Numbered from the stretch's first letter, positions 1 to 64,000 are shown. The stretch: DNA of 64,000 bases from Deltaproteobacteria bacterium (GCA_016218765.1 JACRCZ010000144.1:43269-107268), one strand, 5' to 3'. Notes: generated from the sequence alone by a model not told the origin. A program made the numbers and translations.

Positions 1-948
1 CGCCGCCTCCTCGGGTGGGAACACCTGCCGGCGACGAACGACGAGCACGCGAACCTCGATCTCGGCCCGGACAGCGAGCTGGAACGCGCCCAGGGGAATC
101 GCTCCTACCGGAGTCTGCAGTACGACGCGCAGGAAACCGCGCGCTACCACGCGCCGGGCTCCCACGTCTACGCCCTCAGCCGGCGGATTGCCGCCGCCGA
201 CGCCGTGGTCAGCATCCCGAAGCTCAAGACGCACGAGAAGGTCGGACACACCGGCGCCCTCAAAGGCTGCGTCGGCGCCACCACCCTGAAACAGTGCCTC
301 GCCCACCACCGCAAAGGATCACCCCAGGACGGCGGCGACGAGTACGCCGACGGCTCCGTTCCCGCCCGACTGCTCTCGGAACTCAACGACTACTCGTGGC
401 AACGACGCGATTCCCTGCTCCTGAACGCGGCCCGGACCGCCGAACGCGTCCTCGCCAAGCTCGTCCGCGAGTCGGGCCGCACCGCGTACGGCTCGTGGTC
501 ACGCAACGACACGTGCTGGCGAATGGCACTGGATATCGCGCGCTGCGTCGCACACGCCCGGCCGGACGGCAACCTGGACGACGCGTTCCGTCGCCCGCAC
601 CTCGTCGTGACCGACGGCGTGATCGGCGGCGAAGGAAAAGGACCGCTGCGACCGTCTCCCGTCGCGACCGGGTTCCTGTCGTTCGCCCGGGATCCGTACG
701 CCGCGGACCTCGTCGCCTGCCGCGTGATGGGCTTCGACCCCGAACGCCTCCCGCTGCTGCGAGAGGCCACTCGGAGCCGAAGGTTCGCCGTGACGACCCT
801 GGCGCCCGGCCAGGTCGAGGCGCTCGTCGACGGGCGGCCGGTGCGGCTGACGGAGCTGGGCACGGAATTCGGCCGGCCCTACCGGCCGGCGCGAGGCTGG
901 GAGGAAATTCGCGCAACGCAGAGAGGAGGACCGGAATGCGAGTGCTGA
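1..948 (+). CDS. DUF362-domain protein, 5' end outside window
   Basis: Frame 1 is open from nt 1 to TGA 946-948. The translation (..AVVSIPKLKTHEKVGHTGALKGCVG..VVTDGVIGGEGKGPL..) fits the DUF362 family as I recall it. Amino-acid composition is normal, unlike the overlapping Arg/Pro shadow frames. Confidence 0.7.
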   Translation, partial: RRLLGWEHLPATNDEHANLDLGPDSELERAQGNRSYRSLQYDAQETARYHAPGSHVYALSRRIAAADAVVSIPKLKTHEKVGHTGALKGCVGATTLKQCLAHHRKGSPQDGGDEYADGSVPARLLSELNDYSWQRRDSLLLNAARTAERVLAKLVRESGRTAYGSWSRNDTCWRMALDIARCVAHARPDGNLDDAFRRPHLVVTDGVIGGEGKGPLRPSPVATGFLSFARDPYAADLVACRVMGFDPERLPLLREATRSRRFAVTTLAPGQVEALVDGRPVRLTELGTEFGRPYRPARGWEEIRATQRGGPECEC

Positions 949-2120
949 TCGCCGGCGTCGATGGCTACCTCGGTTGGCCCCTCGCACTCCACCTGCGGGC
1001 CCGGGGACACGAGGTCGCCGGCATCGACGCGTACTTCCGGCGCGACTGGGTCGCCGAAATGGGCTCGCAGTCGGCTTCCCCGATCCGTCGCATGAGCGAG
1101 AGAATGGCCGCCTTCGGCGAACACTTCGGGACCAGCCTCGTCTTCCGGCGCGGCGACCTGCGGGACTACGGCGTCGTGAAGAACATGGTGCGCGCCTTCC
1201 GCCCGGACGCCATCGTCCACCTGGGAGAAATGCCCTCCGCACCGTACAGCATGGTCGACGTCGACCACTGCGTGTACACGCAGACCAACAACATCGTCGG
1301 AACCCTCAATATCCTGTTCGCCATGCGCGACGAGTGCCCCGAAGCGCACCTCGTCAAACTCGGCACCATGGGCGAGTACGGCACCCCGAACGTCGACATC
1401 CCCGAAGGATCCTTCGACATCGAATACAGAGGCCGCAAGGACCGGCTGCCCTTCCCCCGACAGGCGGGAAGCTGGTACCACCAGACCAAGGTCCACGACA
1501 CCAACAACGTCACCATGGCCTGCCGCATCTGGGGCCTGCGCTCGACCGACATCATGCAGGGCGTCGTCTACGGCACTCGCATCGATGAAATGGCGGACGA
1601 CGAGCGCCTGGTCACCCGCTTCGACTTCGACCAGAGCTTCGGCACCGCCATCAATCGCTTCTGCGCGCAGGCCGTGGTCGGCCTGCCGCTCACCCCCTAC
1701 GGAAAGGGACACCAGCGACGCGGCTTCCTCCCGCTCCGCGACTCCATGCAATGCCTGACCCTCGCGCTCGAGAACCCGCCGCCCCCCGGGGAGTACCGCG
1801 TGTTCAACCAGTTCGAGGACGTCTACGACATCACCGAGCTCGCACTGGCCGTGCAGCGCGCCGCGCGAAACCTGGGCCTGGAAGTCGAAGTGCGGAACAT
1901 GGTGAATCCGCGCCTGGAGGCCGAGGAACACTACTACAATCCGGATCACCGGCGCCTGCTGGACCTCGGCTATCGGCCCAGCGGCGACATGGCCGCGGAG
2001 CTGCGCACCATGCTCGCCGACCTCTTGCGCTGGCGCGGGCGAATCCAGTCCCACGTCCATGCGCTGGCCCCGGACATCCGCTGGAGCGGGTCCCGCGAGA
2101 AGTGCGGCTACCTGCCTTGA
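936..2120 (+). CDS. sqdB: UDP-sulfoquinovose synthase-like NAD-dependent sugar epimerase/dehydratase (SQD1/SqdB family)
   Basis: ATG 936 lies inside the 15..2120 ORF and overlaps the upstream stop. Family-typical motifs are the N-terminal MRVLIAGVDGYLGWPLALHL, then TMGEYGTPNVDIPEG and SWYHQTKVHD. Length 394 aa. Confidence 0.8.
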   Translation: MRVLIAGVDGYLGWPLALHLRARGHEVAGIDAYFRRDWVAEMGSQSASPIRRMSERMAAFGEHFGTSLVFRRGDLRDYGVVKNMVRAFRPDAIVHLGEMPSAPYSMVDVDHCVYTQTNNIVGTLNILFAMRDECPEAHLVKLGTMGEYGTPNVDIPEGSFDIEYRGRKDRLPFPRQAGSWYHQTKVHDTNNVTMACRIWGLRSTDIMQGVVYGTRIDEMADDERLVTRFDFDQSFGTAINRFCAQAVVGLPLTPYGKGHQRRGFLPLRDSMQCLTLALENPPPPGEYRVFNQFEDVYDITELALAVQRAARNLGLEVEVRNMVNPRLEAEEHYYNPDHRRLLDLGYRPSGDMAAELRTMLADLLRWRGRIQSHVHALAPDIRWSGSREKCGYLP

Positions 2121-2157
2121 CCAGACCCCGACCGGCAACGCCCAGGAGCCGACAACC

Positions 2158-3159
2158 GTGAGGTGGCTCATCACCGGCGGCTGCGGGTTCATCGGCACCA
2201 ACCTGATCGCCGCCCTGCGCCGCGAACAGCCGGATTCCGCCATCCGCGTGCTCGACGATCTCTCGGAATCCGAACGCGGCGAGCTCGCGAGCCTCGGTCC
2301 GTTCGAGGAGGTCGCCGCGGGCGCGCCCCAGCCCCCTCCGGGCGCCGTCCAGCTCGTCGTCGGCGACGTCCGCGAACGGAACGTCGTGTCCCGCGCCGCC
2401 CAGGGCTCCGACGTGTTCGTCCATCTGGCGGCCAGGACCGGCGTCCAGCCGTCACTCGAGGACCCGCGCGGCGACTGCGCGACGAACGTGCTGGGGACCC
2501 TGGAATGCCTCGAGGCCGCACGGTCCGCGGGCTGCCGCTCGTTCGTGTTCGCGTCCTCCGGCGCGCCCCTCGGCGATCAGGTACCGCCCCTCGACGAGAC
2601 CAGGCTGCCGCACCCGCTCTCGCCGTACGGCGCATCGAAGCTCGCCGGCGAGGCGTACTGCCAGGCCTACGCGGCGTCGTTCGGCCTGATGACCGCCGTG
2701 TTGCGCTTCAGCAACGTGTACGGACCGCGCTGCGGCCGCAAGGGCAGCGTCGTGGCGCGGTTCGTCCGCCGGGCGCTCGCCGGACAACCGCTCGAAATCA
2801 ACGGCGACGGCACGCAGTCGCGCGACTTCATCTACGTCGACGACGTGGCTCGCGCCATCGTCGCCGCCGCACGCCCGGACCGCGCCGGCGAAGTCTTCCA
2901 GATCGGGAGCGCGCGGGAGACGACCGTCGCCGCACTGGCCCGGACGCTCGCAACGGTGCTCTCCGAGCACGCCGGCGTGGCGGTGTCCGTGCACCACGGG
3001 CCGCCGCTGCGCGGCGAGGTCCGGCGCAGCGTCGCGGACACCGCCAAGGCACGGCGCATCCTGGGATGGCGCCCGGAAATCGAATTGCAGGACGGGCTCC
3101 GGCGGACCGTGGACTGGTTCGCCGGCCGCCAGGGGGAGGAAGAGGGACGCCCCGGATGA
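2158..3159 (+). CDS. NAD-dependent epimerase/dehydratase (GalE-like SDR)
   Basis: GTG 2158 is preceded by AGGAG. Rossmann motif WLITGGCGFIGTNL and catalytic YGASK are present. The upstream ATG 2059 would overlap the previous gene by 62 nt. Confidence 0.85.
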   Translation: MRWLITGGCGFIGTNLIAALRREQPDSAIRVLDDLSESERGELASLGPFEEVAAGAPQPPPGAVQLVVGDVRERNVVSRAAQGSDVFVHLAARTGVQPSLEDPRGDCATNVLGTLECLEAARSAGCRSFVFASSGAPLGDQVPPLDETRLPHPLSPYGASKLAGEAYCQAYAASFGLMTAVLRFSNVYGPRCGRKGSVVARFVRRALAGQPLEINGDGTQSRDFIYVDDVARAIVAAARPDRAGEVFQIGSARETTVAALARTLATVLSEHAGVAVSVHHGPPLRGEVRRSVADTAKARRILGWRPEIELQDGLRRTVDWFAGRQGEEEGRPG

Positions 3160-4355
3160 TTCGAGTGGCGAACGTGCAGGCGCTCGGCTACTTCGGCGGA
3201 CCGCAGCACCGCGCCGTACAGGTGGCGGAACGGCTGTTCGAACACGACATCCACACGACCGTGATCCTGCCGCGGGAAGGATCCGATGAGACCGTCGAAC
3301 GCCTCGTCGCGGCCGGCGTCCCCGTGCTGCGCCTCCCCATGCACCGGCTGACCCGGCAGAAGAGCCATCTGGCGGGCTTCGCCCTGATGTTCGGGCCGGA
3401 GCTGGCCCTGCTCGTGGCCGCCCTGCTGCGCGAGCGCGCCGACATCGTCCACTGCAACGGCGCCTGGCAGGTGAAGTCCGTCCTGGCCGGACGGCTGGCC
3501 GGCAAACGCGTGGCCCTCCACGTCAACGACACGTTCACCACGCCCGCCATGAGCCTCCTCTACCGCATGGTGGCCCCGCTGTGCGACGGCTACATCTTCT
3601 CGGGCGAACGCGCCAAGGCCGCACATCCGGCCGCCGCGGGCCGGGCGGACGCCGTGATCGAAACCATCCCGGCACCCGTGGACACCGCGCGGTTCGATCC
3701 CTCCATCACCGAACCGGATGCCGGACTGGCCGCCGCGCCGGGACAACACGTGATCACCGTCGGCATGGTGAACCCGGCCAAGGGGTTGGAACACTTCGTC
3801 GCCCTCGCCGCCGCAATCCGGCGCGTCCGCTCGGACGCCACCTTCCACGTGATCGGCGGACAGCTCGACAGCCAACGACAGTACTTCGCCGACGTGAAAC
3901 GCCAGGCCGGCGACCTGCTCTCCGGGGCGCTGACCTTCCGCGGACCCTCGACCGACATGCCGGCCGTCTACCGCGCCGCCGACATCTACGTCTGCTCTTC
4001 GGTCGCCGAGGCCTCGCCCATGGCGGTCTGGGAGGCCATGAGCATGGCGCTGCCGATCGTCTCCACCGACGTGGGCGACGTGGCGCGCTACGTCGAGGAA
4101 GGTCGCAGCGGGTTCATCGTCCCCGTCGGCGACGTGAGCGCCCTGGCCGACCGCGTCACACGGCTGCTGGACGATCCCGAACGCCGCCGCGCGATGGGCG
4201 AGCACGCGCGACGCACGGCCGTGGAGCGGCTGGACCTGTCGCGGTGCGTGGCGCTGCACCGCTCCTTCTACCACGCGTTGCTGGAGAGCCGGCGCCCGGT
4301 CGGTGGGCGCACGGCGGGACGGAATCGAGCCGCGGACGCCGTCCGGCCGGCGTGA
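3156..4355 (+). CDS. Glycosyltransferase family 4
   Basis: ATGA start/stop overlap with the upstream gene. C-terminal GT4 signature: ..VYRAADIYVCSSVAEASPMAVWEAMSMALPIVSTDVGD..EEGRSGFIVP. Confidence 0.85.
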   Translation: MIRVANVQALGYFGGPQHRAVQVAERLFEHDIHTTVILPREGSDETVERLVAAGVPVLRLPMHRLTRQKSHLAGFALMFGPELALLVAALLRERADIVHCNGAWQVKSVLAGRLAGKRVALHVNDTFTTPAMSLLYRMVAPLCDGYIFSGERAKAAHPAAAGRADAVIETIPAPVDTARFDPSITEPDAGLAAAPGQHVITVGMVNPAKGLEHFVALAAAIRRVRSDATFHVIGGQLDSQRQYFADVKRQAGDLLSGALTFRGPSTDMPAVYRAADIYVCSSVAEASPMAVWEAMSMALPIVSTDVGDVARYVEEGRSGFIVPVGDVSALADRVTRLLDDPERRRAMGEHARRTAVERLDLSRCVALHRSFYHALLESRRPVGGRTAGRNRAADAVRPA

Positions 4356-4384
4356 CCCGGGCCGGGACGGCGGCGGAGCCGTGG

Positions 4385-5587
4385 ATGCGGGTGGCCTTGC
4401 TCGTGGATTGCTACTTCCCCACGACGAAGTCGGCGGCGAAGCTCATGCACGACCTGGGCGCCGAGCTCCGGACCCGGGGTCACGACGTGAGCCTCATTGC
4501 GCCCGCCGAAGGCCTCGACGGCGACCTCCACGTCGCCGACGAGGACGGGCTGCGCATCGTGCGGATCCGGTCGGGCCGCCTGAAGGGCGCCGCACGCTGG
4601 GCACGCGGGCTGCGCGAAGTCCGCCTGTCGGCAACCATGTGGCGCCGCGGACGACGGCACTTCGCGGCCCACCCCTGCGACCTCCTCGTCTACTACTCGC
4701 CCACCGTCTTCTTCGGCGCCCTCGTGCGGAAACTGAAGGCGCTGTGGGGCTGCCCGGCGTACCTCGTCCTGCGCGACATCTGGCCGCAGTTCCTGGTGGA
4801 AACGGGCGTCCTCGGACACGGACCGCTGTACTGGCTGTTCCGGCGGCGCGAGCTGGAGCAGCACGAGGCGGCCGACGTGATCGGCGTCCAATCGCCGGGA
4901 GACCTGACGTACTTCGCCGAACACTTCCCGCGGCGGAATTTCCGCGTCGAAGTCCTGCACAACTGGGCGACCCTGCACGAGCCGGAACACCCGCCGGCGG
5001 GGCACCGCCGGCGGCTCGGCCTCGCAGACAAGGTCGTCTTCTTCTTCGGCGGGAATTTCGGCATCGCCCAGGACATGGACAACCTGCTGCGGCTGGCAAC
5101 CGCGCTGCGCGACGTGCCCGAGGCCGCCATGCTCCTCGTCGGCGGCGGCAGCGAGACGCCGCGCGTCGCGGCCGGGATCCGCGAACGGGGATTGACGAAC
5201 GTGGTGCTGCACCCGGCGGTCGACCCCGCCACGTACATGTCCATGGTCTCGGAGTTCGACGTCGGCTTGATCTCCCTCGCCGCCTCGTTCCGCATCCAGA
5301 ACATCCCCGGCAAACTGCTGGGATACCTGTACTTCGCCCTGCCCGTGCTCGCCAGCGTGAATCCGGGCAACGACCTGCGGGCCATCCTGCACGACGCCGA
5401 CGCCGGACTGTGCTGCCTCAACGGCCAGGACGAGGAGTTCGCACGGCTCGCCCGGCGACTCGCCGGGGATCGCGAGCTGCGGGACCGCATGGGACGCAAC
5501 GGACGCAAGCTGCTCGAAACCCGGTTCTCGGCGGCGTCGGCGGCCGACCAGATCCTGGGGCATTGGACGTCGCGGAGGTCCGCATGA
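4385..5587 (+). CDS. Glycosyltransferase family 4, WbuB-like (6-deoxy-HexNAc transferase type)
   Basis: ATG 4385. N-terminus MRVALLVDCYFPTTKSAAKLMHDLGAELRTRGHDV and FFFGGNFGIAQDMDNLL resemble the WbuB subgroup. It sits beside the FnlA/WbvB-like pathway genes. Confidence 0.75.
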   Translation: MRVALLVDCYFPTTKSAAKLMHDLGAELRTRGHDVSLIAPAEGLDGDLHVADEDGLRIVRIRSGRLKGAARWARGLREVRLSATMWRRGRRHFAAHPCDLLVYYSPTVFFGALVRKLKALWGCPAYLVLRDIWPQFLVETGVLGHGPLYWLFRRRELEQHEAADVIGVQSPGDLTYFAEHFPRRNFRVEVLHNWATLHEPEHPPAGHRRRLGLADKVVFFFGGNFGIAQDMDNLLRLATALRDVPEAAMLLVGGGSETPRVAAGIRERGLTNVVLHPAVDPATYMSMVSEFDVGLISLAASFRIQNIPGKLLGYLYFALPVLASVNPGNDLRAILHDADAGLCCLNGQDEEFARLARRLAGDRELRDRMGRNGRKLLETRFSAASAADQILGHWTSRRSA

Positions 5588-6492
5588 AGATCCTGGTGCT
5601 CGGCGGCGAGGGAATGCTCGGCCACAAGATGGTCCAGAAACTCCGCACCGTCCACCCCGGAACCGCCTGCACCATCCGCGGCCGCGTCGCCGACCCGTTC
5701 TACGCGGCCATCGACCTGTTCGCCGCGTCGCGCGTCCTCGAGAACTTCGACGCGATGAACCTCCACGCCGTGCGCAACCTGCTCGCGGCCGAACGGCCGG
5801 AATGGGTGGTCAACTGCATCGGCATCATCAAGCAGCGCTCGGCCGCCGAGCTGCCCGTGCCCTCGATCACCCTCAACGCCCTCCTGCCGCACGTCCTGGC
5901 CGACGAGCTCCGCCCGTGGGGCGGACGGCTGATCCACGTCAGCACCGATTGCGTCTTCAGCGGGCGACGGGGAAACTACACGGAGGACGACGCCCCGGAC
6001 GCCGAGGATCTCTACGGCCGCAGCAAGTTCCTCGGGGAAGCCCGCGAACCCAACGCCCTGACGCTGCGCACGTCGATCATCGGTCGCGAGCTGCGGGACT
6101 TCCGCTCGCTCCTGGAGTGGTTCCTGGCCCAGCGCGGACGCACCATCCGCGGATTCCGGCGCGTCATCTACTCGGGGGTCACCACGAACCACCTCGCGGA
6201 CGTCGTGGCGCGACTCGTCGCCGGCGACACGCGACTGTCCGGTCTGTATCATGTGGCGAGCGCGCCCCTGTCGAAGTATGAATTGCTGTGCCTGGCGCGG
6301 GACGCGTTCCGGATCGACGTCGGGATCGAGCCGGACGACGGTGAGGTCTCGGATCGGAGCCTGGTCGGGGCGCGGTTCGAGCACGACGCGGGCTACCGCT
6401 GCCCGGACTGGAGCGAGCTGCTGCGGGACCTCGCCGCCGACCCGACGCCCTACGGGGAATGGAGGAGCCATGTCGCAAGCGAAACCCCTTGA
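5584..6492 (+). CDS. RmlD-like NAD(P)H sugar reductase (WbvR/FnlB-role candidate)
   Basis: ATGA overlap with the upstream gene. MKILVLGGEGMLGHKM Rossmann motif, STDCVFSG..YGRSKFLGE. Length 302 aa, the RmlD size rather than the ~370 aa CapF/FnlB size. Confidence 0.8.
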   Translation: MKILVLGGEGMLGHKMVQKLRTVHPGTACTIRGRVADPFYAAIDLFAASRVLENFDAMNLHAVRNLLAAERPEWVVNCIGIIKQRSAAELPVPSITLNALLPHVLADELRPWGGRLIHVSTDCVFSGRRGNYTEDDAPDAEDLYGRSKFLGEAREPNALTLRTSIIGRELRDFRSLLEWFLAQRGRTIRGFRRVIYSGVTTNHLADVVARLVAGDTRLSGLYHVASAPLSKYELLCLARDAFRIDVGIEPDDGEVSDRSLVGARFEHDAGYRCPDWSELLRDLAADPTPYGEWRSHVASETP

Positions 6493-7543
6493 CGGAAAAC
6501 GAGTGCTGGTCACCGGCGGCACCGGATCGCTCGGTCAGGTGCTCGTCCGCAGGCTGCTCGGCGGCGAAATGGGCGAGCTGGCTCGACTGCTGGTGCTGTC
6601 CCGCGACGAGGCGAAACAGCACTTCATGCGCGTCGAGTACGAGAACAACGTCGCCGCCACGGACGAGGTGATCTACCGCAACTTCCAGCGCAAGCTGCAG
6701 TTCCGCGTCGGCGACGTGAGGGACCTGGACACCGTCGTGTCCGCCATGCGGGGCATCGACGTCGTGATCAACGCCGCCGCCCTGAAACAGGTCCCCACCT
6801 GCGAGTACTTCCCCTTCGAAGCCGTGCGGACCAACGTCGGCGGAGCCGAGAACATCGTCCGCGCCATCGAAATGCACTGCCTGCCCGTCGCTACCGTCGT
6901 CGGCGTGTCCACCGACAAGGCGTGCAAGCCGGTCAACGCCATGGGCATGACCAAGGCCCTCCAGGAACGCGTCTTCATCCAGGGCAACATGCGCTGCGGC
7001 GGCACCCGCTTCGTCTGCGTGCGCTACGGCAACGTCCTCGCCTCCCGCGGCTCGGTCATTCCCCTGTTCCACGCCCAGATCCGCGCCGGAGGACCCGTCA
7101 CCATCACCACCGTCGACATGACCCGCTTTCTCCTGTCCCTCGACGACGCCGTGGATACCGTGTTCGCCGTCCTGCGCGAAGGCCGGCCCGGCGAAACCTA
7201 CATCCCGCGCGCACCCTCCTGCCGCATGGTCGACGTCGCAACCGCGCTGATCGGGGAACGGCCGATCCGTCAGGTCGTCACCGGCATCCGCCCCGGCGAG
7301 AAGATCCACGAGATCCTCATCAGCGACGAGGAATCGCACAGGACCGTCGACCGCGGCAGCTACTACGCCATCCTGCCCCTGCTGCCGGAAGTCTGCGGAG
7401 ACCACAAGAGCGACGGGTGCCTGCACGGGGAGTACGGCTCGCGCGACGGCGTCCTCGACCTCCCGGGCGTCCGGCGGCTCCTCGAGCAACGCGGCCTGAT
7501 GGTCACTGACGCGCCGGCGCCCGCCGGGGAGCTGCTGCGATGA
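6470..7543 (+). CDS. UDP-GlcNAc 4,6-dehydratase/epimerase (CapE/FnlA/WbvB family, CapD-like)
   Basis: ATG 6470. Motifs VLVTGGTGSLG, AAALKQVPTCEYFPFEAVRTNVGGAENI, STDKACKPVNAMGMTKAL, RYGNVLASRGSVIPLF. Confidence 0.88.
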   Translation: MSQAKPLDGKRVLVTGGTGSLGQVLVRRLLGGEMGELARLLVLSRDEAKQHFMRVEYENNVAATDEVIYRNFQRKLQFRVGDVRDLDTVVSAMRGIDVVINAAALKQVPTCEYFPFEAVRTNVGGAENIVRAIEMHCLPVATVVGVSTDKACKPVNAMGMTKALQERVFIQGNMRCGGTRFVCVRYGNVLASRGSVIPLFHAQIRAGGPVTITTVDMTRFLLSLDDAVDTVFAVLREGRPGETYIPRAPSCRMVDVATALIGERPIRQVVTGIRPGEKIHEILISDEESHRTVDRGSYYAILPLLPEVCGDHKSDGCLHGEYGSRDGVLDLPGVRRLLEQRGLMVTDAPAPAGELLR

Positions 7544-8664
7544 AGGTCATGACGATCCTGGGCACCCGCCCGGAGATCATCCGGCTCAGCGGCGTCATCG
7601 CCCTGCTCGACCGCCACGCCCGCCACGTCCTCGTCCACACCGGCCAGAACTACGACGCCCGCCTCAGCGGCATCTTCTTCCGCGAGCTGGGCGTGCGAAG
7701 GCCGGATCTCGAGCTGGGCGTGCGCTCCGGGACCTTCGCCGCCCAGATCGGGAAAATCCTCGAGGGCACGGAACGGGCGCTCCTCGAGGAACGGCCCGAT
7801 CGATTGCTGATCCTCGGCGATACGAACAGCGGCCTCTCGGCCGTCATCGCCCGACGCCTCGGCGTCCCCGTCTACCACATGGAAGCCGGCAACCGCTGCC
7901 ATGACGACCGCGTCCCCGAGGAGGTCAACCGGCGCGTCATCGATCACTCCAGCTCCGTCCTGCTCCCGTACACGAACCGCAGCAGGGAAAACCTGATCCG
8001 CGAGGGAATTCCGGGAGAACGGGTGCTCGTCACGGGGAATCCCATCAAGGACGTCATCGACCGGTTCGCACCCGCCATCAAGCGCAGCACCGCCCTGCGA
8101 CGGCTCGGCCTGCAGGAAGGACGCTACTTCCTCGTGACGATGCACCGCGCGGAGAACGTCGACGTGCTGCCGCGGCTGCGCTCGCTGCTCGCCGCCCTCC
8201 GGCGCCTGCACAAGATCTACGGCCACCCCGTCGTCTGCTCGCTCCACCCGCGCACCCGCTCCCGGATCCGGGCCTCCGGCCTCCGCACCGACCTGCGCGG
8301 CCTGCTCTTCGTCAGGCCCCTGGGGTTCCGCGACTTCGTGCGACTCGAACGCTCCGCGTTCTGCATCCTCTCGGACAGCGGCACCGTCCAGGAGGAAGCG
8401 TGCATCCTGGGTACGCCCAACGTGACCGTGCGCGACACCACCGAACGACCCGAAACACTGGAATGCGGCAGCAACATCCTGGCCGGCGTCGACCCGGACG
8501 AAATCACCCGCGCGGTCGAGTTCGTGCTCGGCAACCGGCGGAGCTGGACCGTCCCGCCCGAATACCTGGCGTCGGGCGTGGCCGAAACCGTCTGCCGCAT
8601 CCTGCTCGGACATCGCGAGGCGGACGCGGCGGAGCTCGAGTGGCGCTCCGGCGCGCGTCGATAG
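7540..8664 (+). CDS. wecB: UDP-N-acetylglucosamine 2-epimerase, non-hydrolysing (FnlC/WbvD/WecB type)
   Basis: ATGA overlap with the upstream gene. MKVMTILGTRPEIIRL..HTGQNYD..FFRELG..GDTNS..HMEAGNRC signatures. Length 374 aa. Confidence 0.9.
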   Translation: MKVMTILGTRPEIIRLSGVIALLDRHARHVLVHTGQNYDARLSGIFFRELGVRRPDLELGVRSGTFAAQIGKILEGTERALLEERPDRLLILGDTNSGLSAVIARRLGVPVYHMEAGNRCHDDRVPEEVNRRVIDHSSSVLLPYTNRSRENLIREGIPGERVLVTGNPIKDVIDRFAPAIKRSTALRRLGLQEGRYFLVTMHRAENVDVLPRLRSLLAALRRLHKIYGHPVVCSLHPRTRSRIRASGLRTDLRGLLFVRPLGFRDFVRLERSAFCILSDSGTVQEEACILGTPNVTVRDTTERPETLECGSNILAGVDPDEITRAVEFVLGNRRSWTVPPEYLASGVAETVCRILLGHREADAAELEWRSGARR

Positions 8665-8775
8665 GCGCATGACACAACCACCGGCCACCCCGCCGATCGG
8701 CCCCCGCGACGCCTCGGACCGTGACCGCGCGCGTCGACCGGAGGGCATCGCGCGACCGCGACGGAGACCGGCCGC

Positions 8776-10245
8776 ATGAAGACCGCACTGGCCTCGCTGG
8801 TCCTCGGCTTCCTCGTGGCCCTGTGGCTGACGCCCATCGTGCGGCGCATGGCCCTGCGGCTGAACCTGCTCGACCGGCCGGAAGACGCGCGGCGCGTGAA
8901 CCTGACCGCGATCCCGCGCATCGGAGGCCTCGCCATCGCCGCCGCCGTGCTCGCGCCGTTGATCGGCCTCGCCCTCTACAAGAACCAGATCAGCGCGGAA
9001 ATGTACCGCGACGGGCGCAACCTGGTGGCGATGCTCGCCGGAGCGCTCGGGGCCCTCGTCGTCGGGCTGATCGATGACCTGCTGCGACCACCCGCCAAGT
9101 ACCGCCTCCTGGCGCTCGTCGGCATCGCCATCGTGAGCTGGCAGGGCGGCCACCGGCTGGACCACATCGAGGTGCCCTACATCGGGGTCTTCGAGCTGGG
9201 CTACTGGAGCCTGCCGGCGACCGTCCTGTGGATCGTCACCGTGATCGTCGCGTTCAACTTCATCGACGGCCTGGACGGACTGGCCGCAGGCGTCGCGTTC
9301 ATCAGCACCACGACGATGTTCGTGTTCGCGTACCTCGAGCACAACCTCCTGTGGATGACCTGGACCGGCGCCATGTCGGGAGCACTGCTCGGGTTCCTCG
9401 TCTTCAATTCGCACCCGGCGTCGATCTTCATGGGCGACTCGGGGTCCAACTTCCTCGGCTACCTCATGGCCGTCGTCGCCATGCAGTCGGCACGCAAGCA
9501 GAGCGCCGCGGTGGCCATGCTGCTGCCGATGCTCGCCATGGGACTGCCGCTGCTGGACGCGGGATTGACCATGATCCGGCGCGCAATCCTGCGGCAGGGA
9601 CTCTTCGTTTCGGAGAAGGGACACCTGCACCACCGACTGCTGGATCTGGGCCTGACGCAGCGCAGAGCCGTCTTGATCCTCTACGGAGTGTCCGTGCTGC
9701 TCAGCCTCGGCGGGATCGCGTTCCTCGTCCGGCTGCCGATGGTGCACTTCGGGGCGGCGGTCGGAATCACTGTTGCCGTCTTCGGACTGATGTTCGCCGC
9801 GGGCTACCTCCGCCCCCGCGACCTCCTGGAAATGTACCGCCGCGGTCTCCTGAACCGGGAAGCGCAACGCCTCCTGGAAACGACCTGCGACGAGGCCGTC
9901 GCGAGTCACGGCCGGGGCGCGGGAGATGGGGATTCCCTGCGCCGGGCACTGGGGTCGGTCGTCGCCGGCGGAGGCGTCTCGGGAATCTCCTACCGGGCTC
10001 CGGACGGCGCCGAGATCGTCGCCGGCGACTACAACGAGTCGGAGAAGGGACTGCGCGCGACCGTCGAGAACGGCACCGCGGCAAGCGGCGTGATCCGCGT
10101 GTTCTGGAAGGGACGAACCAACGGCGTGTCGCCCCGCGAGCTGGCCGCGCTCCGCAGACTGCGCGACTGCCTGGCCGGGATCCCCAGGCCGGACGACAGC
10201 ACCCCTCCGCCGCCCCGTTCCGCAGAGGAAAGCGAGTCGCAGTGA
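8776..10245 (+). CDS. Polyprenyl-phosphate HexNAc-1-phosphate transferase (MraY/WecA family) with ~140-aa C-terminal extension
   Basis: Multi-TM protein with NFIDGLDGLAAG and FMGDSGSNFLGY motifs. The soluble C-terminal tail has no motif I recognise. Confidence 0.85.
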   Translation: MKTALASLVLGFLVALWLTPIVRRMALRLNLLDRPEDARRVNLTAIPRIGGLAIAAAVLAPLIGLALYKNQISAEMYRDGRNLVAMLAGALGALVVGLIDDLLRPPAKYRLLALVGIAIVSWQGGHRLDHIEVPYIGVFELGYWSLPATVLWIVTVIVAFNFIDGLDGLAAGVAFISTTTMFVFAYLEHNLLWMTWTGAMSGALLGFLVFNSHPASIFMGDSGSNFLGYLMAVVAMQSARKQSAAVAMLLPMLAMGLPLLDAGLTMIRRAILRQGLFVSEKGHLHHRLLDLGLTQRRAVLILYGVSVLLSLGGIAFLVRLPMVHFGAAVGITVAVFGLMFAAGYLRPRDLLEMYRRGLLNREAQRLLETTCDEAVASHGRGAGDGDSLRRALGSVVAGGGVSGISYRAPDGAEIVAGDYNESEKGLRATVENGTAASGVIRVFWKGRTNGVSPRELAALRRLRDCLAGIPRPDDSTPPPPRSAEESESQ

Positions 10246-10326
10246 CCGGCAGCGGTTGCAGACCGCCCGACGCCGGACATCCAGGCCGGGTTCACGCCGG
10301 GCGCCCGGACGTACCCGCCACGCCCC

Positions 10327-12090
10327 CTACCCGCCCTTCGTCGCCGCCCCCCCGATGACCCCCGCCCGCGGCGTGCCGCGGCGCCCTCCCGGAGAGCCCC
10401 GCGCCGCTACCCCATCCTTGATCCGCTTGATGTGCCCCCGCCCCAACGCCTTCACCTCGCACCCCAGCTCGAAATACCGCCGGATCTTCTCGTCGGAGAG
10501 GATGCCGAAACAGTCGATCACTGCGAGCGGCCCCCCCGCCCACTTCACGACGTCGTCGGGCGCCAGATCCAGGTACGGGGCGTGACGCACCGCCAGGATC
10601 AGGCACTCGATGCCCTTCATCGCCGCTCGCAGGTCCTTCTGCACCCGCAGGTGAACCAGGTCCTCCTGGTTGCGGAAGAAACGCGACCACGAATGGCCGG
10701 GCGCAGGATACGTGTCCTGCGCCTCGAACTCGTACCAGTGGTCCACGTACGGGTCGTGCACCCTTAGCTGCGCCCCCATCTCCGTCAGTTTCCGCACCAC
10801 GATCTCCGACCCGCTGTACCGCGTGTCCCCCACGTCCTCCCGGTACGACGCCCCGCACACCAACACGTCCGCCGCCGCGATGTGCCGCCCCATGTTGCGC
10901 AACGCGTCGCGCGCCAGCTCCGCCACGTGCAACGCCCGCGTGTCGTTCACGTTGATTGCCGTCGTCGTGATCTTGAACAGGTCGTCCTGGAACCCAAGGA
11001 GATGCTTGTACGCCCAGTACCCCAACCCACCGTCCTTCGGCAGGCAGTACCCCCCGATCCCAGGCCCCGGGAAAATCATGTTGCTGTGCGTCGGCCGCAT
11101 CTTGATCGCGTTGATCACCTTGATGAGGTCCACCCCGTTGCGCTCGGAGAACAACGACCACTCGTCCAGGAACGCCAGGATCGTCGCACGATACGAGTTC
11201 TCCACGATCTTCGTCGTCTCCGACTCGATCGGCCGGTCCATCACCGTCAGCGGGAAGTCCCTGGTGTTCAACACCTCGTGCAGGAACTTCACCACCCGCT
11301 TCCTCGCCTGCTCGTTGCACCCCGCGCAGACCCGCCAGAAGTCCCGGATCGAAGACACGTAGTTCTTCCCCGGCATCACCCGCTCGAAGCTGTGCGCCAG
11401 GATCGGCGCCGACCGGATCCCCCGCGCCGCGAACGCCTTCTTCAGGATCGGCCACGCCACGAACTCCGTCGTCCCCGGCGCCACCGTCGTCTCGATCAAC
11501 ACCATCGCCTTGGGCGGGATCCGCGCGCCGATCGTCTTCAGCGTCTCCTCGAGCGCCCGCATCTCCACCTCGCCCGTCGCGAGGTTCCCCAGCTCCTGCT
11601 TCGCATAGTCGCACTGCACGTCGACTACCACGCAGTCCGCCAGCTTGAGGCAGTCCGCGTTGAACGTTGCCGTCAACGTCTGCTTCTCCAGCACGCACCG
11701 CGCGATCATCGGGTCGACCTCGGGATCCTCCGCCTTCACCGGCGAAACCCCGCGGTTGAGGAGCGGAATCTTCCAGTAGCTGCGCGTGCTCGGCCGCTGG
11801 CAGCCGATGACGAGCTTGGTGGGCTTCCCGGTCTTGGGGTGGACGGTGTCGGCGACGATCGCGGCCATCACCGCGCCGACGAAGCCGAGCCCCATCACCA
11901 CCACGATCTCTTCGCCGCGCGAGCGCGCCGCCGCCGCCAAGGCCTCGATGCGCTCCAGCTCGGTCGCGTACTCCGCGGCGGTGGGCAGCGCGAACTCCTC
12001 GCCCGAGGGGCTTATCGCGACGGGTTGCTCCGCGCACGCCCGAACACCGTCGGCGGCGGTCGAATTCTTCGCGGCCTTGCGTGGACTCAT
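10327..12090 (-). CDS. Nucleotide-sugar dehydrogenase (UDP-glucose/GDP-mannose dehydrogenase family), long form
   Basis: ATG 12090 with GAAGGAGG upstream. VVVMGLGFVGAVMA Rossmann motif and GPGIGGYCLPKD catalytic-Cys motif. Length 587 aa, with N- and C-terminal extensions. Confidence 0.85.
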   Translation of the reverse strand: MSPRKAAKNSTAADGVRACAEQPVAISPSGEEFALPTAAEYATELERIEALAAAARSRGEEIVVVMGLGFVGAVMAAIVADTVHPKTGKPTKLVIGCQRPSTRSYWKIPLLNRGVSPVKAEDPEVDPMIARCVLEKQTLTATFNADCLKLADCVVVDVQCDYAKQELGNLATGEVEMRALEETLKTIGARIPPKAMVLIETTVAPGTTEFVAWPILKKAFAARGIRSAPILAHSFERVMPGKNYVSSIRDFWRVCAGCNEQARKRVVKFLHEVLNTRDFPLTVMDRPIESETTKIVENSYRATILAFLDEWSLFSERNGVDLIKVINAIKMRPTHSNMIFPGPGIGGYCLPKDGGLGYWAYKHLLGFQDDLFKITTTAINVNDTRALHVAELARDALRNMGRHIAAADVLVCGASYREDVGDTRYSGSEIVVRKLTEMGAQLRVHDPYVDHWYEFEAQDTYPAPGHSWSRFFRNQEDLVHLRVQKDLRAAMKGIECLILAVRHAPYLDLAPDDVVKWAGGPLAVIDCFGILSDEKIRRYFELGCEVKALGRGHIKRIKDGVAARGSPGGRRGTPRAGVIGGAATKGG

Positions 12091-12218
12091 GGGTCCTCCT
12101 TCGTGCGGCGCGACTAGAGCACGGGCGCCCTTGCGAGCGCAACCGGAGTTCGCTTGCTGGGCTGGTTTGTTGCGCGGGAGGCTTCGGGGATTTCGGGGGG
12201 AGCACTCCTGTCATCGGC

Positions 12219-13460
12219 CTATCGCTCCCCCATCACCCGGTCCAACGCCGGCGGCACCCTCACCCCCTCCAACCCCAGCTTGTAGGCCACATTGCCATAC
12301 ACGACGCGCGCCTGGTCGACCGCTCGATCGTTGAGCGCCACCAGCAACGCGTAGCTCGGCCACTTGCGCCGCAGCACGGCGCCACGCTCCAGGAACCACT
12401 CCGGCGACCCCAACGCGTCCAACACCCGCGCCCGCACCGCCCACGGTCGTACCCGCCCCGCCAGCTCCGCCGCTCCGGACGAGCCGCAGATCTGTGCGAC
12501 CAGACTCAGCGCGAAAAAACTCGGCGACCACGTCGCACTCCGCTCCACCAACCGCCGCAACTCGCTCGCCCGGAGCGCCGCCGACTCCCCGCCGTCCGCC
12601 GCCTCCTCCCCCCCGCCCGCCGACCGTCGTCCGCCGTCCGCCGCCTCCCGCCCGACCGCACGCCCTGCCCTGAGTCCTGAGCGAGCGAAGCGAGTCGAAG
12701 GGTCCCCCCCGCCCCCTGCCGCCTCCAGGAATCGCCGCAGGTCCAACAGCCACTTCAGCGACGCGCCGTACCCGTGCTGCGCCACGTGCAGCAGCAACCC
12801 GAGCAGCTCCATCGTTGGAGCCAGCCTCCGCTCGAACGACCCCGCCCCTCCCCCCGCCGCACTCGCACCCTCCCATGGCTCGCGCGCCGGAATCCCCCGC
12901 CCGAAACTCGATGTCACCCTCCAGTGCAGTTCCAGCCGCCCCGAAAAACCGGCAGGCGCCTCGTAGCCGTGGTGGTGCGCAAACCGCTCCTGTCGCTCCC
13001 ACATCGCCGGCGCCTCGCCCGCCCAGCCCGCCTCCCGCAACACCCCATCCGCACCCTCCACGTCCCGCTCACGGATCAAAACGTCGATGTCGCTCAGGTG
13101 CCGCGTCCCGGGGTCCGCATACAACGTCTCGAGCAACCGGATGCCCTTGAGCGGGATGTGCTCGATCCCCGCCCCCGACAGCAGCCGCGAGATACGCTCG
13201 TACGCCGCCAACGCCAGGATCGACCGCGCGGTGTTCTGCGCGTGCTCGGCACGCAAGGCGTCGACGAGGTCGGCCGGCAGGGCGACCCCGGCATCGGTGA
13301 AGACCCGGTGCGCCCAGCCCGCAATCCCGTGCCGCCGCAACAGCCCCAGCAGCTCCGTGCGGTCTGCGGCGTCGAGCGCCGCGACGTCGTCGAGGGGATA
13401 GGCGCGATCGGGCTGGGCCCGAACGACGGCCAGGAGCAGATGGTGGGAAGGACGAAGCAC
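12219..13460 (-). CDS. Uncharacterised nucleotidyltransferase-family protein
   Basis: 413-aa ORF with a GTG start. LKGIRLLETLYADPGTRHLSDIDVLI is the motif of the 'uncharacterised nucleotidyltransferase' family. There is an internal Gly/Ala/Arg-rich low-complexity insert. Confidence 0.65.
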   Translation of the reverse strand: MLRPSHHLLLAVVRAQPDRAYPLDDVAALDAADRTELLGLLRRHGIAGWAHRVFTDAGVALPADLVDALRAEHAQNTARSILALAAYERISRLLSGAGIEHIPLKGIRLLETLYADPGTRHLSDIDVLIRERDVEGADGVLREAGWAGEAPAMWERQERFAHHHGYEAPAGFSGRLELHWRVTSSFGRGIPAREPWEGASAAGGGAGSFERRLAPTMELLGLLLHVAQHGYGASLKWLLDLRRFLEAAGGGGDPSTRFARSGLRAGRAVGREAADGGRRSAGGGEEAADGGESAALRASELRRLVERSATWSPSFFALSLVAQICGSSGAAELAGRVRPWAVRARVLDALGSPEWFLERGAVLRRKWPSYALLVALNDRAVDQARVVYGNVAYKLGLEGVRVPPALDRVMGER

Positions 13461-13476
13461 GGACGGAATGATGCGT

Positions 13477-13533
13477 GGGGAGGGAGGGGAATGTAAATGC
13501 TAAAACATGCGATTACAGACTGGAAACGGGCGG
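13477..13533 (-). repeat. Dispersed T-rich ~55-bp element, copy 1
   Basis: The reverse complement aligns to 28796-28851 (..CCCGTTTCC.G..T.T.ATCGCATGTTT.AGCATTTACATT.CCCC..). It ends 17 nt upstream of the nucleotidyltransferase GTG. Confidence 0.75.
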
Positions 13534-13543
13534 ACGAGGACGC

Positions 13544-14815
13544 TCAGCCCGAACGATCACCCGCTGCGTCAGCGCTCACGCCCGGCGGCCCGCCCAAGAG
13601 GAAGTCCACCCACTCCATCGCCGGCAGTCCGGCACGCTCGACCACCAGTCGCGCCTCCGCGTCGCACAACACCAGCGGCCGGTATTGGGAGAAGCGCCGC
13701 GTGAACTCCCCAAGACCCCGCAGGTCCACGCTTGAGACCTGCCCCGTCTTCACCTCGATCGCCCACGCGCCCCACGACCCGTCCAAGATGCCGTCCACCT
13801 CGAACGGCTCCTCCCGCCAGTACGTCACCCGTTGTCCGGCGTTCCACGCGTGCGCCAGACACGCATTCTCGACCCACGCCCCGAACCGCCGCAGGTCCCC
13901 CGCCCGATCAGGGATGCCCCGCGGGTCCACCGCCGCCAAGAGCGCGTTGTTGAGCGTCACCAGCTTCGGCGGCGCCGCTCGCTGCCGCGCCGGCCGCACC
14001 GCGTGCTTCGGCAACGCCGCCACCAGGAACGCCTCCTCCAGCAACCCGAGGTAGTGGGCGATCGTCTCGAGAGCCCCCGGGTCCCGTAGCTGCCCCTGCA
14101 TCTTCTGCAACGAGACGATCTGCGCCGGCGACGACGCACAGACCCCGAACACCTGCCGCAACAACGCCGGCTTGCGCACCGCCGCCAGCGCAGAAATGTC
14201 ACGACCGATCGCCGGCTCCAGCACGGCATCCCGGACGTAGGCTGCCCACCGCCCCACATCCCCACGAAACCCGAACGCCCCGGGATACGAACCCGTCCCG
14301 ACGAGCGCCAACGCCGCCTCCCGCGCCGATACCCCGAATACCTCCGACAAGGACGCCGCGGACCAGTGCGTCAACGTCAGTCGCTCGAATCGTCCCGCCA
14401 GACTCTCGCGCGCCCCGGCCCCCAACCGCAATGCCGAGGAACCCGTCGCCACCACGTGGATCGGCAGCTTGCGGCGGCGGACCCGATCCCACTCCCCCTT
14501 CAGCCGAGCCGCCCAGTCCGGGTACAGGTGCGCCTCGTCCAACAGCACGACCGCACGCCCTGCACGTCCGGCGGTTTCCTCCCCCCGCACCCACAACCGC
14601 TCCCAGAACCCGGGCACCGCCGCCTCCGGTCCGTCCGCCGCCGCGTAGATCGCCGCCGCACCATGACGCTCCGACAGCTCGAGCAGCAGCGTCGTCTTGC
14701 CCACCTGCCGCGGGCCGCCCAGCAACTGGATGCGACCGGGCGCCGCCTCGGCCAGACGACGCTCGAGGATCTCCCGACACTCCCGGAAACCCAGCCGGTA
14801 CTCAACGGAAGTCAT
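13544..14815 (-). CDS. AAA_14 ATPase with DUF4143-type C-terminal domain
   Basis: Walker A GGPRQVGKTTLL and Walker B VVLLDEAH. The C-terminus (..WAIEVKTG..) fits the DUF4143/PD-(D/E)xK-like module. Confidence 0.8.
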   Translation of the reverse strand: MTSVEYRLGFRECREILERRLAEAAPGRIQLLGGPRQVGKTTLLLELSERHGAAAIYAAADGPEAAVPGFWERLWVRGEETAGRAGRAVVLLDEAHLYPDWAARLKGEWDRVRRRKLPIHVVATGSSALRLGAGARESLAGRFERLTLTHWSAASLSEVFGVSAREAALALVGTGSYPGAFGFRGDVGRWAAYVRDAVLEPAIGRDISALAAVRKPALLRQVFGVCASSPAQIVSLQKMQGQLRDPGALETIAHYLGLLEEAFLVAALPKHAVRPARQRAAPPKLVTLNNALLAAVDPRGIPDRAGDLRRFGAWVENACLAHAWNAGQRVTYWREEPFEVDGILDGSWGAWAIEVKTGQVSSVDLRGLGEFTRRFSQYRPLVLCDAEARLVVERAGLPAMEWVDFLLGGPPGVSADAAGDRSG

Positions 14816-15104
14816 GGCCGAACAATTATTCGACTACGGTCGAATAATCAAGTGCACGCTCGCCCACCAGGGCGACGAATGCTCGCGACTCCGGGCGCTG
14901 CCCCTTGGCGTTGGGACACGAAGTCCGGGATGCTCCGGCCGCGTCGAACGACGCGAAGGGCCGATGGACGATCGGGAATTCGTCGCGCGAATGCGCGCCT
15001 GCTCGACCGCTCGATCCCAACCCATCCCACCGTTGACACCCGACCCGCCCCTCCCAGAGGATGACCCGACCAACGAACCCGAGAGGTCGCGCATCACGAA
15101 GAAA

Positions 15105-15350
15105 ACTCCCCCGCCCAAACCCCTCGCACCCAAACCGATCGCACCCAAACCCGTAGCGCCGACCACCCCCGCACCCCACTCCCCCACCCCAATCACCCAC
15201 CCATCCCCCCCCGCACCCCCGCCGACCCCACCCTCCCATCCGCACTCCCCCGCACTCCCCGCACTCCCCGCACTCCCCTCTTCCCCCCTCCCCCCCTCTC
15301 CGCCCCCCCTCTCCCCCTCTCCTCCATCCCCCGCATCCTCGCCGCCCTCG
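15105..15350 (+). repeat. Strand-asymmetric C-rich, G-poor low-complexity tract (G-rich on the minus, sense strand) with 3x GCACTCCCC
   Basis: About 245 nt almost devoid of G on the plus strand, with many C3-C8 runs. It lies between the SNF2 stop and the ATPase start. Confidence 0.9.
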
Positions 15351-15396
15351 ACGCCTGCCACACCGCCCTCGCGTGACCCCCCCGTCCATTCTGAAG

Positions 15397-15432
15397 ACCG
15401 AAAACCGAAAACTGAAAACTGCGCCTCGGCGC
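15397..15432 (-). terminator. Weak intrinsic-terminator-like signal after the SNF2 gene
   Basis: On the minus strand GCGCCGAGGCGC (4-bp stem, 4-nt loop) is followed by AGTTTTCAGTTTTCGGTTTTCGG, starting 10 nt after the stop. The stem is short. Confidence 0.3.
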
Positions 15433-15442
15433 GTAATCTTCC

Positions 15443-18229
15443 CTACGTGGACGACGTCGCCGCACCAAGATCCAACGCCACCGTCCGTAGCAGCTCCGCA
15501 TCCGACATCTCCGTCAACAACACCTCCCCACCCGCCGCAATCACGTCGCCCGCCAACGACCGCTTGGACTCGATCAACGCGTCAATCCGCTCCTCCACCG
15601 TCCCGCGACACACGAACTTGTGCACCAGCACGTTCTTCCGCTGCCCGATCCGGAACGCACGGTCCGTCGCCTGATCCTCCACCGCGGGATTCCACCAGCG
15701 GTCGAAATGGATCACGTGCGCCGCCGCCGTCAGGTTGAGCCCCGTCCCCCCAGCCTTCACCGACACCACCAGGAACGGCGGACCATCGTCCGCCTGGAAC
15801 GAATCCACGATCCCCGCCCGCGCCCTCACCGTCGTGCCCCCGTGCAACACCAGCCCCGCTCGCCCGAACACCGTCGCCAGGAACCCGCCCAAGGGCCCCG
15901 TCAGCTCCCGGAACTGCGTGAACACCAGCACCTTCTCCTGCCGCTCCGCGATCTCCTCGCACAGCTCGCGCAACCGCTCGAACTTCCCGCTGTCCCTCGG
16001 CGCGAAAACCCCGTCCCCCAACCACTGCGACGGATGGTTGCAGATCTGCTTGAACCGCAGCAGGAACGACAACACCACCCCCCTCCGGCGAATCCCCTCC
16101 TTGCCCGCAATCACCGCCCCAAGCTCCGCCACCGAACGCTCGTACAACGCCGCCTGCACCGTCGTCAGCGGACAGTACGCTCGCACCTCCGTCTTCTCCG
16201 GAAGATCCGCAATCACGCTCCTGTCCGTCTTCAGCCGCCGCAGGATGTACGGCCGCACCAGCTCGCGCAGCGGCGCGAAACCGGAACCCTTCGGCGGCTC
16301 CAACCGCTTCACGAACTTCGCGAACTGCGTCGGCCCACCCAGCAGCCCGGGACACAGGAAGTCGAAGATCGACCAGAGGTCCGACAGCCGGTTCTCCACC
16401 GGCGTCCCCGTCAACGCCACCCGCGCACGCGCCGGAAGCCTCTTCGCCGCCCGCGTCTGCTTCGCCGAGGGATTCTTGATCGCCTGCGCCTCGTCCAACG
16501 CCACCACGTCCCACTCCCGCTCCACCAGCCACGGATTCCTCAACAACGTCCCGTACGTCGTGATCACCACGTCCGCGCCCCCCAGCCGCTTCCGCGGCTC
16601 CTCCGCCAGCTCCACCGCAGGCGTCACCGACGGATGCGCCACGAACACCCGCAAAACCGGCGCAAACCGCTCCAGCTCTCGACACAAGTTCGCGATCAAG
16701 GAGGCCGCCACCACCAGCAACGAAGGAGGGGGAAACTCCCGATCGTCGGCACGCACTCTTGCATTTCCAATCGCATGTTTCCTGTTTTCGATTCGTTCGG
16801 CCCCCTCCCGCCGCTCACCCCTGCGAAGCACCAGCAGCCCAATCAGCTGAACCGTCTTCCCCAATCCCATGTCGTCCGCCAGACACGCCCCAAGCCCCAG
16901 CGAGCTCAGCAGCCGCAGCCATCGCACCCCCACCACCTGGTACGGACGAAGCACCGCGCGCAGCCCGGATCCCGGGTCGGCCCCCTCGCCCGCCTCGCCC
17001 GGTCGCCGCAGCCGCGCCAGAAGCTCCGCCAGCCACGGCCCCGCCACCACCTGCGACCACTCCCCCGAACGATCCTCGATCGGCGCCTCCGACTCCGCCG
17101 GCGCCACCTCCGCCCCGGCCAACAGCCGCATCCCCTCGATGAACGACACCCCACCCCGAGCGGCCGCACGCTCCATCCTCTTCCAGCCGTCCAGCAGCCC
17201 CTGCAGCTTCTCCCGGTCCACCTCCACCCAGCGCCCCTTGAGCCGCACCAGACCGCCCGCCCCCTCGCGCAACGCTCGCCACTCCTCCGCGCCCACCGCC
17301 TCGCCGTCCAGCGTCAGCCCCACCGAGAACTCGAGCAGCTCGTTCAGCCCCAGCTTCCCCTGCACACCCCCCACCGTCACCGTGACGCGCGGACGCGGAG
17401 GACGCTGCGGCTTCCACCAGTCGGGCACCCGCACCACCACCCCGCTCTGCTCCAGCACCGGAACGTCCCGCAGGAAACGGTGCGCCTCCACCGGAGTCCA
17501 CGCCAAGGATTGGTAGATCGCCCCGGACTCCACCAGACCCGCCACGAACTCGGACCGCTCCGCCGCCCGCTGCACCGGCGAAAGCAGCGCCTCAAGCTTC
17601 CGGCGGTTCCGCTCGCCCGCGTAGTCCTGCAACGCCCGCCCCAACGGCCGGTGCTGCACCAGCGAGGACTCGCCGACCCGCGCCGCGTACGTCGCAAGAA
17701 ACGCGAACGGACGCTCCTCGTCGTTGCGGTTCTCCAGAAGACGGAAACTGACGCGACCTACCGCGCTCCAGGCAGGGTCGCAACGGCCAAGCCACGCCCG
17801 GACGTCACCCCCGGCCGCCGCGATGGACGCTCGCGCCGCCTCCAACGTCTGCCCCCACAGACACCGCAACACGCCGGCGTCCAGGTACTCGCCCCCGATC
17901 ATCGGCGGAGCCGCCGCCATCCGCGCAAGAAGCTCGTCCTCCGGAGCAGGCAGCTCGAGCGTCCGCCACGACGCCTCGATCTCGGGATGCGTGCAAAGAC
18001 GCGCCATGAACAGCCTGCCGAAATCGCGCCAGTACGTCAGCACCGGCGGAAGCTGCGTCGAAGTCTCCGCCGATCCGAGGTGCAAGAGACCCGCTCCGGA
18101 ACCCGCCGTGAACGCACGCAGGATGCGGTGCGCCGCCGCGGGATCCAGCAGCCGCGCCGACGACTCCGGATCGGGAGCCACGAAAATGCGACCGTGCGGC
18201 GAAAGGAAGGCCGTCCACGCCATGACCAC
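15443..18229 (-). CDS. SNF2-family helicase/ATPase with SNF2-associated N-terminal domain
   Basis: Motifs LADDMGLGKT, VALDEAQAIKN, LTGTPVENRLSDLW, QATDRAFRIGQ. GTG 18229 or ATG 18223 are possible starts. An extra ~20-30 aa sits between motifs I and Ia. Confidence 0.9.
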   Translation of the reverse strand: MVMAWTAFLSPHGRIFVAPDPESSARLLDPAAAHRILRAFTAGSGAGLLHLGSAETSTQLPPVLTYWRDFGRLFMARLCTHPEIEASWRTLELPAPEDELLARMAAAPPMIGGEYLDAGVLRCLWGQTLEAARASIAAAGGDVRAWLGRCDPAWSAVGRVSFRLLENRNDEERPFAFLATYAARVGESSLVQHRPLGRALQDYAGERNRRKLEALLSPVQRAAERSEFVAGLVESGAIYQSLAWTPVEAHRFLRDVPVLEQSGVVVRVPDWWKPQRPPRPRVTVTVGGVQGKLGLNELLEFSVGLTLDGEAVGAEEWRALREGAGGLVRLKGRWVEVDREKLQGLLDGWKRMERAAARGGVSFIEGMRLLAGAEVAPAESEAPIEDRSGEWSQVVAGPWLAELLARLRRPGEAGEGADPGSGLRAVLRPYQVVGVRWLRLLSSLGLGACLADDMGLGKTVQLIGLLVLRRGERREGAERIENRKHAIGNARVRADDREFPPPSLLVVAASLIANLCRELERFAPVLRVFVAHPSVTPAVELAEEPRKRLGGADVVITTYGTLLRNPWLVEREWDVVALDEAQAIKNPSAKQTRAAKRLPARARVALTGTPVENRLSDLWSIFDFLCPGLLGGPTQFAKFVKRLEPPKGSGFAPLRELVRPYILRRLKTDRSVIADLPEKTEVRAYCPLTTVQAALYERSVAELGAVIAGKEGIRRRGVVLSFLLRFKQICNHPSQWLGDGVFAPRDSGKFERLRELCEEIAERQEKVLVFTQFRELTGPLGGFLATVFGRAGLVLHGGTTVRARAGIVDSFQADDGPPFLVVSVKAGGTGLNLTAAAHVIHFDRWWNPAVEDQATDRAFRIGQRKNVLVHKFVCRGTVEERIDALIESKRSLAGDVIAAGGEVLLTEMSDAELLRTVALDLGAATSST
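16752..16797 (+). repeat. Related T-rich element fragment inside the SNF2 CDS (antisense to the gene)
   Basis: Shares the exact 12-mer ATCGCATGTTTC with copy 2, AATCGCATGTT with copy 1, and CTTGCATT with 28757-28764. Confidence 0.55.
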
Positions 18230-18555
18230 GATCTACCGAAGGGCGAGGCTCTTTGCACCGCAATTGCGGACCACCCTCCTCGAACCGTGGCGGAAGGAAA
18301 CGGGGGGGGCGAAATCGCCGAGCCCCCGAGTGGTGGTTTCCTCCAGCCGACCACCTCCCGCCACGCCGTGCAAAGCCCGGATTCCGCGAAGAGTTCGGCA
18401 GCTCGACCCCGACAGCCGCGGACCCCGATGCCCTCCGCCGCCCCACGGCACGCCTCGTGCACGGCTTTCCGTACCGAAGACCGGAGTCGGGGAGGCAACC
18501 CGGGCGAATCGGGGCATCGGGGGAACGTGTCGCTGGGGGTGGAAGGAGACCGACC

Positions 18556-19194
18556 ATGGTAGCGCTGTTTGTCCTGGGTACGATCCTGCTCTTCGTCGCC
18601 GCCGACGCGATCGTCGTGTACTTCCGCAAGGGCGAGCCGGCCGTCGAAGCCGGACCCACGCTGCGCCCGGAAAGGCTGCCCGCGGGCCTGTTCGTCGACG
18701 CCCGCCACTCCTGGGTCGCCCTCCAGCCCGACGGCACCGTGCGCGTCGGACTCGACGCCCTGGCCCGGAAGCTCGTCGGGACCATCGACGAGGTCCGCTT
18801 CGTCGCCCAGGGCAACCGCCTCGCTCGCGGCGAGACGCTGCTCTGGGTCCGCGCGGGCGACATCGAAATCCCCGTCGCCTCGCCCGTCACCGGCACCGTC
18901 CAGGCCACCCAGGTCCCGGCTGCCGGCGCCAACGGGACCGACGCCGCCGCGTGGCTCGTGTCCCTCGCCCCCGAACGGCTGGGCTTCGAAATCCGCGCCT
19001 GGCGCGTCGCCGAGGAAGCCGCCGCGTGGATGAAAGCCGAATACCGGCGCCTGTCGGAAACCCTCGTCCGCACCCATGCCGCCACCGCGAACGCCATGCC
19101 GGACGGCGGCGAACCCGCCGACGGCTTCATCCGACTCCTGGACCCGAAGTCGCGCGAGGAAATCCTCCGCGCGTTCCTCACCCGGGACGCGTGA
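18556..19194 (+). CDS. Membrane-anchored glycine-cleavage-H-like (lipoyl-fold) protein lacking the lipoyl lysine
   Basis: ATG 18556 with GGAAGGAGA upstream and one N-terminal TM helix. HSWVALQPDGTVRVGLD..GETLLWVRAGDIEIPVASPVTGTV aligns by eye to the GcvH core, with Arg99 where the lipoyl Lys is expected. Confidence 0.6.
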   Translation: MVALFVLGTILLFVAADAIVVYFRKGEPAVEAGPTLRPERLPAGLFVDARHSWVALQPDGTVRVGLDALARKLVGTIDEVRFVAQGNRLARGETLLWVRAGDIEIPVASPVTGTVQATQVPAAGANGTDAAAWLVSLAPERLGFEIRAWRVAEEAAAWMKAEYRRLSETLVRTHAATANAMPDGGEPADGFIRLLDPKSREEILRAFLTRDA

Positions 19195-19207
19195 CGGAGA
19201 CCCACCC

Positions 19208-20026
19208 ATGAAGGGCCTGCTGATCGACGTGACGCGGTGCATCGGATGCTGGGAGTGCACCAACGCCTGCGCCAAGGCGAACTCCCTGCCCCCCGTCGAC
19301 AGCCTGACCCGCGCCGCCGGTCCCGAGCTCTCCGCCGACCGCTACACCGTCCTGCGCAAGGTCGAAGTCGGCGACCGGGGACGACGCTACGTCCGCCGCC
19401 TGTGCATGCACTGCCTCGAACCGACCTGCGCCTCCGTCTGCCCCGTCGGAGCCCTCCACCGCACCCCGGCAGGACCCGTCGTCTACGAGGTCGACCGCTG
19501 CATCGGCTGCCGCTACTGCATCATGGCCTGCCCCCACAACGTGCCGCGCTACGAATGGAACGAGCCCGCTCCCCGCGTGCGCAAATGCATCCTCTGCGCA
19601 CCACGCGTCGCCCGCGGCGAGCCGACCGCGTGCGCGGACGCGTGCCCCATGGGCGCCACCCTGTTCGGCGAACGCGAAGAGCTCCTGGACGAGGCCCGCC
19701 GGCGCATGGTCGAAAGCCCCGACCTCTACACCGAAGGCGTCTTCGGCGAGCTGGAAGCCGGAGGCACCGGCGTCCTGTTCCTCTCCGACGTCCCCTTCGC
19801 CGCCCTCGGCTTCCCCACCGACCTCCCGAACCACCCGCTGGGCGAGAACACCGAAGCCGTCCTCTCGCGCCTGCCCGACGTCATCCTCATCGCAGGCTCC
19901 CTCCTCTTCGGACTGCAGTGGATCATCCACCGCCGCGAAAAACTCGCCGAGGAAGCGGAAACCGAGCGCACCAGCGAGAAGAGCACCCCGACGACCGAGC
20001 CGCACGAGGAAGGGGAGCGGGCGTGA
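19208..20026 (+). CDS. 4x[4Fe-4S] ferredoxin-type subunit (NrfC/HybA/DmsB family) with C-terminal TM helix and no Tat signal
   Basis: Four Cys clusters (CIGCWECTNAC; CMHCLEPTCASVCP; CIGCRYCIMACP; CILC..CADACP). C-terminal helix VILIAGSLLFGLQWII. The protein starts directly at MKGLLIDVTRCIGC. Confidence 0.85.
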   Translation: MKGLLIDVTRCIGCWECTNACAKANSLPPVDSLTRAAGPELSADRYTVLRKVEVGDRGRRYVRRLCMHCLEPTCASVCPVGALHRTPAGPVVYEVDRCIGCRYCIMACPHNVPRYEWNEPAPRVRKCILCAPRVARGEPTACADACPMGATLFGEREELLDEARRRMVESPDLYTEGVFGELEAGGTGVLFLSDVPFAALGFPTDLPNHPLGENTEAVLSRLPDVILIAGSLLFGLQWIIHRREKLAEEAETERTSEKSTPTTEPHEEGERA

Positions 20027-20063
20027 CCCGCGATCCGGCCACCGGGTGCGCCCGAACGGATCT

Positions 20064-20159
20064 CGCGCAGAGACGCAGAGACGCAGCGAAGCGGAATCGG
20101 AGCCAATTCCTTCTCTGCGCCCCTGCACCCCTGCGCCTCTGCGCGAATTTTCCGCGCAG
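20064..20159 (+). other. Imperfect long inverted repeat with an alternative third pairing partner, in the NrfC-like/NrfD-like spacer
   Basis: CGCGCAGAG..(GCAGAGAC)2.. pairs with ..CCTCTGCGCG (20136-20145). The same right arm can also pair with CGCGCAG at 20153-20159 across the loop AATTTTC. Confidence 0.7.
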
Positions 20160-20205
20160 GACGGCCTAGGCACGCAAGGGGAGGGGAGGCGGGCAGGAAA
20201 ACCAC

Positions 20206-21363
20206 ATGGAGGCCCTCAAACGACTCCTCCGGCCCACGTTCTGGAAGGTCGTCTTCGTCCTCGTCGTCGCCGCGGGCCTCTACGCCACGTGGCTGCGCTT
20301 CGCCAAAGGCCTCGGCGCCGCCACCGCCCTCTCCGACCGGTTCCCCTGGGGCATCTGGATCGGGTTCGATATCCTCTGCGGCGTCGGCCTCGCCGCCGGC
20401 GGGTTCACCATGGCCGCCGCCGTCCACATCTTCCGCGTCAAACGCTTCGAGGCCGTCGTCCGACCCGCCATCCTCACCGCATTCCTCGGCTACGTCCTCG
20501 TCGTCTTCGCCCTCATGTTCGATCTCGGCCGGCCATGGGTCGTCTGGCACCCCCTCGTCATGTGGAACCCCCACTCCGTCATGTTCGAAGTCGCCTGGTG
20601 CGTCATGCTCTACACCACCGTCCTGGCCCTCGAGTTCAGCCCCATGGTCTTCGAACGCCTCGGCTGGGGCAAGGCCCTCCGCCGCGTCCACCGCGCACTG
20701 CCCTACTTCGTCGTCCTCGGCGTCCTCCTCTCCACCCTCCACCAGTCGTCCCTCGGCTCCCTCTACCTCATCGTCCCGACCAAGCTCCATCCCCTCTGGT
20801 ACACCCCCCTCCTGCCCATCCAGTTCTTCCTCTCCGCCGCCGCCATCGGCTCGGCCATGGTGCTCTTCGAGTCCCGACTGTCCGGACGCGCGTTCGGACA
20901 CGAGCTGCCCGCCGCCGTCCGCGTCGACCTCTCCCGCGTCATGATGGTCCTCCTCGTCCCCTTCGCCCTCCTGCGCCTGGCCGACCTCTCGCGCCGCGGC
21001 GTCCTCGGCCTCGCCTTCGAGCCCACCATGGAAGCCTTCCTGTTCCAGGTGGAGTTCAGCCTGGGCGTCGTTCTCCCCATCATCCTCGTGGCCATCCGCC
21101 GCGTGCGACACGCACCCCAAGGCCCGTTCTTCGCCGCCATCTGCGCCATCCTGGGCTTCGTCACCCACCGCCTCAACGTCAGCATCACCGGCATGGATGC
21201 GACCCAGAAGACCGGCTACTTCCCCGCCTGGACCGAGCTCGCCGTCACCATGATGATCGTCGCCGTCGGCTTCGCCGCCTTCGCCCTCGCCGTGAAGTTC
21301 CTCCCCGTGTTCCGCCAGACAGGCGAGGAACCGGAAGGCGAGGGCGCCCCGGTCGAGCCGTAG
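20206..21363 (+). CDS. NrfD/PsrC/HmcC-type polytopic membrane quinone-interacting subunit
   Basis: 385 aa with about 10 hydrophobic segments. Placement directly after the NrfC-like gene fits the NrfCD module. Confidence 0.8.
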   Translation: MEALKRLLRPTFWKVVFVLVVAAGLYATWLRFAKGLGAATALSDRFPWGIWIGFDILCGVGLAAGGFTMAAAVHIFRVKRFEAVVRPAILTAFLGYVLVVFALMFDLGRPWVVWHPLVMWNPHSVMFEVAWCVMLYTTVLALEFSPMVFERLGWGKALRRVHRALPYFVVLGVLLSTLHQSSLGSLYLIVPTKLHPLWYTPLLPIQFFLSAAAIGSAMVLFESRLSGRAFGHELPAAVRVDLSRVMMVLLVPFALLRLADLSRRGVLGLAFEPTMEAFLFQVEFSLGVVLPIILVAIRRVRHAPQGPFFAAICAILGFVTHRLNVSITGMDATQKTGYFPAWTELAVTMMIVAVGFAAFALAVKFLPVFRQTGEEPEGEGAPVEP

Positions 21364-21443
21364 GCGCCACCGATGGAACCCGAGATTGCATTTGCCAGCC
21401 CCGGCCCCCCCCCGGGTATGATCGGTGCCGGAGGACCCGGCGC

Positions 21444-23888
21444 ATGACTCGTCCCATCCTCGCGCTCGCCGTCGCCGCCGCAGCCTGCGGCCAGGACCCC
21501 AAACCGCACACGACCAGGGCCGACGAAGTCCAGGTCGTCCTGCGCGACTCGCCCGCCGAGCTCGAAGTCCGCGACCTCCTTGACCACCCGCTGTTCCAGA
21601 CCCTCGCAGGCGGCGACGTCCCGGAAGACCAGGAGCCCCTCGTCTTCGCCGCCCTCCGCCACGCCGAAGCCAGCGTCGACTTCGGCGTCGGAACCTTCCG
21701 CGTCGAGGACCACAACGCGGAACCATGGCTCGGTGTCGCACGGCTCGACGACGTCGCGGTCGAAGCCTCCCGCATCTCCTTCGCCATGCTCGGAACCGAC
21801 GGACAACGCCTCGGAACGGGAAGCGTGACCACCGACGAAGGCGGAAGCGTGACCCTCGACCTGGCCGCCACAGACCCGCGCCTGAACCGCCTCTCCCTCG
21901 GATTCGCCTGCGCCCCCGACGAACACTTCCTCGGCATGGGCGGCCAGAGCTGGGACGTCGACCACCGCGGCCAACGAATCCCCCTCTGGGTCCAGGAAGA
22001 CGGCCTCGGCAAGGACCCCACCGACGACTACGAAGGCTCCTGGTACGTCGTCGGACGAAAACACCAGACCCACACCCCCATCCCCATCTTCCTCTCCAGC
22101 CGCGGCTACGCCCTCCTCCTCGATACCCCCACCCGCTCGATCTTCGACTTCTGCTCCACCGATTCCGCACGCGGACGCATCGAAGCCTGGGAAGGACGGA
22201 TGCACGTCCGGATCCTCCGCGGCGCCGGCATCGCCCAGGCCATCGGACGCATGACCGCCGAAGTCGGCCGCCCCGACCTGCCCCCGATGTGGGTCTTCGC
22301 CCCATGGCTCGACGCACTCTACGGCCCCGAAAACGTCCGCCGCGTCGCCGCCAAACTCCGCGACCGCGGCATCCCGTCGTCCGTGATCTGGACCGAAGAC
22401 TGGCGCGGCGGACACGCGGGAACCGGAGGCTACGCCCTCGAAGAGGATTGGCGCGTCGACCGCACCCTCTACCCGGACTTCGAAACGCTCGCCGACGACC
22501 TCCACGCCCTCGGCTTCAAGTTCCTCACCTACAACAACACCTTCGTCGTCCGCGGCAGCGACGTCTGGGACGAAGTCCGAACCAACGACTACGGCATCCA
22601 CGACGCCGCCGGCGACACCTACGCCTTCATGGGCGTCACCTTCGTCGACACCACCCTCCTCGACCTCAGCAACACCGCCGCGCGCGAATGGGCCAAGAAC
22701 GTCTGGGCCCAGGGACTCGCCCTCGGCGCCGACGGCTGGATGGCCGACTACGCCGAATGGCTCCCCACCGACGCCGTCCTCGCCTCGGGACAGGACCCCA
22801 TGACCGCACACAACCTCTACCCCGTCGAGTTCCAGCGCCTCACCCGCGAGGTCCTCGCCACCGCAGGCCGGGAAACGACCTGGTTCGCACGCTCCGGCTA
22901 CCTGGGCTCCCAGCCCCTCGTCCAGGTCTACTGGGCCGGCGACCAGCAGACCGACTGGAGCTTGGGCGACGGCATGCCCTCCGTCATCCCCATGGGCATC
23001 GGTCTCGGCCTCGTCGGCTTCCCCTACTTCGCCCACGACATCGGCGGATACCAGAGCGCCTACACCGACCCCACCACCGAGGAGCTGTGGTACCGCTGGG
23101 TCTCCCTCGGCGCCATGTCCCCCGTCATGCGCACCCACCACGGACGCAGCGCCGCCGAGAACTGGAACTGGGAAAGCGACGAACCCAGCACCGAACACCT
23201 CCGCCGCTGGACCGCACGCCACATGCAGCTCCTCCCGTACCTGTACGCGGCCGCCGAGGCCGCCTCGTCCGGCGACGGACTCCCCATCCTGCGACCCATG
23301 GCCGTGCGCTGGCCGGAATGGGAGCCGGCCTGGACCGCCACCGACCAGTACCTGCTGGGCGACCGCATCGTCGTCGCACCCGTCCTCGAACAGGGCGCGA
23401 CCTCGCGCCGCGTCCGACTCCCCGAAGGCACCTTCCATCCGCTGTGGGAAGGAACGACCGTCACCATGCCGGCCGGAGGAGGAGAAACCACCGCCATCGC
23501 CCCGCTCGAAGACTGCCCCGCCTTCGTCCCCGCAGGAACCATCCTCGTCCTCCTCCCCGAAGGCGCCGACACCGCCGTCGAAGAGGGCGGAGTGGACGCC
23601 GCCGTCCGGCGCGTCTCCACCCTCGGCGACAACCGCCAAATCCGCGTCTGGGCCGGCGGCTCCAGCTCGTTCGTGGAGGCTGGCGGGCGGCTGCGCTACG
23701 AGTGGCACGCCGACGCCGCCGATTCGGCGACCGGCGAGCTGCGGTGGAACGGAACCCCGCTGGACCCGCCGGGCATGATGAGCGTCACCCTCACGGGCAA
23801 CGGCACCCTCTCCTTCGCCGGCGGCGCCACCCTCACCGTCCAAGGCGGCGCCCCCGACCGCCTGCTGGTGGTGCAATGGGACGGATGA
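21444..23888 (+). CDS. Glycoside hydrolase family 31 lipoprotein
   Basis: ATG 21444 with lipobox LAVAAAAC. GH31 motifs GADGWMADYAEW (nucleophile region), WAGDQQTDW, FAHDIGGY. Confidence 0.85.
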   Translation: MTRPILALAVAAAACGQDPKPHTTRADEVQVVLRDSPAELEVRDLLDHPLFQTLAGGDVPEDQEPLVFAALRHAEASVDFGVGTFRVEDHNAEPWLGVARLDDVAVEASRISFAMLGTDGQRLGTGSVTTDEGGSVTLDLAATDPRLNRLSLGFACAPDEHFLGMGGQSWDVDHRGQRIPLWVQEDGLGKDPTDDYEGSWYVVGRKHQTHTPIPIFLSSRGYALLLDTPTRSIFDFCSTDSARGRIEAWEGRMHVRILRGAGIAQAIGRMTAEVGRPDLPPMWVFAPWLDALYGPENVRRVAAKLRDRGIPSSVIWTEDWRGGHAGTGGYALEEDWRVDRTLYPDFETLADDLHALGFKFLTYNNTFVVRGSDVWDEVRTNDYGIHDAAGDTYAFMGVTFVDTTLLDLSNTAAREWAKNVWAQGLALGADGWMADYAEWLPTDAVLASGQDPMTAHNLYPVEFQRLTREVLATAGRETTWFARSGYLGSQPLVQVYWAGDQQTDWSLGDGMPSVIPMGIGLGLVGFPYFAHDIGGYQSAYTDPTTEELWYRWVSLGAMSPVMRTHHGRSAAENWNWESDEPSTEHLRRWTARHMQLLPYLYAAAEAASSGDGLPILRPMAVRWPEWEPAWTATDQYLLGDRIVVAPVLEQGATSRRVRLPEGTFHPLWEGTTVTMPAGGGETTAIAPLEDCPAFVPAGTILVLLPEGADTAVEEGGVDAAVRRVSTLGDNRQIRVWAGGSSSFVEAGGRLRYEWHADAADSATGELRWNGTPLDPPGMMSVTLTGNGTLSFAGGATLTVQGGAPDRLLVVQWDG

Positions 23889-23892
23889 ACCG

Positions 23893-25512
23893 ATGAAGTT
23901 CCCCGCCCGAGCGCTCGCGTTCCGCGTCTCGCTGCTGCTCATGGCCGCGGTCGCCCTCATCCTCGGACTGTTCGGCGTCTGGGTCGCACGCGACAGCCGC
24001 TCCCAGCTCGAACAAACCGTCATCGAACACGCCGACCAGCTCGGCGACGTGATCCGCCGCAGCACCCGCTCCCTCATGTTCCGCAACGAACGCGCCGAAA
24101 TCTTCGAGATCATCCAGGCCATCGGCGAACAGCCGGGCATCGTACGAGTCCGGATCTACGACAAGGAAGGACGCGTCCGGTACTCCACCCAGGCCGGCGA
24201 AGTCGGCCAGGAAGTCGACAAGACCGCCGAGGCGTGCGTCAACTGCCACCGCGGAAACGCCCCCGTCCCCGACATCCGCCGCCAGGAACGCTACCGCATC
24301 TTCGACGGCGGCAACCACGGCCGCGTCCTCGGCATGATCGTCCCCATCCGCAACGAACCGACCTGCGCCGAAGCCGCGTGCCACGTCCACCCCGCAGGCC
24401 AGCGCATCCTGGGCGTCCTCGACGTCCAGATGTCCCTCGCCCAGGTCGATGAAAGCCGCGCCGGTCTCACCACCCGCATGGCCGTCTCCGCCGGCGTCAC
24501 CGTCGTCGCCCTCATGGCCCTCTCCACCCTCCTCCTCCTCCGCCTCGTCTATCGCCCCGTCGCTCGCCTCATCGTCGGCACCAAACGGCTCGGCGCGGGA
24601 AACCTCGCCGACCGCATCCCCGTCGCCTCCGGGAACGAGCTCGGAGAGCTCGCCGCCTCCTTCAACACCATGGCCGGCGAGCTGTCCGCGGCACGAACCG
24701 AGCTCGAAACTTGGACCCACACCCTCGAAGAACGCGTCGCCCAGAAGTCCCGACAGCTCGAAAAAGTCCAGGCCGACATCGTCCAGGTCGAAAAAATGGC
24801 GTCGCTGGGCAAACTGGCCGCCATCGTCGCCCACGAAATCAACAACCCCCTCGCCGCCATCCGCACCTACGCCCACCTCCTCCTCAAACGCGAGGAGCGC
24901 TTCGCCGCACGGAAGGAACGAAAAGAAGGGGAGGAAGCCGAACGAGGCCAGATCCTCGGGTCCGTCGAATCGGAAGCCACGCGCTGCGGCGAGATCGTCA
25001 AACAGCTCCTCCAGTTCGCTCGACCGTCACGCCCTCGCGCCGAACGCTGCGACCTGGGAGACCTCGTCACCGGCACCGTCCGCCTCGTCCAACACCAGCT
25101 CGACGTCCAGGGCCTGCGCAAGACCGTCGCCGTCTCCGAAGACCTGCCGCCCATCGTCTGCGACCCGCAACAGGTGCGACAGGCCCTCGTCGCCGTCCTC
25201 ATGAACGCCTGCGAAGCCATGGGCAGCGACGGCACCCTCTCCGTCGATGCCCGCGCAGGCGAGAACGGCTGGGCCGTCGTCGAAATTCGCGACACCGGCG
25301 TGGGCATGGACGAGGAAACCCAGAAACAGGTCTTCGAGCCCTTCTTCACCACCAAGGAGAAAGGCTCCGGCATCGGCCTGTCCGTGGCCTACTCCATCGT
25401 CCGCGCCCACGGCGGACGCGTGACCCTGGACTCCCGTCCGGGAGCCGGAACGACCGTCCGAATCGAGCTTCCACCGCAGCCGCCCGAGGCCGCGGCGGAG
25501 GAGGAGCGGTGA
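23893..25512 (+). CDS. Sensor histidine kinase (2 TM, periplasmic CXXCH-containing domain, HAMP, HisKA, HATPase)
   Basis: H-box VAHEINNPLAAI and G-boxes DTGVGM, GSGIGL. CVNCH at aa 115-119 and CAEAACH at 158-164 lie between the two TM helices. Confidence 0.9.
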   Translation: MKFPARALAFRVSLLLMAAVALILGLFGVWVARDSRSQLEQTVIEHADQLGDVIRRSTRSLMFRNERAEIFEIIQAIGEQPGIVRVRIYDKEGRVRYSTQAGEVGQEVDKTAEACVNCHRGNAPVPDIRRQERYRIFDGGNHGRVLGMIVPIRNEPTCAEAACHVHPAGQRILGVLDVQMSLAQVDESRAGLTTRMAVSAGVTVVALMALSTLLLLRLVYRPVARLIVGTKRLGAGNLADRIPVASGNELGELAASFNTMAGELSAARTELETWTHTLEERVAQKSRQLEKVQADIVQVEKMASLGKLAAIVAHEINNPLAAIRTYAHLLLKREERFAARKERKEGEEAERGQILGSVESEATRCGEIVKQLLQFARPSRPRAERCDLGDLVTGTVRLVQHQLDVQGLRKTVAVSEDLPPIVCDPQQVRQALVAVLMNACEAMGSDGTLSVDARAGENGWAVVEIRDTGVGMDEETQKQVFEPFFTTKEKGSGIGLSVAYSIVRAHGGRVTLDSRPGAGTTVRIELPPQPPEAAAEEER

Positions 25513-25515
25513 ACC

Positions 25516-26844
25516 ATGGCAGGCGACATCCGGATCCTGATCGTCGATGACGATCCGTCCGTGCGCGACTCCCTCGGACGCTGGTTCCGCGACGAAGGCT
25601 GCGAGGTCGACGTCGCAGGCAACGCCAAGGAGGCACTCCGCAAGCTGGGCGAGGCCGCCTGGGACGTGTTCCTCCTCGATATCCGCATGCCGGGCATGGA
25701 CGGACTCGAGCTCCAGCAGCACATCCTCGCCGTCCAGCCCGACGCCACCATCATCGTCATGACCGCCTACGCCTCCGTCGACAGCGCCGTGCGCGCCATG
25801 CGCCAGGGCGCCCACGACTACATCACCAAACCCTTCGATCCCGACGCCGTCGAACGATTGGCCAGGACCGCCGTCGAACGACGCCGCCTCCAACGACAGA
25901 ACGAACAGCTCAAACGCGCCGTCGCCGAGCTGGAACCCGAAGCCGAAATCGTCGGCGACTCCCCCGCCATGCGCAACGCCCGACGGTGGATCGAAGCCGC
26001 GGGCTCCAGCGACGGCCCCATCCTCATCGTCGGCGAACGCGGCACCGGCAGGGAAACCGTCGCGCGCGCCATCCACGCACGCAGCGTCCGCCGCTACATG
26101 CCCTTCGTCACCCTCGGAACCGCCCTCGCCGGCCCGGAGCTCGAAGCCGAAATGCTCGGCCTCGAACAGGGCCCGGGCGGCCGCGCCCGCCGCCGCGGGA
26201 AACTCGAGCTCGCCGACGGCGGAACCCTCTTCGTCGATGGCATCGCAGGACTCGGCCCCAAAGCCCAGGAAGACCTCCTCCGCGCCGTCGAAGACAAGGC
26301 CATCTGCAGACTCGGCGCCGAACGCCGCATCCCCGTCGACTTCCGGCCCATCGCCGCCGCGGAACGCGAACCCGCCCCCGGCGAGCCGGGTCTCCGACCC
26401 GAGCTCCTCGAACGACTCGCCGTGGTTACGATCCGCCTGCCGCCGCTGCGCGAACGGCGGGAGGACATCGAACCGCTGGCGGAACAGTTCCTCCGGCGCT
26501 GCGGACGCAAGATGAACCGGCTGTTCCAAGGCTTCTCCAGCGCCGCCCTGCAAACCCTGCGCGAAGCCGAATGGCCCGGCAACGTCCGACAGCTCCAGAT
26601 CGCCGTCGAACGCGCCGCCGTCCTCAAGGACGGAGGAATCATCGACGAACACGATCTGCGCCCGGACGCCGACCTGGGACGGAAGGAATCCGACGGCGAC
26701 CCGGACGAGATCGCCAGGATCCGCGGCGCCCTCGCGGCCGCGGAAGGGAACCTCGCCGTCGCCGCCGGAATCCTCGGCGTCGACCGCGCCGACCTGTTCG
26801 AACGCATGAAACGCCTCGGCGTGGAACGGACCACGGGGAAGTGA
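25516..26844 (+). CDS. NtrC-family response regulator (REC, degenerate AAA+ sigma-54-interaction domain, Fis-type HTH)
   Basis: REC domain is intact (DDD, D55, TKP). The AAA+ core is recognisable (PPLRERREDIEPLA, WPGNVRQL), but Walker A is GERGTGRE, GAFTGA is replaced by GPGGRA, and Walker B is LFVDGI. Confidence 0.85.
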   Translation: MAGDIRILIVDDDPSVRDSLGRWFRDEGCEVDVAGNAKEALRKLGEAAWDVFLLDIRMPGMDGLELQQHILAVQPDATIIVMTAYASVDSAVRAMRQGAHDYITKPFDPDAVERLARTAVERRRLQRQNEQLKRAVAELEPEAEIVGDSPAMRNARRWIEAAGSSDGPILIVGERGTGRETVARAIHARSVRRYMPFVTLGTALAGPELEAEMLGLEQGPGGRARRRGKLELADGGTLFVDGIAGLGPKAQEDLLRAVEDKAICRLGAERRIPVDFRPIAAAEREPAPGEPGLRPELLERLAVVTIRLPPLRERREDIEPLAEQFLRRCGRKMNRLFQGFSSAALQTLREAEWPGNVRQLQIAVERAAVLKDGGIIDEHDLRPDADLGRKESDGDPDEIARIRGALAAAEGNLAVAAGILGVDRADLFERMKRLGVERTTGK

Positions 26845-26930
26845 AACGGGGGAACGGGGAACGGGGAACGCGAACGGGGATCAAGGAACGAGGAACAAGG
26901 AACTAGGAACTAGGAACTAGGAATTGGAAC
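26845..26930 (+). repeat. About 12 tandem 7-bp units (NNGGAAC)
   Basis: gggggaac ggggaac ggggaac gcgaac ggggatc aaggaac gaggaac aaggaac taggaac taggaac taggaat tggaac. This fills the regulator-amz intergenic gap. Confidence 0.9.
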
Positions 26931-26934
26931 AGCG

Positions 26935-27522
26935 TTGGGGGGGGTGGAGCTGAAGCGCGGCACACGGGTGGCGGACGAAATCATCATCCTACCGATCGGA
27001 GCGGCCGATCCGGCCCTGATCGAGTTCCTCTCGCTCACCGTGGGCCAGGCCTTCGGACGCGACGTGCGGGCAGGCTGGGCCGCCATGGCCCCCGACTTCG
27101 CCTACGACCCCGTGCGCCGCCAGGTCCACTCCACCATGCTCATCGACCGCATCGAAGCCATGCCCCACGCGGGTGACCCCAAGGTCCTCGGCGTCACCGA
27201 AGCCGACCTCTTCATCCCCATCTTCACCTTCGTCTTCGGCGAAGCCCGCCTGGGAGGCCGCGCCGCCGTCATGTCCGTCGCCCGCCTCCGCGAATCCCAC
27301 TACGGCCGCGACGATGACCCGCGCGTCCTCTACCGCCGCGCCGAAAAGGAGGCACTCCACGAGCTCGGTCACACCTTCGGCCTCGTCCACTGCCTCGACT
27401 ACGGCTGCGTCATGCACTTCGCCAACACCGTCGAAGACGTCGACATCAAAGGCGACGGATTCTGTGCCAAATGCGAACGACGCCTCGCCACCCGCTTGAA
27501 CCCCCGCCGATCCCCAGGCTAG
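26935..27522 (+). CDS. amzA: Archaemetzincin-family zinc metalloprotease
   Basis: HELGHTFGLVHCLDYGCVMH..(17)..CAKC matches the HEXXHXXGX3CX4CXMX17CXXC signature. TTG 26935 or GTG 26944 are possible starts. Confidence 0.85.
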   Translation: MGGVELKRGTRVADEIIILPIGAADPALIEFLSLTVGQAFGRDVRAGWAAMAPDFAYDPVRRQVHSTMLIDRIEAMPHAGDPKVLGVTEADLFIPIFTFVFGEARLGGRAAVMSVARLRESHYGRDDDPRVLYRRAEKEALHELGHTFGLVHCLDYGCVMHFANTVEDVDIKGDGFCAKCERRLATRLNPRRSPG

Positions 27523-27533
27523 GCTCGCCGCCT

Positions 27534-28706
27534 ATGCCCAACCCGTCGCCACCCTTCATCCCCTTCGCCGTCCCCGACCTCACCGAAGCCGAAGCCACCG
27601 CCGTCGCCGACGTCGTCCGCGACGGCTGGATCAATACCGGCCCCCGCGCCAAGGCCTTCGAAGCCGAGTTCGCCGCCGCCGTCGGAGCGAAACACGGCGT
27701 CGCCGTCAACTCCTGCACCGCCGCCCTGCACCTCGCCTACGAAGCACTCGGCCTGCACCCCGGAGACGAAATCCTCGTCCCGACCATGACCTTCACCTCC
27801 ACCGCCGCCACCGCCTGGCACCTCGGCGCCAAACCCGTCCTCGTCGACATCCGCGAAAACGACGAGACCATCGACGTCGAAAAGGCCGAACGTGCCGTCA
27901 CCCCGCGCACGAAAGCAATCGCTCCCGTGCACTACGGCGGCCAGGCCTGCGAGCTGGACGCCCTCCTGGACCTCGCCCGGCGCAAGAACCTGCGCGTCGT
28001 GGAAGACGCCGCCCACGCCTTCCCCGCCTCCTACAAAGGCCGGCCCATCGGCACCTTCGGCGACGTCACCTGCTTCAGCTTCTACTCCACCAAGACCATC
28101 ACCACCGCCGAAGGCGGCATGGCCTGCACCCAGGACGACGACCTCGCCGCCCGCATGCGCATCATGTCCCTCCACGGCATCTCCAAGGACGCCTGGAAAC
28201 GCTATACCTCCGAAGGATCGTGGTACTACGAAGTCCTCGCCCCGGGATTCAAATACAACCTCACCGACCTCGCCGCTGCCATCGGACGCGTCCAGCTCGC
28301 CCGGGCCCAGGAAATGCTGCGGAAACGCGAGGCCATCGCCAAGCGCTACCTCGAGGCCTTCGACGACAACGACGCGCTGATCGTCCCCACCGTCCTCCCC
28401 GATCGCACCCACGCCTGGCACCTCTTCTCCCTCCGCCTCCGGCTCGAGGCCCTCTCCCTCTCGCGCGACACGTTCCTGGACGAACTCAAGGCACGCGGCA
28501 TCGGAACGAGCGTCCACTACATCCCCCTCCACCTCCAACCCTGCTACCGCGAGACGTTCGGCTACCGCCCCGGCGACTTCCCCGTCGCCGAAGACGCCTA
28601 CCGCCGTTCCGTCTCCCTGCCCATCTACTCGAAGATGTCCGACGCCGACGTCGACCGCGTCATCAACGCCATCCTCGACGTGGTTCACCGCGGCGCAGCT
28701 GCCTAG
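27534..28706 (+). CDS. DegT/DnrJ/EryC1/StrS-family PLP sugar aminotransferase (ArnB-like)
   Basis: FYSTKTITTAEGG (PLP-Lys region), HGISKDAW, YNLTDLAAAIG. Length 390 aa. Confidence 0.88.
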   Translation: MPNPSPPFIPFAVPDLTEAEATAVADVVRDGWINTGPRAKAFEAEFAAAVGAKHGVAVNSCTAALHLAYEALGLHPGDEILVPTMTFTSTAATAWHLGAKPVLVDIRENDETIDVEKAERAVTPRTKAIAPVHYGGQACELDALLDLARRKNLRVVEDAAHAFPASYKGRPIGTFGDVTCFSFYSTKTITTAEGGMACTQDDDLAARMRIMSLHGISKDAWKRYTSEGSWYYEVLAPGFKYNLTDLAAAIGRVQLARAQEMLRKREAIAKRYLEAFDDNDALIVPTVLPDRTHAWHLFSLRLRLEALSLSRDTFLDELKARGIGTSVHYIPLHLQPCYRETFGYRPGDFPVAEDAYRRSVSLPIYSKMSDADVDRVINAILDVVHRGAAA

Positions 28707-28795
28707 GGCGTCGACCGTCGGTCCAGGCGCTGCCTGGCGCACCAGACCGTCTCACATCTTGCATTGCGTCCTCCAGGTTTCCCGTTGTGCCGCGC

Positions 28796-28851
28796 CCGCC
28801 CGTTTCCGGTTTCTCATCGCATGTTTCAGCATTTACATTTCCCCCCTCCCC
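28796..28851 (+). repeat. Dispersed T-rich ~55-bp element, copy 2 (reference orientation)
   Basis: ccgcccgtttccggtttctcatcgcatgtttcagcatttacatttcccccctcccc. It lies between convergent gene ends and overlaps the last codons of the methyltransferase ORF. Confidence 0.75.
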
Positions 28852-30071
28852 ACCGCGATCAAATGCTCCCGCCGGTCTCTCCCCCGGAACGCCCGCCGCG
28901 TCTCCTCGTCGAAAATCGGCCGGCGCTGGGCCGCCGAAGCCTCGACCCGCAGCCCGGCCGCCACCGCCCAACGCCCCAGACACTCGTCGAAACGCACCGG
29001 CCCCAGCGGCGTGGCGCCGTCGCCGCCCAGCACGCACGCCAGCCCCGAAGGCCGCAGGACACGCGCGACCGCCGCCACCCAGGCCGCTCCGTCGTGCTCC
29101 CAACGCTCGAGACCCCGGCGCGCGTCCCGGAAACCTCGCCGCGCTCCGACCTCGTTCGCCCGCAACGCCCCCGCGTCCTCGCCGAGCCACGCGGCCCGCA
29201 ACGCGTGCTGCTCCGCATAGTCGTAGACGTTGGCGTACGGAGGCGACGTGACCACCAGGTCGATCGAAGCGTCCGGAACCGTGCGGAGCCGCCGCGCGTC
29301 GTCGATGCCGAGGTCGGCAGGGTAGAGCGGAGAAGGAAGCGCCTCGCGCAACGCCTTCCACCGGCGGCACAGCTCGTCGACCTTGTGCCCGAAGATCGCC
29401 GTCGCCGCCCCGGGCGGACGGCACTTCGGCTGGTACCGCGAGTCGGTGTCGCTCGCGCGACAGGATACCTTGACCAGGATCGACGACAACACCAGCGCCA
29501 GCGCCTCGCGAACGAACGGATCACGATCGGCCGCGATCGCCGCACGCAGCCACGCCAGCTCCGCGAACGTCCGCGCGTCGAACTGGTCCGCACCCGGAGG
29601 CAGCGGCGCCGGAGGAAGGTGCCCCTGACGCACCCGACCCGCCGCAATCCCCGCGATGCGCCACGCCCGCTCCCGTACCGCTCGCCGTCGTGCCTCGGGC
29701 ACCACCGCCGCACGCATCCGCGCCAGCCGGATCGCCACCGGGTTGAGATCCCGCCCCACCGCCCGCGCCCCGTGCACGAGCGCCTCGACGACCACCGTCC
29801 CCGAGCCGCAGAACGGATCGAGCACCGCCGCGCCCGCTCGCGACAGCGCCCGCACCAGCCGCCCCGCCGTGTCGGGGTGCATCCGGGCGGCATACGTGTG
29901 GAAACCGTGCGTCCAGCGCTCGAGCCCCGCCCCGGGCTCCACGTCGAGCGCCCGCGCCAGCGTCGCGGCCAACGACGCCTCGCCGGACAGCACCGGCGCC
30001 CCGCCCACGTTCGTCAGCGAAAGACGCCGCTTGGGGAGGTGACGGCTCGGCATGGGGAGACAGCGTAGCAT
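28833..30071 (-). CDS. SAM-dependent N4/N6-type methyltransferase (putative orphan DNA methyltransferase)
   Basis: Motif I VLDPFCGSGTVVVEA is followed ~190 aa later by motif IV DLVVTSPPYANVYDY. ATG 30071 overlaps the upstream stop (TGATG); ATG 30053 is an alternative start. Confidence 0.65.
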   Translation of the reverse strand: MLRCLPMPSRHLPKRRLSLTNVGGAPVLSGEASLAATLARALDVEPGAGLERWTHGFHTYAARMHPDTAGRLVRALSRAGAAVLDPFCGSGTVVVEALVHGARAVGRDLNPVAIRLARMRAAVVPEARRRAVRERAWRIAGIAAGRVRQGHLPPAPLPPGADQFDARTFAELAWLRAAIAADRDPFVREALALVLSSILVKVSCRASDTDSRYQPKCRPPGAATAIFGHKVDELCRRWKALREALPSPLYPADLGIDDARRLRTVPDASIDLVVTSPPYANVYDYAEQHALRAAWLGEDAGALRANEVGARRGFRDARRGLERWEHDGAAWVAAVARVLRPSGLACVLGGDGATPLGPVRFDECLGRWAVAAGLRVEASAAQRRPIFDEETRRAFRGRDRREHLIAVGRGEM

Positions 30072-31390
30072 CAGACGATGCGGAGCAGCAGCGCCTTGAG
30101 GTAGTTGCCTTCCGGGAAGGAAGAAACGACGGGGTGATCGGGAGCCGCACCCCGTGATTCCACGACCTCGACCCGCCGGCCGGCGTCGGACGCGGCCGCC
30201 AGCACCGTCTTCCGGAAAACCGCCTCGTCGACATGGCTCGAACACGAACAGCTCAGCACCAACGCCCGAGGCGCCGCCAGACGGAAAACCGCCGCGTTCA
30301 GACGCCGGTAGGCCCCGACCGCCGCCCGCACCGAAGACCGGTTCGGCGCCAGACTGGGCGGGTCCAGCACGATCAGGTCCCACGTCCGCCGCCGCGATTC
30401 CGAAGACTCCAACCACGCGAAAACGTCCGCCGGAACCAGCTCGCGCTCGTCCGCGGACAGACCGTTGAGCCCCAGATTGCGACGCGCCGCCGCCAGCGCC
30501 GGCTTCGAGATATCGATCGACAGCGACGGCCCGGCACCCCCGGCCGCGGCGGCAACCGTGAACCCGCCCACGTAGCAGAAAAGGTCGAGCGTCCGGCGCC
30601 CGCCCGCCAACGAACGCACCAGCGCCCGGTTGTCCCGCTGGTCGAGATACATACCCGTCTTGTGCCCGCGCCCCAGGTCCACCTCGAACGTCAACCCGTT
30701 CTCGCGGACCACCACCAGACCCGGAGCCTCGTCCGCCGCCGTCCCGCGGGACGCCGGGCCCCGCGAACGGCGGGTGCGCGAAAAGGGGCGGTCGAGAACG
30801 CGGCCGATCCCGGGAACCGCGCCCGCCGCGCGAACCACCCACGGCCGCAGCGACGCCGCCGCGTCGCCGTCGAAACGCAACACCGCAACCCCCCCGTAGC
30901 GATCGCAAACGACCCCGGGAAGGAAATCCGCCTCGCCGTGCACCAGACGACAGGCGTCGGTCACCCCATCCGCCAGAATTCCGGCGCGGCGCTCTGCCGC
31001 CGCGAGGAAACGCCCCCGCACCAGCGCCTCGCCCAGAACCTCGCCCGGCTCGCGCGTGAAGACCCGGACCGCAATCGGCGACCCGGGATCCCACAGGCCC
31101 CGCGCCAGGAACCTTCCCGAAAAGTCCACCACCTCCACGACCGCACCCGCCGGAAGCGGCTCGGGCGGCGGCACCAACGCCTCGGCGTAGATCCAGGGAT
31201 GCCCCGAGCGGATCATCCGCACCACGTCGCGACGGAGACGAAGGGAAGGACCGGTAGGGGCGCCACGCTGGGCCGCGAGCCCCGCGAGCGGCCCGAGTGC
31301 GCCCGCGGGAGCACTCGGCCCTCGCCCCTCGGGCTCGGGCCTGCGTGACTCCCCTACCGAAGCCGGGCGGCGACTCCGGGCCGGCGGCAT
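30071..31390 (-). CDS. Class I SAM-dependent rRNA m5C methyltransferase, RlmI-like (PUA + MTase)
   Basis: ..RSGHPWIYAEAL.. N-terminal PUA-type motif. GHKTGMYLDQRDNR, LDLFCYVGGF, LDPPS motifs. The start overlaps the dnaB stop (TGATG). Confidence 0.8.
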   Translation of the reverse strand: MPPARSRRPASVGESRRPEPEGRGPSAPAGALGPLAGLAAQRGAPTGPSLRLRRDVVRMIRSGHPWIYAEALVPPPEPLPAGAVVEVVDFSGRFLARGLWDPGSPIAVRVFTREPGEVLGEALVRGRFLAAAERRAGILADGVTDACRLVHGEADFLPGVVCDRYGGVAVLRFDGDAAASLRPWVVRAAGAVPGIGRVLDRPFSRTRRSRGPASRGTAADEAPGLVVVRENGLTFEVDLGRGHKTGMYLDQRDNRALVRSLAGGRRTLDLFCYVGGFTVAAAAGGAGPSLSIDISKPALAAARRNLGLNGLSADERELVPADVFAWLESSESRRRTWDLIVLDPPSLAPNRSSVRAAVGAYRRLNAAVFRLAAPRALVLSCSCSSHVDEAVFRKTVLAAASDAGRRVEVVESRGAAPDHPVVSSFPEGNYLKALLLRIV

Positions 31391-32817
31391 CAGAACGCCC
31401 CGTCGTCCGGCGGCGCGAACCCCGCCGTCTCCCCGACCTCCCCGGCCGCGTCCGTCGCGGAGGAGAAACGCGTGTACTCGCCCGAGAAGACCAGCGGGAC
31501 CGTGCCCGTCGGACCGGCACGGTGCTTCGCGATGACCAGCTCGACCTGCCGGTGCGTCCGGTCCACCTGCGTCGGGTTCGGGTCGTGCAGGAACATCACG
31601 ATGTCCGCGTCCTGCTCGATCGCACCCGACTCGCGCAGGTCCGCCAGCACGGGACGCTTGTCCTGCCGCTTCTCCACGTCGCGCGAAAGCTGCGACAACG
31701 CCAGCACCGGAATCTCCAGCTCCTTCGCCAGCGCCTTCAGGTTGCGGGAAATCTCCGCGATCTCACGCTCGCGGCTGTCGTAGCTCCGCACCGGACGCAT
31801 GAGCTGCAGATAGTCGATCGCCACCGCCCCGATGCCGTGCTGCAGCTTCAGCCGCCGCACCTTGCCCCGAAGCTGCGCCACCGTCAGCATCGGCGAATCA
31901 TCCAGGTACATCTCGAACTTGTTCACACGGTCCGCCGCCATGAACAGCCGCGTCCAGTCGTCCTGCGAAAGACCATGCGCCGTCCGCAGCTTCCCGGCAG
32001 GGATGCCGGCCTCCGAGGCCAAAATGCGGCGCACCACCTGGGGATTGCTCATCTCGAGCGAGAACAGCGCCACCGGCGTCTTGCCGGCGCCCGCCGCGTT
32101 CGTCAGGAGGTTGAGCACGAAGGACGTCTTCCCCACCGACGGCCGCCCCGCGATGATCACCAGGTCGGAAGGCTGCAGCCCCGCCGTGATCGAATCGAGC
32201 CGCGCGAACCCCGTCGTCACCCCCGTGACCTCCTTCGACGACTGGCTCAGCGCGTCCAGCTCGGTGAACACCTGCTTCACCGTGCGACGGATGTGCGCCG
32301 TCTCCGTCCGGTGCCGCTGCCGCGAAATCTCGAAGATCGTCTGCTCCGAGCCGTCGAGGAACGAATCGAGGTCCCCGTAGTCCTCGAAGGCGCTCGTCAC
32401 CACCTGGCTGCAGGCCAGGATCAGCCGGCGGACGATCGCCTTCTCCCGGATCAGCGAGGCGTGCTCCTCCACGTGCGCCGATACGGGCACCACGTCGATG
32501 AGCTGGTCCAGATACGCGGCGCCGCCGATGCGCTCGAACTGCCCGCGCTGCTTCAACGTCTCCGCCAGCGTCACCGCGTCGATCGTCACCCCGCGCCCCG
32601 ACAGATCCACCATCGCCTCGAAGATCGCCCGGTGCGCCTCGATGTAGAAGTCCTCCGTCGTGCACAGGTCCTGCACCAGCGGCAACGCCTTGTCGTCGAC
32701 CAGAATCGCACCGAGCAGCGCCTTCTCCGCGTCCTCGGCGTGCGGCGGGACCCGCCCCAGCACCTCTCGGGCGTCAACCTTGCGGGGACTGCGTTCGCGT
32801 TCGGACGTGCGCGCCAT
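31390..32817 (-). CDS. dnaB: Replicative DNA helicase DnaB
   Basis: PPHAEDAEKALLGAIL N-terminus, Walker A AGRPSVGKTSF, IDYLQLM, LSQLSR motifs. 475 aa with no intein. Confidence 0.95.
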   Translation of the reverse strand: MARTSERERSPRKVDAREVLGRVPPHAEDAEKALLGAILVDDKALPLVQDLCTTEDFYIEAHRAIFEAMVDLSGRGVTIDAVTLAETLKQRGQFERIGGAAYLDQLIDVVPVSAHVEEHASLIREKAIVRRLILACSQVVTSAFEDYGDLDSFLDGSEQTIFEISRQRHRTETAHIRRTVKQVFTELDALSQSSKEVTGVTTGFARLDSITAGLQPSDLVIIAGRPSVGKTSFVLNLLTNAAGAGKTPVALFSLEMSNPQVVRRILASEAGIPAGKLRTAHGLSQDDWTRLFMAADRVNKFEMYLDDSPMLTVAQLRGKVRRLKLQHGIGAVAIDYLQLMRPVRSYDSREREIAEISRNLKALAKELEIPVLALSQLSRDVEKRQDKRPVLADLRESGAIEQDADIVMFLHDPNPTQVDRTHRQVELVIAKHRAGPTGTVPLVFSGEYTRFSSATDAAGEVGETAGFAPPDDGAF

Positions 32818-32853
32818 GGGCGGAGAATCGCCGCGCGACGAAGAGGGGTCAAC

Positions 32854-33297
32854 CTATTTCGCGACGACCCAGACCTTGATGTTCGCCTCGGTCCCGCCGT
32901 GCAGCGCGATCTTCACCGGAAACACCCCGAGCGCACGGATCGGCTCCACGATGCGAATGTGCTTGCGCTCGACCTTGTGCCCCTCCTCGGCCAACGCCAG
33001 CTCGATGTCGTGCGGCGTGACCGACCCGAAAAGACGCTCGCCCTCGCCGACCCGCTTGGCGACGGTGACCGAAACGCCCTCGAGCTTGTCGCGCAGCGTC
33101 CCGGCCTCCTTCAGCAGCTTGTCCCGACGCGAAAGCGCCGACCGCCGCTCGTGCTCGATCTGCTTCATGTTCCCCTCGGTGGCCTGCGCCGCAAGCCGCC
33201 GGGGAAGCAGGTAGTTCCGGGCGTAACCGTCGGTCACCTTGACGATGTCGCCGGTCTTGCCGAGATTGGCCAGATCCTCACGCAGGATGACGCGCAT
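32854..33297 (-). CDS. rplI: 50S ribosomal protein L9
   Basis: MRVILREDLANLGKTGDIVKVTDGYARNYLLP. ATG 33297 lies inside the longer 32854..33390 ORF. Confidence 0.93.
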   Translation of the reverse strand: MRVILREDLANLGKTGDIVKVTDGYARNYLLPRRLAAQATEGNMKQIEHERRSALSRRDKLLKEAGTLRDKLEGVSVTVAKRVGEGERLFGSVTPHDIELALAEEGHKVERKHIRIVEPIRALGVFPVKIALHGGTEANIKVWVVAK

Positions 33298-33302
33298 GCG
33301 GC

Positions 33303-33653
33303 CTACCTCCCGGAGACGGTGAAGGGCATCAGCGCGACGTTGCGGGCGCGCTTCAAGGCCTGGGAAACACGACGCTGGTGCTTGGCACACGTGCCCGAAA
33401 TCCGCCGCGGCACGATGCGCCCGCGATCCGTGATGAAATAACGCAGGCTGTACGGATCCTTGTAGTCGATGCGCAGGCCCTTGTCCGCGCAGAAACGACA
33501 GACGCGCTTGCGCCGCCCGCCGCCGCCACGACGCCGCCCACGGTCGCCCCCACGCTCCCCGCGCTCCCCACGCTCGCCACGATCACCCCGGTCGCCGCGG
33601 TCGCCGCGGTCGCCCCCGCCGAAGCGGGATCCGCCGGAATCGCGCTCCATCAT
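33303..33653 (-). CDS. rpsR: 30S ribosomal protein S18 with Arg/Gly/Asp-rich N-terminal extension
   Basis: [43 protein letters not shown] core, preceded by (GDR)4(GER)3 repeats. Confidence 0.9.
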
Positions 33654-34246
33654 GGCTTCTCTCCTTCCTGCTGCACCGCAGGCGCCGCCTCAGACCCGCC
33701 GGCAGCCTCGACCGGCTTCTCCGTCCCCTCCGCCGCAGGCGCCACTGCCCCCGCTGCCTCGACCGGCGCAGCCGCGGTCGCCACAGCCTCGACCGGCGCC
33801 GCCGTCTCCGGACCCGCCGCGAGAGCCGCGTCGGCCGCCGTGTCCACGATCGGCTCCGCAGCCTCCTTCGCCAGAAGGTCCAGGTGGAACACGACGTCCG
33901 CCGGCTGCACCTGGTACGTCGCCGCATCCACGTCGTCCTTCACCACGATCGTCTGGAACCGCATCACCGCGTCGAGCATCCGGTAGTTGCGCTCCAGCTC
34001 CGCCACCAGCCCGCCCCCGCCAAGGAAGCGGACGACATAGTAGAACCCCCAGTCGCTCCGGCGAACCCGATAGGACAACTTGCGCTTGCCCCAGTAGTCG
34101 ACCCGGATCAACGTGCCGTCGAAACGCACCAGCACGTCCTGCAACCGCTGCACGACCTTCTCGGCCATGTCGTGCGCGACGCGGGGGTCGAGGATGAAAA
34201 TCGTCTCGTACTCGCGTTGATGACGCTTCTGGAACTCGGTCAGCAT
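33650..34246 (-). CDS. rpsF: 30S ribosomal protein S6 with Ala/Glu/Pro-rich C-terminal tail
   Basis: [20 protein letters not shown] core. ATGA overlap with rpsR, and no ssb/priB between them. Confidence 0.9.
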
Positions 34247-34437
34247 GCCCGACGAATACCTCCTCCCGGTTGTGCCCGCACGCCGCCCCGAAGACCGCGC
34301 GCAGGAACAGCCCCGCCTCGTGGGACGGAGCGAGTGGTCGTGCAGACCGGCCCCCGCGACCTGCCGCGGACGGCCCCCGCACGACGGAGAGCGGCTTTAT
34401 GGCCCGCCCCGCCTCGAATGTCAAGCACTCCGCCGCG

Positions 34438-35010
34438 TCAGTTCGGCGCCGCGCCGCCCTTCACGATGGTCCGGGGATCAATGCCCAGATCGCGAAGCGA
34501 AAGCGACCACACCTCGGCCGGCGATGCGTGGAACACCAGCTCCGGAGTCGCGGGTCGCGGAATCCACGCCCCAGCCGCAATCTCCGCGTCGAGCTGCCCG
34601 GGAGCCCAGCCGGCATAGCCGACCAGCAACCGGAACAACGTCCCGCCCTCCCGCGTCAGCCGCCGCAACAGCTCCATGTCGGCCCCGAACCAGATGCCCG
34701 CCACGACCTCGCGACCCGCCACGTCCGATGGGACCGCCGGCGGCGCTCCCCCGTGCAGCACGAAACCCTGCGTCGGCTCCACCGGCCCGCCCACGAACAC
34801 CATCGCCTCCTTCGGCCCGCGGTACTCCAGATCCTGCAACGCGCAGAAGTCCGACATCGAATGGTCCGTCTGGCGGTTGATCACCAGACCCATCGAGCCC
34901 TCCGCGTCGTGCTCCAGCAGCAGCACCACCGAATGGTCGAAGTTCGGATCGCGCAGGTGCGGCACGCTGACGAGCAGCGAAGGCGCAAGCGACGGCACCA
35001 CGCGCTTCAC
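34438..35010 (-). CDS. yqgE: YqgE/AlgH-family (UPF0301) protein
   Basis: LLVSVPHLRDPNFDHSVVLLLEHDAEGSMGLVINR..VFVGGPV signature. Confidence 0.85.
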   Translation of the reverse strand: MKRVVPSLAPSLLVSVPHLRDPNFDHSVVLLLEHDAEGSMGLVINRQTDHSMSDFCALQDLEYRGPKEAMVFVGGPVEPTQGFVLHGGAPPAVPSDVAGREVVAGIWFGADMELLRRLTREGGTLFRLLVGYAGWAPGQLDAEIAAGAWIPRPATPELVFHASPAEVWSLSLRDLGIDPRTIVKGGAAPN

Positions 35011-35050
35011 ATCCCGAACCTACCCGCTGCAGGGTGCGAGGAGCAATGGG

Positions 35051-35686
35051 TTAGTGGTCGCCGGAAGGGTCGCCCGCCGGCGGCACAGGCTCCTCGGGCT
35101 TGCGGCGACGGTGAAACGCGTTCATCGCCGCCTGCGGACCGTCCCGCAACGCCGCCTCCACGAGGTCGGCCCCCACCCCAAGCGCCAGGTCCATCGCCTC
35201 GCGCTCCGCCGCGTCGAAACGCGACAGCACGTGGTCGACCGCGCCGGAACGCTCCGGCCGCCCGATGCCCAGTCGCAACCGGAGAAACCCGGCCCCCACC
35301 GCCGCCGCGATGGACTCGATCCCGCGGTGGCCCGCCGACCCGCCGCCGACCTTCAGCCGCAGCGCTCCCAGCGGAAGATCCATGTCGTCGTGGATCACCA
35401 GGACCCGCGCGGGCAGGATGCGGTAGAACGCCATCGCACCCTGGACCGCCCGGCCCGACAGGTTCATGTAGGTCATCGGCTTGAGCAGCAGCACCGGACC
35501 ATCGATGCGCGCCGGAGCCGCCTGCGAAAACCGGCCGTGGAAACGGTTGGCAAAACCGCGAGCGTCCCACCGCCGGGCCAGGAGGTCGACCAGGTCGAAT
35601 CCGGCGTTGTGCCGCGTGCCGCCGTACTCGTCCTCGGGATTCCCCAACCCCACCACGAGCCAGCCGGTAAAGGTGTCGGTCGCCAT
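35051..35686 (-). CDS. pth: Peptidyl-tRNA hydrolase
   Basis: LVVGLGNPEDEYGGTRHNAGF, MNLSGRAV, HDDMDLPLG, GHRGIES motifs. Confidence 0.93.
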   Translation of the reverse strand: MATDTFTGWLVVGLGNPEDEYGGTRHNAGFDLVDLLARRWDARGFANRFHGRFSQAAPARIDGPVLLLKPMTYMNLSGRAVQGAMAFYRILPARVLVIHDDMDLPLGALRLKVGGGSAGHRGIESIAAAVGAGFLRLRLGIGRPERSGAVDHVLSRFDAAEREAMDLALGVGADLVEAALRDGPQAAMNAFHRRRKPEEPVPPAGDPSGDH

Positions 35687-35716
35687 CGGCAGACCGGCGT
35701 CCGCGAAGCCGTCGCC

Positions 35717-36499
35717 CTACTTCTTCCCGGGCTTGCCCTTCGCCTCGCCACCCTTGCCCTTCGCCTCGGGTCCCTTGGCCCCGGCCGCCGCAGGAGCACC
35801 GGGAGCCGCAGGAGCGCCGGGAGCCGCGGGAGCACCAGGAGCCGCAGGAGCACCGGGAGCCGCAGGAGCACCGGGCACCGTAGGAGCACCCTCGACCGGC
35901 GCACCTTCCACGGCCGCCGCCTCCTCGGCCTTCGGCTCGGCCTCGGGCGCGATCACCGCGACGATCGCCTGCGCCGGATCCAGCCGGAGCTGCACGCCCT
36001 CGGGCAGCTTGAGCTGGCCCGCCTTGAACGAATGCCCGATCCCCAGCTCGCTGATGTCCACCTCGATCTTCACCGGAATCTTCGCCGGCAGACAGCGCAT
36101 CGGAATCTCGCGGAAGACCACGATCAGCCGCCCGCCGAACTCCTCGCCTTTGGACTTGCCCGTCGTCACCACGGGAATCCGGACGTCGACCGGCTTCTCG
36201 GGATCGACCGTGATGAAATCCACGTGCAACAGGTCCCGCAACACCGCATGCGCATGGTGGTCCTGCACCATCGCCAACACCGACTTCCCGTCCCCGGCGA
36301 ACTTCAGCTCGACCACCTGGTTCAATCCCAGCTCGTTGGCCATCATGCGGCGCAGCTTCTTGCCGTCGAACGCGATGGCCGTCGACGGCAGCGCAGGGCC
36401 GTACACCACGCCCGGCACCAGGCCGCGCGCACGCAGCCGCCGCGCAGGTCCCTTCCCACGCTCCGTCCGCAACTCGATCTCCAGCTTCTGGAATTCCAT
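35717..36499 (-). CDS. rplY: 50S ribosomal protein L25/Ctc with PGAPAA-repeat C-terminal tail
   Basis: RERGKGPARRLRA.G.VPGVVYG N-terminal L25 motif and Ctc-type beta-barrel region. The C-terminus has (APGAPA)n then a Lys/Gly tail. Confidence 0.9.
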   Translation of the reverse strand: MEFQKLEIELRTERGKGPARRLRARGLVPGVVYGPALPSTAIAFDGKKLRRMMANELGLNQVVELKFAGDGKSVLAMVQDHHAHAVLRDLLHVDFITVDPEKPVDVRIPVVTTGKSKGEEFGGRLIVVFREIPMRCLPAKIPVKIEVDISELGIGHSFKAGQLKLPEGVQLRLDPAQAIVAVIAPEAEPKAEEAAAVEGAPVEGAPTVPGAPAAPGAPAAPGAPAAPGAPAAPGAPAAAGAKGPEAKGKGGEAKGKPGKK

Positions 36500-36562
36500 G
36501 CGACGTACCTCCCGTCTGTCCCGCCGGGCCCTCCGCCACTACCGGGAAACGACAAGTCGCGC

Positions 36563-36591
36563 TATATAGAATGGTCCCCGGAAGATGTCCA
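36563..36591 (-). promoter_or_regulatory. Sigma-70-like promoter for rplY-pth (TGGACA-N17-TATATA)
   Basis: On the minus strand, TGGACA is at 36591-36586 and TATATA at 36568-36563, with exactly 17 nt of spacer. The -10 element is 64 nt upstream of the rplY ATG. It is an AT-rich island in a ~70% GC context. Confidence 0.45.
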
Positions 36592-36600
36592 GTGGTCACA

Positions 36601-36679
36601 CGTCCGATTGCCCGTCGCGGCACGCTGCATCCAAGGCAACTGGTACCCGGTGGCGATCGAGATGACGTGGATTCCGTAG
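36601..36679 (+). repeat. 79-bp direct repeat, copy A
   Basis: 74/79 identical to 44943-45021 in the same orientation. The perfect 49-nt core is 36612-36660. Confidence 0.95.
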
Positions 36680-37012
36680 GCGGTTCGGCGCAAACGGCGC
36701 AAGGAGGCAGAGAACACCAAGAGGGGAGGTCGTGCCGCCCGGCGAGAAAGTGCAGCACCGCGATGCGACCGCGCCAGCCTGACACGGCTCTTGCCGACTC
36801 CTTCGCCCGGAACCGCACGGATCCAGGGTGTCGGCTTCGGTGGCATGCGATGCGCATCGGTTCAACTCGCCGTGCCGGGTCTCGCGGTCCAGCGATCGGA
36901 AGAGCGGCCGCAATCGGCAGCCCGCGACGTGGGCGAGCGGCACCCGCAGCTTCCGCCGGATGTGCGATCACTCGCAAGCCCCGACGCCCGCCTCGCGGGC
37001 CGCCGCGGGGCG

Positions 37013-38413
37013 ATGCACCTGGACCGCTGGCTCGGGTTCGCGACGACGAGACCGTCTGCCGCCGTCTGGTTTGCCCTCGCGTGTGCCACGTGCGACGCCC
37101 GCACCCCGTGCCTCGTCGGGGACGCCGCACCCGACGGTGAGGCCGACGTCGGGACGGAGGACGTCGGGGCCGTTGCCGTTGCCGATGCCACCGGCACGGA
37201 CGTGGAGTCCGCGCCCTGGGGCTGCCCGGATCTTCCCTGCTCGACCCCTTGCCGTCCCGTCCCGTCGGCCTCTCGTATCTTCCTCGGTTGGGGACATGCC
37301 GTGGCAGCGGGGTTCAGCGCGTCCGGCGACACCATCGCGTTTGCGCTCGACGCGCTCGGTTCCGGCGTAATCCCAAGCCGGCATGGGCTGGAGCACGTCG
37401 TCGTACGTTACGGCACCGGCACGTCCGAGCCGCGCGCGATCTGGCCGCACGGAGCATTCGCGGCGGCGTGGAGCGGAGTCGAGTTCGCCGCGTTTGCGTG
37501 GGCAGGCACGGACGACACCGTCCGGTTTCTGCGCTTCGGGGAGGACGGTGCGCTTCGGGCGAGCGTGACCGTAACCGCGGCGCATGACTGGCTTGCGGAC
37601 GCGACCATGCTCTGGACGGGCACGGCATACGTGCTGGCGCAGTCCGAGTTGACGTTGCGGATGGTTGCAGCGGACGGCACCCTCGGCGACCCGTTCTTCC
37701 GGCTCCACGACATCCTGGGCCGGTTCCGCTACGTTTGGGCGTGGTACATCGCGTGGGGTCCCTCTGGTCCGGGGCTTCTCGTCGTCGACTACCCTTGGGC
37801 GGCCGGCTATCCCGAGCCGTCCCGCGTGAGCTTCCTATTGCTCGATTCGGAGGGCCGGGAGGTGTACCGCCCCCTGCCGGTCGGCCTGGGCCCTCTTCCG
37901 CTCGACGAGGTGGATGGCGTGACGTTCCATCCAGCCCCGTTCGGCTTCGTCGTTCTCGCCGTCGTGCCCGTGGCAGAGGAGGACCCCGGGCGGCCGACGG
38001 ATCGCCTGCGACTCCGCCGGGGCGAGGTGAGGGTGGTGCTGTTGTCCGACGGAGGCGAAACGCTTGCAGGGCCGTTGGTGGTCGACACCGTGGATGCGCT
38101 CAACCGCCCGCTATGGCCGGCCGCCACCTATGCCGACGCCGCGGCCACCGAACGGGATGCCCTGGTCGCGTACTACCGCCAGAACATCGACGTCGAAACC
38201 ACAGAGGATCCCATCGACGATGAGCGGAACGCCACGACTCGATTGCGGACCGTGGCGCTGGACGGAACCGTCGGCGACGCGGTCGACCTGGACGAGCCGT
38301 TGTCCCACGTCCGCGTGTTGCGCTCGGGCGGCGTGGTTGCGGTCGCCGGCTCCCGCTTCTGGGGCTTTGACGTCGAGGATCAGGTCGTCCTATGGACCGG
38401 CTGCTGCGAATGA
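37013..38413 (+). CDS. Hypothetical lipoprotein
   Basis: ATG 37013 gives MHLDRWLGFATTRPSAAVWFALAC (lipobox). No family recognised. The stop overlaps the next start (ATGA). Confidence 0.55.
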   Translation: MHLDRWLGFATTRPSAAVWFALACATCDARTPCLVGDAAPDGEADVGTEDVGAVAVADATGTDVESAPWGCPDLPCSTPCRPVPSASRIFLGWGHAVAAGFSASGDTIAFALDALGSGVIPSRHGLEHVVVRYGTGTSEPRAIWPHGAFAAAWSGVEFAAFAWAGTDDTVRFLRFGEDGALRASVTVTAAHDWLADATMLWTGTAYVLAQSELTLRMVAADGTLGDPFFRLHDILGRFRYVWAWYIAWGPSGPGLLVVDYPWAAGYPEPSRVSFLLLDSEGREVYRPLPVGLGPLPLDEVDGVTFHPAPFGFVVLAVVPVAEEDPGRPTDRLRLRRGEVRVVLLSDGGETLAGPLVVDTVDALNRPLWPAATYADAAATERDALVAYYRQNIDVETTEDPIDDERNATTRLRTVALDGTVGDAVDLDEPLSHVRVLRSGGVVAVAGSRFWGFDVEDQVVLWTGCCE

Positions 38414-40644
38414 CCGCCGGTGCGGGACGCGTTCGCCGCTTTCTGGCGGTGACGGCAGCCCTTGCCGCTTGCATTCGCTGTTCGACCGGCCGCCACCTCG
38501 GAGGCGATGCCGAGGAGCACGATGACGGATCACCGGCCGTCTGCGGCAACGGGGTCGTCGACGACGGCGAGGAGTGCGACGGCGAGCCGCCATCGCCGTG
38601 TACCACGGCCTGTGGCTCGGCCGGCCAACGTCGCTGCCGCGACTGCCGATGGGATGTCGAATGCTCGCCGCCGGACGAGATCTGGAACGGGACCGACGAC
38701 GACTGCGACACCGTCTGCGACGACGGATTCGGTTGTTGCGCCGAATGGGTCGGTACGTGTGCGACGGACTGCGGATCGACGGGACGGGGCGAGTGCTCCG
38801 ACTCCTGCGTCCAGGTGTCCTGCGTTCCGCCCCGGCTCGAGATCTGCAACGGCGCGGACGACGACTGCGACGGGCGGGTGGACGAGGAAGTGTGGTGCCC
38901 CGACGCCGAATCCCCGTTCCCGTGGTTCCTCGCGACCCCCTGGGCGTCGGCGCGGGACGACCTCTGGGCTTCGGTCGGGCATGGGGCGCTGGCGCGCTGG
39001 GACGGCGAACGGTGGACGGCCTACTGCGCGGACACGGCCGAGTCGCTGCTCGACTTGTGGGGCTCGGGCGTCGACGATGTCTGGGGCGTGGGAAGCGGAG
39101 GAACCATCGCGCACTGGGACGGCGTCGAGTGGCGCTCGTCCGTCGTCCTGCGGGGAACCAACACCGATCTGCACGGCGTGGGGGGCGGCGGCCGGGCCGA
39201 CGTCTGGGCGGTCGGCGAAGGCGGCACGATCCTCCACTGGGACGGGACGAGGTGGGGGATCACCCCGAGCGCGACCACGGCGAACCTGCGCGCCGTGCGT
39301 GCGAGCGGCGCGCGTGACGCATGGGCCGTCGGGGCCACCGGAGCGGTCGTGCACTGGGACGGCGAAGCGTGGCGCGCCGTGTCCTCGGGCTTCGCGACGG
39401 ACTTGTATGACGTGCTCTCGTTCGGGCCGAGCGACGCCTGGATCGTCGGCGCCGAGGCGCTTCTGGCGCACTGGGACGGGTCCGGCTGGTCGCGGATCGC
39501 CCTCGACGGAACCGTGCCCCTGCGGGCGTTGTTTGGTGCTTCGTCCGACGATGTCTGGGTCGTCGGGTACGGCACGACGCTGCTGCACTGGGACGGTGCA
39601 AGTTGGCAGGAAGCCACGGCACCCTCGGGATGTGACGCATGGTACTTCGACCTGGCGGGGACCGCGGCCGACGACGTCTGGGCGGTCGGCAGCCCCGACT
39701 TTTTCGACCCGGGGTGCCGACTCCTGAACTGGGACGGGTCCGCGTGGCTCGCGGTGGCGCCTCCCTTATCGGTCATGTTCGAGGACGTTTCGGGAAGTGC
39801 CGACGACGACATCTGGGCCGTCGGGCTGGGTGAGACCGGCGGTGTCGTCGTACACGGCGACGGGGTGGCATGGGACCGGCGCGGGCTCGGCTCGTGGCCA
39901 CGCGGGGTCTGGGCCTCGGCTTCCGGCGACGCCTGGGTGGCTGACCCGCCCGACAGCGGCTCGTCGTCGGACCTCTGGCACTGGGACGGTTCCACGTGGC
40001 GGCCCGTCGATCACCCGGCCGGCTCCCCAGTCGCATTCTGGGGATCTTCGCCCAGCGACGTTTGGGTCGCGGCCTACGGCATTCAGCACTGGGACGGCAT
40101 TGCCTGGACGGTCGTGCCGGGACCGTACGGCCTATCGTTCTCCGGCTTCCTGCAGTCCGTCTGGGGATTCGCTCCGGACGACGTCTGGGTGGGCGGGTCC
40201 GGCGAGTGGGTGGAGTTCTGCGGCGACTGCTGGAACGTGCCCGGCATCTTCCATTGGGACGGTCTTGCGTGGTCCCAGGCCTGGGGGGATTGGTGGCCCC
40301 GCGACTCCTCCGTCGTGGACATCTGGGGTGCCAGCTCCGACGACGTCTGGGCGATCAAACGGGATGTGCTCGACGAGGCTTGGGCATCAACGCTGTTGCA
40401 CGGGAACGGCTCGGAATGGTGGCCGGACGATGTGGAACTGGGCGAGATCCACGCGTCGGCGCTGGGCGGCGCGAGTCCCGACGACGTCTGGGTGGTGGGG
40501 GGCGGGGGTGCGGTGCACTGGGACGGCGTCACCTGGTCGCGCGCCGCCTGCTTCCCCGGGTTGTATGAACCCAAGCTCTGGACGGCGCCTTCGGGCGACG
40601 TCTGGGTCGCGGGCTGGCCGGGGATCCTCCATCGCCGGCCGTGA
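38410..40644 (+). CDS. Lipoprotein with Myxococcus-type Cys-rich repeat region and ~13 'DVWAVG..HWDGxxW' propeller-like repeats
   Basis: Lipobox LAAC. CGNGVVDDGEECD motif. There are 13 roughly 40-aa repeats ending in (H/R/N)WDGxxW. The alternative ATG 38392 would overlap the upstream gene by 22 nt. Confidence 0.75.
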   Translation: MTAGAGRVRRFLAVTAALAACIRCSTGRHLGGDAEEHDDGSPAVCGNGVVDDGEECDGEPPSPCTTACGSAGQRRCRDCRWDVECSPPDEIWNGTDDDCDTVCDDGFGCCAEWVGTCATDCGSTGRGECSDSCVQVSCVPPRLEICNGADDDCDGRVDEEVWCPDAESPFPWFLATPWASARDDLWASVGHGALARWDGERWTAYCADTAESLLDLWGSGVDDVWGVGSGGTIAHWDGVEWRSSVVLRGTNTDLHGVGGGGRADVWAVGEGGTILHWDGTRWGITPSATTANLRAVRASGARDAWAVGATGAVVHWDGEAWRAVSSGFATDLYDVLSFGPSDAWIVGAEALLAHWDGSGWSRIALDGTVPLRALFGASSDDVWVVGYGTTLLHWDGASWQEATAPSGCDAWYFDLAGTAADDVWAVGSPDFFDPGCRLLNWDGSAWLAVAPPLSVMFEDVSGSADDDIWAVGLGETGGVVVHGDGVAWDRRGLGSWPRGVWASASGDAWVADPPDSGSSSDLWHWDGSTWRPVDHPAGSPVAFWGSSPSDVWVAAYGIQHWDGIAWTVVPGPYGLSFSGFLQSVWGFAPDDVWVGGSGEWVEFCGDCWNVPGIFHWDGLAWSQAWGDWWPRDSSVVDIWGASSDDVWAIKRDVLDEAWASTLLHGNGSEWWPDDVELGEIHASALGGASPDDVWVVGGGGAVHWDGVTWSRAACFPGLYEPKLWTAPSGDVWVAGWPGILHRRP

Positions 40645-40678
40645 TGGCCGGTCGGCGGCCAGGGAAGGTGGGGCAACC

Positions 40679-41242
40679 GTGATCAGGTGTCCGCCGCGGC
40701 CGCTGTTGGTCCTGTCGGCTGCCTCAGCCGCCGCCTTTTCGTGTTGGATGAGCCACGAGCCGTCGCCGTCCGCCGATTCCGGCCCCGCCGCAAACTCGCT
40801 CGAAGCGGCACTTGTGCCGGACGACGATGCCCACTGGATCGACTGCTTCCCGGTGAGCCCGTGTCACACCTATTCCGACTTCCACGTTCAGTTCACCAAC
40901 GCCGGGCCGACGTTCGTCACGGGTATCTACGTGGACTCGCTCGAAGCGGCCGCCGATCGACCGGATGCCTCCCCGTTCCTCCGCTGCGAAGGGCCGGCCA
41001 ACGCCGGGTGGCGCGGCAGTTCCGGTTTCACCGTCGACGACCCCGGAGTCCTTCGGCCGGGCGAGACTGTCGACGTCTGGTACGACTACTTTGCGCGGAC
41101 GGTCGAGGAGTACTGGTTTGACCTGCCCGACATGTGGGAACACCCCTCCCGCGACTTCTACCTCTTCGCCCAGGTTGTTTTCGACGGCGGCGAGACCCGC
41201 GTCGTTGCAGGGCCTTGGCGATTGATTTGCTGTTCCTACTGA
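40679..41242 (+). CDS. Small hypothetical secreted/lipoprotein
   Basis: GTG 40679. Signal-like PRPLLVLSAASAAAFSC. 187 aa with normal composition. It is convergent with the subtilase gene. Confidence 0.5.
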   Translation: MIRCPPRPLLVLSAASAAAFSCWMSHEPSPSADSGPAANSLEAALVPDDDAHWIDCFPVSPCHTYSDFHVQFTNAGPTFVTGIYVDSLEAAADRPDASPFLRCEGPANAGWRGSSGFTVDDPGVLRPGETVDVWYDYFARTVEEYWFDLPDMWEHPSRDFYLFAQVVFDGGETRVVAGPWRLICCSY

Positions 41243-41274
41243 TCAGGTTCCCCGCGCCTGACGCGCGTCGTCCT

Positions 41275-43818
41275 TCACCCGACCTCGACCTCGTTGACGG
41301 GGATCCCGACGAGGTTGGCGATCGGCGTCCAGACGTCGACGTCGACCTTGTCCGTCTCGATGGAAACGACGAGCGCGTACCGCGCGCCGAACTTGCTGCG
41401 GTCACGCTTGGGCTGCTCCTTCCACCACCCGCTCACCGGGAAGACGGCGATCGCGTTGCGCGCGGCGAGCTCGGCGGCCGTGCCGGACCACGTGTCCGAA
41501 TGCAGCGATCCCTTCTCGCGCGTCCTGCTCCCGAGGAACCACACGTCCGAGGCTGTGCCGCCTTTCGGCTTCTTCTCGTCATCGTCGAGCGCCACCCTGT
41601 TCACGCGCTTGCGGAACGTGTCTTCCTTCTCGGTGGGCCTGATGACCGCGAACCGCAACCCGTGCGAGGCGTAGTCGTGCCGCTTCTTCCAGCCGCACCT
41701 CGCCGGGTTCGGCTCCACGAAGTACGACAGCGTCACGCGCAAGGTGACCGGCAACTCGCCGAGCGAGCGCAGCACGTCCGTCGGCCAAGGAAGGCGGTGG
41801 AGGGTCATCTCCCCCATCTTCCCTTCCGCGAACGGGCGGATCGTGTCCTGGACGACCAGCGTTGCCGTGTTGCTCGCGCTCCACAGCGCGCGGGTCGCAT
41901 CCGGAACGCCGTAGCCGTACCGTCGCAGGAGCCGCCGCCGATCGGTCTTGCTGGCGGGATCGAACTGCGCGCGCATCGCCGGGGTCCATCGCGCGGAGTG
42001 GACGATAAGGGCCCGGATCGTCTCGGGCCAGAAGTCCGGATAGTCGGCGAGGATGAGCCCGCCGATCCGCGCCACCTGCGCGACCGCGGCGCTCGTCGCC
42101 CACGATTCCACGAAGAGACGCTTGGCCGGCTGCCAGTTCGTCGTCAAGACGGAGAGCGACGGGACCCCGGGTGCGACCTGCTTTCCCGACGGCGAGCAGG
42201 CCAAGTTCCCGCCCTCGAAGACGACGTCAGGCTTGAGCGGCCAGGCATCCTGGAACGTCAGCGACGTGGTGCTGTACGGCGAGAGCTCTCCCCCCGGAGC
42301 GAGACCATGCCATCCGTCGCCCAGCCCGCCTGGATCGGCGACACCGATGAGTTCGGTACAGGCGCCCACGGTGAGCGCGTTCCAAGCCTGGGCCGGATCA
42401 TGCACCGCCGTGGTGTCGCTGTCCGCGAGGTGGTCGCGACTCGACTCCTTGACCTGCAGGTCGCCGGCGCTGAGAAGAAACAGCCGGTGCGCAGTTTGCT
42501 CCGCGTCGTTCAGGTAGACGAGGCCCCTGGTGTCGGCATCGAAGCTGCGGCCGGCGGCGAGGGAATCGATGGCTGCGGACCACGACGTCGGTCGCCCCCG
42601 GTGACGGCAGGTCCCATCCGTGACCGCCGACGAGAAGCAGCGCCGCCGGTCCGGCGCCTGGATCTCCACCAACGACGACGCCTCCGCCGTGATCGCACCG
42701 TACAACTCCGGCCTGTTCTCCGGCTTCCCGGGCGGCGGCAGGATCTTCACGGATTCGAGCCGGTGCCGCAACGTGACCGGCGCGGCGCTCGCGAGGACCG
42801 GACCAAGGTCCCCGTACAGGGCCAGCCCGCCCATCTCCGTGCCGTGGCCGTCGTGGTCTGCCTTGCCCCACGACGAGTCGCATGCGTGCGTGTCGTCTTC
42901 AGCCAAAGCGCGGTCGAGCAGCGGGTGCAGGCGGTTGATGCCTGTATCCAGGACGCAGACGGCAGGGCCGTCCGGTTCGTCGGGAGGGCCGCTCGTGCGG
43001 TCGACGAGTTCCTTCGCCGCGACTGCCTGCTCGTGCGGGTCCAAGTCGGCGAAGGCTCCCAAGCTGGCGTTCGGCCGGCGCAGCTCCGCGATGCTGTCGA
43101 GCACGTCCAGCGAGGAGGTCAGCTGCTCCGGGGTTGCGAAAATGAGCGTCACCGTGCGGTCGTCGAAGACCAGGCGGCGGGATGCGACGAGCATTCCGGG
43201 CTGCGACGCCGCGAACGCAACGAGCCGTTCGGCCTCGCCACCCAGGTGCCGGCGGAGCCAGACCTCCCACCAAGTCCCACGCCCCGGCTCGGGGAAGTCC
43301 TCTGGGTCGTCCGTCCATAGCGCCCGGATCGTCGCCCTCCGGATCGCGGCGATGCGGTCGACCATGTCGCGATGCCGTGCCTCGCCGCTCCGACTCTTCT
43401 CGCTCATGTACTTGTCGAGCCGCGACAGGAATGTCTTGACCGCTCCGTAGGGAACGAAGACGGCGGCCATCTGGACCTTCCTCCCGTCCCGTTCGGACTC
43501 CGTGACGGCCAGCAGCTCGATGCCGGAGCGTTGGTTCTCCAGGCTTCCCAGGTTGAGCTCGACCCCCGGCGGGCTCTCGAAGAGGATCCGGACGCCGGGC
43601 TTGGTACCCGGGATGGGCTCGGCGATCGGCAACGCGCTCCGTCGTGCTTCCTCGACGGCGGCGTTGAGGGCGCGTATCAGCCGGGAGGCGTGCGCCTTCG
43701 GATTCGCAGGCCGCGGCGGCGGAAGCGGTGGCTCGATGGCCTGCGGATGCGGCTGATAGCGCTCCCGCTCCGCGCGCTCCCGAATGTGGATGTGCCTTCG
43801 ACGAGGGGATTCCCGCAC
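41275..43818 (-). CDS. Cytoplasmic S8 subtilase-domain protein, IetS-like
   Basis: Catalytic motifs AVCVLDTGI (Asp), DHDGHGTEMGGLA (His) and SWATSAAVAQVA (Ser) lie in the middle of an 847-aa protein. No signal peptide. The ~290-aa N-terminal and ~200-aa C-terminal regions are unrecognised. Confidence 0.8.
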   Translation of the reverse strand: MRESPRRRHIHIRERAERERYQPHPQAIEPPLPPPRPANPKAHASRLIRALNAAVEEARRSALPIAEPIPGTKPGVRILFESPPGVELNLGSLENQRSGIELLAVTESERDGRKVQMAAVFVPYGAVKTFLSRLDKYMSEKSRSGEARHRDMVDRIAAIRRATIRALWTDDPEDFPEPGRGTWWEVWLRRHLGGEAERLVAFAASQPGMLVASRRLVFDDRTVTLIFATPEQLTSSLDVLDSIAELRRPNASLGAFADLDPHEQAVAAKELVDRTSGPPDEPDGPAVCVLDTGINRLHPLLDRALAEDDTHACDSSWGKADHDGHGTEMGGLALYGDLGPVLASAAPVTLRHRLESVKILPPPGKPENRPELYGAITAEASSLVEIQAPDRRRCFSSAVTDGTCRHRGRPTSWSAAIDSLAAGRSFDADTRGLVYLNDAEQTAHRLFLLSAGDLQVKESSRDHLADSDTTAVHDPAQAWNALTVGACTELIGVADPGGLGDGWHGLAPGGELSPYSTTSLTFQDAWPLKPDVVFEGGNLACSPSGKQVAPGVPSLSVLTTNWQPAKRLFVESWATSAAVAQVARIGGLILADYPDFWPETIRALIVHSARWTPAMRAQFDPASKTDRRRLLRRYGYGVPDATRALWSASNTATLVVQDTIRPFAEGKMGEMTLHRLPWPTDVLRSLGELPVTLRVTLSYFVEPNPARCGWKKRHDYASHGLRFAVIRPTEKEDTFRKRVNRVALDDDEKKPKGGTASDVWFLGSRTREKGSLHSDTWSGTAAELAARNAIAVFPVSGWWKEQPKRDRSKFGARYALVVSIETDKVDVDVWTPIANLVGIPVNEVEVG

Positions 43819-43832
43819 GTCCGATGCCTTCC

Positions 43833-44828
43833 CTACTGCGAGGACCGGTCAGCGGCGCGACGCTCGTTCAGCGCGGAGACCAGCGCCTCGGTGTCGGTCG
43901 CGGTCGAGCGGGCCAGGATCGCGTTCTTCGCGGCGTGTTCGCAGGCGCGCGTGATTTCGGCGTGGCTCAACCCATCGGCGGCACGTGCCGCGCGCGGCCA
44001 GTCGAGCCGTGACGTGTCCAGCGGAGCCAGCCGCCCCCGCATGACCTCCTCGGCCATCGCTGCCGACGGCAGGCCGTACGTCACGACGCTGTCGAACCGC
44101 CGGAATAGCGCGCGATCAAGGATCTGGGGGTGGTTGGTGGCCGCGACGATCAGGCTGTCGGATTCGTCCTGCTCCAGGAAGAGCAGGAAGGAATTCAGCA
44201 CACGGCGGATCTCGCCGACGTCGTTGCGCGCGGTGCGTTCGCCGCCGAGCGCGTCGAACTCGTCGAACAAGTAGACCGCGCGCGTGCGCTGGATGGCGTC
44301 GAAGATCAGCCTGAGCTTCGCCGCCGTCTCTCCCATGAATTTCGTGATCAGGCCGTCAAGCTGGATGGTGAAGAGCGGCAGGCCCAACTCGCCTGCCAGC
44401 GCCGACGCGGTCATCGTCTTGCCGGTTCCCGGCGGACCGATGAGCAGGATCTTCCGGAGCGGCGAGAAGCCCCCTGCCTGGATGCGTTCGCGCTGCCGTT
44501 GTTCGAGCAGGACGCGCTCAATCCGGGCCCCCACCGCGTCCTCCAGAACCATGTCGGCCAAGTGCACCTTCTGGTAGCTGACCGTGAGCAGGCCGGCCAG
44601 TTCGCCGCGCGGCTGCACGACCGGGACGGGCTTCATCCGCGGCGCGATCGGCTCGCGGCCGGCGTGCGCGCGCGCTGCCTCGATCAGCTCCCGCAGCTCG
44701 TGGGCAAACTTCGCGTGGCCGTTCCGCGCAGCCTGGGCTGCGACCTGGAGCGCCACGGCGTAGAATCGCTCCTCGTCGCCGTCAACGTGACATCGAACAA
44801 GAGCCTTGAGCTGGTCCGCGGTCGCCAT
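43833..44828 (-). CDS. Classical AAA ATPase, IetA-like
   Basis: ATG 44828 preceded by GGGAGGG. Walker A GPPGTGKT, Walker B YLFDEFD, ATNHPQILDRALFRRF second region of homology. 14-nt gap to the subtilase gene. Confidence 0.85.
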   Translation of the reverse strand: MATADQLKALVRCHVDGDEERFYAVALQVAAQAARNGHAKFAHELRELIEAARAHAGREPIAPRMKPVPVVQPRGELAGLLTVSYQKVHLADMVLEDAVGARIERVLLEQRQRERIQAGGFSPLRKILLIGPPGTGKTMTASALAGELGLPLFTIQLDGLITKFMGETAAKLRLIFDAIQRTRAVYLFDEFDALGGERTARNDVGEIRRVLNSFLLFLEQDESDSLIVAATNHPQILDRALFRRFDSVVTYGLPSAAMAEEVMRGRLAPLDTSRLDWPRAARAADGLSHAEITRACEHAAKNAILARSTATDTEALVSALNERRAADRSSQ

Positions 44829-44942
44829 CCACCCTCCCGGCGCTACCCTAACACCTTGGCGGCCCGTTTCGCCGATCGAACATGGTCGATTCGACCACGT
44901 ATCGATGGGTCCGGCAAGTCTTTGACCCGCATCCCTGGCCCG

Positions 44943-45021
44943 CGCCCGATTGGCCGTCGCGGCACGCTGCATCCAAGGCAACTGGTACCCGGTGGCGATC
45001 GAAATGACGTGGATCTCGTAG
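44943..45021 (+). repeat. 79-bp direct repeat, copy B
   Basis: Offset of 8342 nt from copy A. The perfect core is 44954-45002. Flanks outside the 79 bp are unrelated. Confidence 0.95.
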
Positions 45022-45109
45022 CCCCGCACCCTCCGGCGGCGGATCCCGCGGCCACGGTCGGCCGTAGGATGGCCATGCTCGCGACGGCCGCAGGCCAGGG
45101 AGGAACCCG

Positions 45110-45526
45110 ATGAACCCGAAACTCCGCGCAGCGATGACGGTCACGACCCTGCTCGCGCTCGGCTGCGGCTCGAACGCTCCACCCGCACCGCACACCCCGC
45201 CCGCCTCCGCGACGACAACCGGATCGCCCGCCGGCGACCACCCCGCCGACGAAGGCACCAAAGCCTGCCTGCCTCTCGCGGTCTGCGGCTGCATCACGGA
45301 AGAGTGCGTCGGCGGAGTCGCCTACCCCGACGGCCTCTTCCGCGCCACGACCGGTCCGCAAACAGGACGGGACCTGCTGCACACGCGCGAATGCACCGCG
45401 ATCGGCGGCGCGCTCTCCTGCCACTTCGAATACGTCGACGCCTCCATGGCGTGCACCGAAACTTGTCGCCCCACCTACGCCGGCTTCTCCTGCGCCTGGC
45501 TCGGCGACGACTGCGTCGTCCGCTGA
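45110..45526 (+). CDS. Small Cys-rich lipoprotein
   Basis: GGGAGGAA RBS and lipobox LLALGC. 10 Cys in the mature part. Confidence 0.6.
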   Translation: MNPKLRAAMTVTTLLALGCGSNAPPAPHTPPASATTTGSPAGDHPADEGTKACLPLAVCGCITEECVGGVAYPDGLFRATTGPQTGRDLLHTRECTAIGGALSCHFEYVDASMACTETCRPTYAGFSCAWLGDDCVVR

Positions 45527-45576
45527 TCGCTCGCCACCCCAACCCCCGCCGTCCCACAACGTACAGCTCCTCCTCC

Positions 45577-45665
45577 CCATCTGTGTCCATCTGTGTCCAT
45601 CTGTGGTTTCCCTTCTTCCCCTCCCCCCCTCCCTATCTGTCTCCATCTGTGGTTTCCTTTCTTGC
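45577..45665 (+). repeat. Repeats of CCATCTGTG(T/G): 3 tandem copies plus a 21-nt duplicate CCATCTGTGGTTTCCYTTCTT
   Basis: Tandem copies at 45577, 45587 and 45597. The 21-mer occurs at 45597-45617 and 45643-45663. It lies 15-100 nt upstream of the FHA gene start. Confidence 0.85.
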
Positions 45666-45679
45666 GGGAGGAACGCCGC

Positions 45680-48055
45680 ATGGCCTTCCTGTGGATCACC
45701 AATCGAGGACAACAGGCGGGGGAAGGACGGCGCTGGGAACTCACGCGCGAACGCATGTTCCTCGGCCGCAGCCCCGACAACGACATCGTCATCGAGGCCG
45801 AAGGCGTCTCGCGACGTCACGCGCAGCTCGCACGCACCCCGCAAGGCTGGGTCCTGAGCGACCTCGGCAGCGCGAACGGCTCGTGGATCGGCACGCAGCG
45901 CGTCGGCAACGTGCTCCTCTCCGACGGCCTCTCCGTACGCCTGGGCGAAGCACTCGTCACCTTCCGCGACCTCGCCGCAGGACCGACCACCTTCGTCCCC
46001 GCTCCCGCCGCCCCGCCCGCGACCGCCCCGGGAGCCCCCCCGAGCGCCCCCGCACGGAGCCCGGGCCCGCGCCCCGCCGCACGACCGGGACTCTCGCCCG
46101 CGGCCATCTGGGCCATCGCCTTCGGCGTGCTGGCTCTCGCCGCCGGCGCCGTGCTGCTCGCCTACCTCGTCGAGCGCGACCGGGAAACCGACGAACTCGC
46201 CGCCGCGGGGGCCGGCGAGCTGCCGGAACCGCTCCGCGGCCTGGGCCCGCTCGCCCAGCTCACGGGAACGAAAGCGGAAGGCGAGCTCGCGACCGGAGGA
46301 AGCGACGTCGCGCTCGGCGACGGCGCAAGCCTCGTCGCCGCGGCAGGCGCGCTCCCGCGCCCGGTCCGCGTCTCCGTGCGCCGCATCGACCTCGCCCTGG
46401 ACGTGCTCGACGTCGGCATCCGCCGCTCCTGGGCCTACGACCTGCGCACGGACGCCGACGTCGAATCGTTCGGCGCACCCGTGGCCATCGAGATCCCTCG
46501 CCCGGCCGAGTTCATCGCGGCCGCGTTCTGGGACGGACACGCCTGGCACCTCTCGGCCGTCGAACGCGGTCCGGACGGCAACGCTCGAATCCTCGTCGCC
46601 CACTTCTCGAACCCGCTGTTCGCCATCCTGGAATTCTTCGAGCGAATCTCGGCGCGCACGCAACGCACCAACCAGGCCATCCTCGGCGAGGACTCGCCGG
46701 AGTCCAAACTGCGCCAGACGATCGATCGACACGGATCCCCGGGAGCCCGCACCTTCGGCGGCGTCGGCGAGACGCTCTCCGGACGGACGCACGCGCAGCT
46801 CTGCGACGAGATCGCAGGCGTCATCCGCTCCTTCCCGGGCGTCCGCACCTCCTTCCCCTGGAGCTCGCACTTCACCAACAACCAGCTCCGCGACTTCCTC
46901 CAGGGCGGCGACTCGCCCTCCGTGGCGGGCGGCTACTTCTGGGACCTGACCAAGGACCGCATGGACGGCATCCGGCAAGGACTCCTCGCCTCGCCGGGAC
47001 AGGTCACCCCGGGCCAGTTCCTCGGAATCTGCCTGCGCGAGTGCAACGGCAACGTCAACCTCGCTGTGCTCGCGTGCCACAACTTCCTCAAGGAAGTCAC
47101 CCACCAGGGACGCTACCAGGGACTGAACGTCAGCGAGGAGTGGGCCGCACCCGTCGCGAAACTCCTCACCTGGCGGACCGAGGACGTCAGCCCGGCAGGC
47201 CACTACGACAAGATGGGCCCCCTCTACCACCTGTTCGCCGCCATGACCGCCGGTGTCTGGTTCAACGGCCTGAGCGCCGGAGGATACGCCGCCGCAACCG
47301 CCGAAGCACTGCTGCGGACCTTCAGCCACGGAGGCGACCGGCCCGACCCGGAAAAAGGACAAGCCGACGCCTGCGGCGCCACCATCGCAACCCTCGTACG
47401 CGCCCAGGCCCTGGGCCTCGGCACCACACCACCGTCGCCTCCCGCGCCGCTGCCCGCCGAAGACGCGGGGACGCCCCCGCCCCCTCCGGACGCCGGCTCG
47501 GAAGACGGCTCCGAAGGCTTCGAGGCGGAACAGACCGAGCCGGATGCCGTGGACGTCGAAGACCTCGAGGACGAGCCGGAGGACGTCGACGACGAAGAAG
47601 AGGAAGGCGAGGACGGGAATCCGTTCGACGCGGAACCGGCTCCGGCGACCGAACACCAGGAATGGGTCGGGCGATGGCGCGGTGAGGCCCGGGCGAGCAT
47701 CGACATCGACGGCCTCGCCGTCGTGGACCGGCAGCCGCTGGATCTCACCCTCACCCGACTCGACGAGACCACCGTGCGACTCTCCGACGGCGCCAAGACG
47801 CTCGACATGCGCCTGTCCGCCACCAACCCGAACGTCTCGTTCGGCCGCAACGAGATTCCGATTCCCATGCTCGGCGGGATGATCGGCGAAGGACACATGG
47901 TCTACGAGGCGACGGCCTTCCTGCGCGACGGCCGCCTCTACTTCGCGTTCCGCTCGGTCGCGACCGCGACCGGACATCTCCCGATCCCCGACGCGCCGGA
48001 CGTCACCTCGACCACCACCATCGACGCCCTCGCCATCCTCTCCCGCGTGCCGTAG
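45680..48055 (+). CDS. FHA-domain single-pass membrane protein with large uncharacterised ectodomain
   Basis: ATG 45680. FHA core FLGRSPDNDIVIEAEGVSRRHAQL..LSDLGSANGSWI. TM helix AAIWAIAFGVLALAAGAVLLAYL. About 560 aa after the TM, including an acidic linker. Confidence 0.8.
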   Translation: MAFLWITNRGQQAGEGRRWELTRERMFLGRSPDNDIVIEAEGVSRRHAQLARTPQGWVLSDLGSANGSWIGTQRVGNVLLSDGLSVRLGEALVTFRDLAAGPTTFVPAPAAPPATAPGAPPSAPARSPGPRPAARPGLSPAAIWAIAFGVLALAAGAVLLAYLVERDRETDELAAAGAGELPEPLRGLGPLAQLTGTKAEGELATGGSDVALGDGASLVAAAGALPRPVRVSVRRIDLALDVLDVGIRRSWAYDLRTDADVESFGAPVAIEIPRPAEFIAAAFWDGHAWHLSAVERGPDGNARILVAHFSNPLFAILEFFERISARTQRTNQAILGEDSPESKLRQTIDRHGSPGARTFGGVGETLSGRTHAQLCDEIAGVIRSFPGVRTSFPWSSHFTNNQLRDFLQGGDSPSVAGGYFWDLTKDRMDGIRQGLLASPGQVTPGQFLGICLRECNGNVNLAVLACHNFLKEVTHQGRYQGLNVSEEWAAPVAKLLTWRTEDVSPAGHYDKMGPLYHLFAAMTAGVWFNGLSAGGYAAATAEALLRTFSHGGDRPDPEKGQADACGATIATLVRAQALGLGTTPPSPPAPLPAEDAGTPPPPPDAGSEDGSEGFEAEQTEPDAVDVEDLEDEPEDVDDEEEEGEDGNPFDAEPAPATEHQEWVGRWRGEARASIDIDGLAVVDRQPLDLTLTRLDETTVRLSDGAKTLDMRLSATNPNVSFGRNEIPIPMLGGMIGEGHMVYEATAFLRDGRLYFAFRSVATATGHLPIPDAPDVTSTTTIDALAILSRVP

Positions 48056-48078
48056 GTACAGCGCCCCAGTATTCAGCG

Positions 48079-48167
48079 AGCACCCCCCGCAACCGAACCG
48101 CGCCCTTCAGGGCGCGGCCAGCCGCGGGCTGAAGCCCGCGGTTCTGGTCCGGAACTTGCGGGGTGCT
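48079..48167. other. Nested palindromic element: outer 12-bp stem enclosing two 8-bp GC hairpins
   Basis: Outer stem AGCACCCC(C)GCAA / TTGCGGGGTGCT. Hairpin 1 is CCGCGCCC-ttca-GGGCGCGG (48098-48117). Hairpin 2 is CCGCGGGC-tgaa-GCCCGCGG (48122-48141). Confidence 0.8.
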
Positions 48168-48211
48168 GTAGCAAGAGGAAGGTCTGCGGACTTGCGCTAT
48201 GCTGTCGGGTC

Positions 48212-49249
48212 GTGCGGACCCCGCTCGCGATGGCCATGGTCGGTCTGGTCGGCGTCTCCCCGGCCGCGGGCCAACCTGCGCCCACGCCGGCGGCCGAGTC
48301 GACCGAGTCGCTCGCACCCGTCGTGTGCGTCCAGGGCGACGACCCGGCAGGCGTCGCGGAGCTCGTCGCCGGACTGGCCGCGCGAGGAATGCCGGCCGCG
48401 CCTTGTCCGGATGATCCGGGAGAAGCCTGGGTGGTCGCCGTCCAGGGGCTGGCCTCGGGCCGCATCTCCGTCGAAGTGCGCTCGCCCGGAACCCTCTCGT
48501 GGCGGCCGGAAGTCGACCTCGATCCCGCCGCCGGGACGGCCGAACGGGCACGCGCCGCCGCCGTCACCGCGGCCGCCCTCCTGCGCCTCGTCTTCGACTC
48601 GCACCCGTCGCCCGCACTCGCCGTGACGCCCCCCGCGGAGCCGCCCCCGGCGGAACCCGCCCCGACGCCCCCGCCGGTCGCGGAAACGGCGCCGCAGACG
48701 GAACCGACGGCCGCCGCGGCCGAGCCGGACCAGCCGCCCGAGCGGTCGGCGTGGACCTGGGTCGTCGGAATCGCCGTGGGGGCGGAAGGCGACATCGGAG
48801 GATCGTCGGCGCGACGCGGGACCGGGTTCGACCTGGGCCTGCGGGTCGAGGCGATCCACGAGGCCGGGGTGTGGCTGACGGGCCAGTTCGACTGGACCAT
48901 CACCTGGGCCGACCGCGGCGAGACGCTGCTCCTGGAAACGGGAACCCCTCGGCTGCTCGCCGGCGCGACGCTGGGCACCGCGGTGTGGGCCGTCCGCCTG
49001 GGGCTGGGCGGCGCGTTCCAGGGCTGGTGGACCGCCGGCGGGACCGCGCCCTCCGGATGGCGCCTCGGCACGGCCCTGGCCGCCTCCTTCCGCTGGCAGG
49101 CGTTATCTTGGCTGGCTGTGGGAGGGGAGGCGGGTGTGGACGTGTACCGTACCCGGGTCGAGGTCGACTTCGGCGGCGAGCCCGTCTTCGGACTCGACCA
49201 CTGGCGGTGGCGCGCGGGGGCATGGCTGGGAGGCACCTTCGGCTCGTGA
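48212..49249 (+). CDS. Hypothetical secreted protein, possible outer-membrane beta-barrel
   Basis: GTG start and a short signal-like N-terminus. The C-terminal 170 aa has alternating aromatic/Gly-rich strands ending in ..AWLGGTFGS. No family recognised. Confidence 0.5.
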   Translation: MRTPLAMAMVGLVGVSPAAGQPAPTPAAESTESLAPVVCVQGDDPAGVAELVAGLAARGMPAAPCPDDPGEAWVVAVQGLASGRISVEVRSPGTLSWRPEVDLDPAAGTAERARAAAVTAAALLRLVFDSHPSPALAVTPPAEPPPAEPAPTPPPVAETAPQTEPTAAAAEPDQPPERSAWTWVVGIAVGAEGDIGGSSARRGTGFDLGLRVEAIHEAGVWLTGQFDWTITWADRGETLLLETGTPRLLAGATLGTAVWAVRLGLGGAFQGWWTAGGTAPSGWRLGTALAASFRWQALSWLAVGGEAGVDVYRTRVEVDFGGEPVFGLDHWRWRAGAWLGGTFGS

Positions 49250-49305
49250 CGGCGGCTCAGGCTTGGGGCCCCGCGGGCAACTACCATCGGGGGGAATGGT
49301 GCGCG

Positions 49306-49941
49306 ATGACGTCGAACGACCGGCTGAAACTCGTAACGACCGACCGCGGGATGCCGGCGTGCGGCCCCGAGGATGCGGCCGGGACGCCGAACCCGGCCCG
49401 CGAGGTCGGGGGCGAAGCCGGCGAGCAGATCGCCGCCCATGTGCCCTCGCTCTTCGCCTGCGTCCGCGCGCTCGCGGGCGACCGGAGCGCGGTCGACGAC
49501 ATCGTCCACGAAACCGTCGTCCAGGCCCTGGAGGGATGGCGAAGGTACGACGCGACCCGCGACCTGGGAGCCTGGCTGCGCGGAATTGCCGTCCACCTCG
49601 TGCGCCGCCACTGGCGCAAGATCCGCCGCGGGCGGGCCGCCATCGTCTCCCTCACCGAAACGTACGGCGACCGGGACACCGGCCCCCAGGACCCGGAAGG
49701 GGAGGCCGCCGGACGCCAGGAAGCCCGACGAATGCTGGCGGCGCTCGATCGCCTGTCGCCGAACCTCCGCGAAGCGTTCGTCCTCCGGGTCGTGGAGGGA
49801 CTGTCCGGGGAAGAGGTGGCACGGGTCCTCAAAACCTCCCCGGCCGCGGTCCACACCCGAGTGTGCAAGGCCCGCGCCATCCTGCTCGAGGCGATCGGCG
49901 ACGCCGGCAGCCGCGGCGAAAAGGGGTGCGATCATGACTGA
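49306..49941 (+). CDS. ECF-type RNA polymerase sigma-70 family factor
   Basis: Region 2 (DDIVHETVVQAL..Y..LGAWLRGIAVHLVRRHWRK) and region 4 (LSPNLREAFVLRVVEGLSGEEVARVLKTSPAAVHTRVCKAR). Confidence 0.85.
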   Translation: MTSNDRLKLVTTDRGMPACGPEDAAGTPNPAREVGGEAGEQIAAHVPSLFACVRALAGDRSAVDDIVHETVVQALEGWRRYDATRDLGAWLRGIAVHLVRRHWRKIRRGRAAIVSLTETYGDRDTGPQDPEGEAAGRQEARRMLAALDRLSPNLREAFVLRVVEGLSGEEVARVLKTSPAAVHTRVCKARAILLEAIGDAGSRGEKGCDHD

Positions 49942-51232
49942 ACACGGCGGCCGGGAACGTCCACCGGACGACTTGGACCGCGTGGCGCGCGAGCTGCGGG
50001 GAATCCTGCGGGCCGATGCCGCCGGCGCGGAGCTGGACTGGACGCGAATCGCCCTGCTGCGCGCGGAACGCCGGCGGCGCCGCAGCCGCCGGATCGCCGC
50101 GACCGCGGGCCTGGCTACGGCCGCGTCGCTCGCCGCAGCGCTCGTCGTCTGGCAGCTCCTCCCGCCGGCCTCCGGCGAGGGCAGGGGAACCCCGGCGCCC
50201 ATGCCGGGCGCGGGCCGCACCGCCGCCGCGCCCGCGGGACCCGGGTGGCAACTACTGCACGAGGCGGGGGACTCGCGGGTCGTCGCGGCTCCCGGGACAA
50301 AGGCGGTGTGGGACGGCCTCGACGAGGTGACGCTGGAAACAGGCCGCGTCGCCGTCCGCTTCCGGCGCGACCGGGGGCTCGCGGCCTCGACCACCTTGTG
50401 CGTGCGGGCCGCCGACCTGCGCGCCTGCGCGCACGGCACCATGTTCGAGGTCGAAGCTCCGGAAGCCACCGGCCGGGAAACCACCGTGACCGTCGTCGAG
50501 GGCGTCGTGCGGGTCGAACGGACGGGGAAGCCGCCCATCGATGTCGGCGCCGGCCGGCGTCTCGCGGCGTCGGCGAACGAGCCGGTCCCGATCGCGGACG
50601 GGGAACTCGCCGCCGTGGCGGCCGCGCTGGGCCTGCCGCCGCCCGCCGCGCCCGCGGGGCCGGACGGGCCGGCGAACCCGGCACCGCGGGAGCCGGTCGA
50701 GGCGCCGGGCCCGGTCGCAGCGGGCGAGGGGCCGGCGAGCGTCACGGCACCGCCGGAACCGGCACCGGCGACCGCAGGGGGCGACGCCGGAACTCATCCG
50801 CCCGGGAACTCCGGCGCCGCACCCGGCACGCGCGATGACCTGGATACGCTCTACCGGGCGGCCGAACGCGCACTCGCCGAGGGACGTCCGGACGACGCGG
50901 TGGACCTGCTGCGCCGGATCGCCGACGCCGGCCCGGAAACGGCCGTCGGCGGACGAGCCATGATCGACATCGGCGAAACCCTGCTCCGGGGAGGACGACC
51001 GGCCGAGGCGCGCCGGGCCTTCGAGCGGTACCTCGCCGCGCACCCGCGGGGCGGAATGAGGGGCGAGGCCCGGATCCGCGTCTGCCGGATCGATGCCGCC
51101 GCCGGTCGCCTGGCCGACGCGCTGGCATGCTATGCTTCGTACCTCGCCGAGTTCCCGGCGGGACTGTTCGCCTCGGAGGCCCGCCAGGCGACCGGAGAAG
51201 CGGACCGGACGGGCGAGCGCGGGGAGCCATGA
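49934..51232 (+). CDS. Anti-sigma factor, FecR-like, with C-terminal TPR-like region
   Basis: Overlaps the sigma gene by 8 nt. Single TM helix (ATAASLAAALVVWQLL). FecR-like beta region (..VRFRRD..TMFEVEA..VTVVEGVVRVE). Confidence 0.7.
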   Translation: MTEHGGRERPPDDLDRVARELRGILRADAAGAELDWTRIALLRAERRRRRSRRIAATAGLATAASLAAALVVWQLLPPASGEGRGTPAPMPGAGRTAAAPAGPGWQLLHEAGDSRVVAAPGTKAVWDGLDEVTLETGRVAVRFRRDRGLAASTTLCVRAADLRACAHGTMFEVEAPEATGRETTVTVVEGVVRVERTGKPPIDVGAGRRLAASANEPVPIADGELAAVAAALGLPPPAAPAGPDGPANPAPREPVEAPGPVAAGEGPASVTAPPEPAPATAGGDAGTHPPGNSGAAPGTRDDLDTLYRAAERALAEGRPDDAVDLLRRIADAGPETAVGGRAMIDIGETLLRGGRPAEARRAFERYLAAHPRGGMRGEARIRVCRIDAAAGRLADALACYASYLAEFPAGLFASEARQATGEADRTGERGEP

Positions 51233-51666
51233 CGCATACGGTGCCGGCCGTCGTACGTCGAGGATCACACGCTCCGGCCGTGGCGCTCGTCGCCTCGCTG
51301 ATCCTGCCGCTCGTCGCCGGCTGCAGGGTCGAACACTACGACTTCCTCGAGGACGACGGGTGGGCGGACACGGACGGTGAGGCCGTCGATGACGCCGGCG
51401 ATTCCGAGGACATCGCGGCGGAGGGCGACCTCGAGGACGGCGGAGACGAGGACGAAGACGAGCTCGAGGATGCGTCCGTCGCGTGCATCGCGGACGAGGA
51501 CGCCGGCGACGCCGCGGGCGGATGCCCTTCCGGACTGGCCTGCTGCGACGACGAAGGCGAGGGGCTGTGCGTCGAGCTGATGACGGATCCGCGCCACTGC
51601 GGCGAGTGCGGCGTCGAATGCGACGCGGACGAGGAATGCATCGACGGCGGGTGTCGCCCTCCGTAA
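51229..51666 (+). CDS. Acidic lipoprotein ending in one Stig1-like Cys-rich repeat
   Basis: ATGA overlap with the anti-sigma gene. Lipobox LVAGC. C-terminal CPSGLACC..DPRHCGECGVECDADEECIDGGC. Confidence 0.7.
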   Translation: MTHTVPAVVRRGSHAPAVALVASLILPLVAGCRVEHYDFLEDDGWADTDGEAVDDAGDSEDIAAEGDLEDGGDEDEDELEDASVACIADEDAGDAAGGCPSGLACCDDEGEGLCVELMTDPRHCGECGVECDADEECIDGGCRPP

Positions 51667-51765
51667 CCGACTCAGAAACGACTTCCCACGGGCAACAACC
51701 GGAAGGGCCGCCGCGCCAACGCGGGCCGACGAAGGCCCCCGGCGTGGCCCCAAAGGGAGGTCGGC

Positions 51766-54096
51766 ATGGGTTCGTCTCGCTGGTTCGGGATCCTGACTCT
51801 GGGTCTGTTCGCCGCCGCGGGCTGCGGGGGCTCCGATTCCTCGGGAAACGCGGACTCCGACGTGGACGCGACCGACTACGTCGAGGGCGGAGGCGACCGG
51901 CCCGACGCGGACCCGGACGCCGACGGCGGCGACGCGGCCTGCCCCACCCCGGGCGAGATCTCCTGCGACGGGGCGTGCGTCGACCCGGCGGCGGATCCCC
52001 TGAACTGCGGAGGCTGCGGCGTCGCGTGCGGCGCGGCCGCGATCTGCGCCGACGGCGTCTGTACCGCCTGCGGCGACTTCGAGCTCGCCTGCGACAACTC
52101 GTGCGTCTCCTACCTGGACGACGCGGCGCACTGCGGAGCCTGCGACGTCGCCTGCCCCGTCGGGGCCTCGTGCACCGGCGGGATGTGCGCGTGCCCGGCC
52201 GGCGAGATCAACTGCGGCGACGTGTGCGCCGACGTGACCACCGATCCCGCGAACTGCGGCGCGTGCGCCCTGGCCTGCCCGTCGGGGGCCGAGTGCATCT
52301 CCGGCGGCTGCTCCTGCGCCGCGGGCCTGATCGCCTGCGGCTCGGAGTGCACCGACGTGTCGAGCGACGCCGCGAACTGCGGCGCCTGCGGCACGGCCTG
52401 CCCGCCCACCGCCACCTGCGACGCCGGGCTGTGCGTCTGTCCCGCCGGCCTCGTGAACTGCGGCGACGCCTGCGCCGATCTGTCGGCCGACCCCGCGAAC
52501 TGCGGACTCTGCAACAACGCCTGCCTCGTCGGCACCTCGTGCGTCTCGGGCGGCTGCACCGACTGCCCCACAGGCACCGTCAACTGCGGCGGCGTCTGCG
52601 CCGACCTCGACTCCAACCCCGCGAACTGCGGCGCCTGCGGCCGCACCTGCCCCGACGGAGCGACCTGCACCGCGGGATTGTGCGAGTGCCCCGCCGGCGA
52701 AGTCGCGTGCACCGACGTCTGTGCCGACCTGTCGTCCGACCCCGGGCACTGCGGCACCTGCACCCGCACCTGCGCCACCGGTGCGACGTGCGTCTCCGGC
52801 GCCTGCGAATGCCCCGCCACCGCCCCCGATGTCTGCGGCGGCGCCTGCGTCGACCGCCAGGCCGATCCCGCCAACTGCGGCACCTGCGGCCATGCCTGCC
52901 CGGCAGGCGCGAACTGCATCACCGGCATGTGCGAATGCCCCACGGGCGAGGTCGCCTGCACGGACGTCTGCTCCGACCTCTCCGCCGACCCCGCCCACTG
53001 CGGAAGCTGCGCGCGAAGCTGCGCCACCGGCCAGACCTGCGTCTCCGGCGCCTGCACCGCCTGCCCCGCGGGCGAAGTCGTCTGCGGCGGCGCCTGCACC
53101 AACATCTCCACCAGCACCGCACACTGCGGGACGTGCGGCAACTCCTGCCCGTCCGGCGCCACCTGCGCCGCCGGGACCTGCGTCTGCCCCTCGGGCCTCA
53201 TCGACTGCGGAGCCGCGTGCGAGGACCTCTCGCTCAGCTTGACCAGCTGCGGCGCCTGCGGCAACGCCTGCCCCGCCGGCGCCTCGTGCGTCTCCGGCGT
53301 CTGCCAGTGCCCCGCCGGCCAGGTCAACTGTGGCGGACGCTGCGCCGACCTCTCCGTCGACCCGACCTCCTGCGGCGCCTGCGGCCGCAACTGCCCCTCC
53401 GGCGCCACCTGCGTCTCCGGCGTCTGCCAGTGCCCCGCAGGCCTCATCGCCTGCGGCGGAAACTGCGTCGATGTCTCCTCCGACCTCGGCAACTGCGGCG
53501 CCTGCGGCAACCGCTGCGACCCGTCCTTCGGCTCCTGCACCAGCGGCGTCTGCGGCTGCGGCACCAGCGGCTTCCTGGCCTGCGGCACCTCCCACACCTG
53601 CCGCGCCACCTTCGACGACCCCTCCAACTGCGGGACCTGCGGCAACCGCTGCAACGACTGGCAGTACTGCCTCGACGGCGCCTGCACCTGCCGCCCGGGC
53701 CTCACGAGCTGCGGAGGCCAGTGCGTCGACCTGTCGAGCGACGACCGCAACTGCGGAACCTGCGGCTTCGAATGCACCGGCACCGCGACCGGAGGCGACC
53801 AGTGCGCCGCCGGTACCTGCATCGCAAGCTGCCCCTCCGGCACCGATAACTGCGACCCCAACGGCGATACCTGCGTCGCCGTCGCCTCGTTCCCCACCAA
53901 CCCCCTGCACTGCGACGGGTGCAACAACGTCTGCGCACGCGATGAGGTGTGCAGCGATCGCAACTGCGAGCAGTTCACCATCGGGCGAATGTGCACGAGC
54001 TGCCCGTGCCTCGACTGCGGCAGCCGGGAATGCTGCCTCTACCCCGGCACCACGGACGTCGTCGTCTGCCTCGACCCGGGCACCGCCTGCCCCTAG
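51766..54096 (+). CDS. Lipoprotein made of ~16 tandem Stig1-like Cys-rich repeats
   Basis: Lipobox FAAAGC. The repeated ~38-aa unit is CPxGxxxCGxxCxDLxxDPxNCGxCGxxCPxGxxCxxGxC. All other frames are shadow ORFs. Confidence 0.85.
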   Translation: MGSSRWFGILTLGLFAAAGCGGSDSSGNADSDVDATDYVEGGGDRPDADPDADGGDAACPTPGEISCDGACVDPAADPLNCGGCGVACGAAAICADGVCTACGDFELACDNSCVSYLDDAAHCGACDVACPVGASCTGGMCACPAGEINCGDVCADVTTDPANCGACALACPSGAECISGGCSCAAGLIACGSECTDVSSDAANCGACGTACPPTATCDAGLCVCPAGLVNCGDACADLSADPANCGLCNNACLVGTSCVSGGCTDCPTGTVNCGGVCADLDSNPANCGACGRTCPDGATCTAGLCECPAGEVACTDVCADLSSDPGHCGTCTRTCATGATCVSGACECPATAPDVCGGACVDRQADPANCGTCGHACPAGANCITGMCECPTGEVACTDVCSDLSADPAHCGSCARSCATGQTCVSGACTACPAGEVVCGGACTNISTSTAHCGTCGNSCPSGATCAAGTCVCPSGLIDCGAACEDLSLSLTSCGACGNACPAGASCVSGVCQCPAGQVNCGGRCADLSVDPTSCGACGRNCPSGATCVSGVCQCPAGLIACGGNCVDVSSDLGNCGACGNRCDPSFGSCTSGVCGCGTSGFLACGTSHTCRATFDDPSNCGTCGNRCNDWQYCLDGACTCRPGLTSCGGQCVDLSSDDRNCGTCGFECTGTATGGDQCAAGTCIASCPSGTDNCDPNGDTCVAVASFPTNPLHCDGCNNVCARDEVCSDRNCEQFTIGRMCTSCPCLDCGSRECCLYPGTTDVVVCLDPGTACP

Positions 54097-54115
54097 CTCG
54101 CCCCACGCTCACGGC

Positions 54116-55651
54116 TCACGGCTCCCCCCGCACCTGCACCCCCAGCGCACGCAGCCAACGGGCCGTCCGAAGACGCCGCTCCCGGCGCACCAGCGACTCC
54201 ACCCGGTGCAACGGGTCGTCGCGATACGGCAGGCCGGGCGAGAAGAGACACCGCAGCCGCACCCGGGCCGCCGCCAGCCGCGCCAGCTCGGGACGCAGCT
54301 CGTTCCACGCGCCAAGGTCGTCCAGGTCGGTGAACAGATGCACCTCGTGGGCACGGGCCCCCGTCCGGCGCGCCAGCGCCAGCGCGTCGCGGATCCCCGC
54401 CACACGCGCCTGCGCCGTGTAACGCTCCTGCACGGGGATCTCGATGCCCCGATCGAGGCAGAATCGCCGGAGCAGCACGTCGCCCGCGTCCTCGCCCCGC
54501 ACCGACCGCGCGGCCGCCGACGCCGACAGGCCCAGGCGTGCCACGGCGCCCACCACCGCCGCTCGATCGAAGAACGCACCGCGCAGCCCCGGAATCCGCG
54601 CGTCGACCCGCTCGTGCAACAAGAGGTAGCGCCCCACCACCTGCGCCAGCTCGTCGGCCGTCACGTCCGTCGCGTCGGCGTCGATGGGCTGGTACGCGTC
54701 GAGCAGCGCGTCCAGGAGCGGCGCGGCCGCCGCACGCCCGCCGCCAGGCGCCACGTGCTGCGACACCCGGTCGTCGAACAGGCACAGCCCGACCGCGTCG
54801 CCCCCACGCAACGCCGCCCGCATCAAAGCGTAGGACTCCGCCGCCAGCGCATCGAACGCCGCACGACCCCCGACCCGGCGCAGCGTCGCGGCCGACGCCT
54901 CCACCGCGACGAGATGACGCCGCGGCAGGTGCCGCTCGTACTCCTTGGTCAACAGCCGCCCGGCACGCGCCGACGGACGCCACGCGATGCGGCGGAACGG
55001 GTCGCCGAAACGGTGGTCGCGGATGTCGCGCAGGTCGGCGTCGTCCCCCGCCACGTTCGGAGCACGGATCCGCGGCAACGGGCCCCGCACCTCGGACCGC
55101 CCGCGGCCGGGCCGCGGCACCCGCGCCGCAAGCTGCGCGGGCAGCACCTTGAGACGCAACGGCGTGGGAAAGTACAGCCGATGGCGGAACAACCCGAGCG
55201 GCGTCGAAATCCAGAGCAGCATCCCGTGCAACACCAGCGTGCCGGGTGCCAGAGGCACGATGCGAATCCGGTGCCGCAGCTCCCGCCCCGCCGGGATCGG
55301 CGGCAAACGCAGTGAACGACGGTCCGGCGCGACTCGCCCCCCCGCGAAGACGTCCGCACGGTCGACGGGCAGACGCAACGGAGACGGATTGCGCACCGCG
55401 ACGTCGATCGCGATCGGTCGCCCCGCAACCGGCCGCACCGCCCGCTCGGCCGGCCCCCACCCCAAACGTAGATTCCCCTCCCGGAAACGCGCCGGACCCG
55501 CCGCCCCCAGCACCGCATCGACCACCAACGGCGCGGCCGCACACGTGGCGAGGAAAACCAGGGTCGGCGACGCCGCCAGCAGGCCGAAGCCCAGCAGGAG
55601 GATCGCAAGCGTCGCGGCGAGGATCCCGCCCGCCGACAACGTCAGGCGCAT
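54116..55651 (-). CDS. DUF58-domain protein (MoxR partner)
   Basis: Two N-terminal TM helices. DLRDIRDHRFGDPFRRIAWRPSARAGRLLTKEYE is the DUF58 hallmark. It lies downstream of moxR. Confidence 0.85.
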   Translation of the reverse strand: MRLTLSAGGILAATLAILLLGFGLLAASPTLVFLATCAAAPLVVDAVLGAAGPARFREGNLRLGWGPAERAVRPVAGRPIAIDVAVRNPSPLRLPVDRADVFAGGRVAPDRRSLRLPPIPAGRELRHRIRIVPLAPGTLVLHGMLLWISTPLGLFRHRLYFPTPLRLKVLPAQLAARVPRPGRGRSEVRGPLPRIRAPNVAGDDADLRDIRDHRFGDPFRRIAWRPSARAGRLLTKEYERHLPRRHLVAVEASAATLRRVGGRAAFDALAAESYALMRAALRGGDAVGLCLFDDRVSQHVAPGGGRAAAAPLLDALLDAYQPIDADATDVTADELAQVVGRYLLLHERVDARIPGLRGAFFDRAAVVGAVARLGLSASAAARSVRGEDAGDVLLRRFCLDRGIEIPVQERYTAQARVAGIRDALALARRTGARAHEVHLFTDLDDLGAWNELRPELARLAAARVRLRCLFSPGLPYRDDPLHRVESLVRRERRLRTARWLRALGVQVRGEP

Positions 55652-55726
55652 CGCAACTCGCCACTCACGACGGCCGACTCGCGACCGCCCACGCGAACCC
55701 CACGATGGCGCCCGTCGCCATGATGC

Positions 55727-56674
55727 TCAACCCTTGCCCCGGGGCCGATGCGGAATCTGCGCCAGCGCCTGGTCGATCCGCGCGTCGGGATCGAAACCCG
55801 CGGCCGCGGCGTCGGGAGTCGGAAGCAGACGGTGCCGGAACACGGGCTTCGCCATCGCCATCACGTCCTCCGGAAGCACGAAGTCGCGCTCCGACAGCAC
55901 CGCCAGCGCCTTCGACGCCTGCAGCAGGTTGAGCGCCGCCCGCGGCGAGGGACCCAGCACCAGCGCGTCGTCGTCGCGCAAATGACGCGCCAACCCCGCC
56001 ACGTACGCGACCAGATCGGACTCGACGTGCGTGCGCGCCACCGCCTCCTGCAACACCAGCACGTCCGCCGCCGTCATGCACAACCCCGTCCGCGGCGCCG
56101 CCGCACCGTAGCGCTCCAGCATCGTCACCTCGTCCTCGAGCGACGGATAATGCAGGTCGATGCGCAGCAGGAAACGGTCGAGCTGCGCCTCGGGCAGCGG
56201 GAACGTGCCCTCCGTCTCCACGGGGTTCTGCGTCGCCACCACGAGGACCGGCGACGGCAGCTCGCGCGTCACCCCCTCGATCGTCACCTGGCGCTCCTGC
56301 ATCGCCTCCAGCATCGCCGACTGCGTCTTGGCCGGCGCACGGTTGATCTCGTCCCCCAGTACGAGCTGCGCGAAAATCGGACCCTCGTGCAAGTGGAACG
56401 TCGCATCCTTGGGGTTGAAGACGTGCGTGCCGACGATGTCCGAAGGCAGAAGGTCGGCCGTGAACTGGATGCGCGAGAAACGCAGGTCGAGCGCCGAGGC
56501 GAAGGCGCGCGCCAGCGTCGTCTTCGCGATGCCGGGAACACCCTCGATCAGCACGTGGCCGCGCGCCAACAGCGCCGCCAGAAGCTGCCGCACCACGTCG
56601 GCAGGCCCGAAATAGGCGTTGCGGATCTCGGCGGCGGCGCGGCGCAGGCGTTGGGCAGGAGACGTCGCTTCCAT
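55727..56674 (-). CDS. moxR: MoxR-family AAA+ ATPase
   Basis: ATG 56674. GHVLIEGVPGIAKT, LLPSDIVG, LGDEINRAPAKTQSAMLEAMQERQVT, ATQNPVE..EAQLDRF motifs. Confidence 0.92.
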   Translation of the reverse strand: MEATSPAQRLRRAAAEIRNAYFGPADVVRQLLAALLARGHVLIEGVPGIAKTTLARAFASALDLRFSRIQFTADLLPSDIVGTHVFNPKDATFHLHEGPIFAQLVLGDEINRAPAKTQSAMLEAMQERQVTIEGVTRELPSPVLVVATQNPVETEGTFPLPEAQLDRFLLRIDLHYPSLEDEVTMLERYGAAAPRTGLCMTAADVLVLQEAVARTHVESDLVAYVAGLARHLRDDDALVLGPSPRAALNLLQASKALAVLSERDFVLPEDVMAMAKPVFRHRLLPTPDAAAAGFDPDARIDQALAQIPHRPRGKG

Positions 56675-56786
56675 GGCCGCAGAGTCTACCAAACAATTGA
56701 AGGCCGTTGGTGCGGTGTTGCCGCACGCGGCGCGCCCTGCTAGGTTGAACGGTGCGCATGAGGGGGACGCGGGTGGAGGACGAGTG

Positions 56787-58121
56787 ATGCGGAAACGCAG
56801 GCGACAACCGGGGTTGCGCCTGTGCCTGGCGACGGCGGCGGCCGGTGCGGTCGCCGCGCTGCTCGCCGCACACGCCTGCGCGACCCAGGACGTCCGGTGC
56901 GGCAACGGCGTCGTGGATCCCGGCGAGGAATGCGACGACAACAACCTCAGCAACGACGACCGCTGCACCAAGTTCTGCCGCCTCTCGATCTGCGGCGACG
57001 GGATCATCGAACGCTCCTCCGAACAGTGCGACGACCGCGGCACCGTGCCGGGCGACGGCTGCGACGCCGCCTGCCGCCGCGAAGGCATGGAGTGCGGCGA
57101 CGGTACCCTGGACGACGTCGGGTCCTGGCCCGAGGAATGCGACGACGGGAACACCACCGACGGCGACGGCTGCTCCGCCAACTGCTTCAACGAAATCGGT
57201 ACCTGCGGCGACGGCACCCGACAGTACGGCGAGGAATGCGACGACGGAAACACGACGCCGTGCGACGGCTGCGACGAGGACTGCCGCACCGAGACCGCAG
57301 GCTCCTGCGACGCCGACGCGACCACCGAGACCGATGCGCCCGACGCCCCGGACGGCGACGCGCGGGACGGCGACGCCGCCGACGGCGACGGCCGGGACGC
57401 CGAAACCGTCGATGGCGAAACGGGCGACGCGGAGTTCGTCGAAGGCGACGGGCGCGACGGCGACGTCGCCGACGGCGACGCGGCCGACGGGGACGGTGAC
57501 GCCGCCGAGGCGCGGGACGGGTGGGACTGCACCGACCCCGTGTGCGACCTGGCGCCCCAGTGCGGCTGCGGCTCGGGCGAGAAATGCACCCTCATCGGCT
57601 CCGGCCGCGGCTGCGGACCGACGGGGTTCCTGGCCGAAGGCCGCGCCTGCACCAGCGACTCGGAGTGCGGAAGCGGCCTCTACTGCGCACCCGCCGTGGA
57701 CACCAGCGTCTTCTTCTGCCACCGCTTCTGCGAGGCGGACGGCGACTGCCTCGGCCCAGGCTCGCGCTGCCTCGTGCCCATCACCGGCGGCTCCCCACCC
57801 ACGACCCTGGGCACCCTCTGCACCGTGAACTGCGACCTCGAGTCCGGGTCCGGCTGCCCGGAAGGCGCCCGCTGCAAGGTCTTCTCCGACGCGGACGGCG
57901 ACTACCTCACCGACTGCTCGGGCGAGGTCGGCAGCGGCCGCCTCGGTCACGCCTGCTCCGACGAATCCGACTGCGCCGCGGGATACTTCTGCTCCCCCTC
58001 CTTCCCCACCTGCCTCCAGTACTGCGTCTTCCCGGACGGCTACTGCGACGGCGGCTACGTCTGCCGCTCCTTCGCGCCGCCCGTCCTCATCGGCACGCGC
58101 ACCTACGGATACTGCGGGTGA
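56787..58121 (+). CDS. Lipoprotein with four Myxococcus-type Cys-rich repeats, Asp/Gly-rich linker and Cys-rich C-terminal domain
   Basis: Lipobox-like LLAAHAC. Repeats CGNGVVDPGEECDD.., CGDGIIE..EQCDD.., CGDGTLD..EECDDGN..DGC. Acidic (DGDxxDG)n linker. Confidence 0.8.
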   Translation: MRKRRRQPGLRLCLATAAAGAVAALLAAHACATQDVRCGNGVVDPGEECDDNNLSNDDRCTKFCRLSICGDGIIERSSEQCDDRGTVPGDGCDAACRREGMECGDGTLDDVGSWPEECDDGNTTDGDGCSANCFNEIGTCGDGTRQYGEECDDGNTTPCDGCDEDCRTETAGSCDADATTETDAPDAPDGDARDGDAADGDGRDAETVDGETGDAEFVEGDGRDGDVADGDAADGDGDAAEARDGWDCTDPVCDLAPQCGCGSGEKCTLIGSGRGCGPTGFLAEGRACTSDSECGSGLYCAPAVDTSVFFCHRFCEADGDCLGPGSRCLVPITGGSPPTTLGTLCTVNCDLESGSGCPEGARCKVFSDADGDYLTDCSGEVGSGRLGHACSDESDCAAGYFCSPSFPTCLQYCVFPDGYCDGGYVCRSFAPPVLIGTRTYGYCG

Positions 58122-58176
58122 GCCGCTCGCCTGCCGGAAACCCCGGAACGCGCCGGACTCGCCGGGCGAACACGCC

Positions 58177-58998
58177 GTGGCACGACTCCTGACCATCGTC
58201 GACTCGGACTTCGCGCTGGACGGCGGCGCGATGATGGGCGTCGTGCCGCGCGCCCTGTGGGAAAAACAACACCCGCCCGACCCGCGCAACCGCATCCCGC
58301 TCGTGTCCCGCTTCGCCGTCGTCGACGACCCGGACGCCGCTCGCGTGTGGCTGCTCGACTGCGGCCTGGGCCGCGACTGGAACCCCAAGGAGCTCGACAT
58401 CTACGACATCCGGCCCCGCGGCACCGACGCGCGCACCCTGCTGCACGACGCGGGCATCGCCCCGGACTCCGTCACCGACCTCGTCCTCACCCACCTGCAC
58501 TTCGATCACGCGGGCGGAATCGCACGCCGCGACCCCACCGGAAAACTGGCGCTCGCGTTCCCCGCCGCACGACACCACGTGCAGGCGTCGCACTGGTCCT
58601 GGGCCCGCTCCCCGACCCCGAAGGACGCAGCCTCCTTCCGCACCGACCACATCGCTCTCCTCGAAGCCTCCAGCCAACTCCGCCTCGTCGACGGCTCGGG
58701 CCCCCTGGGCGGCGCCGTCTCCGTCCGCGCCGTCCACGGCCACACCCCGGGCCTGCAACTCCCCCTCGTCGACGCCGCCGGCGGACCGTACCTCTTCCTC
58801 GCCGATCTCGTGCCCCTGTGGTCGCACCTCCGCCTGCCGTGGATCATGGCCTTCGACAACGAACCCCTCGTCACCCTCGCCGAGAAACGCGCCCTCCTCC
58901 AGGAGGCCGCCTCGCGCCGCTGGGTCCTCATCTCCGAACACGACCCCGGCGAGGCAACCAAGACGCTGGAACCGCCTGTTCCCGTCTTGCATCGCTGA
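58177..58998 (+). CDS. MBL-fold metallo-hydrolase
   Basis: THLHFDHAGG zinc motif and downstream HGHTPG. GTG start. Confidence 0.85.
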   Translation: MARLLTIVDSDFALDGGAMMGVVPRALWEKQHPPDPRNRIPLVSRFAVVDDPDAARVWLLDCGLGRDWNPKELDIYDIRPRGTDARTLLHDAGIAPDSVTDLVLTHLHFDHAGGIARRDPTGKLALAFPAARHHVQASHWSWARSPTPKDAASFRTDHIALLEASSQLRLVDGSGPLGGAVSVRAVHGHTPGLQLPLVDAAGGPYLFLADLVPLWSHLRLPWIMAFDNEPLVTLAEKRALLQEAASRRWVLISEHDPGEATKTLEPPVPVLHR

Positions 58999-59030
58999 TT
59001 CTGCCTTCGGCGTTGCCGCTGCGCCCGACA

Positions 59031-59075
59031 CGTTGTAGATTTCCCGCTGCATGTCTTAGCCTTTGCATTCCGCCG
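59031..59075 (+). repeat. Related T-rich element, copy 4
   Basis: gatttcccgctgcatgtcttagcctttgcattccgcc is about 70-75% identical to the copy 2 core. It lies 35 nt upstream of the vWA lipoprotein ATG. Confidence 0.55.
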
Positions 59076-59108
59076 CCAGGCGAGACGAAACATGGAGGGA
59101 GGATCCGC

Positions 59109-60815
59109 ATGACTCGAAGCTTGTTGGCGACGACGTTGCTCGCGGCGGCGGCGGTCGCCTGCTCGCCGAGCAGCGGGGACGACCAGGAGGACGTGCGCCG
59201 CGAAACAGGGGAGGGCGGCGAAGGCGGCTCCGACGCCACCGACGCCCGCTGGGAAGACGGCTACGTCCCCGTCGACGCCGACGGCGACACCATCGCCGAC
59301 CCGGACGAGGCGTTCGGCGACACCGACGGCGACACCACCCCGGACGGCCTGGACCTGGACTCCGACGCCGACGGACTCGACGACGCCGACGAAGCGGGCG
59401 ACGCGGACCTGTGGACCCCGCCCCGCGACAGCGACGGAGACTACATCCCCGACTTCCGCGACACCGACTCGGACAACGACGGCCTCTCCGACGCGGAGGA
59501 ACGGACCGCGGGCACCGACCCGACCGAGCCGGACTCCGACGGGGACGGCGCGCCCGACGTCGTCGAAGTCGCAAGCGGCACGGATCCGACGGCGCCCGAC
59601 GACAACCCCCACGCGCGGGGAAACTTCGTGTTCGTCATGCCGTACGAAGGTCCGCCGGACCCGCTCCGCGACACCCTCGTCTTCGGCACGTCCATCCGCA
59701 TGGCCGACGTGTTCTTCATGCTCGATCGGTCCGCCTCGATGCGCGGCGAAATCGTGAACCTCACCGACGCCCTCAGCACCACCATCGTGCCGGCCGTCGA
59801 CGCCATCATCCCGGACGTCGCGTTCGGCGCCGGCGATCTCGACATCTGCCCCAAGATCAACTCCTGCAGCAGCGGCGGAACCGCCGTGGGACTCCGCTGC
59901 GGCCAGACGATCGATGAAAACCCGGCCCTGACCCAGACCGCACTCGAGACCATCCGCGACACCTCCGTGTGCAACGGGACCCACGAGCCGTACCTCGCCG
60001 CCGCGTGGCTCATCGCCACCGACGACGAGGACGGACCGGACGGCGACTGGCGCGCCACTCGCGTCACGCACACCGAGTGCGCCCCGGACCACCCGGGAAT
60101 CGGCTGGCCCTGCTTCCGCCCGGGCGCCGTCCCGATCATCGTCCTCGCCGGCGACGAGCCGTTCTACGGCGAAGGACTCGAGGTCTGCACCACGCCCGAC
60201 TTCGCCGCGATGACCGCCGCCCTCAACGCCATCCACGCACGCTTCGTCGGGATCAGCTCCCAGGGCAGCGTCGGCGACTCCGACCTCATGTTCCAGGGAC
60301 TCGTCGATACCTGCAACGCCACCGGCTCCGTCGACGTCGCCGGCAACCCCCTGGCCTTCGAGATCGCCAACGACGGCACCGGCATCGGCGACCAGGTCGT
60401 CGAGGCCATCGAAACCCTCGCCGGCCAGGTCGTCATGGACATCACCGCCGTCGCCGTGGATGTCGACGAAGGACCCGCCGACACCACCGACGCCACCATC
60501 TTCGTCGACTACCTGGAGGCGAACCGCACGGGCGGCGTCGCCGATCCCCGCGACCCGGGACGCATCTGCGCCCCAGGCCTCACCGCCGTCGATACCGACG
60601 GCGACGGCCACCAGGACGAGTTCTCCGACGTCCTGCCGGGTACCATCGTCTGCTTCGACATCGTCCCCCTCGAAAACACCACCGTCACGCCCACCGTCGA
60701 ACCCCAGCTCTTCCGCGCCCAGGTCCAGGTCATGGGCGACTCCGTCGCCATCCTCGACACCCGCGACGTCTACTTCCTCGTCCCCCCCGGCACCTACGTC
60801 GGCCCGCCCATCTAG
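59109..60815 (+). CDS. Lipoprotein with thrombospondin type-3-like Ca-binding repeats and vWA-like domain
   Basis: Lipobox AAAVAC. Repeated DxDxDGxxDxxE motifs. MIDAS-like FFMLDRSASM. Confidence 0.8.
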   Translation: MTRSLLATTLLAAAAVACSPSSGDDQEDVRRETGEGGEGGSDATDARWEDGYVPVDADGDTIADPDEAFGDTDGDTTPDGLDLDSDADGLDDADEAGDADLWTPPRDSDGDYIPDFRDTDSDNDGLSDAEERTAGTDPTEPDSDGDGAPDVVEVASGTDPTAPDDNPHARGNFVFVMPYEGPPDPLRDTLVFGTSIRMADVFFMLDRSASMRGEIVNLTDALSTTIVPAVDAIIPDVAFGAGDLDICPKINSCSSGGTAVGLRCGQTIDENPALTQTALETIRDTSVCNGTHEPYLAAAWLIATDDEDGPDGDWRATRVTHTECAPDHPGIGWPCFRPGAVPIIVLAGDEPFYGEGLEVCTTPDFAAMTAALNAIHARFVGISSQGSVGDSDLMFQGLVDTCNATGSVDVAGNPLAFEIANDGTGIGDQVVEAIETLAGQVVMDITAVAVDVDEGPADTTDATIFVDYLEANRTGGVADPRDPGRICAPGLTAVDTDGDGHQDEFSDVLPGTIVCFDIVPLENTTVTPTVEPQLFRAQVQVMGDSVAILDTRDVYFLVPPGTYVGPPI

Positions 60816-60822
60816 CGGCCCC

Positions 60823-63081
60823 CTACCACGCCCCCGGACTCGCCGACATGTGCAACGTCAAGACCCCGCCCGCCACGACGTCGCCGTGCTCGAGGAACGG
60901 AACGGTCAACGGCTCCCCGTTCAGCTCGGCCGCCGCGATGTACGGACGGTCGGGCGCGTTGCCCTCCGCCTCGATCACGAACGTGCGGGATCCGGGCGCC
61001 CCGGGCGACAGCTCCACCTCGACCCGATCGAACAGCGGACTCCCCAGCGCGTAGCGCGCCGTCCCGGGAGCGTCCGGGTACATGCCCATCGCGGAAAAGA
61101 CGTACCACGCCGAAAGCGTCCCCGCGTCGTCGTTGCCGGGAAGCCCCGCGGGACCGTCGCCGAAAAAACGTCCCATCGCGTCGCGTACCACAAGCTGCGC
61201 GCGGAAGGCCTGCCCCCCCACGTGGTCGAAAAGATACGGAGCGGCCAGATCCGGCTCGTTCCACATCGCAAAACGCCCGGAGTCGAAGAACCCTTGGAGC
61301 CGCGACGCGAAAACATCCTCCCCGTGCAGCGCGACCAGCCCGGCCATGTCGTGCGGAACGAAAAACGCGTACTGCCAGGCCGTGCCCTCCACGTAGCCCG
61401 GACCACCCGAACGCGGCTGGAACAACGAGCCCTCCAGCGCGTCCGGGTCGAACGGCTCCCACCACGACCCGTCGGCGTTCCGCGGACGCAACAGACCCGT
61501 CCCCGCATCGTAGAGGCTCCGCCACGATCGCGCCCGGGCCGCGAACTCGGACGCCTCGCCCGACCGACCGACCGCCGCCGCCAGCGTCGCAAGCGCCGAG
61601 TCCGCCAGCGCGTACTCCAAGGTCGTCGAGACCGGACCCCAGACGTCCGACGACTCCTCCATCGGGACGTAGCCGAGCGAAACGTAGGAATCGAGCCCGG
61701 GACGGTGCGCCGCGTCCCGCGCCGCCGCGGCCAGACGGGGGTACAACCCGTCGAGGTCGAAGTCCGTCAGACCCTTCACCCACGAATCGGAAAAAACGAT
61801 CGCCGCCGGATCACCGACCATCACCCGCACGTCCTCGCCAATCAGCTCCCACAACGGCGGCACCCCCGCCGAGATCGTCAACGACTCGAGCGTCCGCAGC
61901 ATGTCCGCCTGCCGCTCCGGGAACAACAACGTGAGCAAGGGATGGACCGTGCGGTACGTGTCCCAGAGCGAGAAGACCGTGTAGCGTTCGCCGGACGCAA
62001 GGTGCCCCACCGCCCCGCCGGGAAGCGGGTAGTCGCCGCCCCAGTCGCTCGCGACGCTCGGGTGGATCAACGCGTGGTACAGCGCCGTCGTGAATCGGCG
62101 GCGAGAGGTCTCGTCGCCCTCGACCCGCACGCGGCCCAGCGCACGTTGCCAGGCCCGGGCCGCCTCGTCGTGCAGCTCGTCGAACGTCCGCGAGCCGACC
62201 TCGCGCTCGAGCGCCCGGCGGGCGCCATCGACGCCGACCCACGAAAGACCCACCGCCGCCACGATCGGCGCGCCGGCCCCCGTCCGGAAACGGAAGAACG
62301 CGCCGGCATCGCCCTCGGCGGAAGCGGCCGGCGTCAGCGTCTCGCCCACGAACGTCCCCGCCCAGAACGCCGGGCGATCGAAACGCACCACGAAATGCAG
62401 CACCGAGCGGTTCGGCCGCGCGCAGAACAGGCCGAGCTCCACCGAGCCCTCGGCCTCGGTCATGGACACCACCCGGATCCGTCCGGCGTTGGTGCGCCAG
62501 CTCAACCCGCGACCGGCGTCGATCAGCACCGCGGCGTCGTCGCGCTCGGGGAACCAGAAACGCTGGAGGCCGACCCGCGCGGTCGCGGTCAGCTCGCCGT
62601 CGACGCCGGGGCCCGTCAACGTGACCGCGTAGTAGCCGGCATGGGCCCGCTCCCCCTCGTACCCCGACGCGTAGGTCTCCTCCGTGAACCCGGGCGTCGA
62701 GCCGACCACCGGGACGAGCACAGGGGCGCCCAGGTCGGGACACCCCACGCCGCTCAGGTGCGTCTGGCCGAAGCCGCGGATCAGCGGCGCGCCGTGGAGG
62801 TAACCCGCGTTCGCGGGACCGTCGAAGAACGTGAACGGGTCGCGCAACGTCGTGTGCGGACTCGGCGATGCCAGGCCCCACGGAACCACCGCCCCGGGGA
62901 ACGTCTGACCGTCGTTGGCCGTCCCGACAAACGGATCGACCAGGGCCGCCAACGGAGCATCGGCCGGAGGATCCAGCGGACGGTAGGCGCGGGGAGAAGG
63001 AGCGCAGGCGAAGAGGAGCAAGGAATGAAGAAGGCAAAACAGGCAATGAGAAATGGAAAACGGCGGAGGGAAAGGGCGCAT
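60823..63081 (-). CDS. Glycoside hydrolase family 92 (alpha-mannosidase-like) lipoprotein
   Basis: VDPFVGTANDGQTFPGAVVPWG N-terminal GH92 motif and GNDDAGTLSAWYVFSAMGMYP near the C-terminus. ATG 63081 gives a lipobox signal (LLLFAC). The start is uncertain because it lies in a dispersed repeat copy. Confidence 0.85.
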   Translation of the reverse strand: MRPFPPPFSISHCLFCLLHSLLLFACAPSPRAYRPLDPPADAPLAALVDPFVGTANDGQTFPGAVVPWGLASPSPHTTLRDPFTFFDGPANAGYLHGAPLIRGFGQTHLSGVGCPDLGAPVLVPVVGSTPGFTEETYASGYEGERAHAGYYAVTLTGPGVDGELTATARVGLQRFWFPERDDAAVLIDAGRGLSWRTNAGRIRVVSMTEAEGSVELGLFCARPNRSVLHFVVRFDRPAFWAGTFVGETLTPAASAEGDAGAFFRFRTGAGAPIVAAVGLSWVGVDGARRALEREVGSRTFDELHDEAARAWQRALGRVRVEGDETSRRRFTTALYHALIHPSVASDWGGDYPLPGGAVGHLASGERYTVFSLWDTYRTVHPLLTLLFPERQADMLRTLESLTISAGVPPLWELIGEDVRVMVGDPAAIVFSDSWVKGLTDFDLDGLYPRLAAAARDAAHRPGLDSYVSLGYVPMEESSDVWGPVSTTLEYALADSALATLAAAVGRSGEASEFAARARSWRSLYDAGTGLLRPRNADGSWWEPFDPDALEGSLFQPRSGGPGYVEGTAWQYAFFVPHDMAGLVALHGEDVFASRLQGFFDSGRFAMWNEPDLAAPYLFDHVGGQAFRAQLVVRDAMGRFFGDGPAGLPGNDDAGTLSAWYVFSAMGMYPDAPGTARYALGSPLFDRVEVELSPGAPGSRTFVIEAEGNAPDRPYIAAAELNGEPLTVPFLEHGDVVAGGVLTLHMSASPGAW
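63021..63070 (-). repeat. Related T-rich element, copy 5, overlapping the GH92 signal-peptide codons
   Basis: The reverse complement ccgccgttttccatttctcattgcctgttttgccttcttcattcc aligns to copy 2 at about 70% with 3 indels. Confidence 0.55.
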
Positions 63082-63152
63082 CGGGGAGGAATATAGCGCG
63101 GGATACGAGGCCAGGCGCCGTGGCAGGCAATCATGCTCCGTGTGGGCGATGC

Positions 63153-63497
63153 TCAACGGGGCGGGCTCGAGGTACGGGTCGGTGCGGCCGCGGTCTCTTC
63201 GCGCACCCACTCGACGTACGGCGCGAACGAGGCGCCGACGTCCGGCGCGAGCACCACGATCTCGGGCACCTCGTAGGGGTGAAGCTCCCGCAACCGCGCC
63301 ACGCAACGGTCCAGCGCCCCGGCCGCCGTCTTCACCAGCAGCGTCGTCTCGGGATCGCGCTCCACCTTCCCCTTCCAACGATAGGTCGACCGCACGCCGG
63401 GAATCGCGTTCACGCACGCGGCACAGCGCTCCTCGACCAGGCGCGAAGCGATCTCGTCGGCCTTGTCCGGCGGGCAGTTGCTGAGGATGATGCGCAT
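63153..63497 (-). CDS. cutA: Divalent-cation tolerance protein CutA
   Basis: CAACVNAIPGVRSTYRWKGKVE..ELHPYEVPEI signature. Length 114 aa. Confidence 0.88.
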   Translation of the reverse strand: MRIILSNCPPDKADEIASRLVEERCAACVNAIPGVRSTYRWKGKVERDPETTLLVKTAAGALDRCVARLRELHPYEVPEIVVLAPDVGASFAPYVEWVREETAAAPTRTSSPPR

Positions 63498-63608
63498 GTG
63501 GAAGGCTTAGCCCGGATGGACCGCGCAGCGCAACCGCTCCCGCTTTCGCGCCAAGGACGCCAGGAGGCCAAGCACGCCAGGAGGGAGAGGGAAGGGCGGA
63601 CGGCGCGG

Positions 63609-64000
63609 ATGAAGTGGACGCTGATGCTGGCAGCCATGGCCGGAATGGCGTGCCCGCCGCCGGCCGCGCCGGGGGGAGGGGAGTCGCCCCTGCCGGCCAT
63701 CACCGGCGACGAGCATGGCTTGCGGCTGATCGACCTCCGCGGAAATGCCGAGCCCCGCGAGCTGCTGCTGGGCGGCGGATGGGCCGCAGCGGCCTGGATC
63801 GGATGCACGGACTGGTTGGCCCTGGACCGCACCCTCGGGACCGAACGCGGACTGTCCGTGCTCGACGTGCAAAGCGGCCAGCTCATCGCCGTGGGGCCAG
63901 GACCGATCGAGTCGCTGATGCGCAAGCCGGAAATCCTCGACGCGCTGGTCGGGGCGTTCGGCGTGGATGCCGCCTACCCCGAGGATCGGCTGCAGTACGG
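63609..64000 (+). CDS. Hypothetical lipoprotein, 3' end outside window
   Basis: ATG 63609 gives MKWTLMLAAMAGMAC (lipobox). The frame stays open to the window edge. It is absent from the ORF track because no stop is reached. Confidence 0.5.
   Translation, partial: MKWTLMLAAMAGMACPPPAAPGGGESPLPAITGDEHGLRLIDLRGNAEPRELLLGGGWAAAAWIGCTDWLALDRTLGTERGLSVLDVQSGQLIAVGPGPIESLMRKPEILDALVGAFGVDAAYPEDRLQY

Follow-up and report, generated by a model that had tools for sequence, protein, structure and literature searches.

The closest described relatives of the gene pair reported here are IetA and IetS of the Agrobacterium Ti plasmid pTiC58 (NC_003065.3, 97873-101373; Yamamoto et al. 2009, as described in citing papers), whose homologues in Rhizobium pNGR234a are Y4kL and Y4kK. 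The roles of the protease as toxin and of the ATPase as antitoxin are credited to that study by PMC13069673. The same two-gene architecture, an AAA ATPase and an S8 protease, is found in the anti-phage system ietAS (Gao et al. 2020; B. cereus m1293, E. coli ECOR52), whereas the pTiC58 branch has no known phage phenotype. Phage protection has been seen with Bacillus and E. coli homologues (PMC13069673; 10.1101/2022.08.27.505566), and the Bacillus homologue acts by abortive infection with the SPbeta protein YosG as trigger (10.1101/2022.08.27.505566). For defence the active site of the IetS protease is required, ietA mutants could not be constructed, the loss of IetA being lethal to the cell, and the molecular mechanism of IetAS was still called unknown in 2026 (PMC13069673). 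An initial annotation of our locus had listed both trigger and mechanism as unknown; this is right for the molecular mechanism, but not for the trigger, given YosG for the Bacillus homologue and the toxin and antitoxin roles already assigned. Two further systems resemble the pair. The ietHAS system (Liu-DS4; PMC13069673, 2026) has the ietA and ietS core in common with it, but needs an adjoining SNF2 helicase gene, ietH, which our locus lacks. Mycoplasma TA132/133 (PMC8562856), likened here by its description, is a chromosomal ATPase gene upstream of an S8 toxin gene (353 and 757 aa) with demonstrated toxin-antitoxin behaviour, in a distant Gram-positive lineage.

The window, i.e. the whole stretch of 64,000 nt that was analysed, comes from a GC-rich, Myxococcota-like genome. 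Its minus strand carries both genes:

44829-44922, minus strand: leader and putative promoter region upstream of ietA, with the ribosome-binding site GGGAGGG at 44832-44838; travels with the cassette
43833-44828, minus strand: ietA-like gene, 331-aa classical-clade AAA+ ATPase, predicted antitoxin/regulator (PADLOC IetA, Pfam AAA)
43819-43832, minus strand: ietA-ietS spacer, 14 nt, with the ribosome-binding site GGAAGG inside
41275-43818, minus strand: ietS-like gene, 847-aa predicted cytoplasmic subtilase, predicted toxin/effector (PADLOC IetS, Pfam Peptidase_S8)

The ATG start codon of ietA lies 3 nt downstream of GGGAGGG, and ietS starts with GTG; the short spacer with its own ribosome-binding site implies an ietA-ietS operon. 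Homologous pairs are likewise closely spaced, with 14-23 nt in seven loci (gene calls) and 3 nt in the Agrobacterium pair. The leader belongs to a stretch of 85.7% nucleotide homology to the closest relative contig (L012), which runs from inside ietS to 44922 and ends there. A sigma-70 consensus was not found in the region 44829-44922. As start of ietA we preferred the 331-aa frame and rejected the longest ORF (398 aa, GTG at 45029), because homologues are 326-333 aa long and their alignment begins at residue 1. That both genes are chance ORFs is contradicted by a GC3 of 0.88 together with a GC2 near 0.5 in each, and by domain E-values of about 1e-30 to 1e-70. The initial annotation had described two co-directional genes 14 nt apart, the first coding for a 331-aa AAA protein with GPPGTGKT, LFDEFD and ATNHPQILDRALFRRF behind a GGGAGGG site, the second for an 847-aa S8 protein with an intact triad and no signal peptide; all these elements are present, and the strand, missing from that description, is added here.

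Judged by its sequence, the pair is an ordinary representative of the established IetA/IetS module, with some divergence, and not a new or related system. The PADLOC model PDLC02196 covers residues 2-327 of the 331 residues of IetA (E 1.4e-70), and three more IetA models match as well; PDLC02198 matches IetS with E 2.5e-41, though with partial coverage (residues 429-820), along with five more IetS models; in all, every PADLOC model of IetA and IetS gives a match. Pfam assigns AAA (PF00004; E 6.3e-30, 104.8 bits against a gathering cut-off of 21.2) to the first protein and Peptidase_S8 (PF00082; E 5.6e-52, 177.3 bits against 21.8, profile positions 2-288 of 288) to the second. Measured on an Agrobacterium plasmid copy that is 95.4% nucleotide-identical to the pTiC58 pair, the identity amounts to 56% over 326 aa, i.e. 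full length, for IetA and to 41% over 816 aa for IetS, where residues 43-834 of the window protein are aligned and the N-terminal, S8 and C-terminal domains are collinear; this end-to-end agreement argues against a new system. Gene order and short spacer are those of pTiC58, and sizes are similar (IetA 328 aa in pTiC58 versus 331 aa in the window, IetS 836 versus 847 aa), as are the scores against PADLOC IetA (239 versus 237 bits) and IetS (86 versus 140 bits). Our copy differs in being chromosomal instead of plasmid-borne, in an Asp (D453) in place of the oxyanion Asn, and in its first ~42 IetS residues, which are not alignable. Of the earlier proposal of a divergent, probably uncharacterised member or a related new system, the divergence therefore stands, but the novelty does not, the pair lying in the same branch as the pTiC58 founder.

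The curated anti-phage models of NCBIfam are a different matter. Against IteA_antiphage (NF042959) and IteS_antiphage (NF042956) the window proteins score 196.3 and 46.1 bits, far below the equivalog cut-offs of 510 and 900 bits, which places the pair in another sub-clade than these models; the pTiC58 founder is likewise below them with 198.8 and 39.9 bits. The IteS_antiphage model aligns only with residues 445-697 of the window IetS.

The elements of the two proteins map as follows:

44415-44438, minus strand: IetA Walker A, GPPGTGKT (K137)
44253-44270, minus strand: IetA Walker B, LFDEFD (D189/E190)
42964-43818, minus strand: IetS N-terminal domain, residues 1-285, family-specific Y4kK_N (PF27160)
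41908-42972, minus strand: IetS S8 catalytic domain, residues 283-637 (Pfam Peptidase_S8)
42946-42948, 42844-42846 and 42091-42093, minus strand: codons of the catalytic residues D291, H325 and S576 of IetS
42460-42462, minus strand: D453 codon GAC in the oxyanion-hole motif SAG[N], family residue Asn (AAC/AAT)
41278-41907, minus strand: IetS C-terminal domain, residues 638-847, mostly beta; best-conserved region of the protein family-wide

The ATPase motifs of IetA are intact, including the substrate-translocation pore loop. Besides GPPGTGKT (residues 131-138), LFDEFD (187-192) and ATNHPQILDRALFRRF, the protein has the pore loop KFMG (163-166), sensor-1 ATN and the Arg fingers RRFD; without exception, the 121 family sequences compared keep Walker A and B, sensor 1, the Arg fingers and a pore loop of the form [KR]-[YF]-[LM]-G. 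The closest ietA relative shows 92% amino acid identity. Outside this closest lineage IetA is better conserved than IetS, with 70-74% versus 53-59% identity to the best homologues.

The catalytic triad of IetS is contained in VCVLDTGI (D291), HDGHGTEMGG (H325) and SWATSAAVA (S576). The S8 domain leaves 282 aa on its N-terminal and 210 aa on its C-terminal side, regions that had been described as unassignable. This description has to be revised: the N-terminal part is Y4kK_N, a precomputed assignment for the identical protein in the database (P0001) and for most homologues; the C-terminal part is conserved family-wide, with a mean column conservation of 0.78-0.84. Y4kK_N is spread over at least 1,239 clusters (50% identity), and in the best 150 of these it is always N-terminal and protein length does not exceed 869 aa. 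Its AF2 domain model (pLDDT 78.7) consists of a long helix followed by two alpha/beta ferredoxin-like modules, for which Foldseek returned no significant PDB match, the weak top matches being ACT, NikR-C and AHAS-regulatory folds. With the whole chain, Foldseek ranked subtilases with a propeptide and/or a C-terminal beta-sandwich first (Tk-SP, furin, Kex2), at low TM-scores of 0.24-0.27. In sequence terms the S8 domain is far removed from the subtilases of solved structure: phmmer gave no PDB match for it, and alignment of the family profile is confined to the surroundings of Asp/His and Ser.

Secretion is the rule among S8 proteases. One might thus consider an exported subtilase served by its own ATPase as chaperone or export partner, the more so as two lipoprotein-like ORFs lie in the same segment of the genome, but the sequence effectively refutes this reading. 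Neither a signal peptide nor a membrane segment was found in IetS, the Kyte-Doolittle maximum being -0.49 for 10-residue means in the first 50 aa and 1.29 for 19-residue means anywhere in the protein. The N-terminus is highly charged family-wide and conserved among homologues (H9, E19, Y21, P23 and H24 nearly invariant), which argues against a mis-called start, and linked secretion genes are absent from every locus examined. The window IetS is accordingly predicted to be cytoplasmic.

The pair resides in a segment of the window that is accessory in the host lineage:

40660-45560, no strand assigned: segment missing from the sister MAG, ~4.9 kb
40679-41242, plus strand: lipoprotein-like ORF, 187 aa, within this segment
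45110-45526, plus strand: lipoprotein ORF, 138 aa, within this segment
44943-45021, plus strand: right copy of a 79-nt direct repeat, with the left copy at 36601-36679

In the sister MAG (L007, JACRCX010000048.1) the homologues of a 750-aa repeat protein and of an FHA protein are ~160 nt apart, compared with ~5 kb in the window, where the segment contains the 187-aa ORF, ietS, ietA, one copy of the 79-nt repeat and the 138-aa ORF. The two repeat copies are 94% identical, with 0 matches expected by chance. Each is an orphan gene remnant of the final ~20 codons and matches the 3' terminus (…WYPVAIEMTWIS*) of a 1004-aa gene that is intact in the sister MAG. The segment had been suggested to be accessory and repeat-bounded; the former is correct, but its limits (40660-45560) are not those set by the repeats (36601-36679 and 44943-45021). 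No helicase domain was found beside the pair, whose neighbours are the lipoprotein-like ORFs, the repeat protein and the FHA protein, and no other defence gene adjoining it was found in the window. Upstream of the pair, its strand also has an ORF of 1044 aa, which was rejected as a third gene because it is an artefact of reading the FHA gene in antisense.

The family to which the pair belongs is very large, present in many phyla and common on conjugative plasmids: 494 plasmid records have a homologue, and 342 of these are conjugative. Searching with IetS gave 3,575 matches at E <= 1e-5, the top 120 of which are full-length and 53-59% identical. The co-directional arrangement with ietA directly upstream of ietS is kept in all 79 scorable loci, i.e. 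in 7/7 from the database and in 72/72 metagenome loci with room upstream of ietS. Together with the PADLOC and Pfam assignments, this conserved pairing bears out the proposed ietAS-type combination of AAA ATPase and cytoplasmic S8 protease. A conserved third gene was not found in the homologous neighbourhoods examined. Restriction-modification genes prevail among the neighbours: of the 113 ORFs nearest to the pairs, most fell to N6_Mtase (10), HsdM_N (8), Eco57I (8), Methylase_S (3), ResIII (3) and Resolvase (3) when families were ranked by number. Some loci have integrases, Thoeris-like TIR genes or AbiEii, and the closest ietA relative directly follows an ORF whose C-terminus, by reading, looks like that of a type I methyltransferase.

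These neighbourhoods bear on the question if the pair might serve regulatory proteolysis in host physiology instead of conflict, with an AAA unfoldase that feeds or chaperones a cytoplasmic processing protease. IetA does belong to the classical unfoldase clade and has the conserved pore loop, its next NCBIfam matches are proteasome-activating nucleotidase, FtsH and Cdc48, and in the window the locus stands among ordinary chromosomal genes. Such a housekeeping function is nevertheless very improbable. The corresponding site of the sister MAG lacks the pair, the neighbourhood differs in every homologous locus examined, with restriction-modification and recombinase genes enriched, and family members are often found on conjugative plasmids. 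Furthermore, homologues act experimentally as toxin-antitoxin or defence modules (PMC13069673; 10.1101/2022.08.27.505566; PMC8562856).

One residue of IetS, overlooked in the initial annotation, deserves separate treatment. In subtilisin, Ala152-Gly154-Asn155 form the "Oxy tetrapeptide" (PMC11593635), and replacement of Asn155 lowers kcat 150-300-fold (PMC4030948). The equivalent of Asn155, equated here by motif and order of elements and not by structural superposition, is D453 in the window IetS, a single first-position codon change from the family Asn. Asn occupies this position in all 200 homologues (120/120 from the database, including the Agrobacterium protein, and 80/80 metagenome loci), so that Asp is unique to our copy among 201 sequences. 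By analogy with subtilisin, the exchange probably lowers the turnover rate of IetS, and the toxin arm of this copy may be attenuated. On the other hand, D453 could be a consensus error of the MAG. In proprotein convertase PC2, which is active, the oxyanion residue is naturally Asp, so Asp need not inactivate the protease.

The most extreme reading of D453 would be a decaying IetAS cassette whose protease has mostly lost its catalytic power, leaving a harmless remnant or an "anti-addiction" copy in which IetA would neutralise incoming plasmids bearing IetS. The long branch of IetS would fit (mean identity to the family 55.7% versus a median of 66%; deviations at 18 columns conserved to >=95% versus a median of 3), as would the much better conservation of IetA and the lack of adjoining defence genes; a GC3 of 0.88 as in the host genes points to an old insertion or to a donor that resembled the host in composition. 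We nonetheless regard a relic as unlikely. Both ORFs are intact, IetS keeps its triad and 275/293 near-invariant columns, IetA keeps every ATPase motif, another family member (P0029) is equally deviant with 21 such deviations, and the activity of PC2 as well as a possible consensus error at D453 weaken the argument from the oxyanion position. Rather improbable, too, is a functional shift of IetS, in which the Asp, the long branch and the isolated chromosomal site would reflect domestication, the protease having become slow or differently gated. In a wider sense, the tandem ACT/ferredoxin-like modules modelled for Y4kK_N could act as a small-molecule or peptide sensor, which would make IetS ligand-gated and reset by IetA rather than simply inhibited.

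We consider it probable that the locus is a chromosomal IetAS member of the pTiC58 / Y4kK-Y4kL branch, horizontally acquired within the ~4.9-kb segment. The copy in the window brings the mechanism of IetAS no nearer to solution, and the toxin/antitoxin and abortive-infection roles proposed for it are carried over from the literature on other members. According to this proposal, IetA would assemble into a classical AAA+ ring that keeps IetS inactive as long as ATP is available and the cell is undisturbed. As we infer, this restraint could be exerted by engaging or remodelling IetS, plausibly via its specific N-terminal domain. The restraint would be broken when a phage infects the cell or the module is lost, and the freed IetS would cleave essential cytoplasmic proteins. 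The ensuing growth stop would abort the infection or, in a plasmid setting, kill the segregants.

The two adjacent minus-strand genes read in the initial annotation as an AAA ATPase and S8 subtilase of ietAS type are real, and all motifs quoted for them were found in the sequence:

43833-44828, minus strand: ietA-like gene, 331 aa, ATG start, GGGAGGG 3 nt upstream
41275-43818, minus strand: ietS-like gene, 847 aa, GTG start

The 14-nt spacer between them contains GGAAGG. The pair has a GC3 of 0.88 and, in a sequence of ~70% GC, distributes its GC over the codon positions as genuine genes do. A 398-aa extended form of ietA was discarded as not real, homologues being 326-333 aa long. An ORF of 1044 aa (44843-47977, minus strand) was considered as an ietH helicase and likewise rejected as a gene: it encodes low-complexity Gly/Arg/Ala sequence, fails the GC3/GC2 coding test and lies antisense to a genuine plus-strand FHA-domain gene.

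The identification as ietAS is correct, the checks proposed with it being positive: PADLOC recognised IetA over the whole protein (E 1.4e-70) and IetS (E 2.5e-41), and Pfam placed AAA (PF00004) in IetA and Peptidase_S8 (PF00082) at IetS residues 283-637. The best NCBIfam matches are the equivalogs IteA_antiphage (196 bits versus a cut-off of 510) and IteS_antiphage (46 versus 900 bits). To calibrate the PADLOC and NCBIfam scores we used the founding pair of the Agrobacterium Ti plasmid pTiC58 (NC_003065.3), which carries one ATPase/S8 pair, at 97873-101373; its proteins and those of the window score essentially equally against both model sets. As measured on an Agrobacterium copy of 95.4% nucleotide identity, window IetA is 56% identical to the pTiC58-type protein over its full length, and IetS is 41% identical over residues 43-834, that is, across the N-terminal, catalytic and C-terminal regions. 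On the basis of this identity and the matching model scores, the window pair is a member of the IetAS family at the same level as the founder, and belongs to the founder's branch, outside the narrower clade behind the NCBIfam equivalogs. The data thus do not bear out the suggestion of a strongly divergent member or a new system: the family is very large, and the window pair sits in the same branch of it as the founder.

Searching with IetS gave 3,575 matches at E <= 1e-5. The best 120 of these are all full-length (799-856 aa, 53-59% identity) and stem from Myxococcota, Alphaproteobacteria, Cyanobacteriota, Longimicrobiales and many metagenomes. An identical protein is in the database, and neither it nor window IetS itself had an exact entry in the contig index. 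Most IetS homologues carry PF27160 together with PF00082; the N-terminal region, which had been regarded as unassignable to any family, is therefore the family's own domain, Y4kK_N (PF27160). An exhaustive search with IetS residues 1-285 returned 1,239 clusters at 50% identity, and in the best 150 of them the domain is always N-terminal, in proteins of at most 869 aa, with no other architecture seen; a word-indexed search with this domain yielded IetS fragments only. Twelve of 80 metagenomic IetS homologues (L015, L019, L020, L025, L027, L030, L037, L040, L061, L063, L071 and L091) have a 6-residue Gly-rich insertion just before the catalytic His (…DDGGGPGNMGHG…), which looks like a sub-clade marker beside the active site. 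IetA homologues are 66-74% identical (326-333 aa), plus one at 92%. The gene order is strict: ietA lies directly upstream of ietS in 7/7 database loci and in all 72 metagenome loci with room upstream, and no conserved third gene was found in the homologous loci examined.

The surroundings of the pair were described by raw counts over the 113 nearest flanking ORFs of 73 distinct loci. The commonest neighbour families are N6_Mtase (10), HsdM_N (8), Eco57I (8) and N6_N4_Mtase (4), followed by Methylase_S, ResIII and Resolvase/Recombinase with 3 each. One homologous locus combines an integrase, type I restriction-modification and Thoeris-like TIR genes; in other single loci AbiEii is present, or type I restriction-modification accompanies a serine recombinase. 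In E. coli, a published survey reported that ietAS co-localises non-randomly with type III restriction-modification systems. Among plasmid records, 494 carry a homologue, and 342 of these are conjugative (Klebsiella 213, Agrobacterium 54, Rhizobium 41); in the phage collection only two records do. In a Polyangiaceae MAG (L010, 10695-18532), three genes follow ietAS in the same direction, for an HTH protein, a DEAD/Helicase_C/MZB protein of 1765 aa and an SNF2-family helicase. This could be a variant with associated helicases, comparable in spirit to ietHAS, or simply a separate adjoining system.

IetA belongs to the classical clade of AAA+ proteins: behind IteA, it best matches the proteasome-activating nucleotidase, FtsH and Cdc48, and in the PDB it matches p97, NSF and AFG2. 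Five elements show no variation among 121 sequences and are retained in window IetA: Walker A, Walker B, sensor 1, the Arg fingers and a [KR]-[YF]-[LM]-G pore loop. In AAA+ unfoldases a pore loop of this type is the hallmark of substrate threading. The catalytic domain of IetS is so divergent that phmmer against the PDB found no solved subtilase; the family profile aligns with solved subtilases only around Asp/His and Ser, and hhalign of this profile against subtilisin BPN' aligned residues 285-367 only. No IetAS structure was found in the PDB by sequence, and a literature search for structure or mechanism returned nothing. The whole-chain AF2 model of IetS is mediocre (pLDDT 64; residues 400-540 poor), and Foldseek matched it to generic subtilases only (TM 0.2-0.27). 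At the head of this list stand enzymes (Tk-SP, furin, Kex2, PCSK9) that keep a propeptide, a C-terminal beta-sandwich domain or both, a likeness that, coming from such a model, is only a hint. Modelled alone (pLDDT 78.7), the N-domain has a long helix ahead of two alpha/beta modules. Foldseek gave no match to it at E <= 0.001; the weak top matches are tandem ACT, NikR-C and AHAS-regulatory ferredoxin-like folds, so that an ACT/ferredoxin-like fold class is only a lead.

Over the whole of IetS, neither a signal peptide nor a membrane segment was found, and the charged N-terminus is conserved across homologues. The protease is therefore cytoplasmic, as had been noted at the outset; that it might be secreted is contradicted by the sequence and hardly worth considering. 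The original description of IetAS, according to a paper citing it (PMC13069673), was of a toxin-antitoxin module that stabilises plasmids, the protease being the toxin and the ATPase the antitoxin; phage defence needs protease activity, and ietA-mutant constructs were unobtainable (PMC13069673). In B. cereus, one such system works through abortive infection and turns toxic once the SPbeta protein YosG is expressed (10.1101/2022.08.27.505566), and AAA/subtilase pairs of Mycoplasma are functional toxin-antitoxin modules (PMC8562856). Considering the invariant pore loop of IetA and the N-domain exclusive to IetS, we infer that an IetA hexamer would spend ATP to hold IetS inactive, presumably through engagement or remodelling of the protease. 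Upon infection, or when the module is lost, IetS would be freed and would then degrade cytoplasmic proteins, essential ones being the probable targets.

To the left of the pair lie the housekeeping genes for DnaB and ribosomal protein L25, then a family-less 540-aa ORF and the gene of a 750-aa repeat protein; to the right follows the FHA-domain protein. No window neighbour matched a defence model. We compared this arrangement with a sister MAG contig (L007, JACRCX010000048.1, a groundwater "Deltaproteobacteria bacterium"), whose FHA protein is 80% and whose 750-aa protein homologue is 76% identical to the window's. The features concerned are:

38392-40644, plus strand: 750-aa repeat protein, N-terminal Cys-rich MopE-like motif
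40660-45560: segment absent from L007, with the 187-aa lipoprotein-like ORF, ietS, ietA and the 138-aa lipoprotein ORF
40679-41242, plus strand: lipoprotein-like ORF, 187 aa
45110-45526, plus strand: lipoprotein ORF, 138 aa, clear LALGC lipobox, many Cys

The distance between the 750-aa gene and the FHA gene is ~160 nt in L007 versus ~4.9 kb in the window (40660-45560). Since the segment is absent between the same flanking genes in the sister MAG, the pair is accessory in the host lineage; insertion here and deletion in the sister genome both fit. A housekeeping unfoldase-protease pair, a reading we consider quite improbable, is contradicted by this polymorphism, by neighbourhoods that change from locus to locus and by the occurrence on plasmids. 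The two lipoprotein-like ORFs, which flank ietAS within the missing segment, had no Pfam or PADLOC match and are not conserved beside ietAS elsewhere.

The nearest ietA relative (92% amino acid, 85.7% nucleotide identity) lies on a 1.6-kb metagenome contig, and the C-terminus encoded by the ORF directly before it may be read, by eye, as that of a type I methyltransferase. On the upstream side of ietA, nucleotide homology between this contig and the window breaks off at 44922, after ~95 nt, which marks that edge of the mobile unit. As insertion landmarks, no tRNA was found in the window and no integrase in the 40660-45560 segment, and Rfam, promoter and terminator scans of 36.3-45.7 kb gave nothing credible. 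The segment had been called repeat-bounded. A 79-nt direct repeat does exist (36601-36679 and 44943-45021, 94% identical), but neither copy, the first ~100 nt upstream of the L25 gene, the second ~115 nt upstream of ietA, is a boundary of the ietAS segment. In each copy, the last ~20 codons (…WYPVAIEMTWI*) of a gene survive as an orphan remnant; L007 has this gene intact, as a 1004-aa ORF (matching part 2990-3073). This suggests a variable locus with past rearrangement or recombination. ORFs upstream of the 750-aa gene in L007 (3667-6586) that resemble, by eye, a DUF3800-type protein and an IS4-like transposase are consistent with a variable hotspot.

Further features of the neighbourhood were recorded. 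The 750-aa protein has no Pfam family at threshold; its ~7 units of 117-123 nt (~39-41 aa) of the type "DVWAVG…HWDG..W" look like beta-propeller repeats. Short pyrimidine-rich tandem repeats of the CCATCTGTGT type (45568-45669) stand just upstream of the FHA-protein gene, and an analogous CTCTGCGT-type repeat occupies the corresponding place in L007 (~9900-9950); they may be a conserved regulatory feature. In the L25 gene (35717-36499, minus strand), a 9-nt periodic repeat at 35760-35903 codes for the Gly/Ala/Pro-rich low-complexity tail of ribosomal protein L25/Ctc. At 54116-57652 (minus strand), a 641-aa MoxR-type AAA_3 ATPase, extended at its N-terminus by ~330 aa, precedes a DUF58 protein; GC reaches 0.74-0.755 in this stretch (48000-56000), and several large family-less ORFs (890, 628 aa) lie nearby.

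Window IetS carries Asp453 (codon GAC, 42460-42462) in its SAG-N motif. Ala152-Gly154-Asn155 form the oxyanion tetrapeptide of subtilisins (PMC11593635), to which SAG-N probably corresponds by motif and order of elements, the hhalign alignment having covered residues 285-367 only. Asn occupies this position in 120/120 database homologues, including the Agrobacterium protein, and in 80/80 metagenome loci, an apparent metagenome exception being an alignment artefact. The proprotein convertase PC2 naturally has Asp here and is active, so Asp need not inactivate. In subtilisin, replacement of Asn155 lowers kcat 150-300-fold at unchanged Km (PMC4030948), and by analogy D453 may attenuate the window effector; it may also be a consensus error in the MAG. 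Window IetS sits on a long branch, with a mean identity to the family of 55.7% versus a median of 66%, and deviates at 18 near-invariant columns (median 3; another member has 21); IetA deviates at 6 (median 1). No IetS relative closer than 59% identity, which could date N453D, was found in the protein database or metagenome contigs, and the contig of the 92% ietA relative ends before codon 453. We regard an attenuated or relic module, possibly retained for its antitoxin, as unlikely.

IetAS has been validated both as a toxin-antitoxin module and as a defence against phages. The present results hold no surprise for the specialist, and the window copy leaves the mechanism no more tractable; its sole distinctive feature is a single-residue variant of uncertain significance. 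The copy is of modest weight, as a record of the family in a GC-rich, Myxococcota-like lineage, cleanly present here and absent from a sister genome. Its natural Asn-to-Asp oxyanion variant could act as an attenuated-toxin control, and later work on the IetAS mechanism can use the strict two-gene linkage, the invariant translocation pore loop of IetA, the IetS-exclusive N-domain of two alpha/beta modules and the restriction-modification genes as commonest neighbours.
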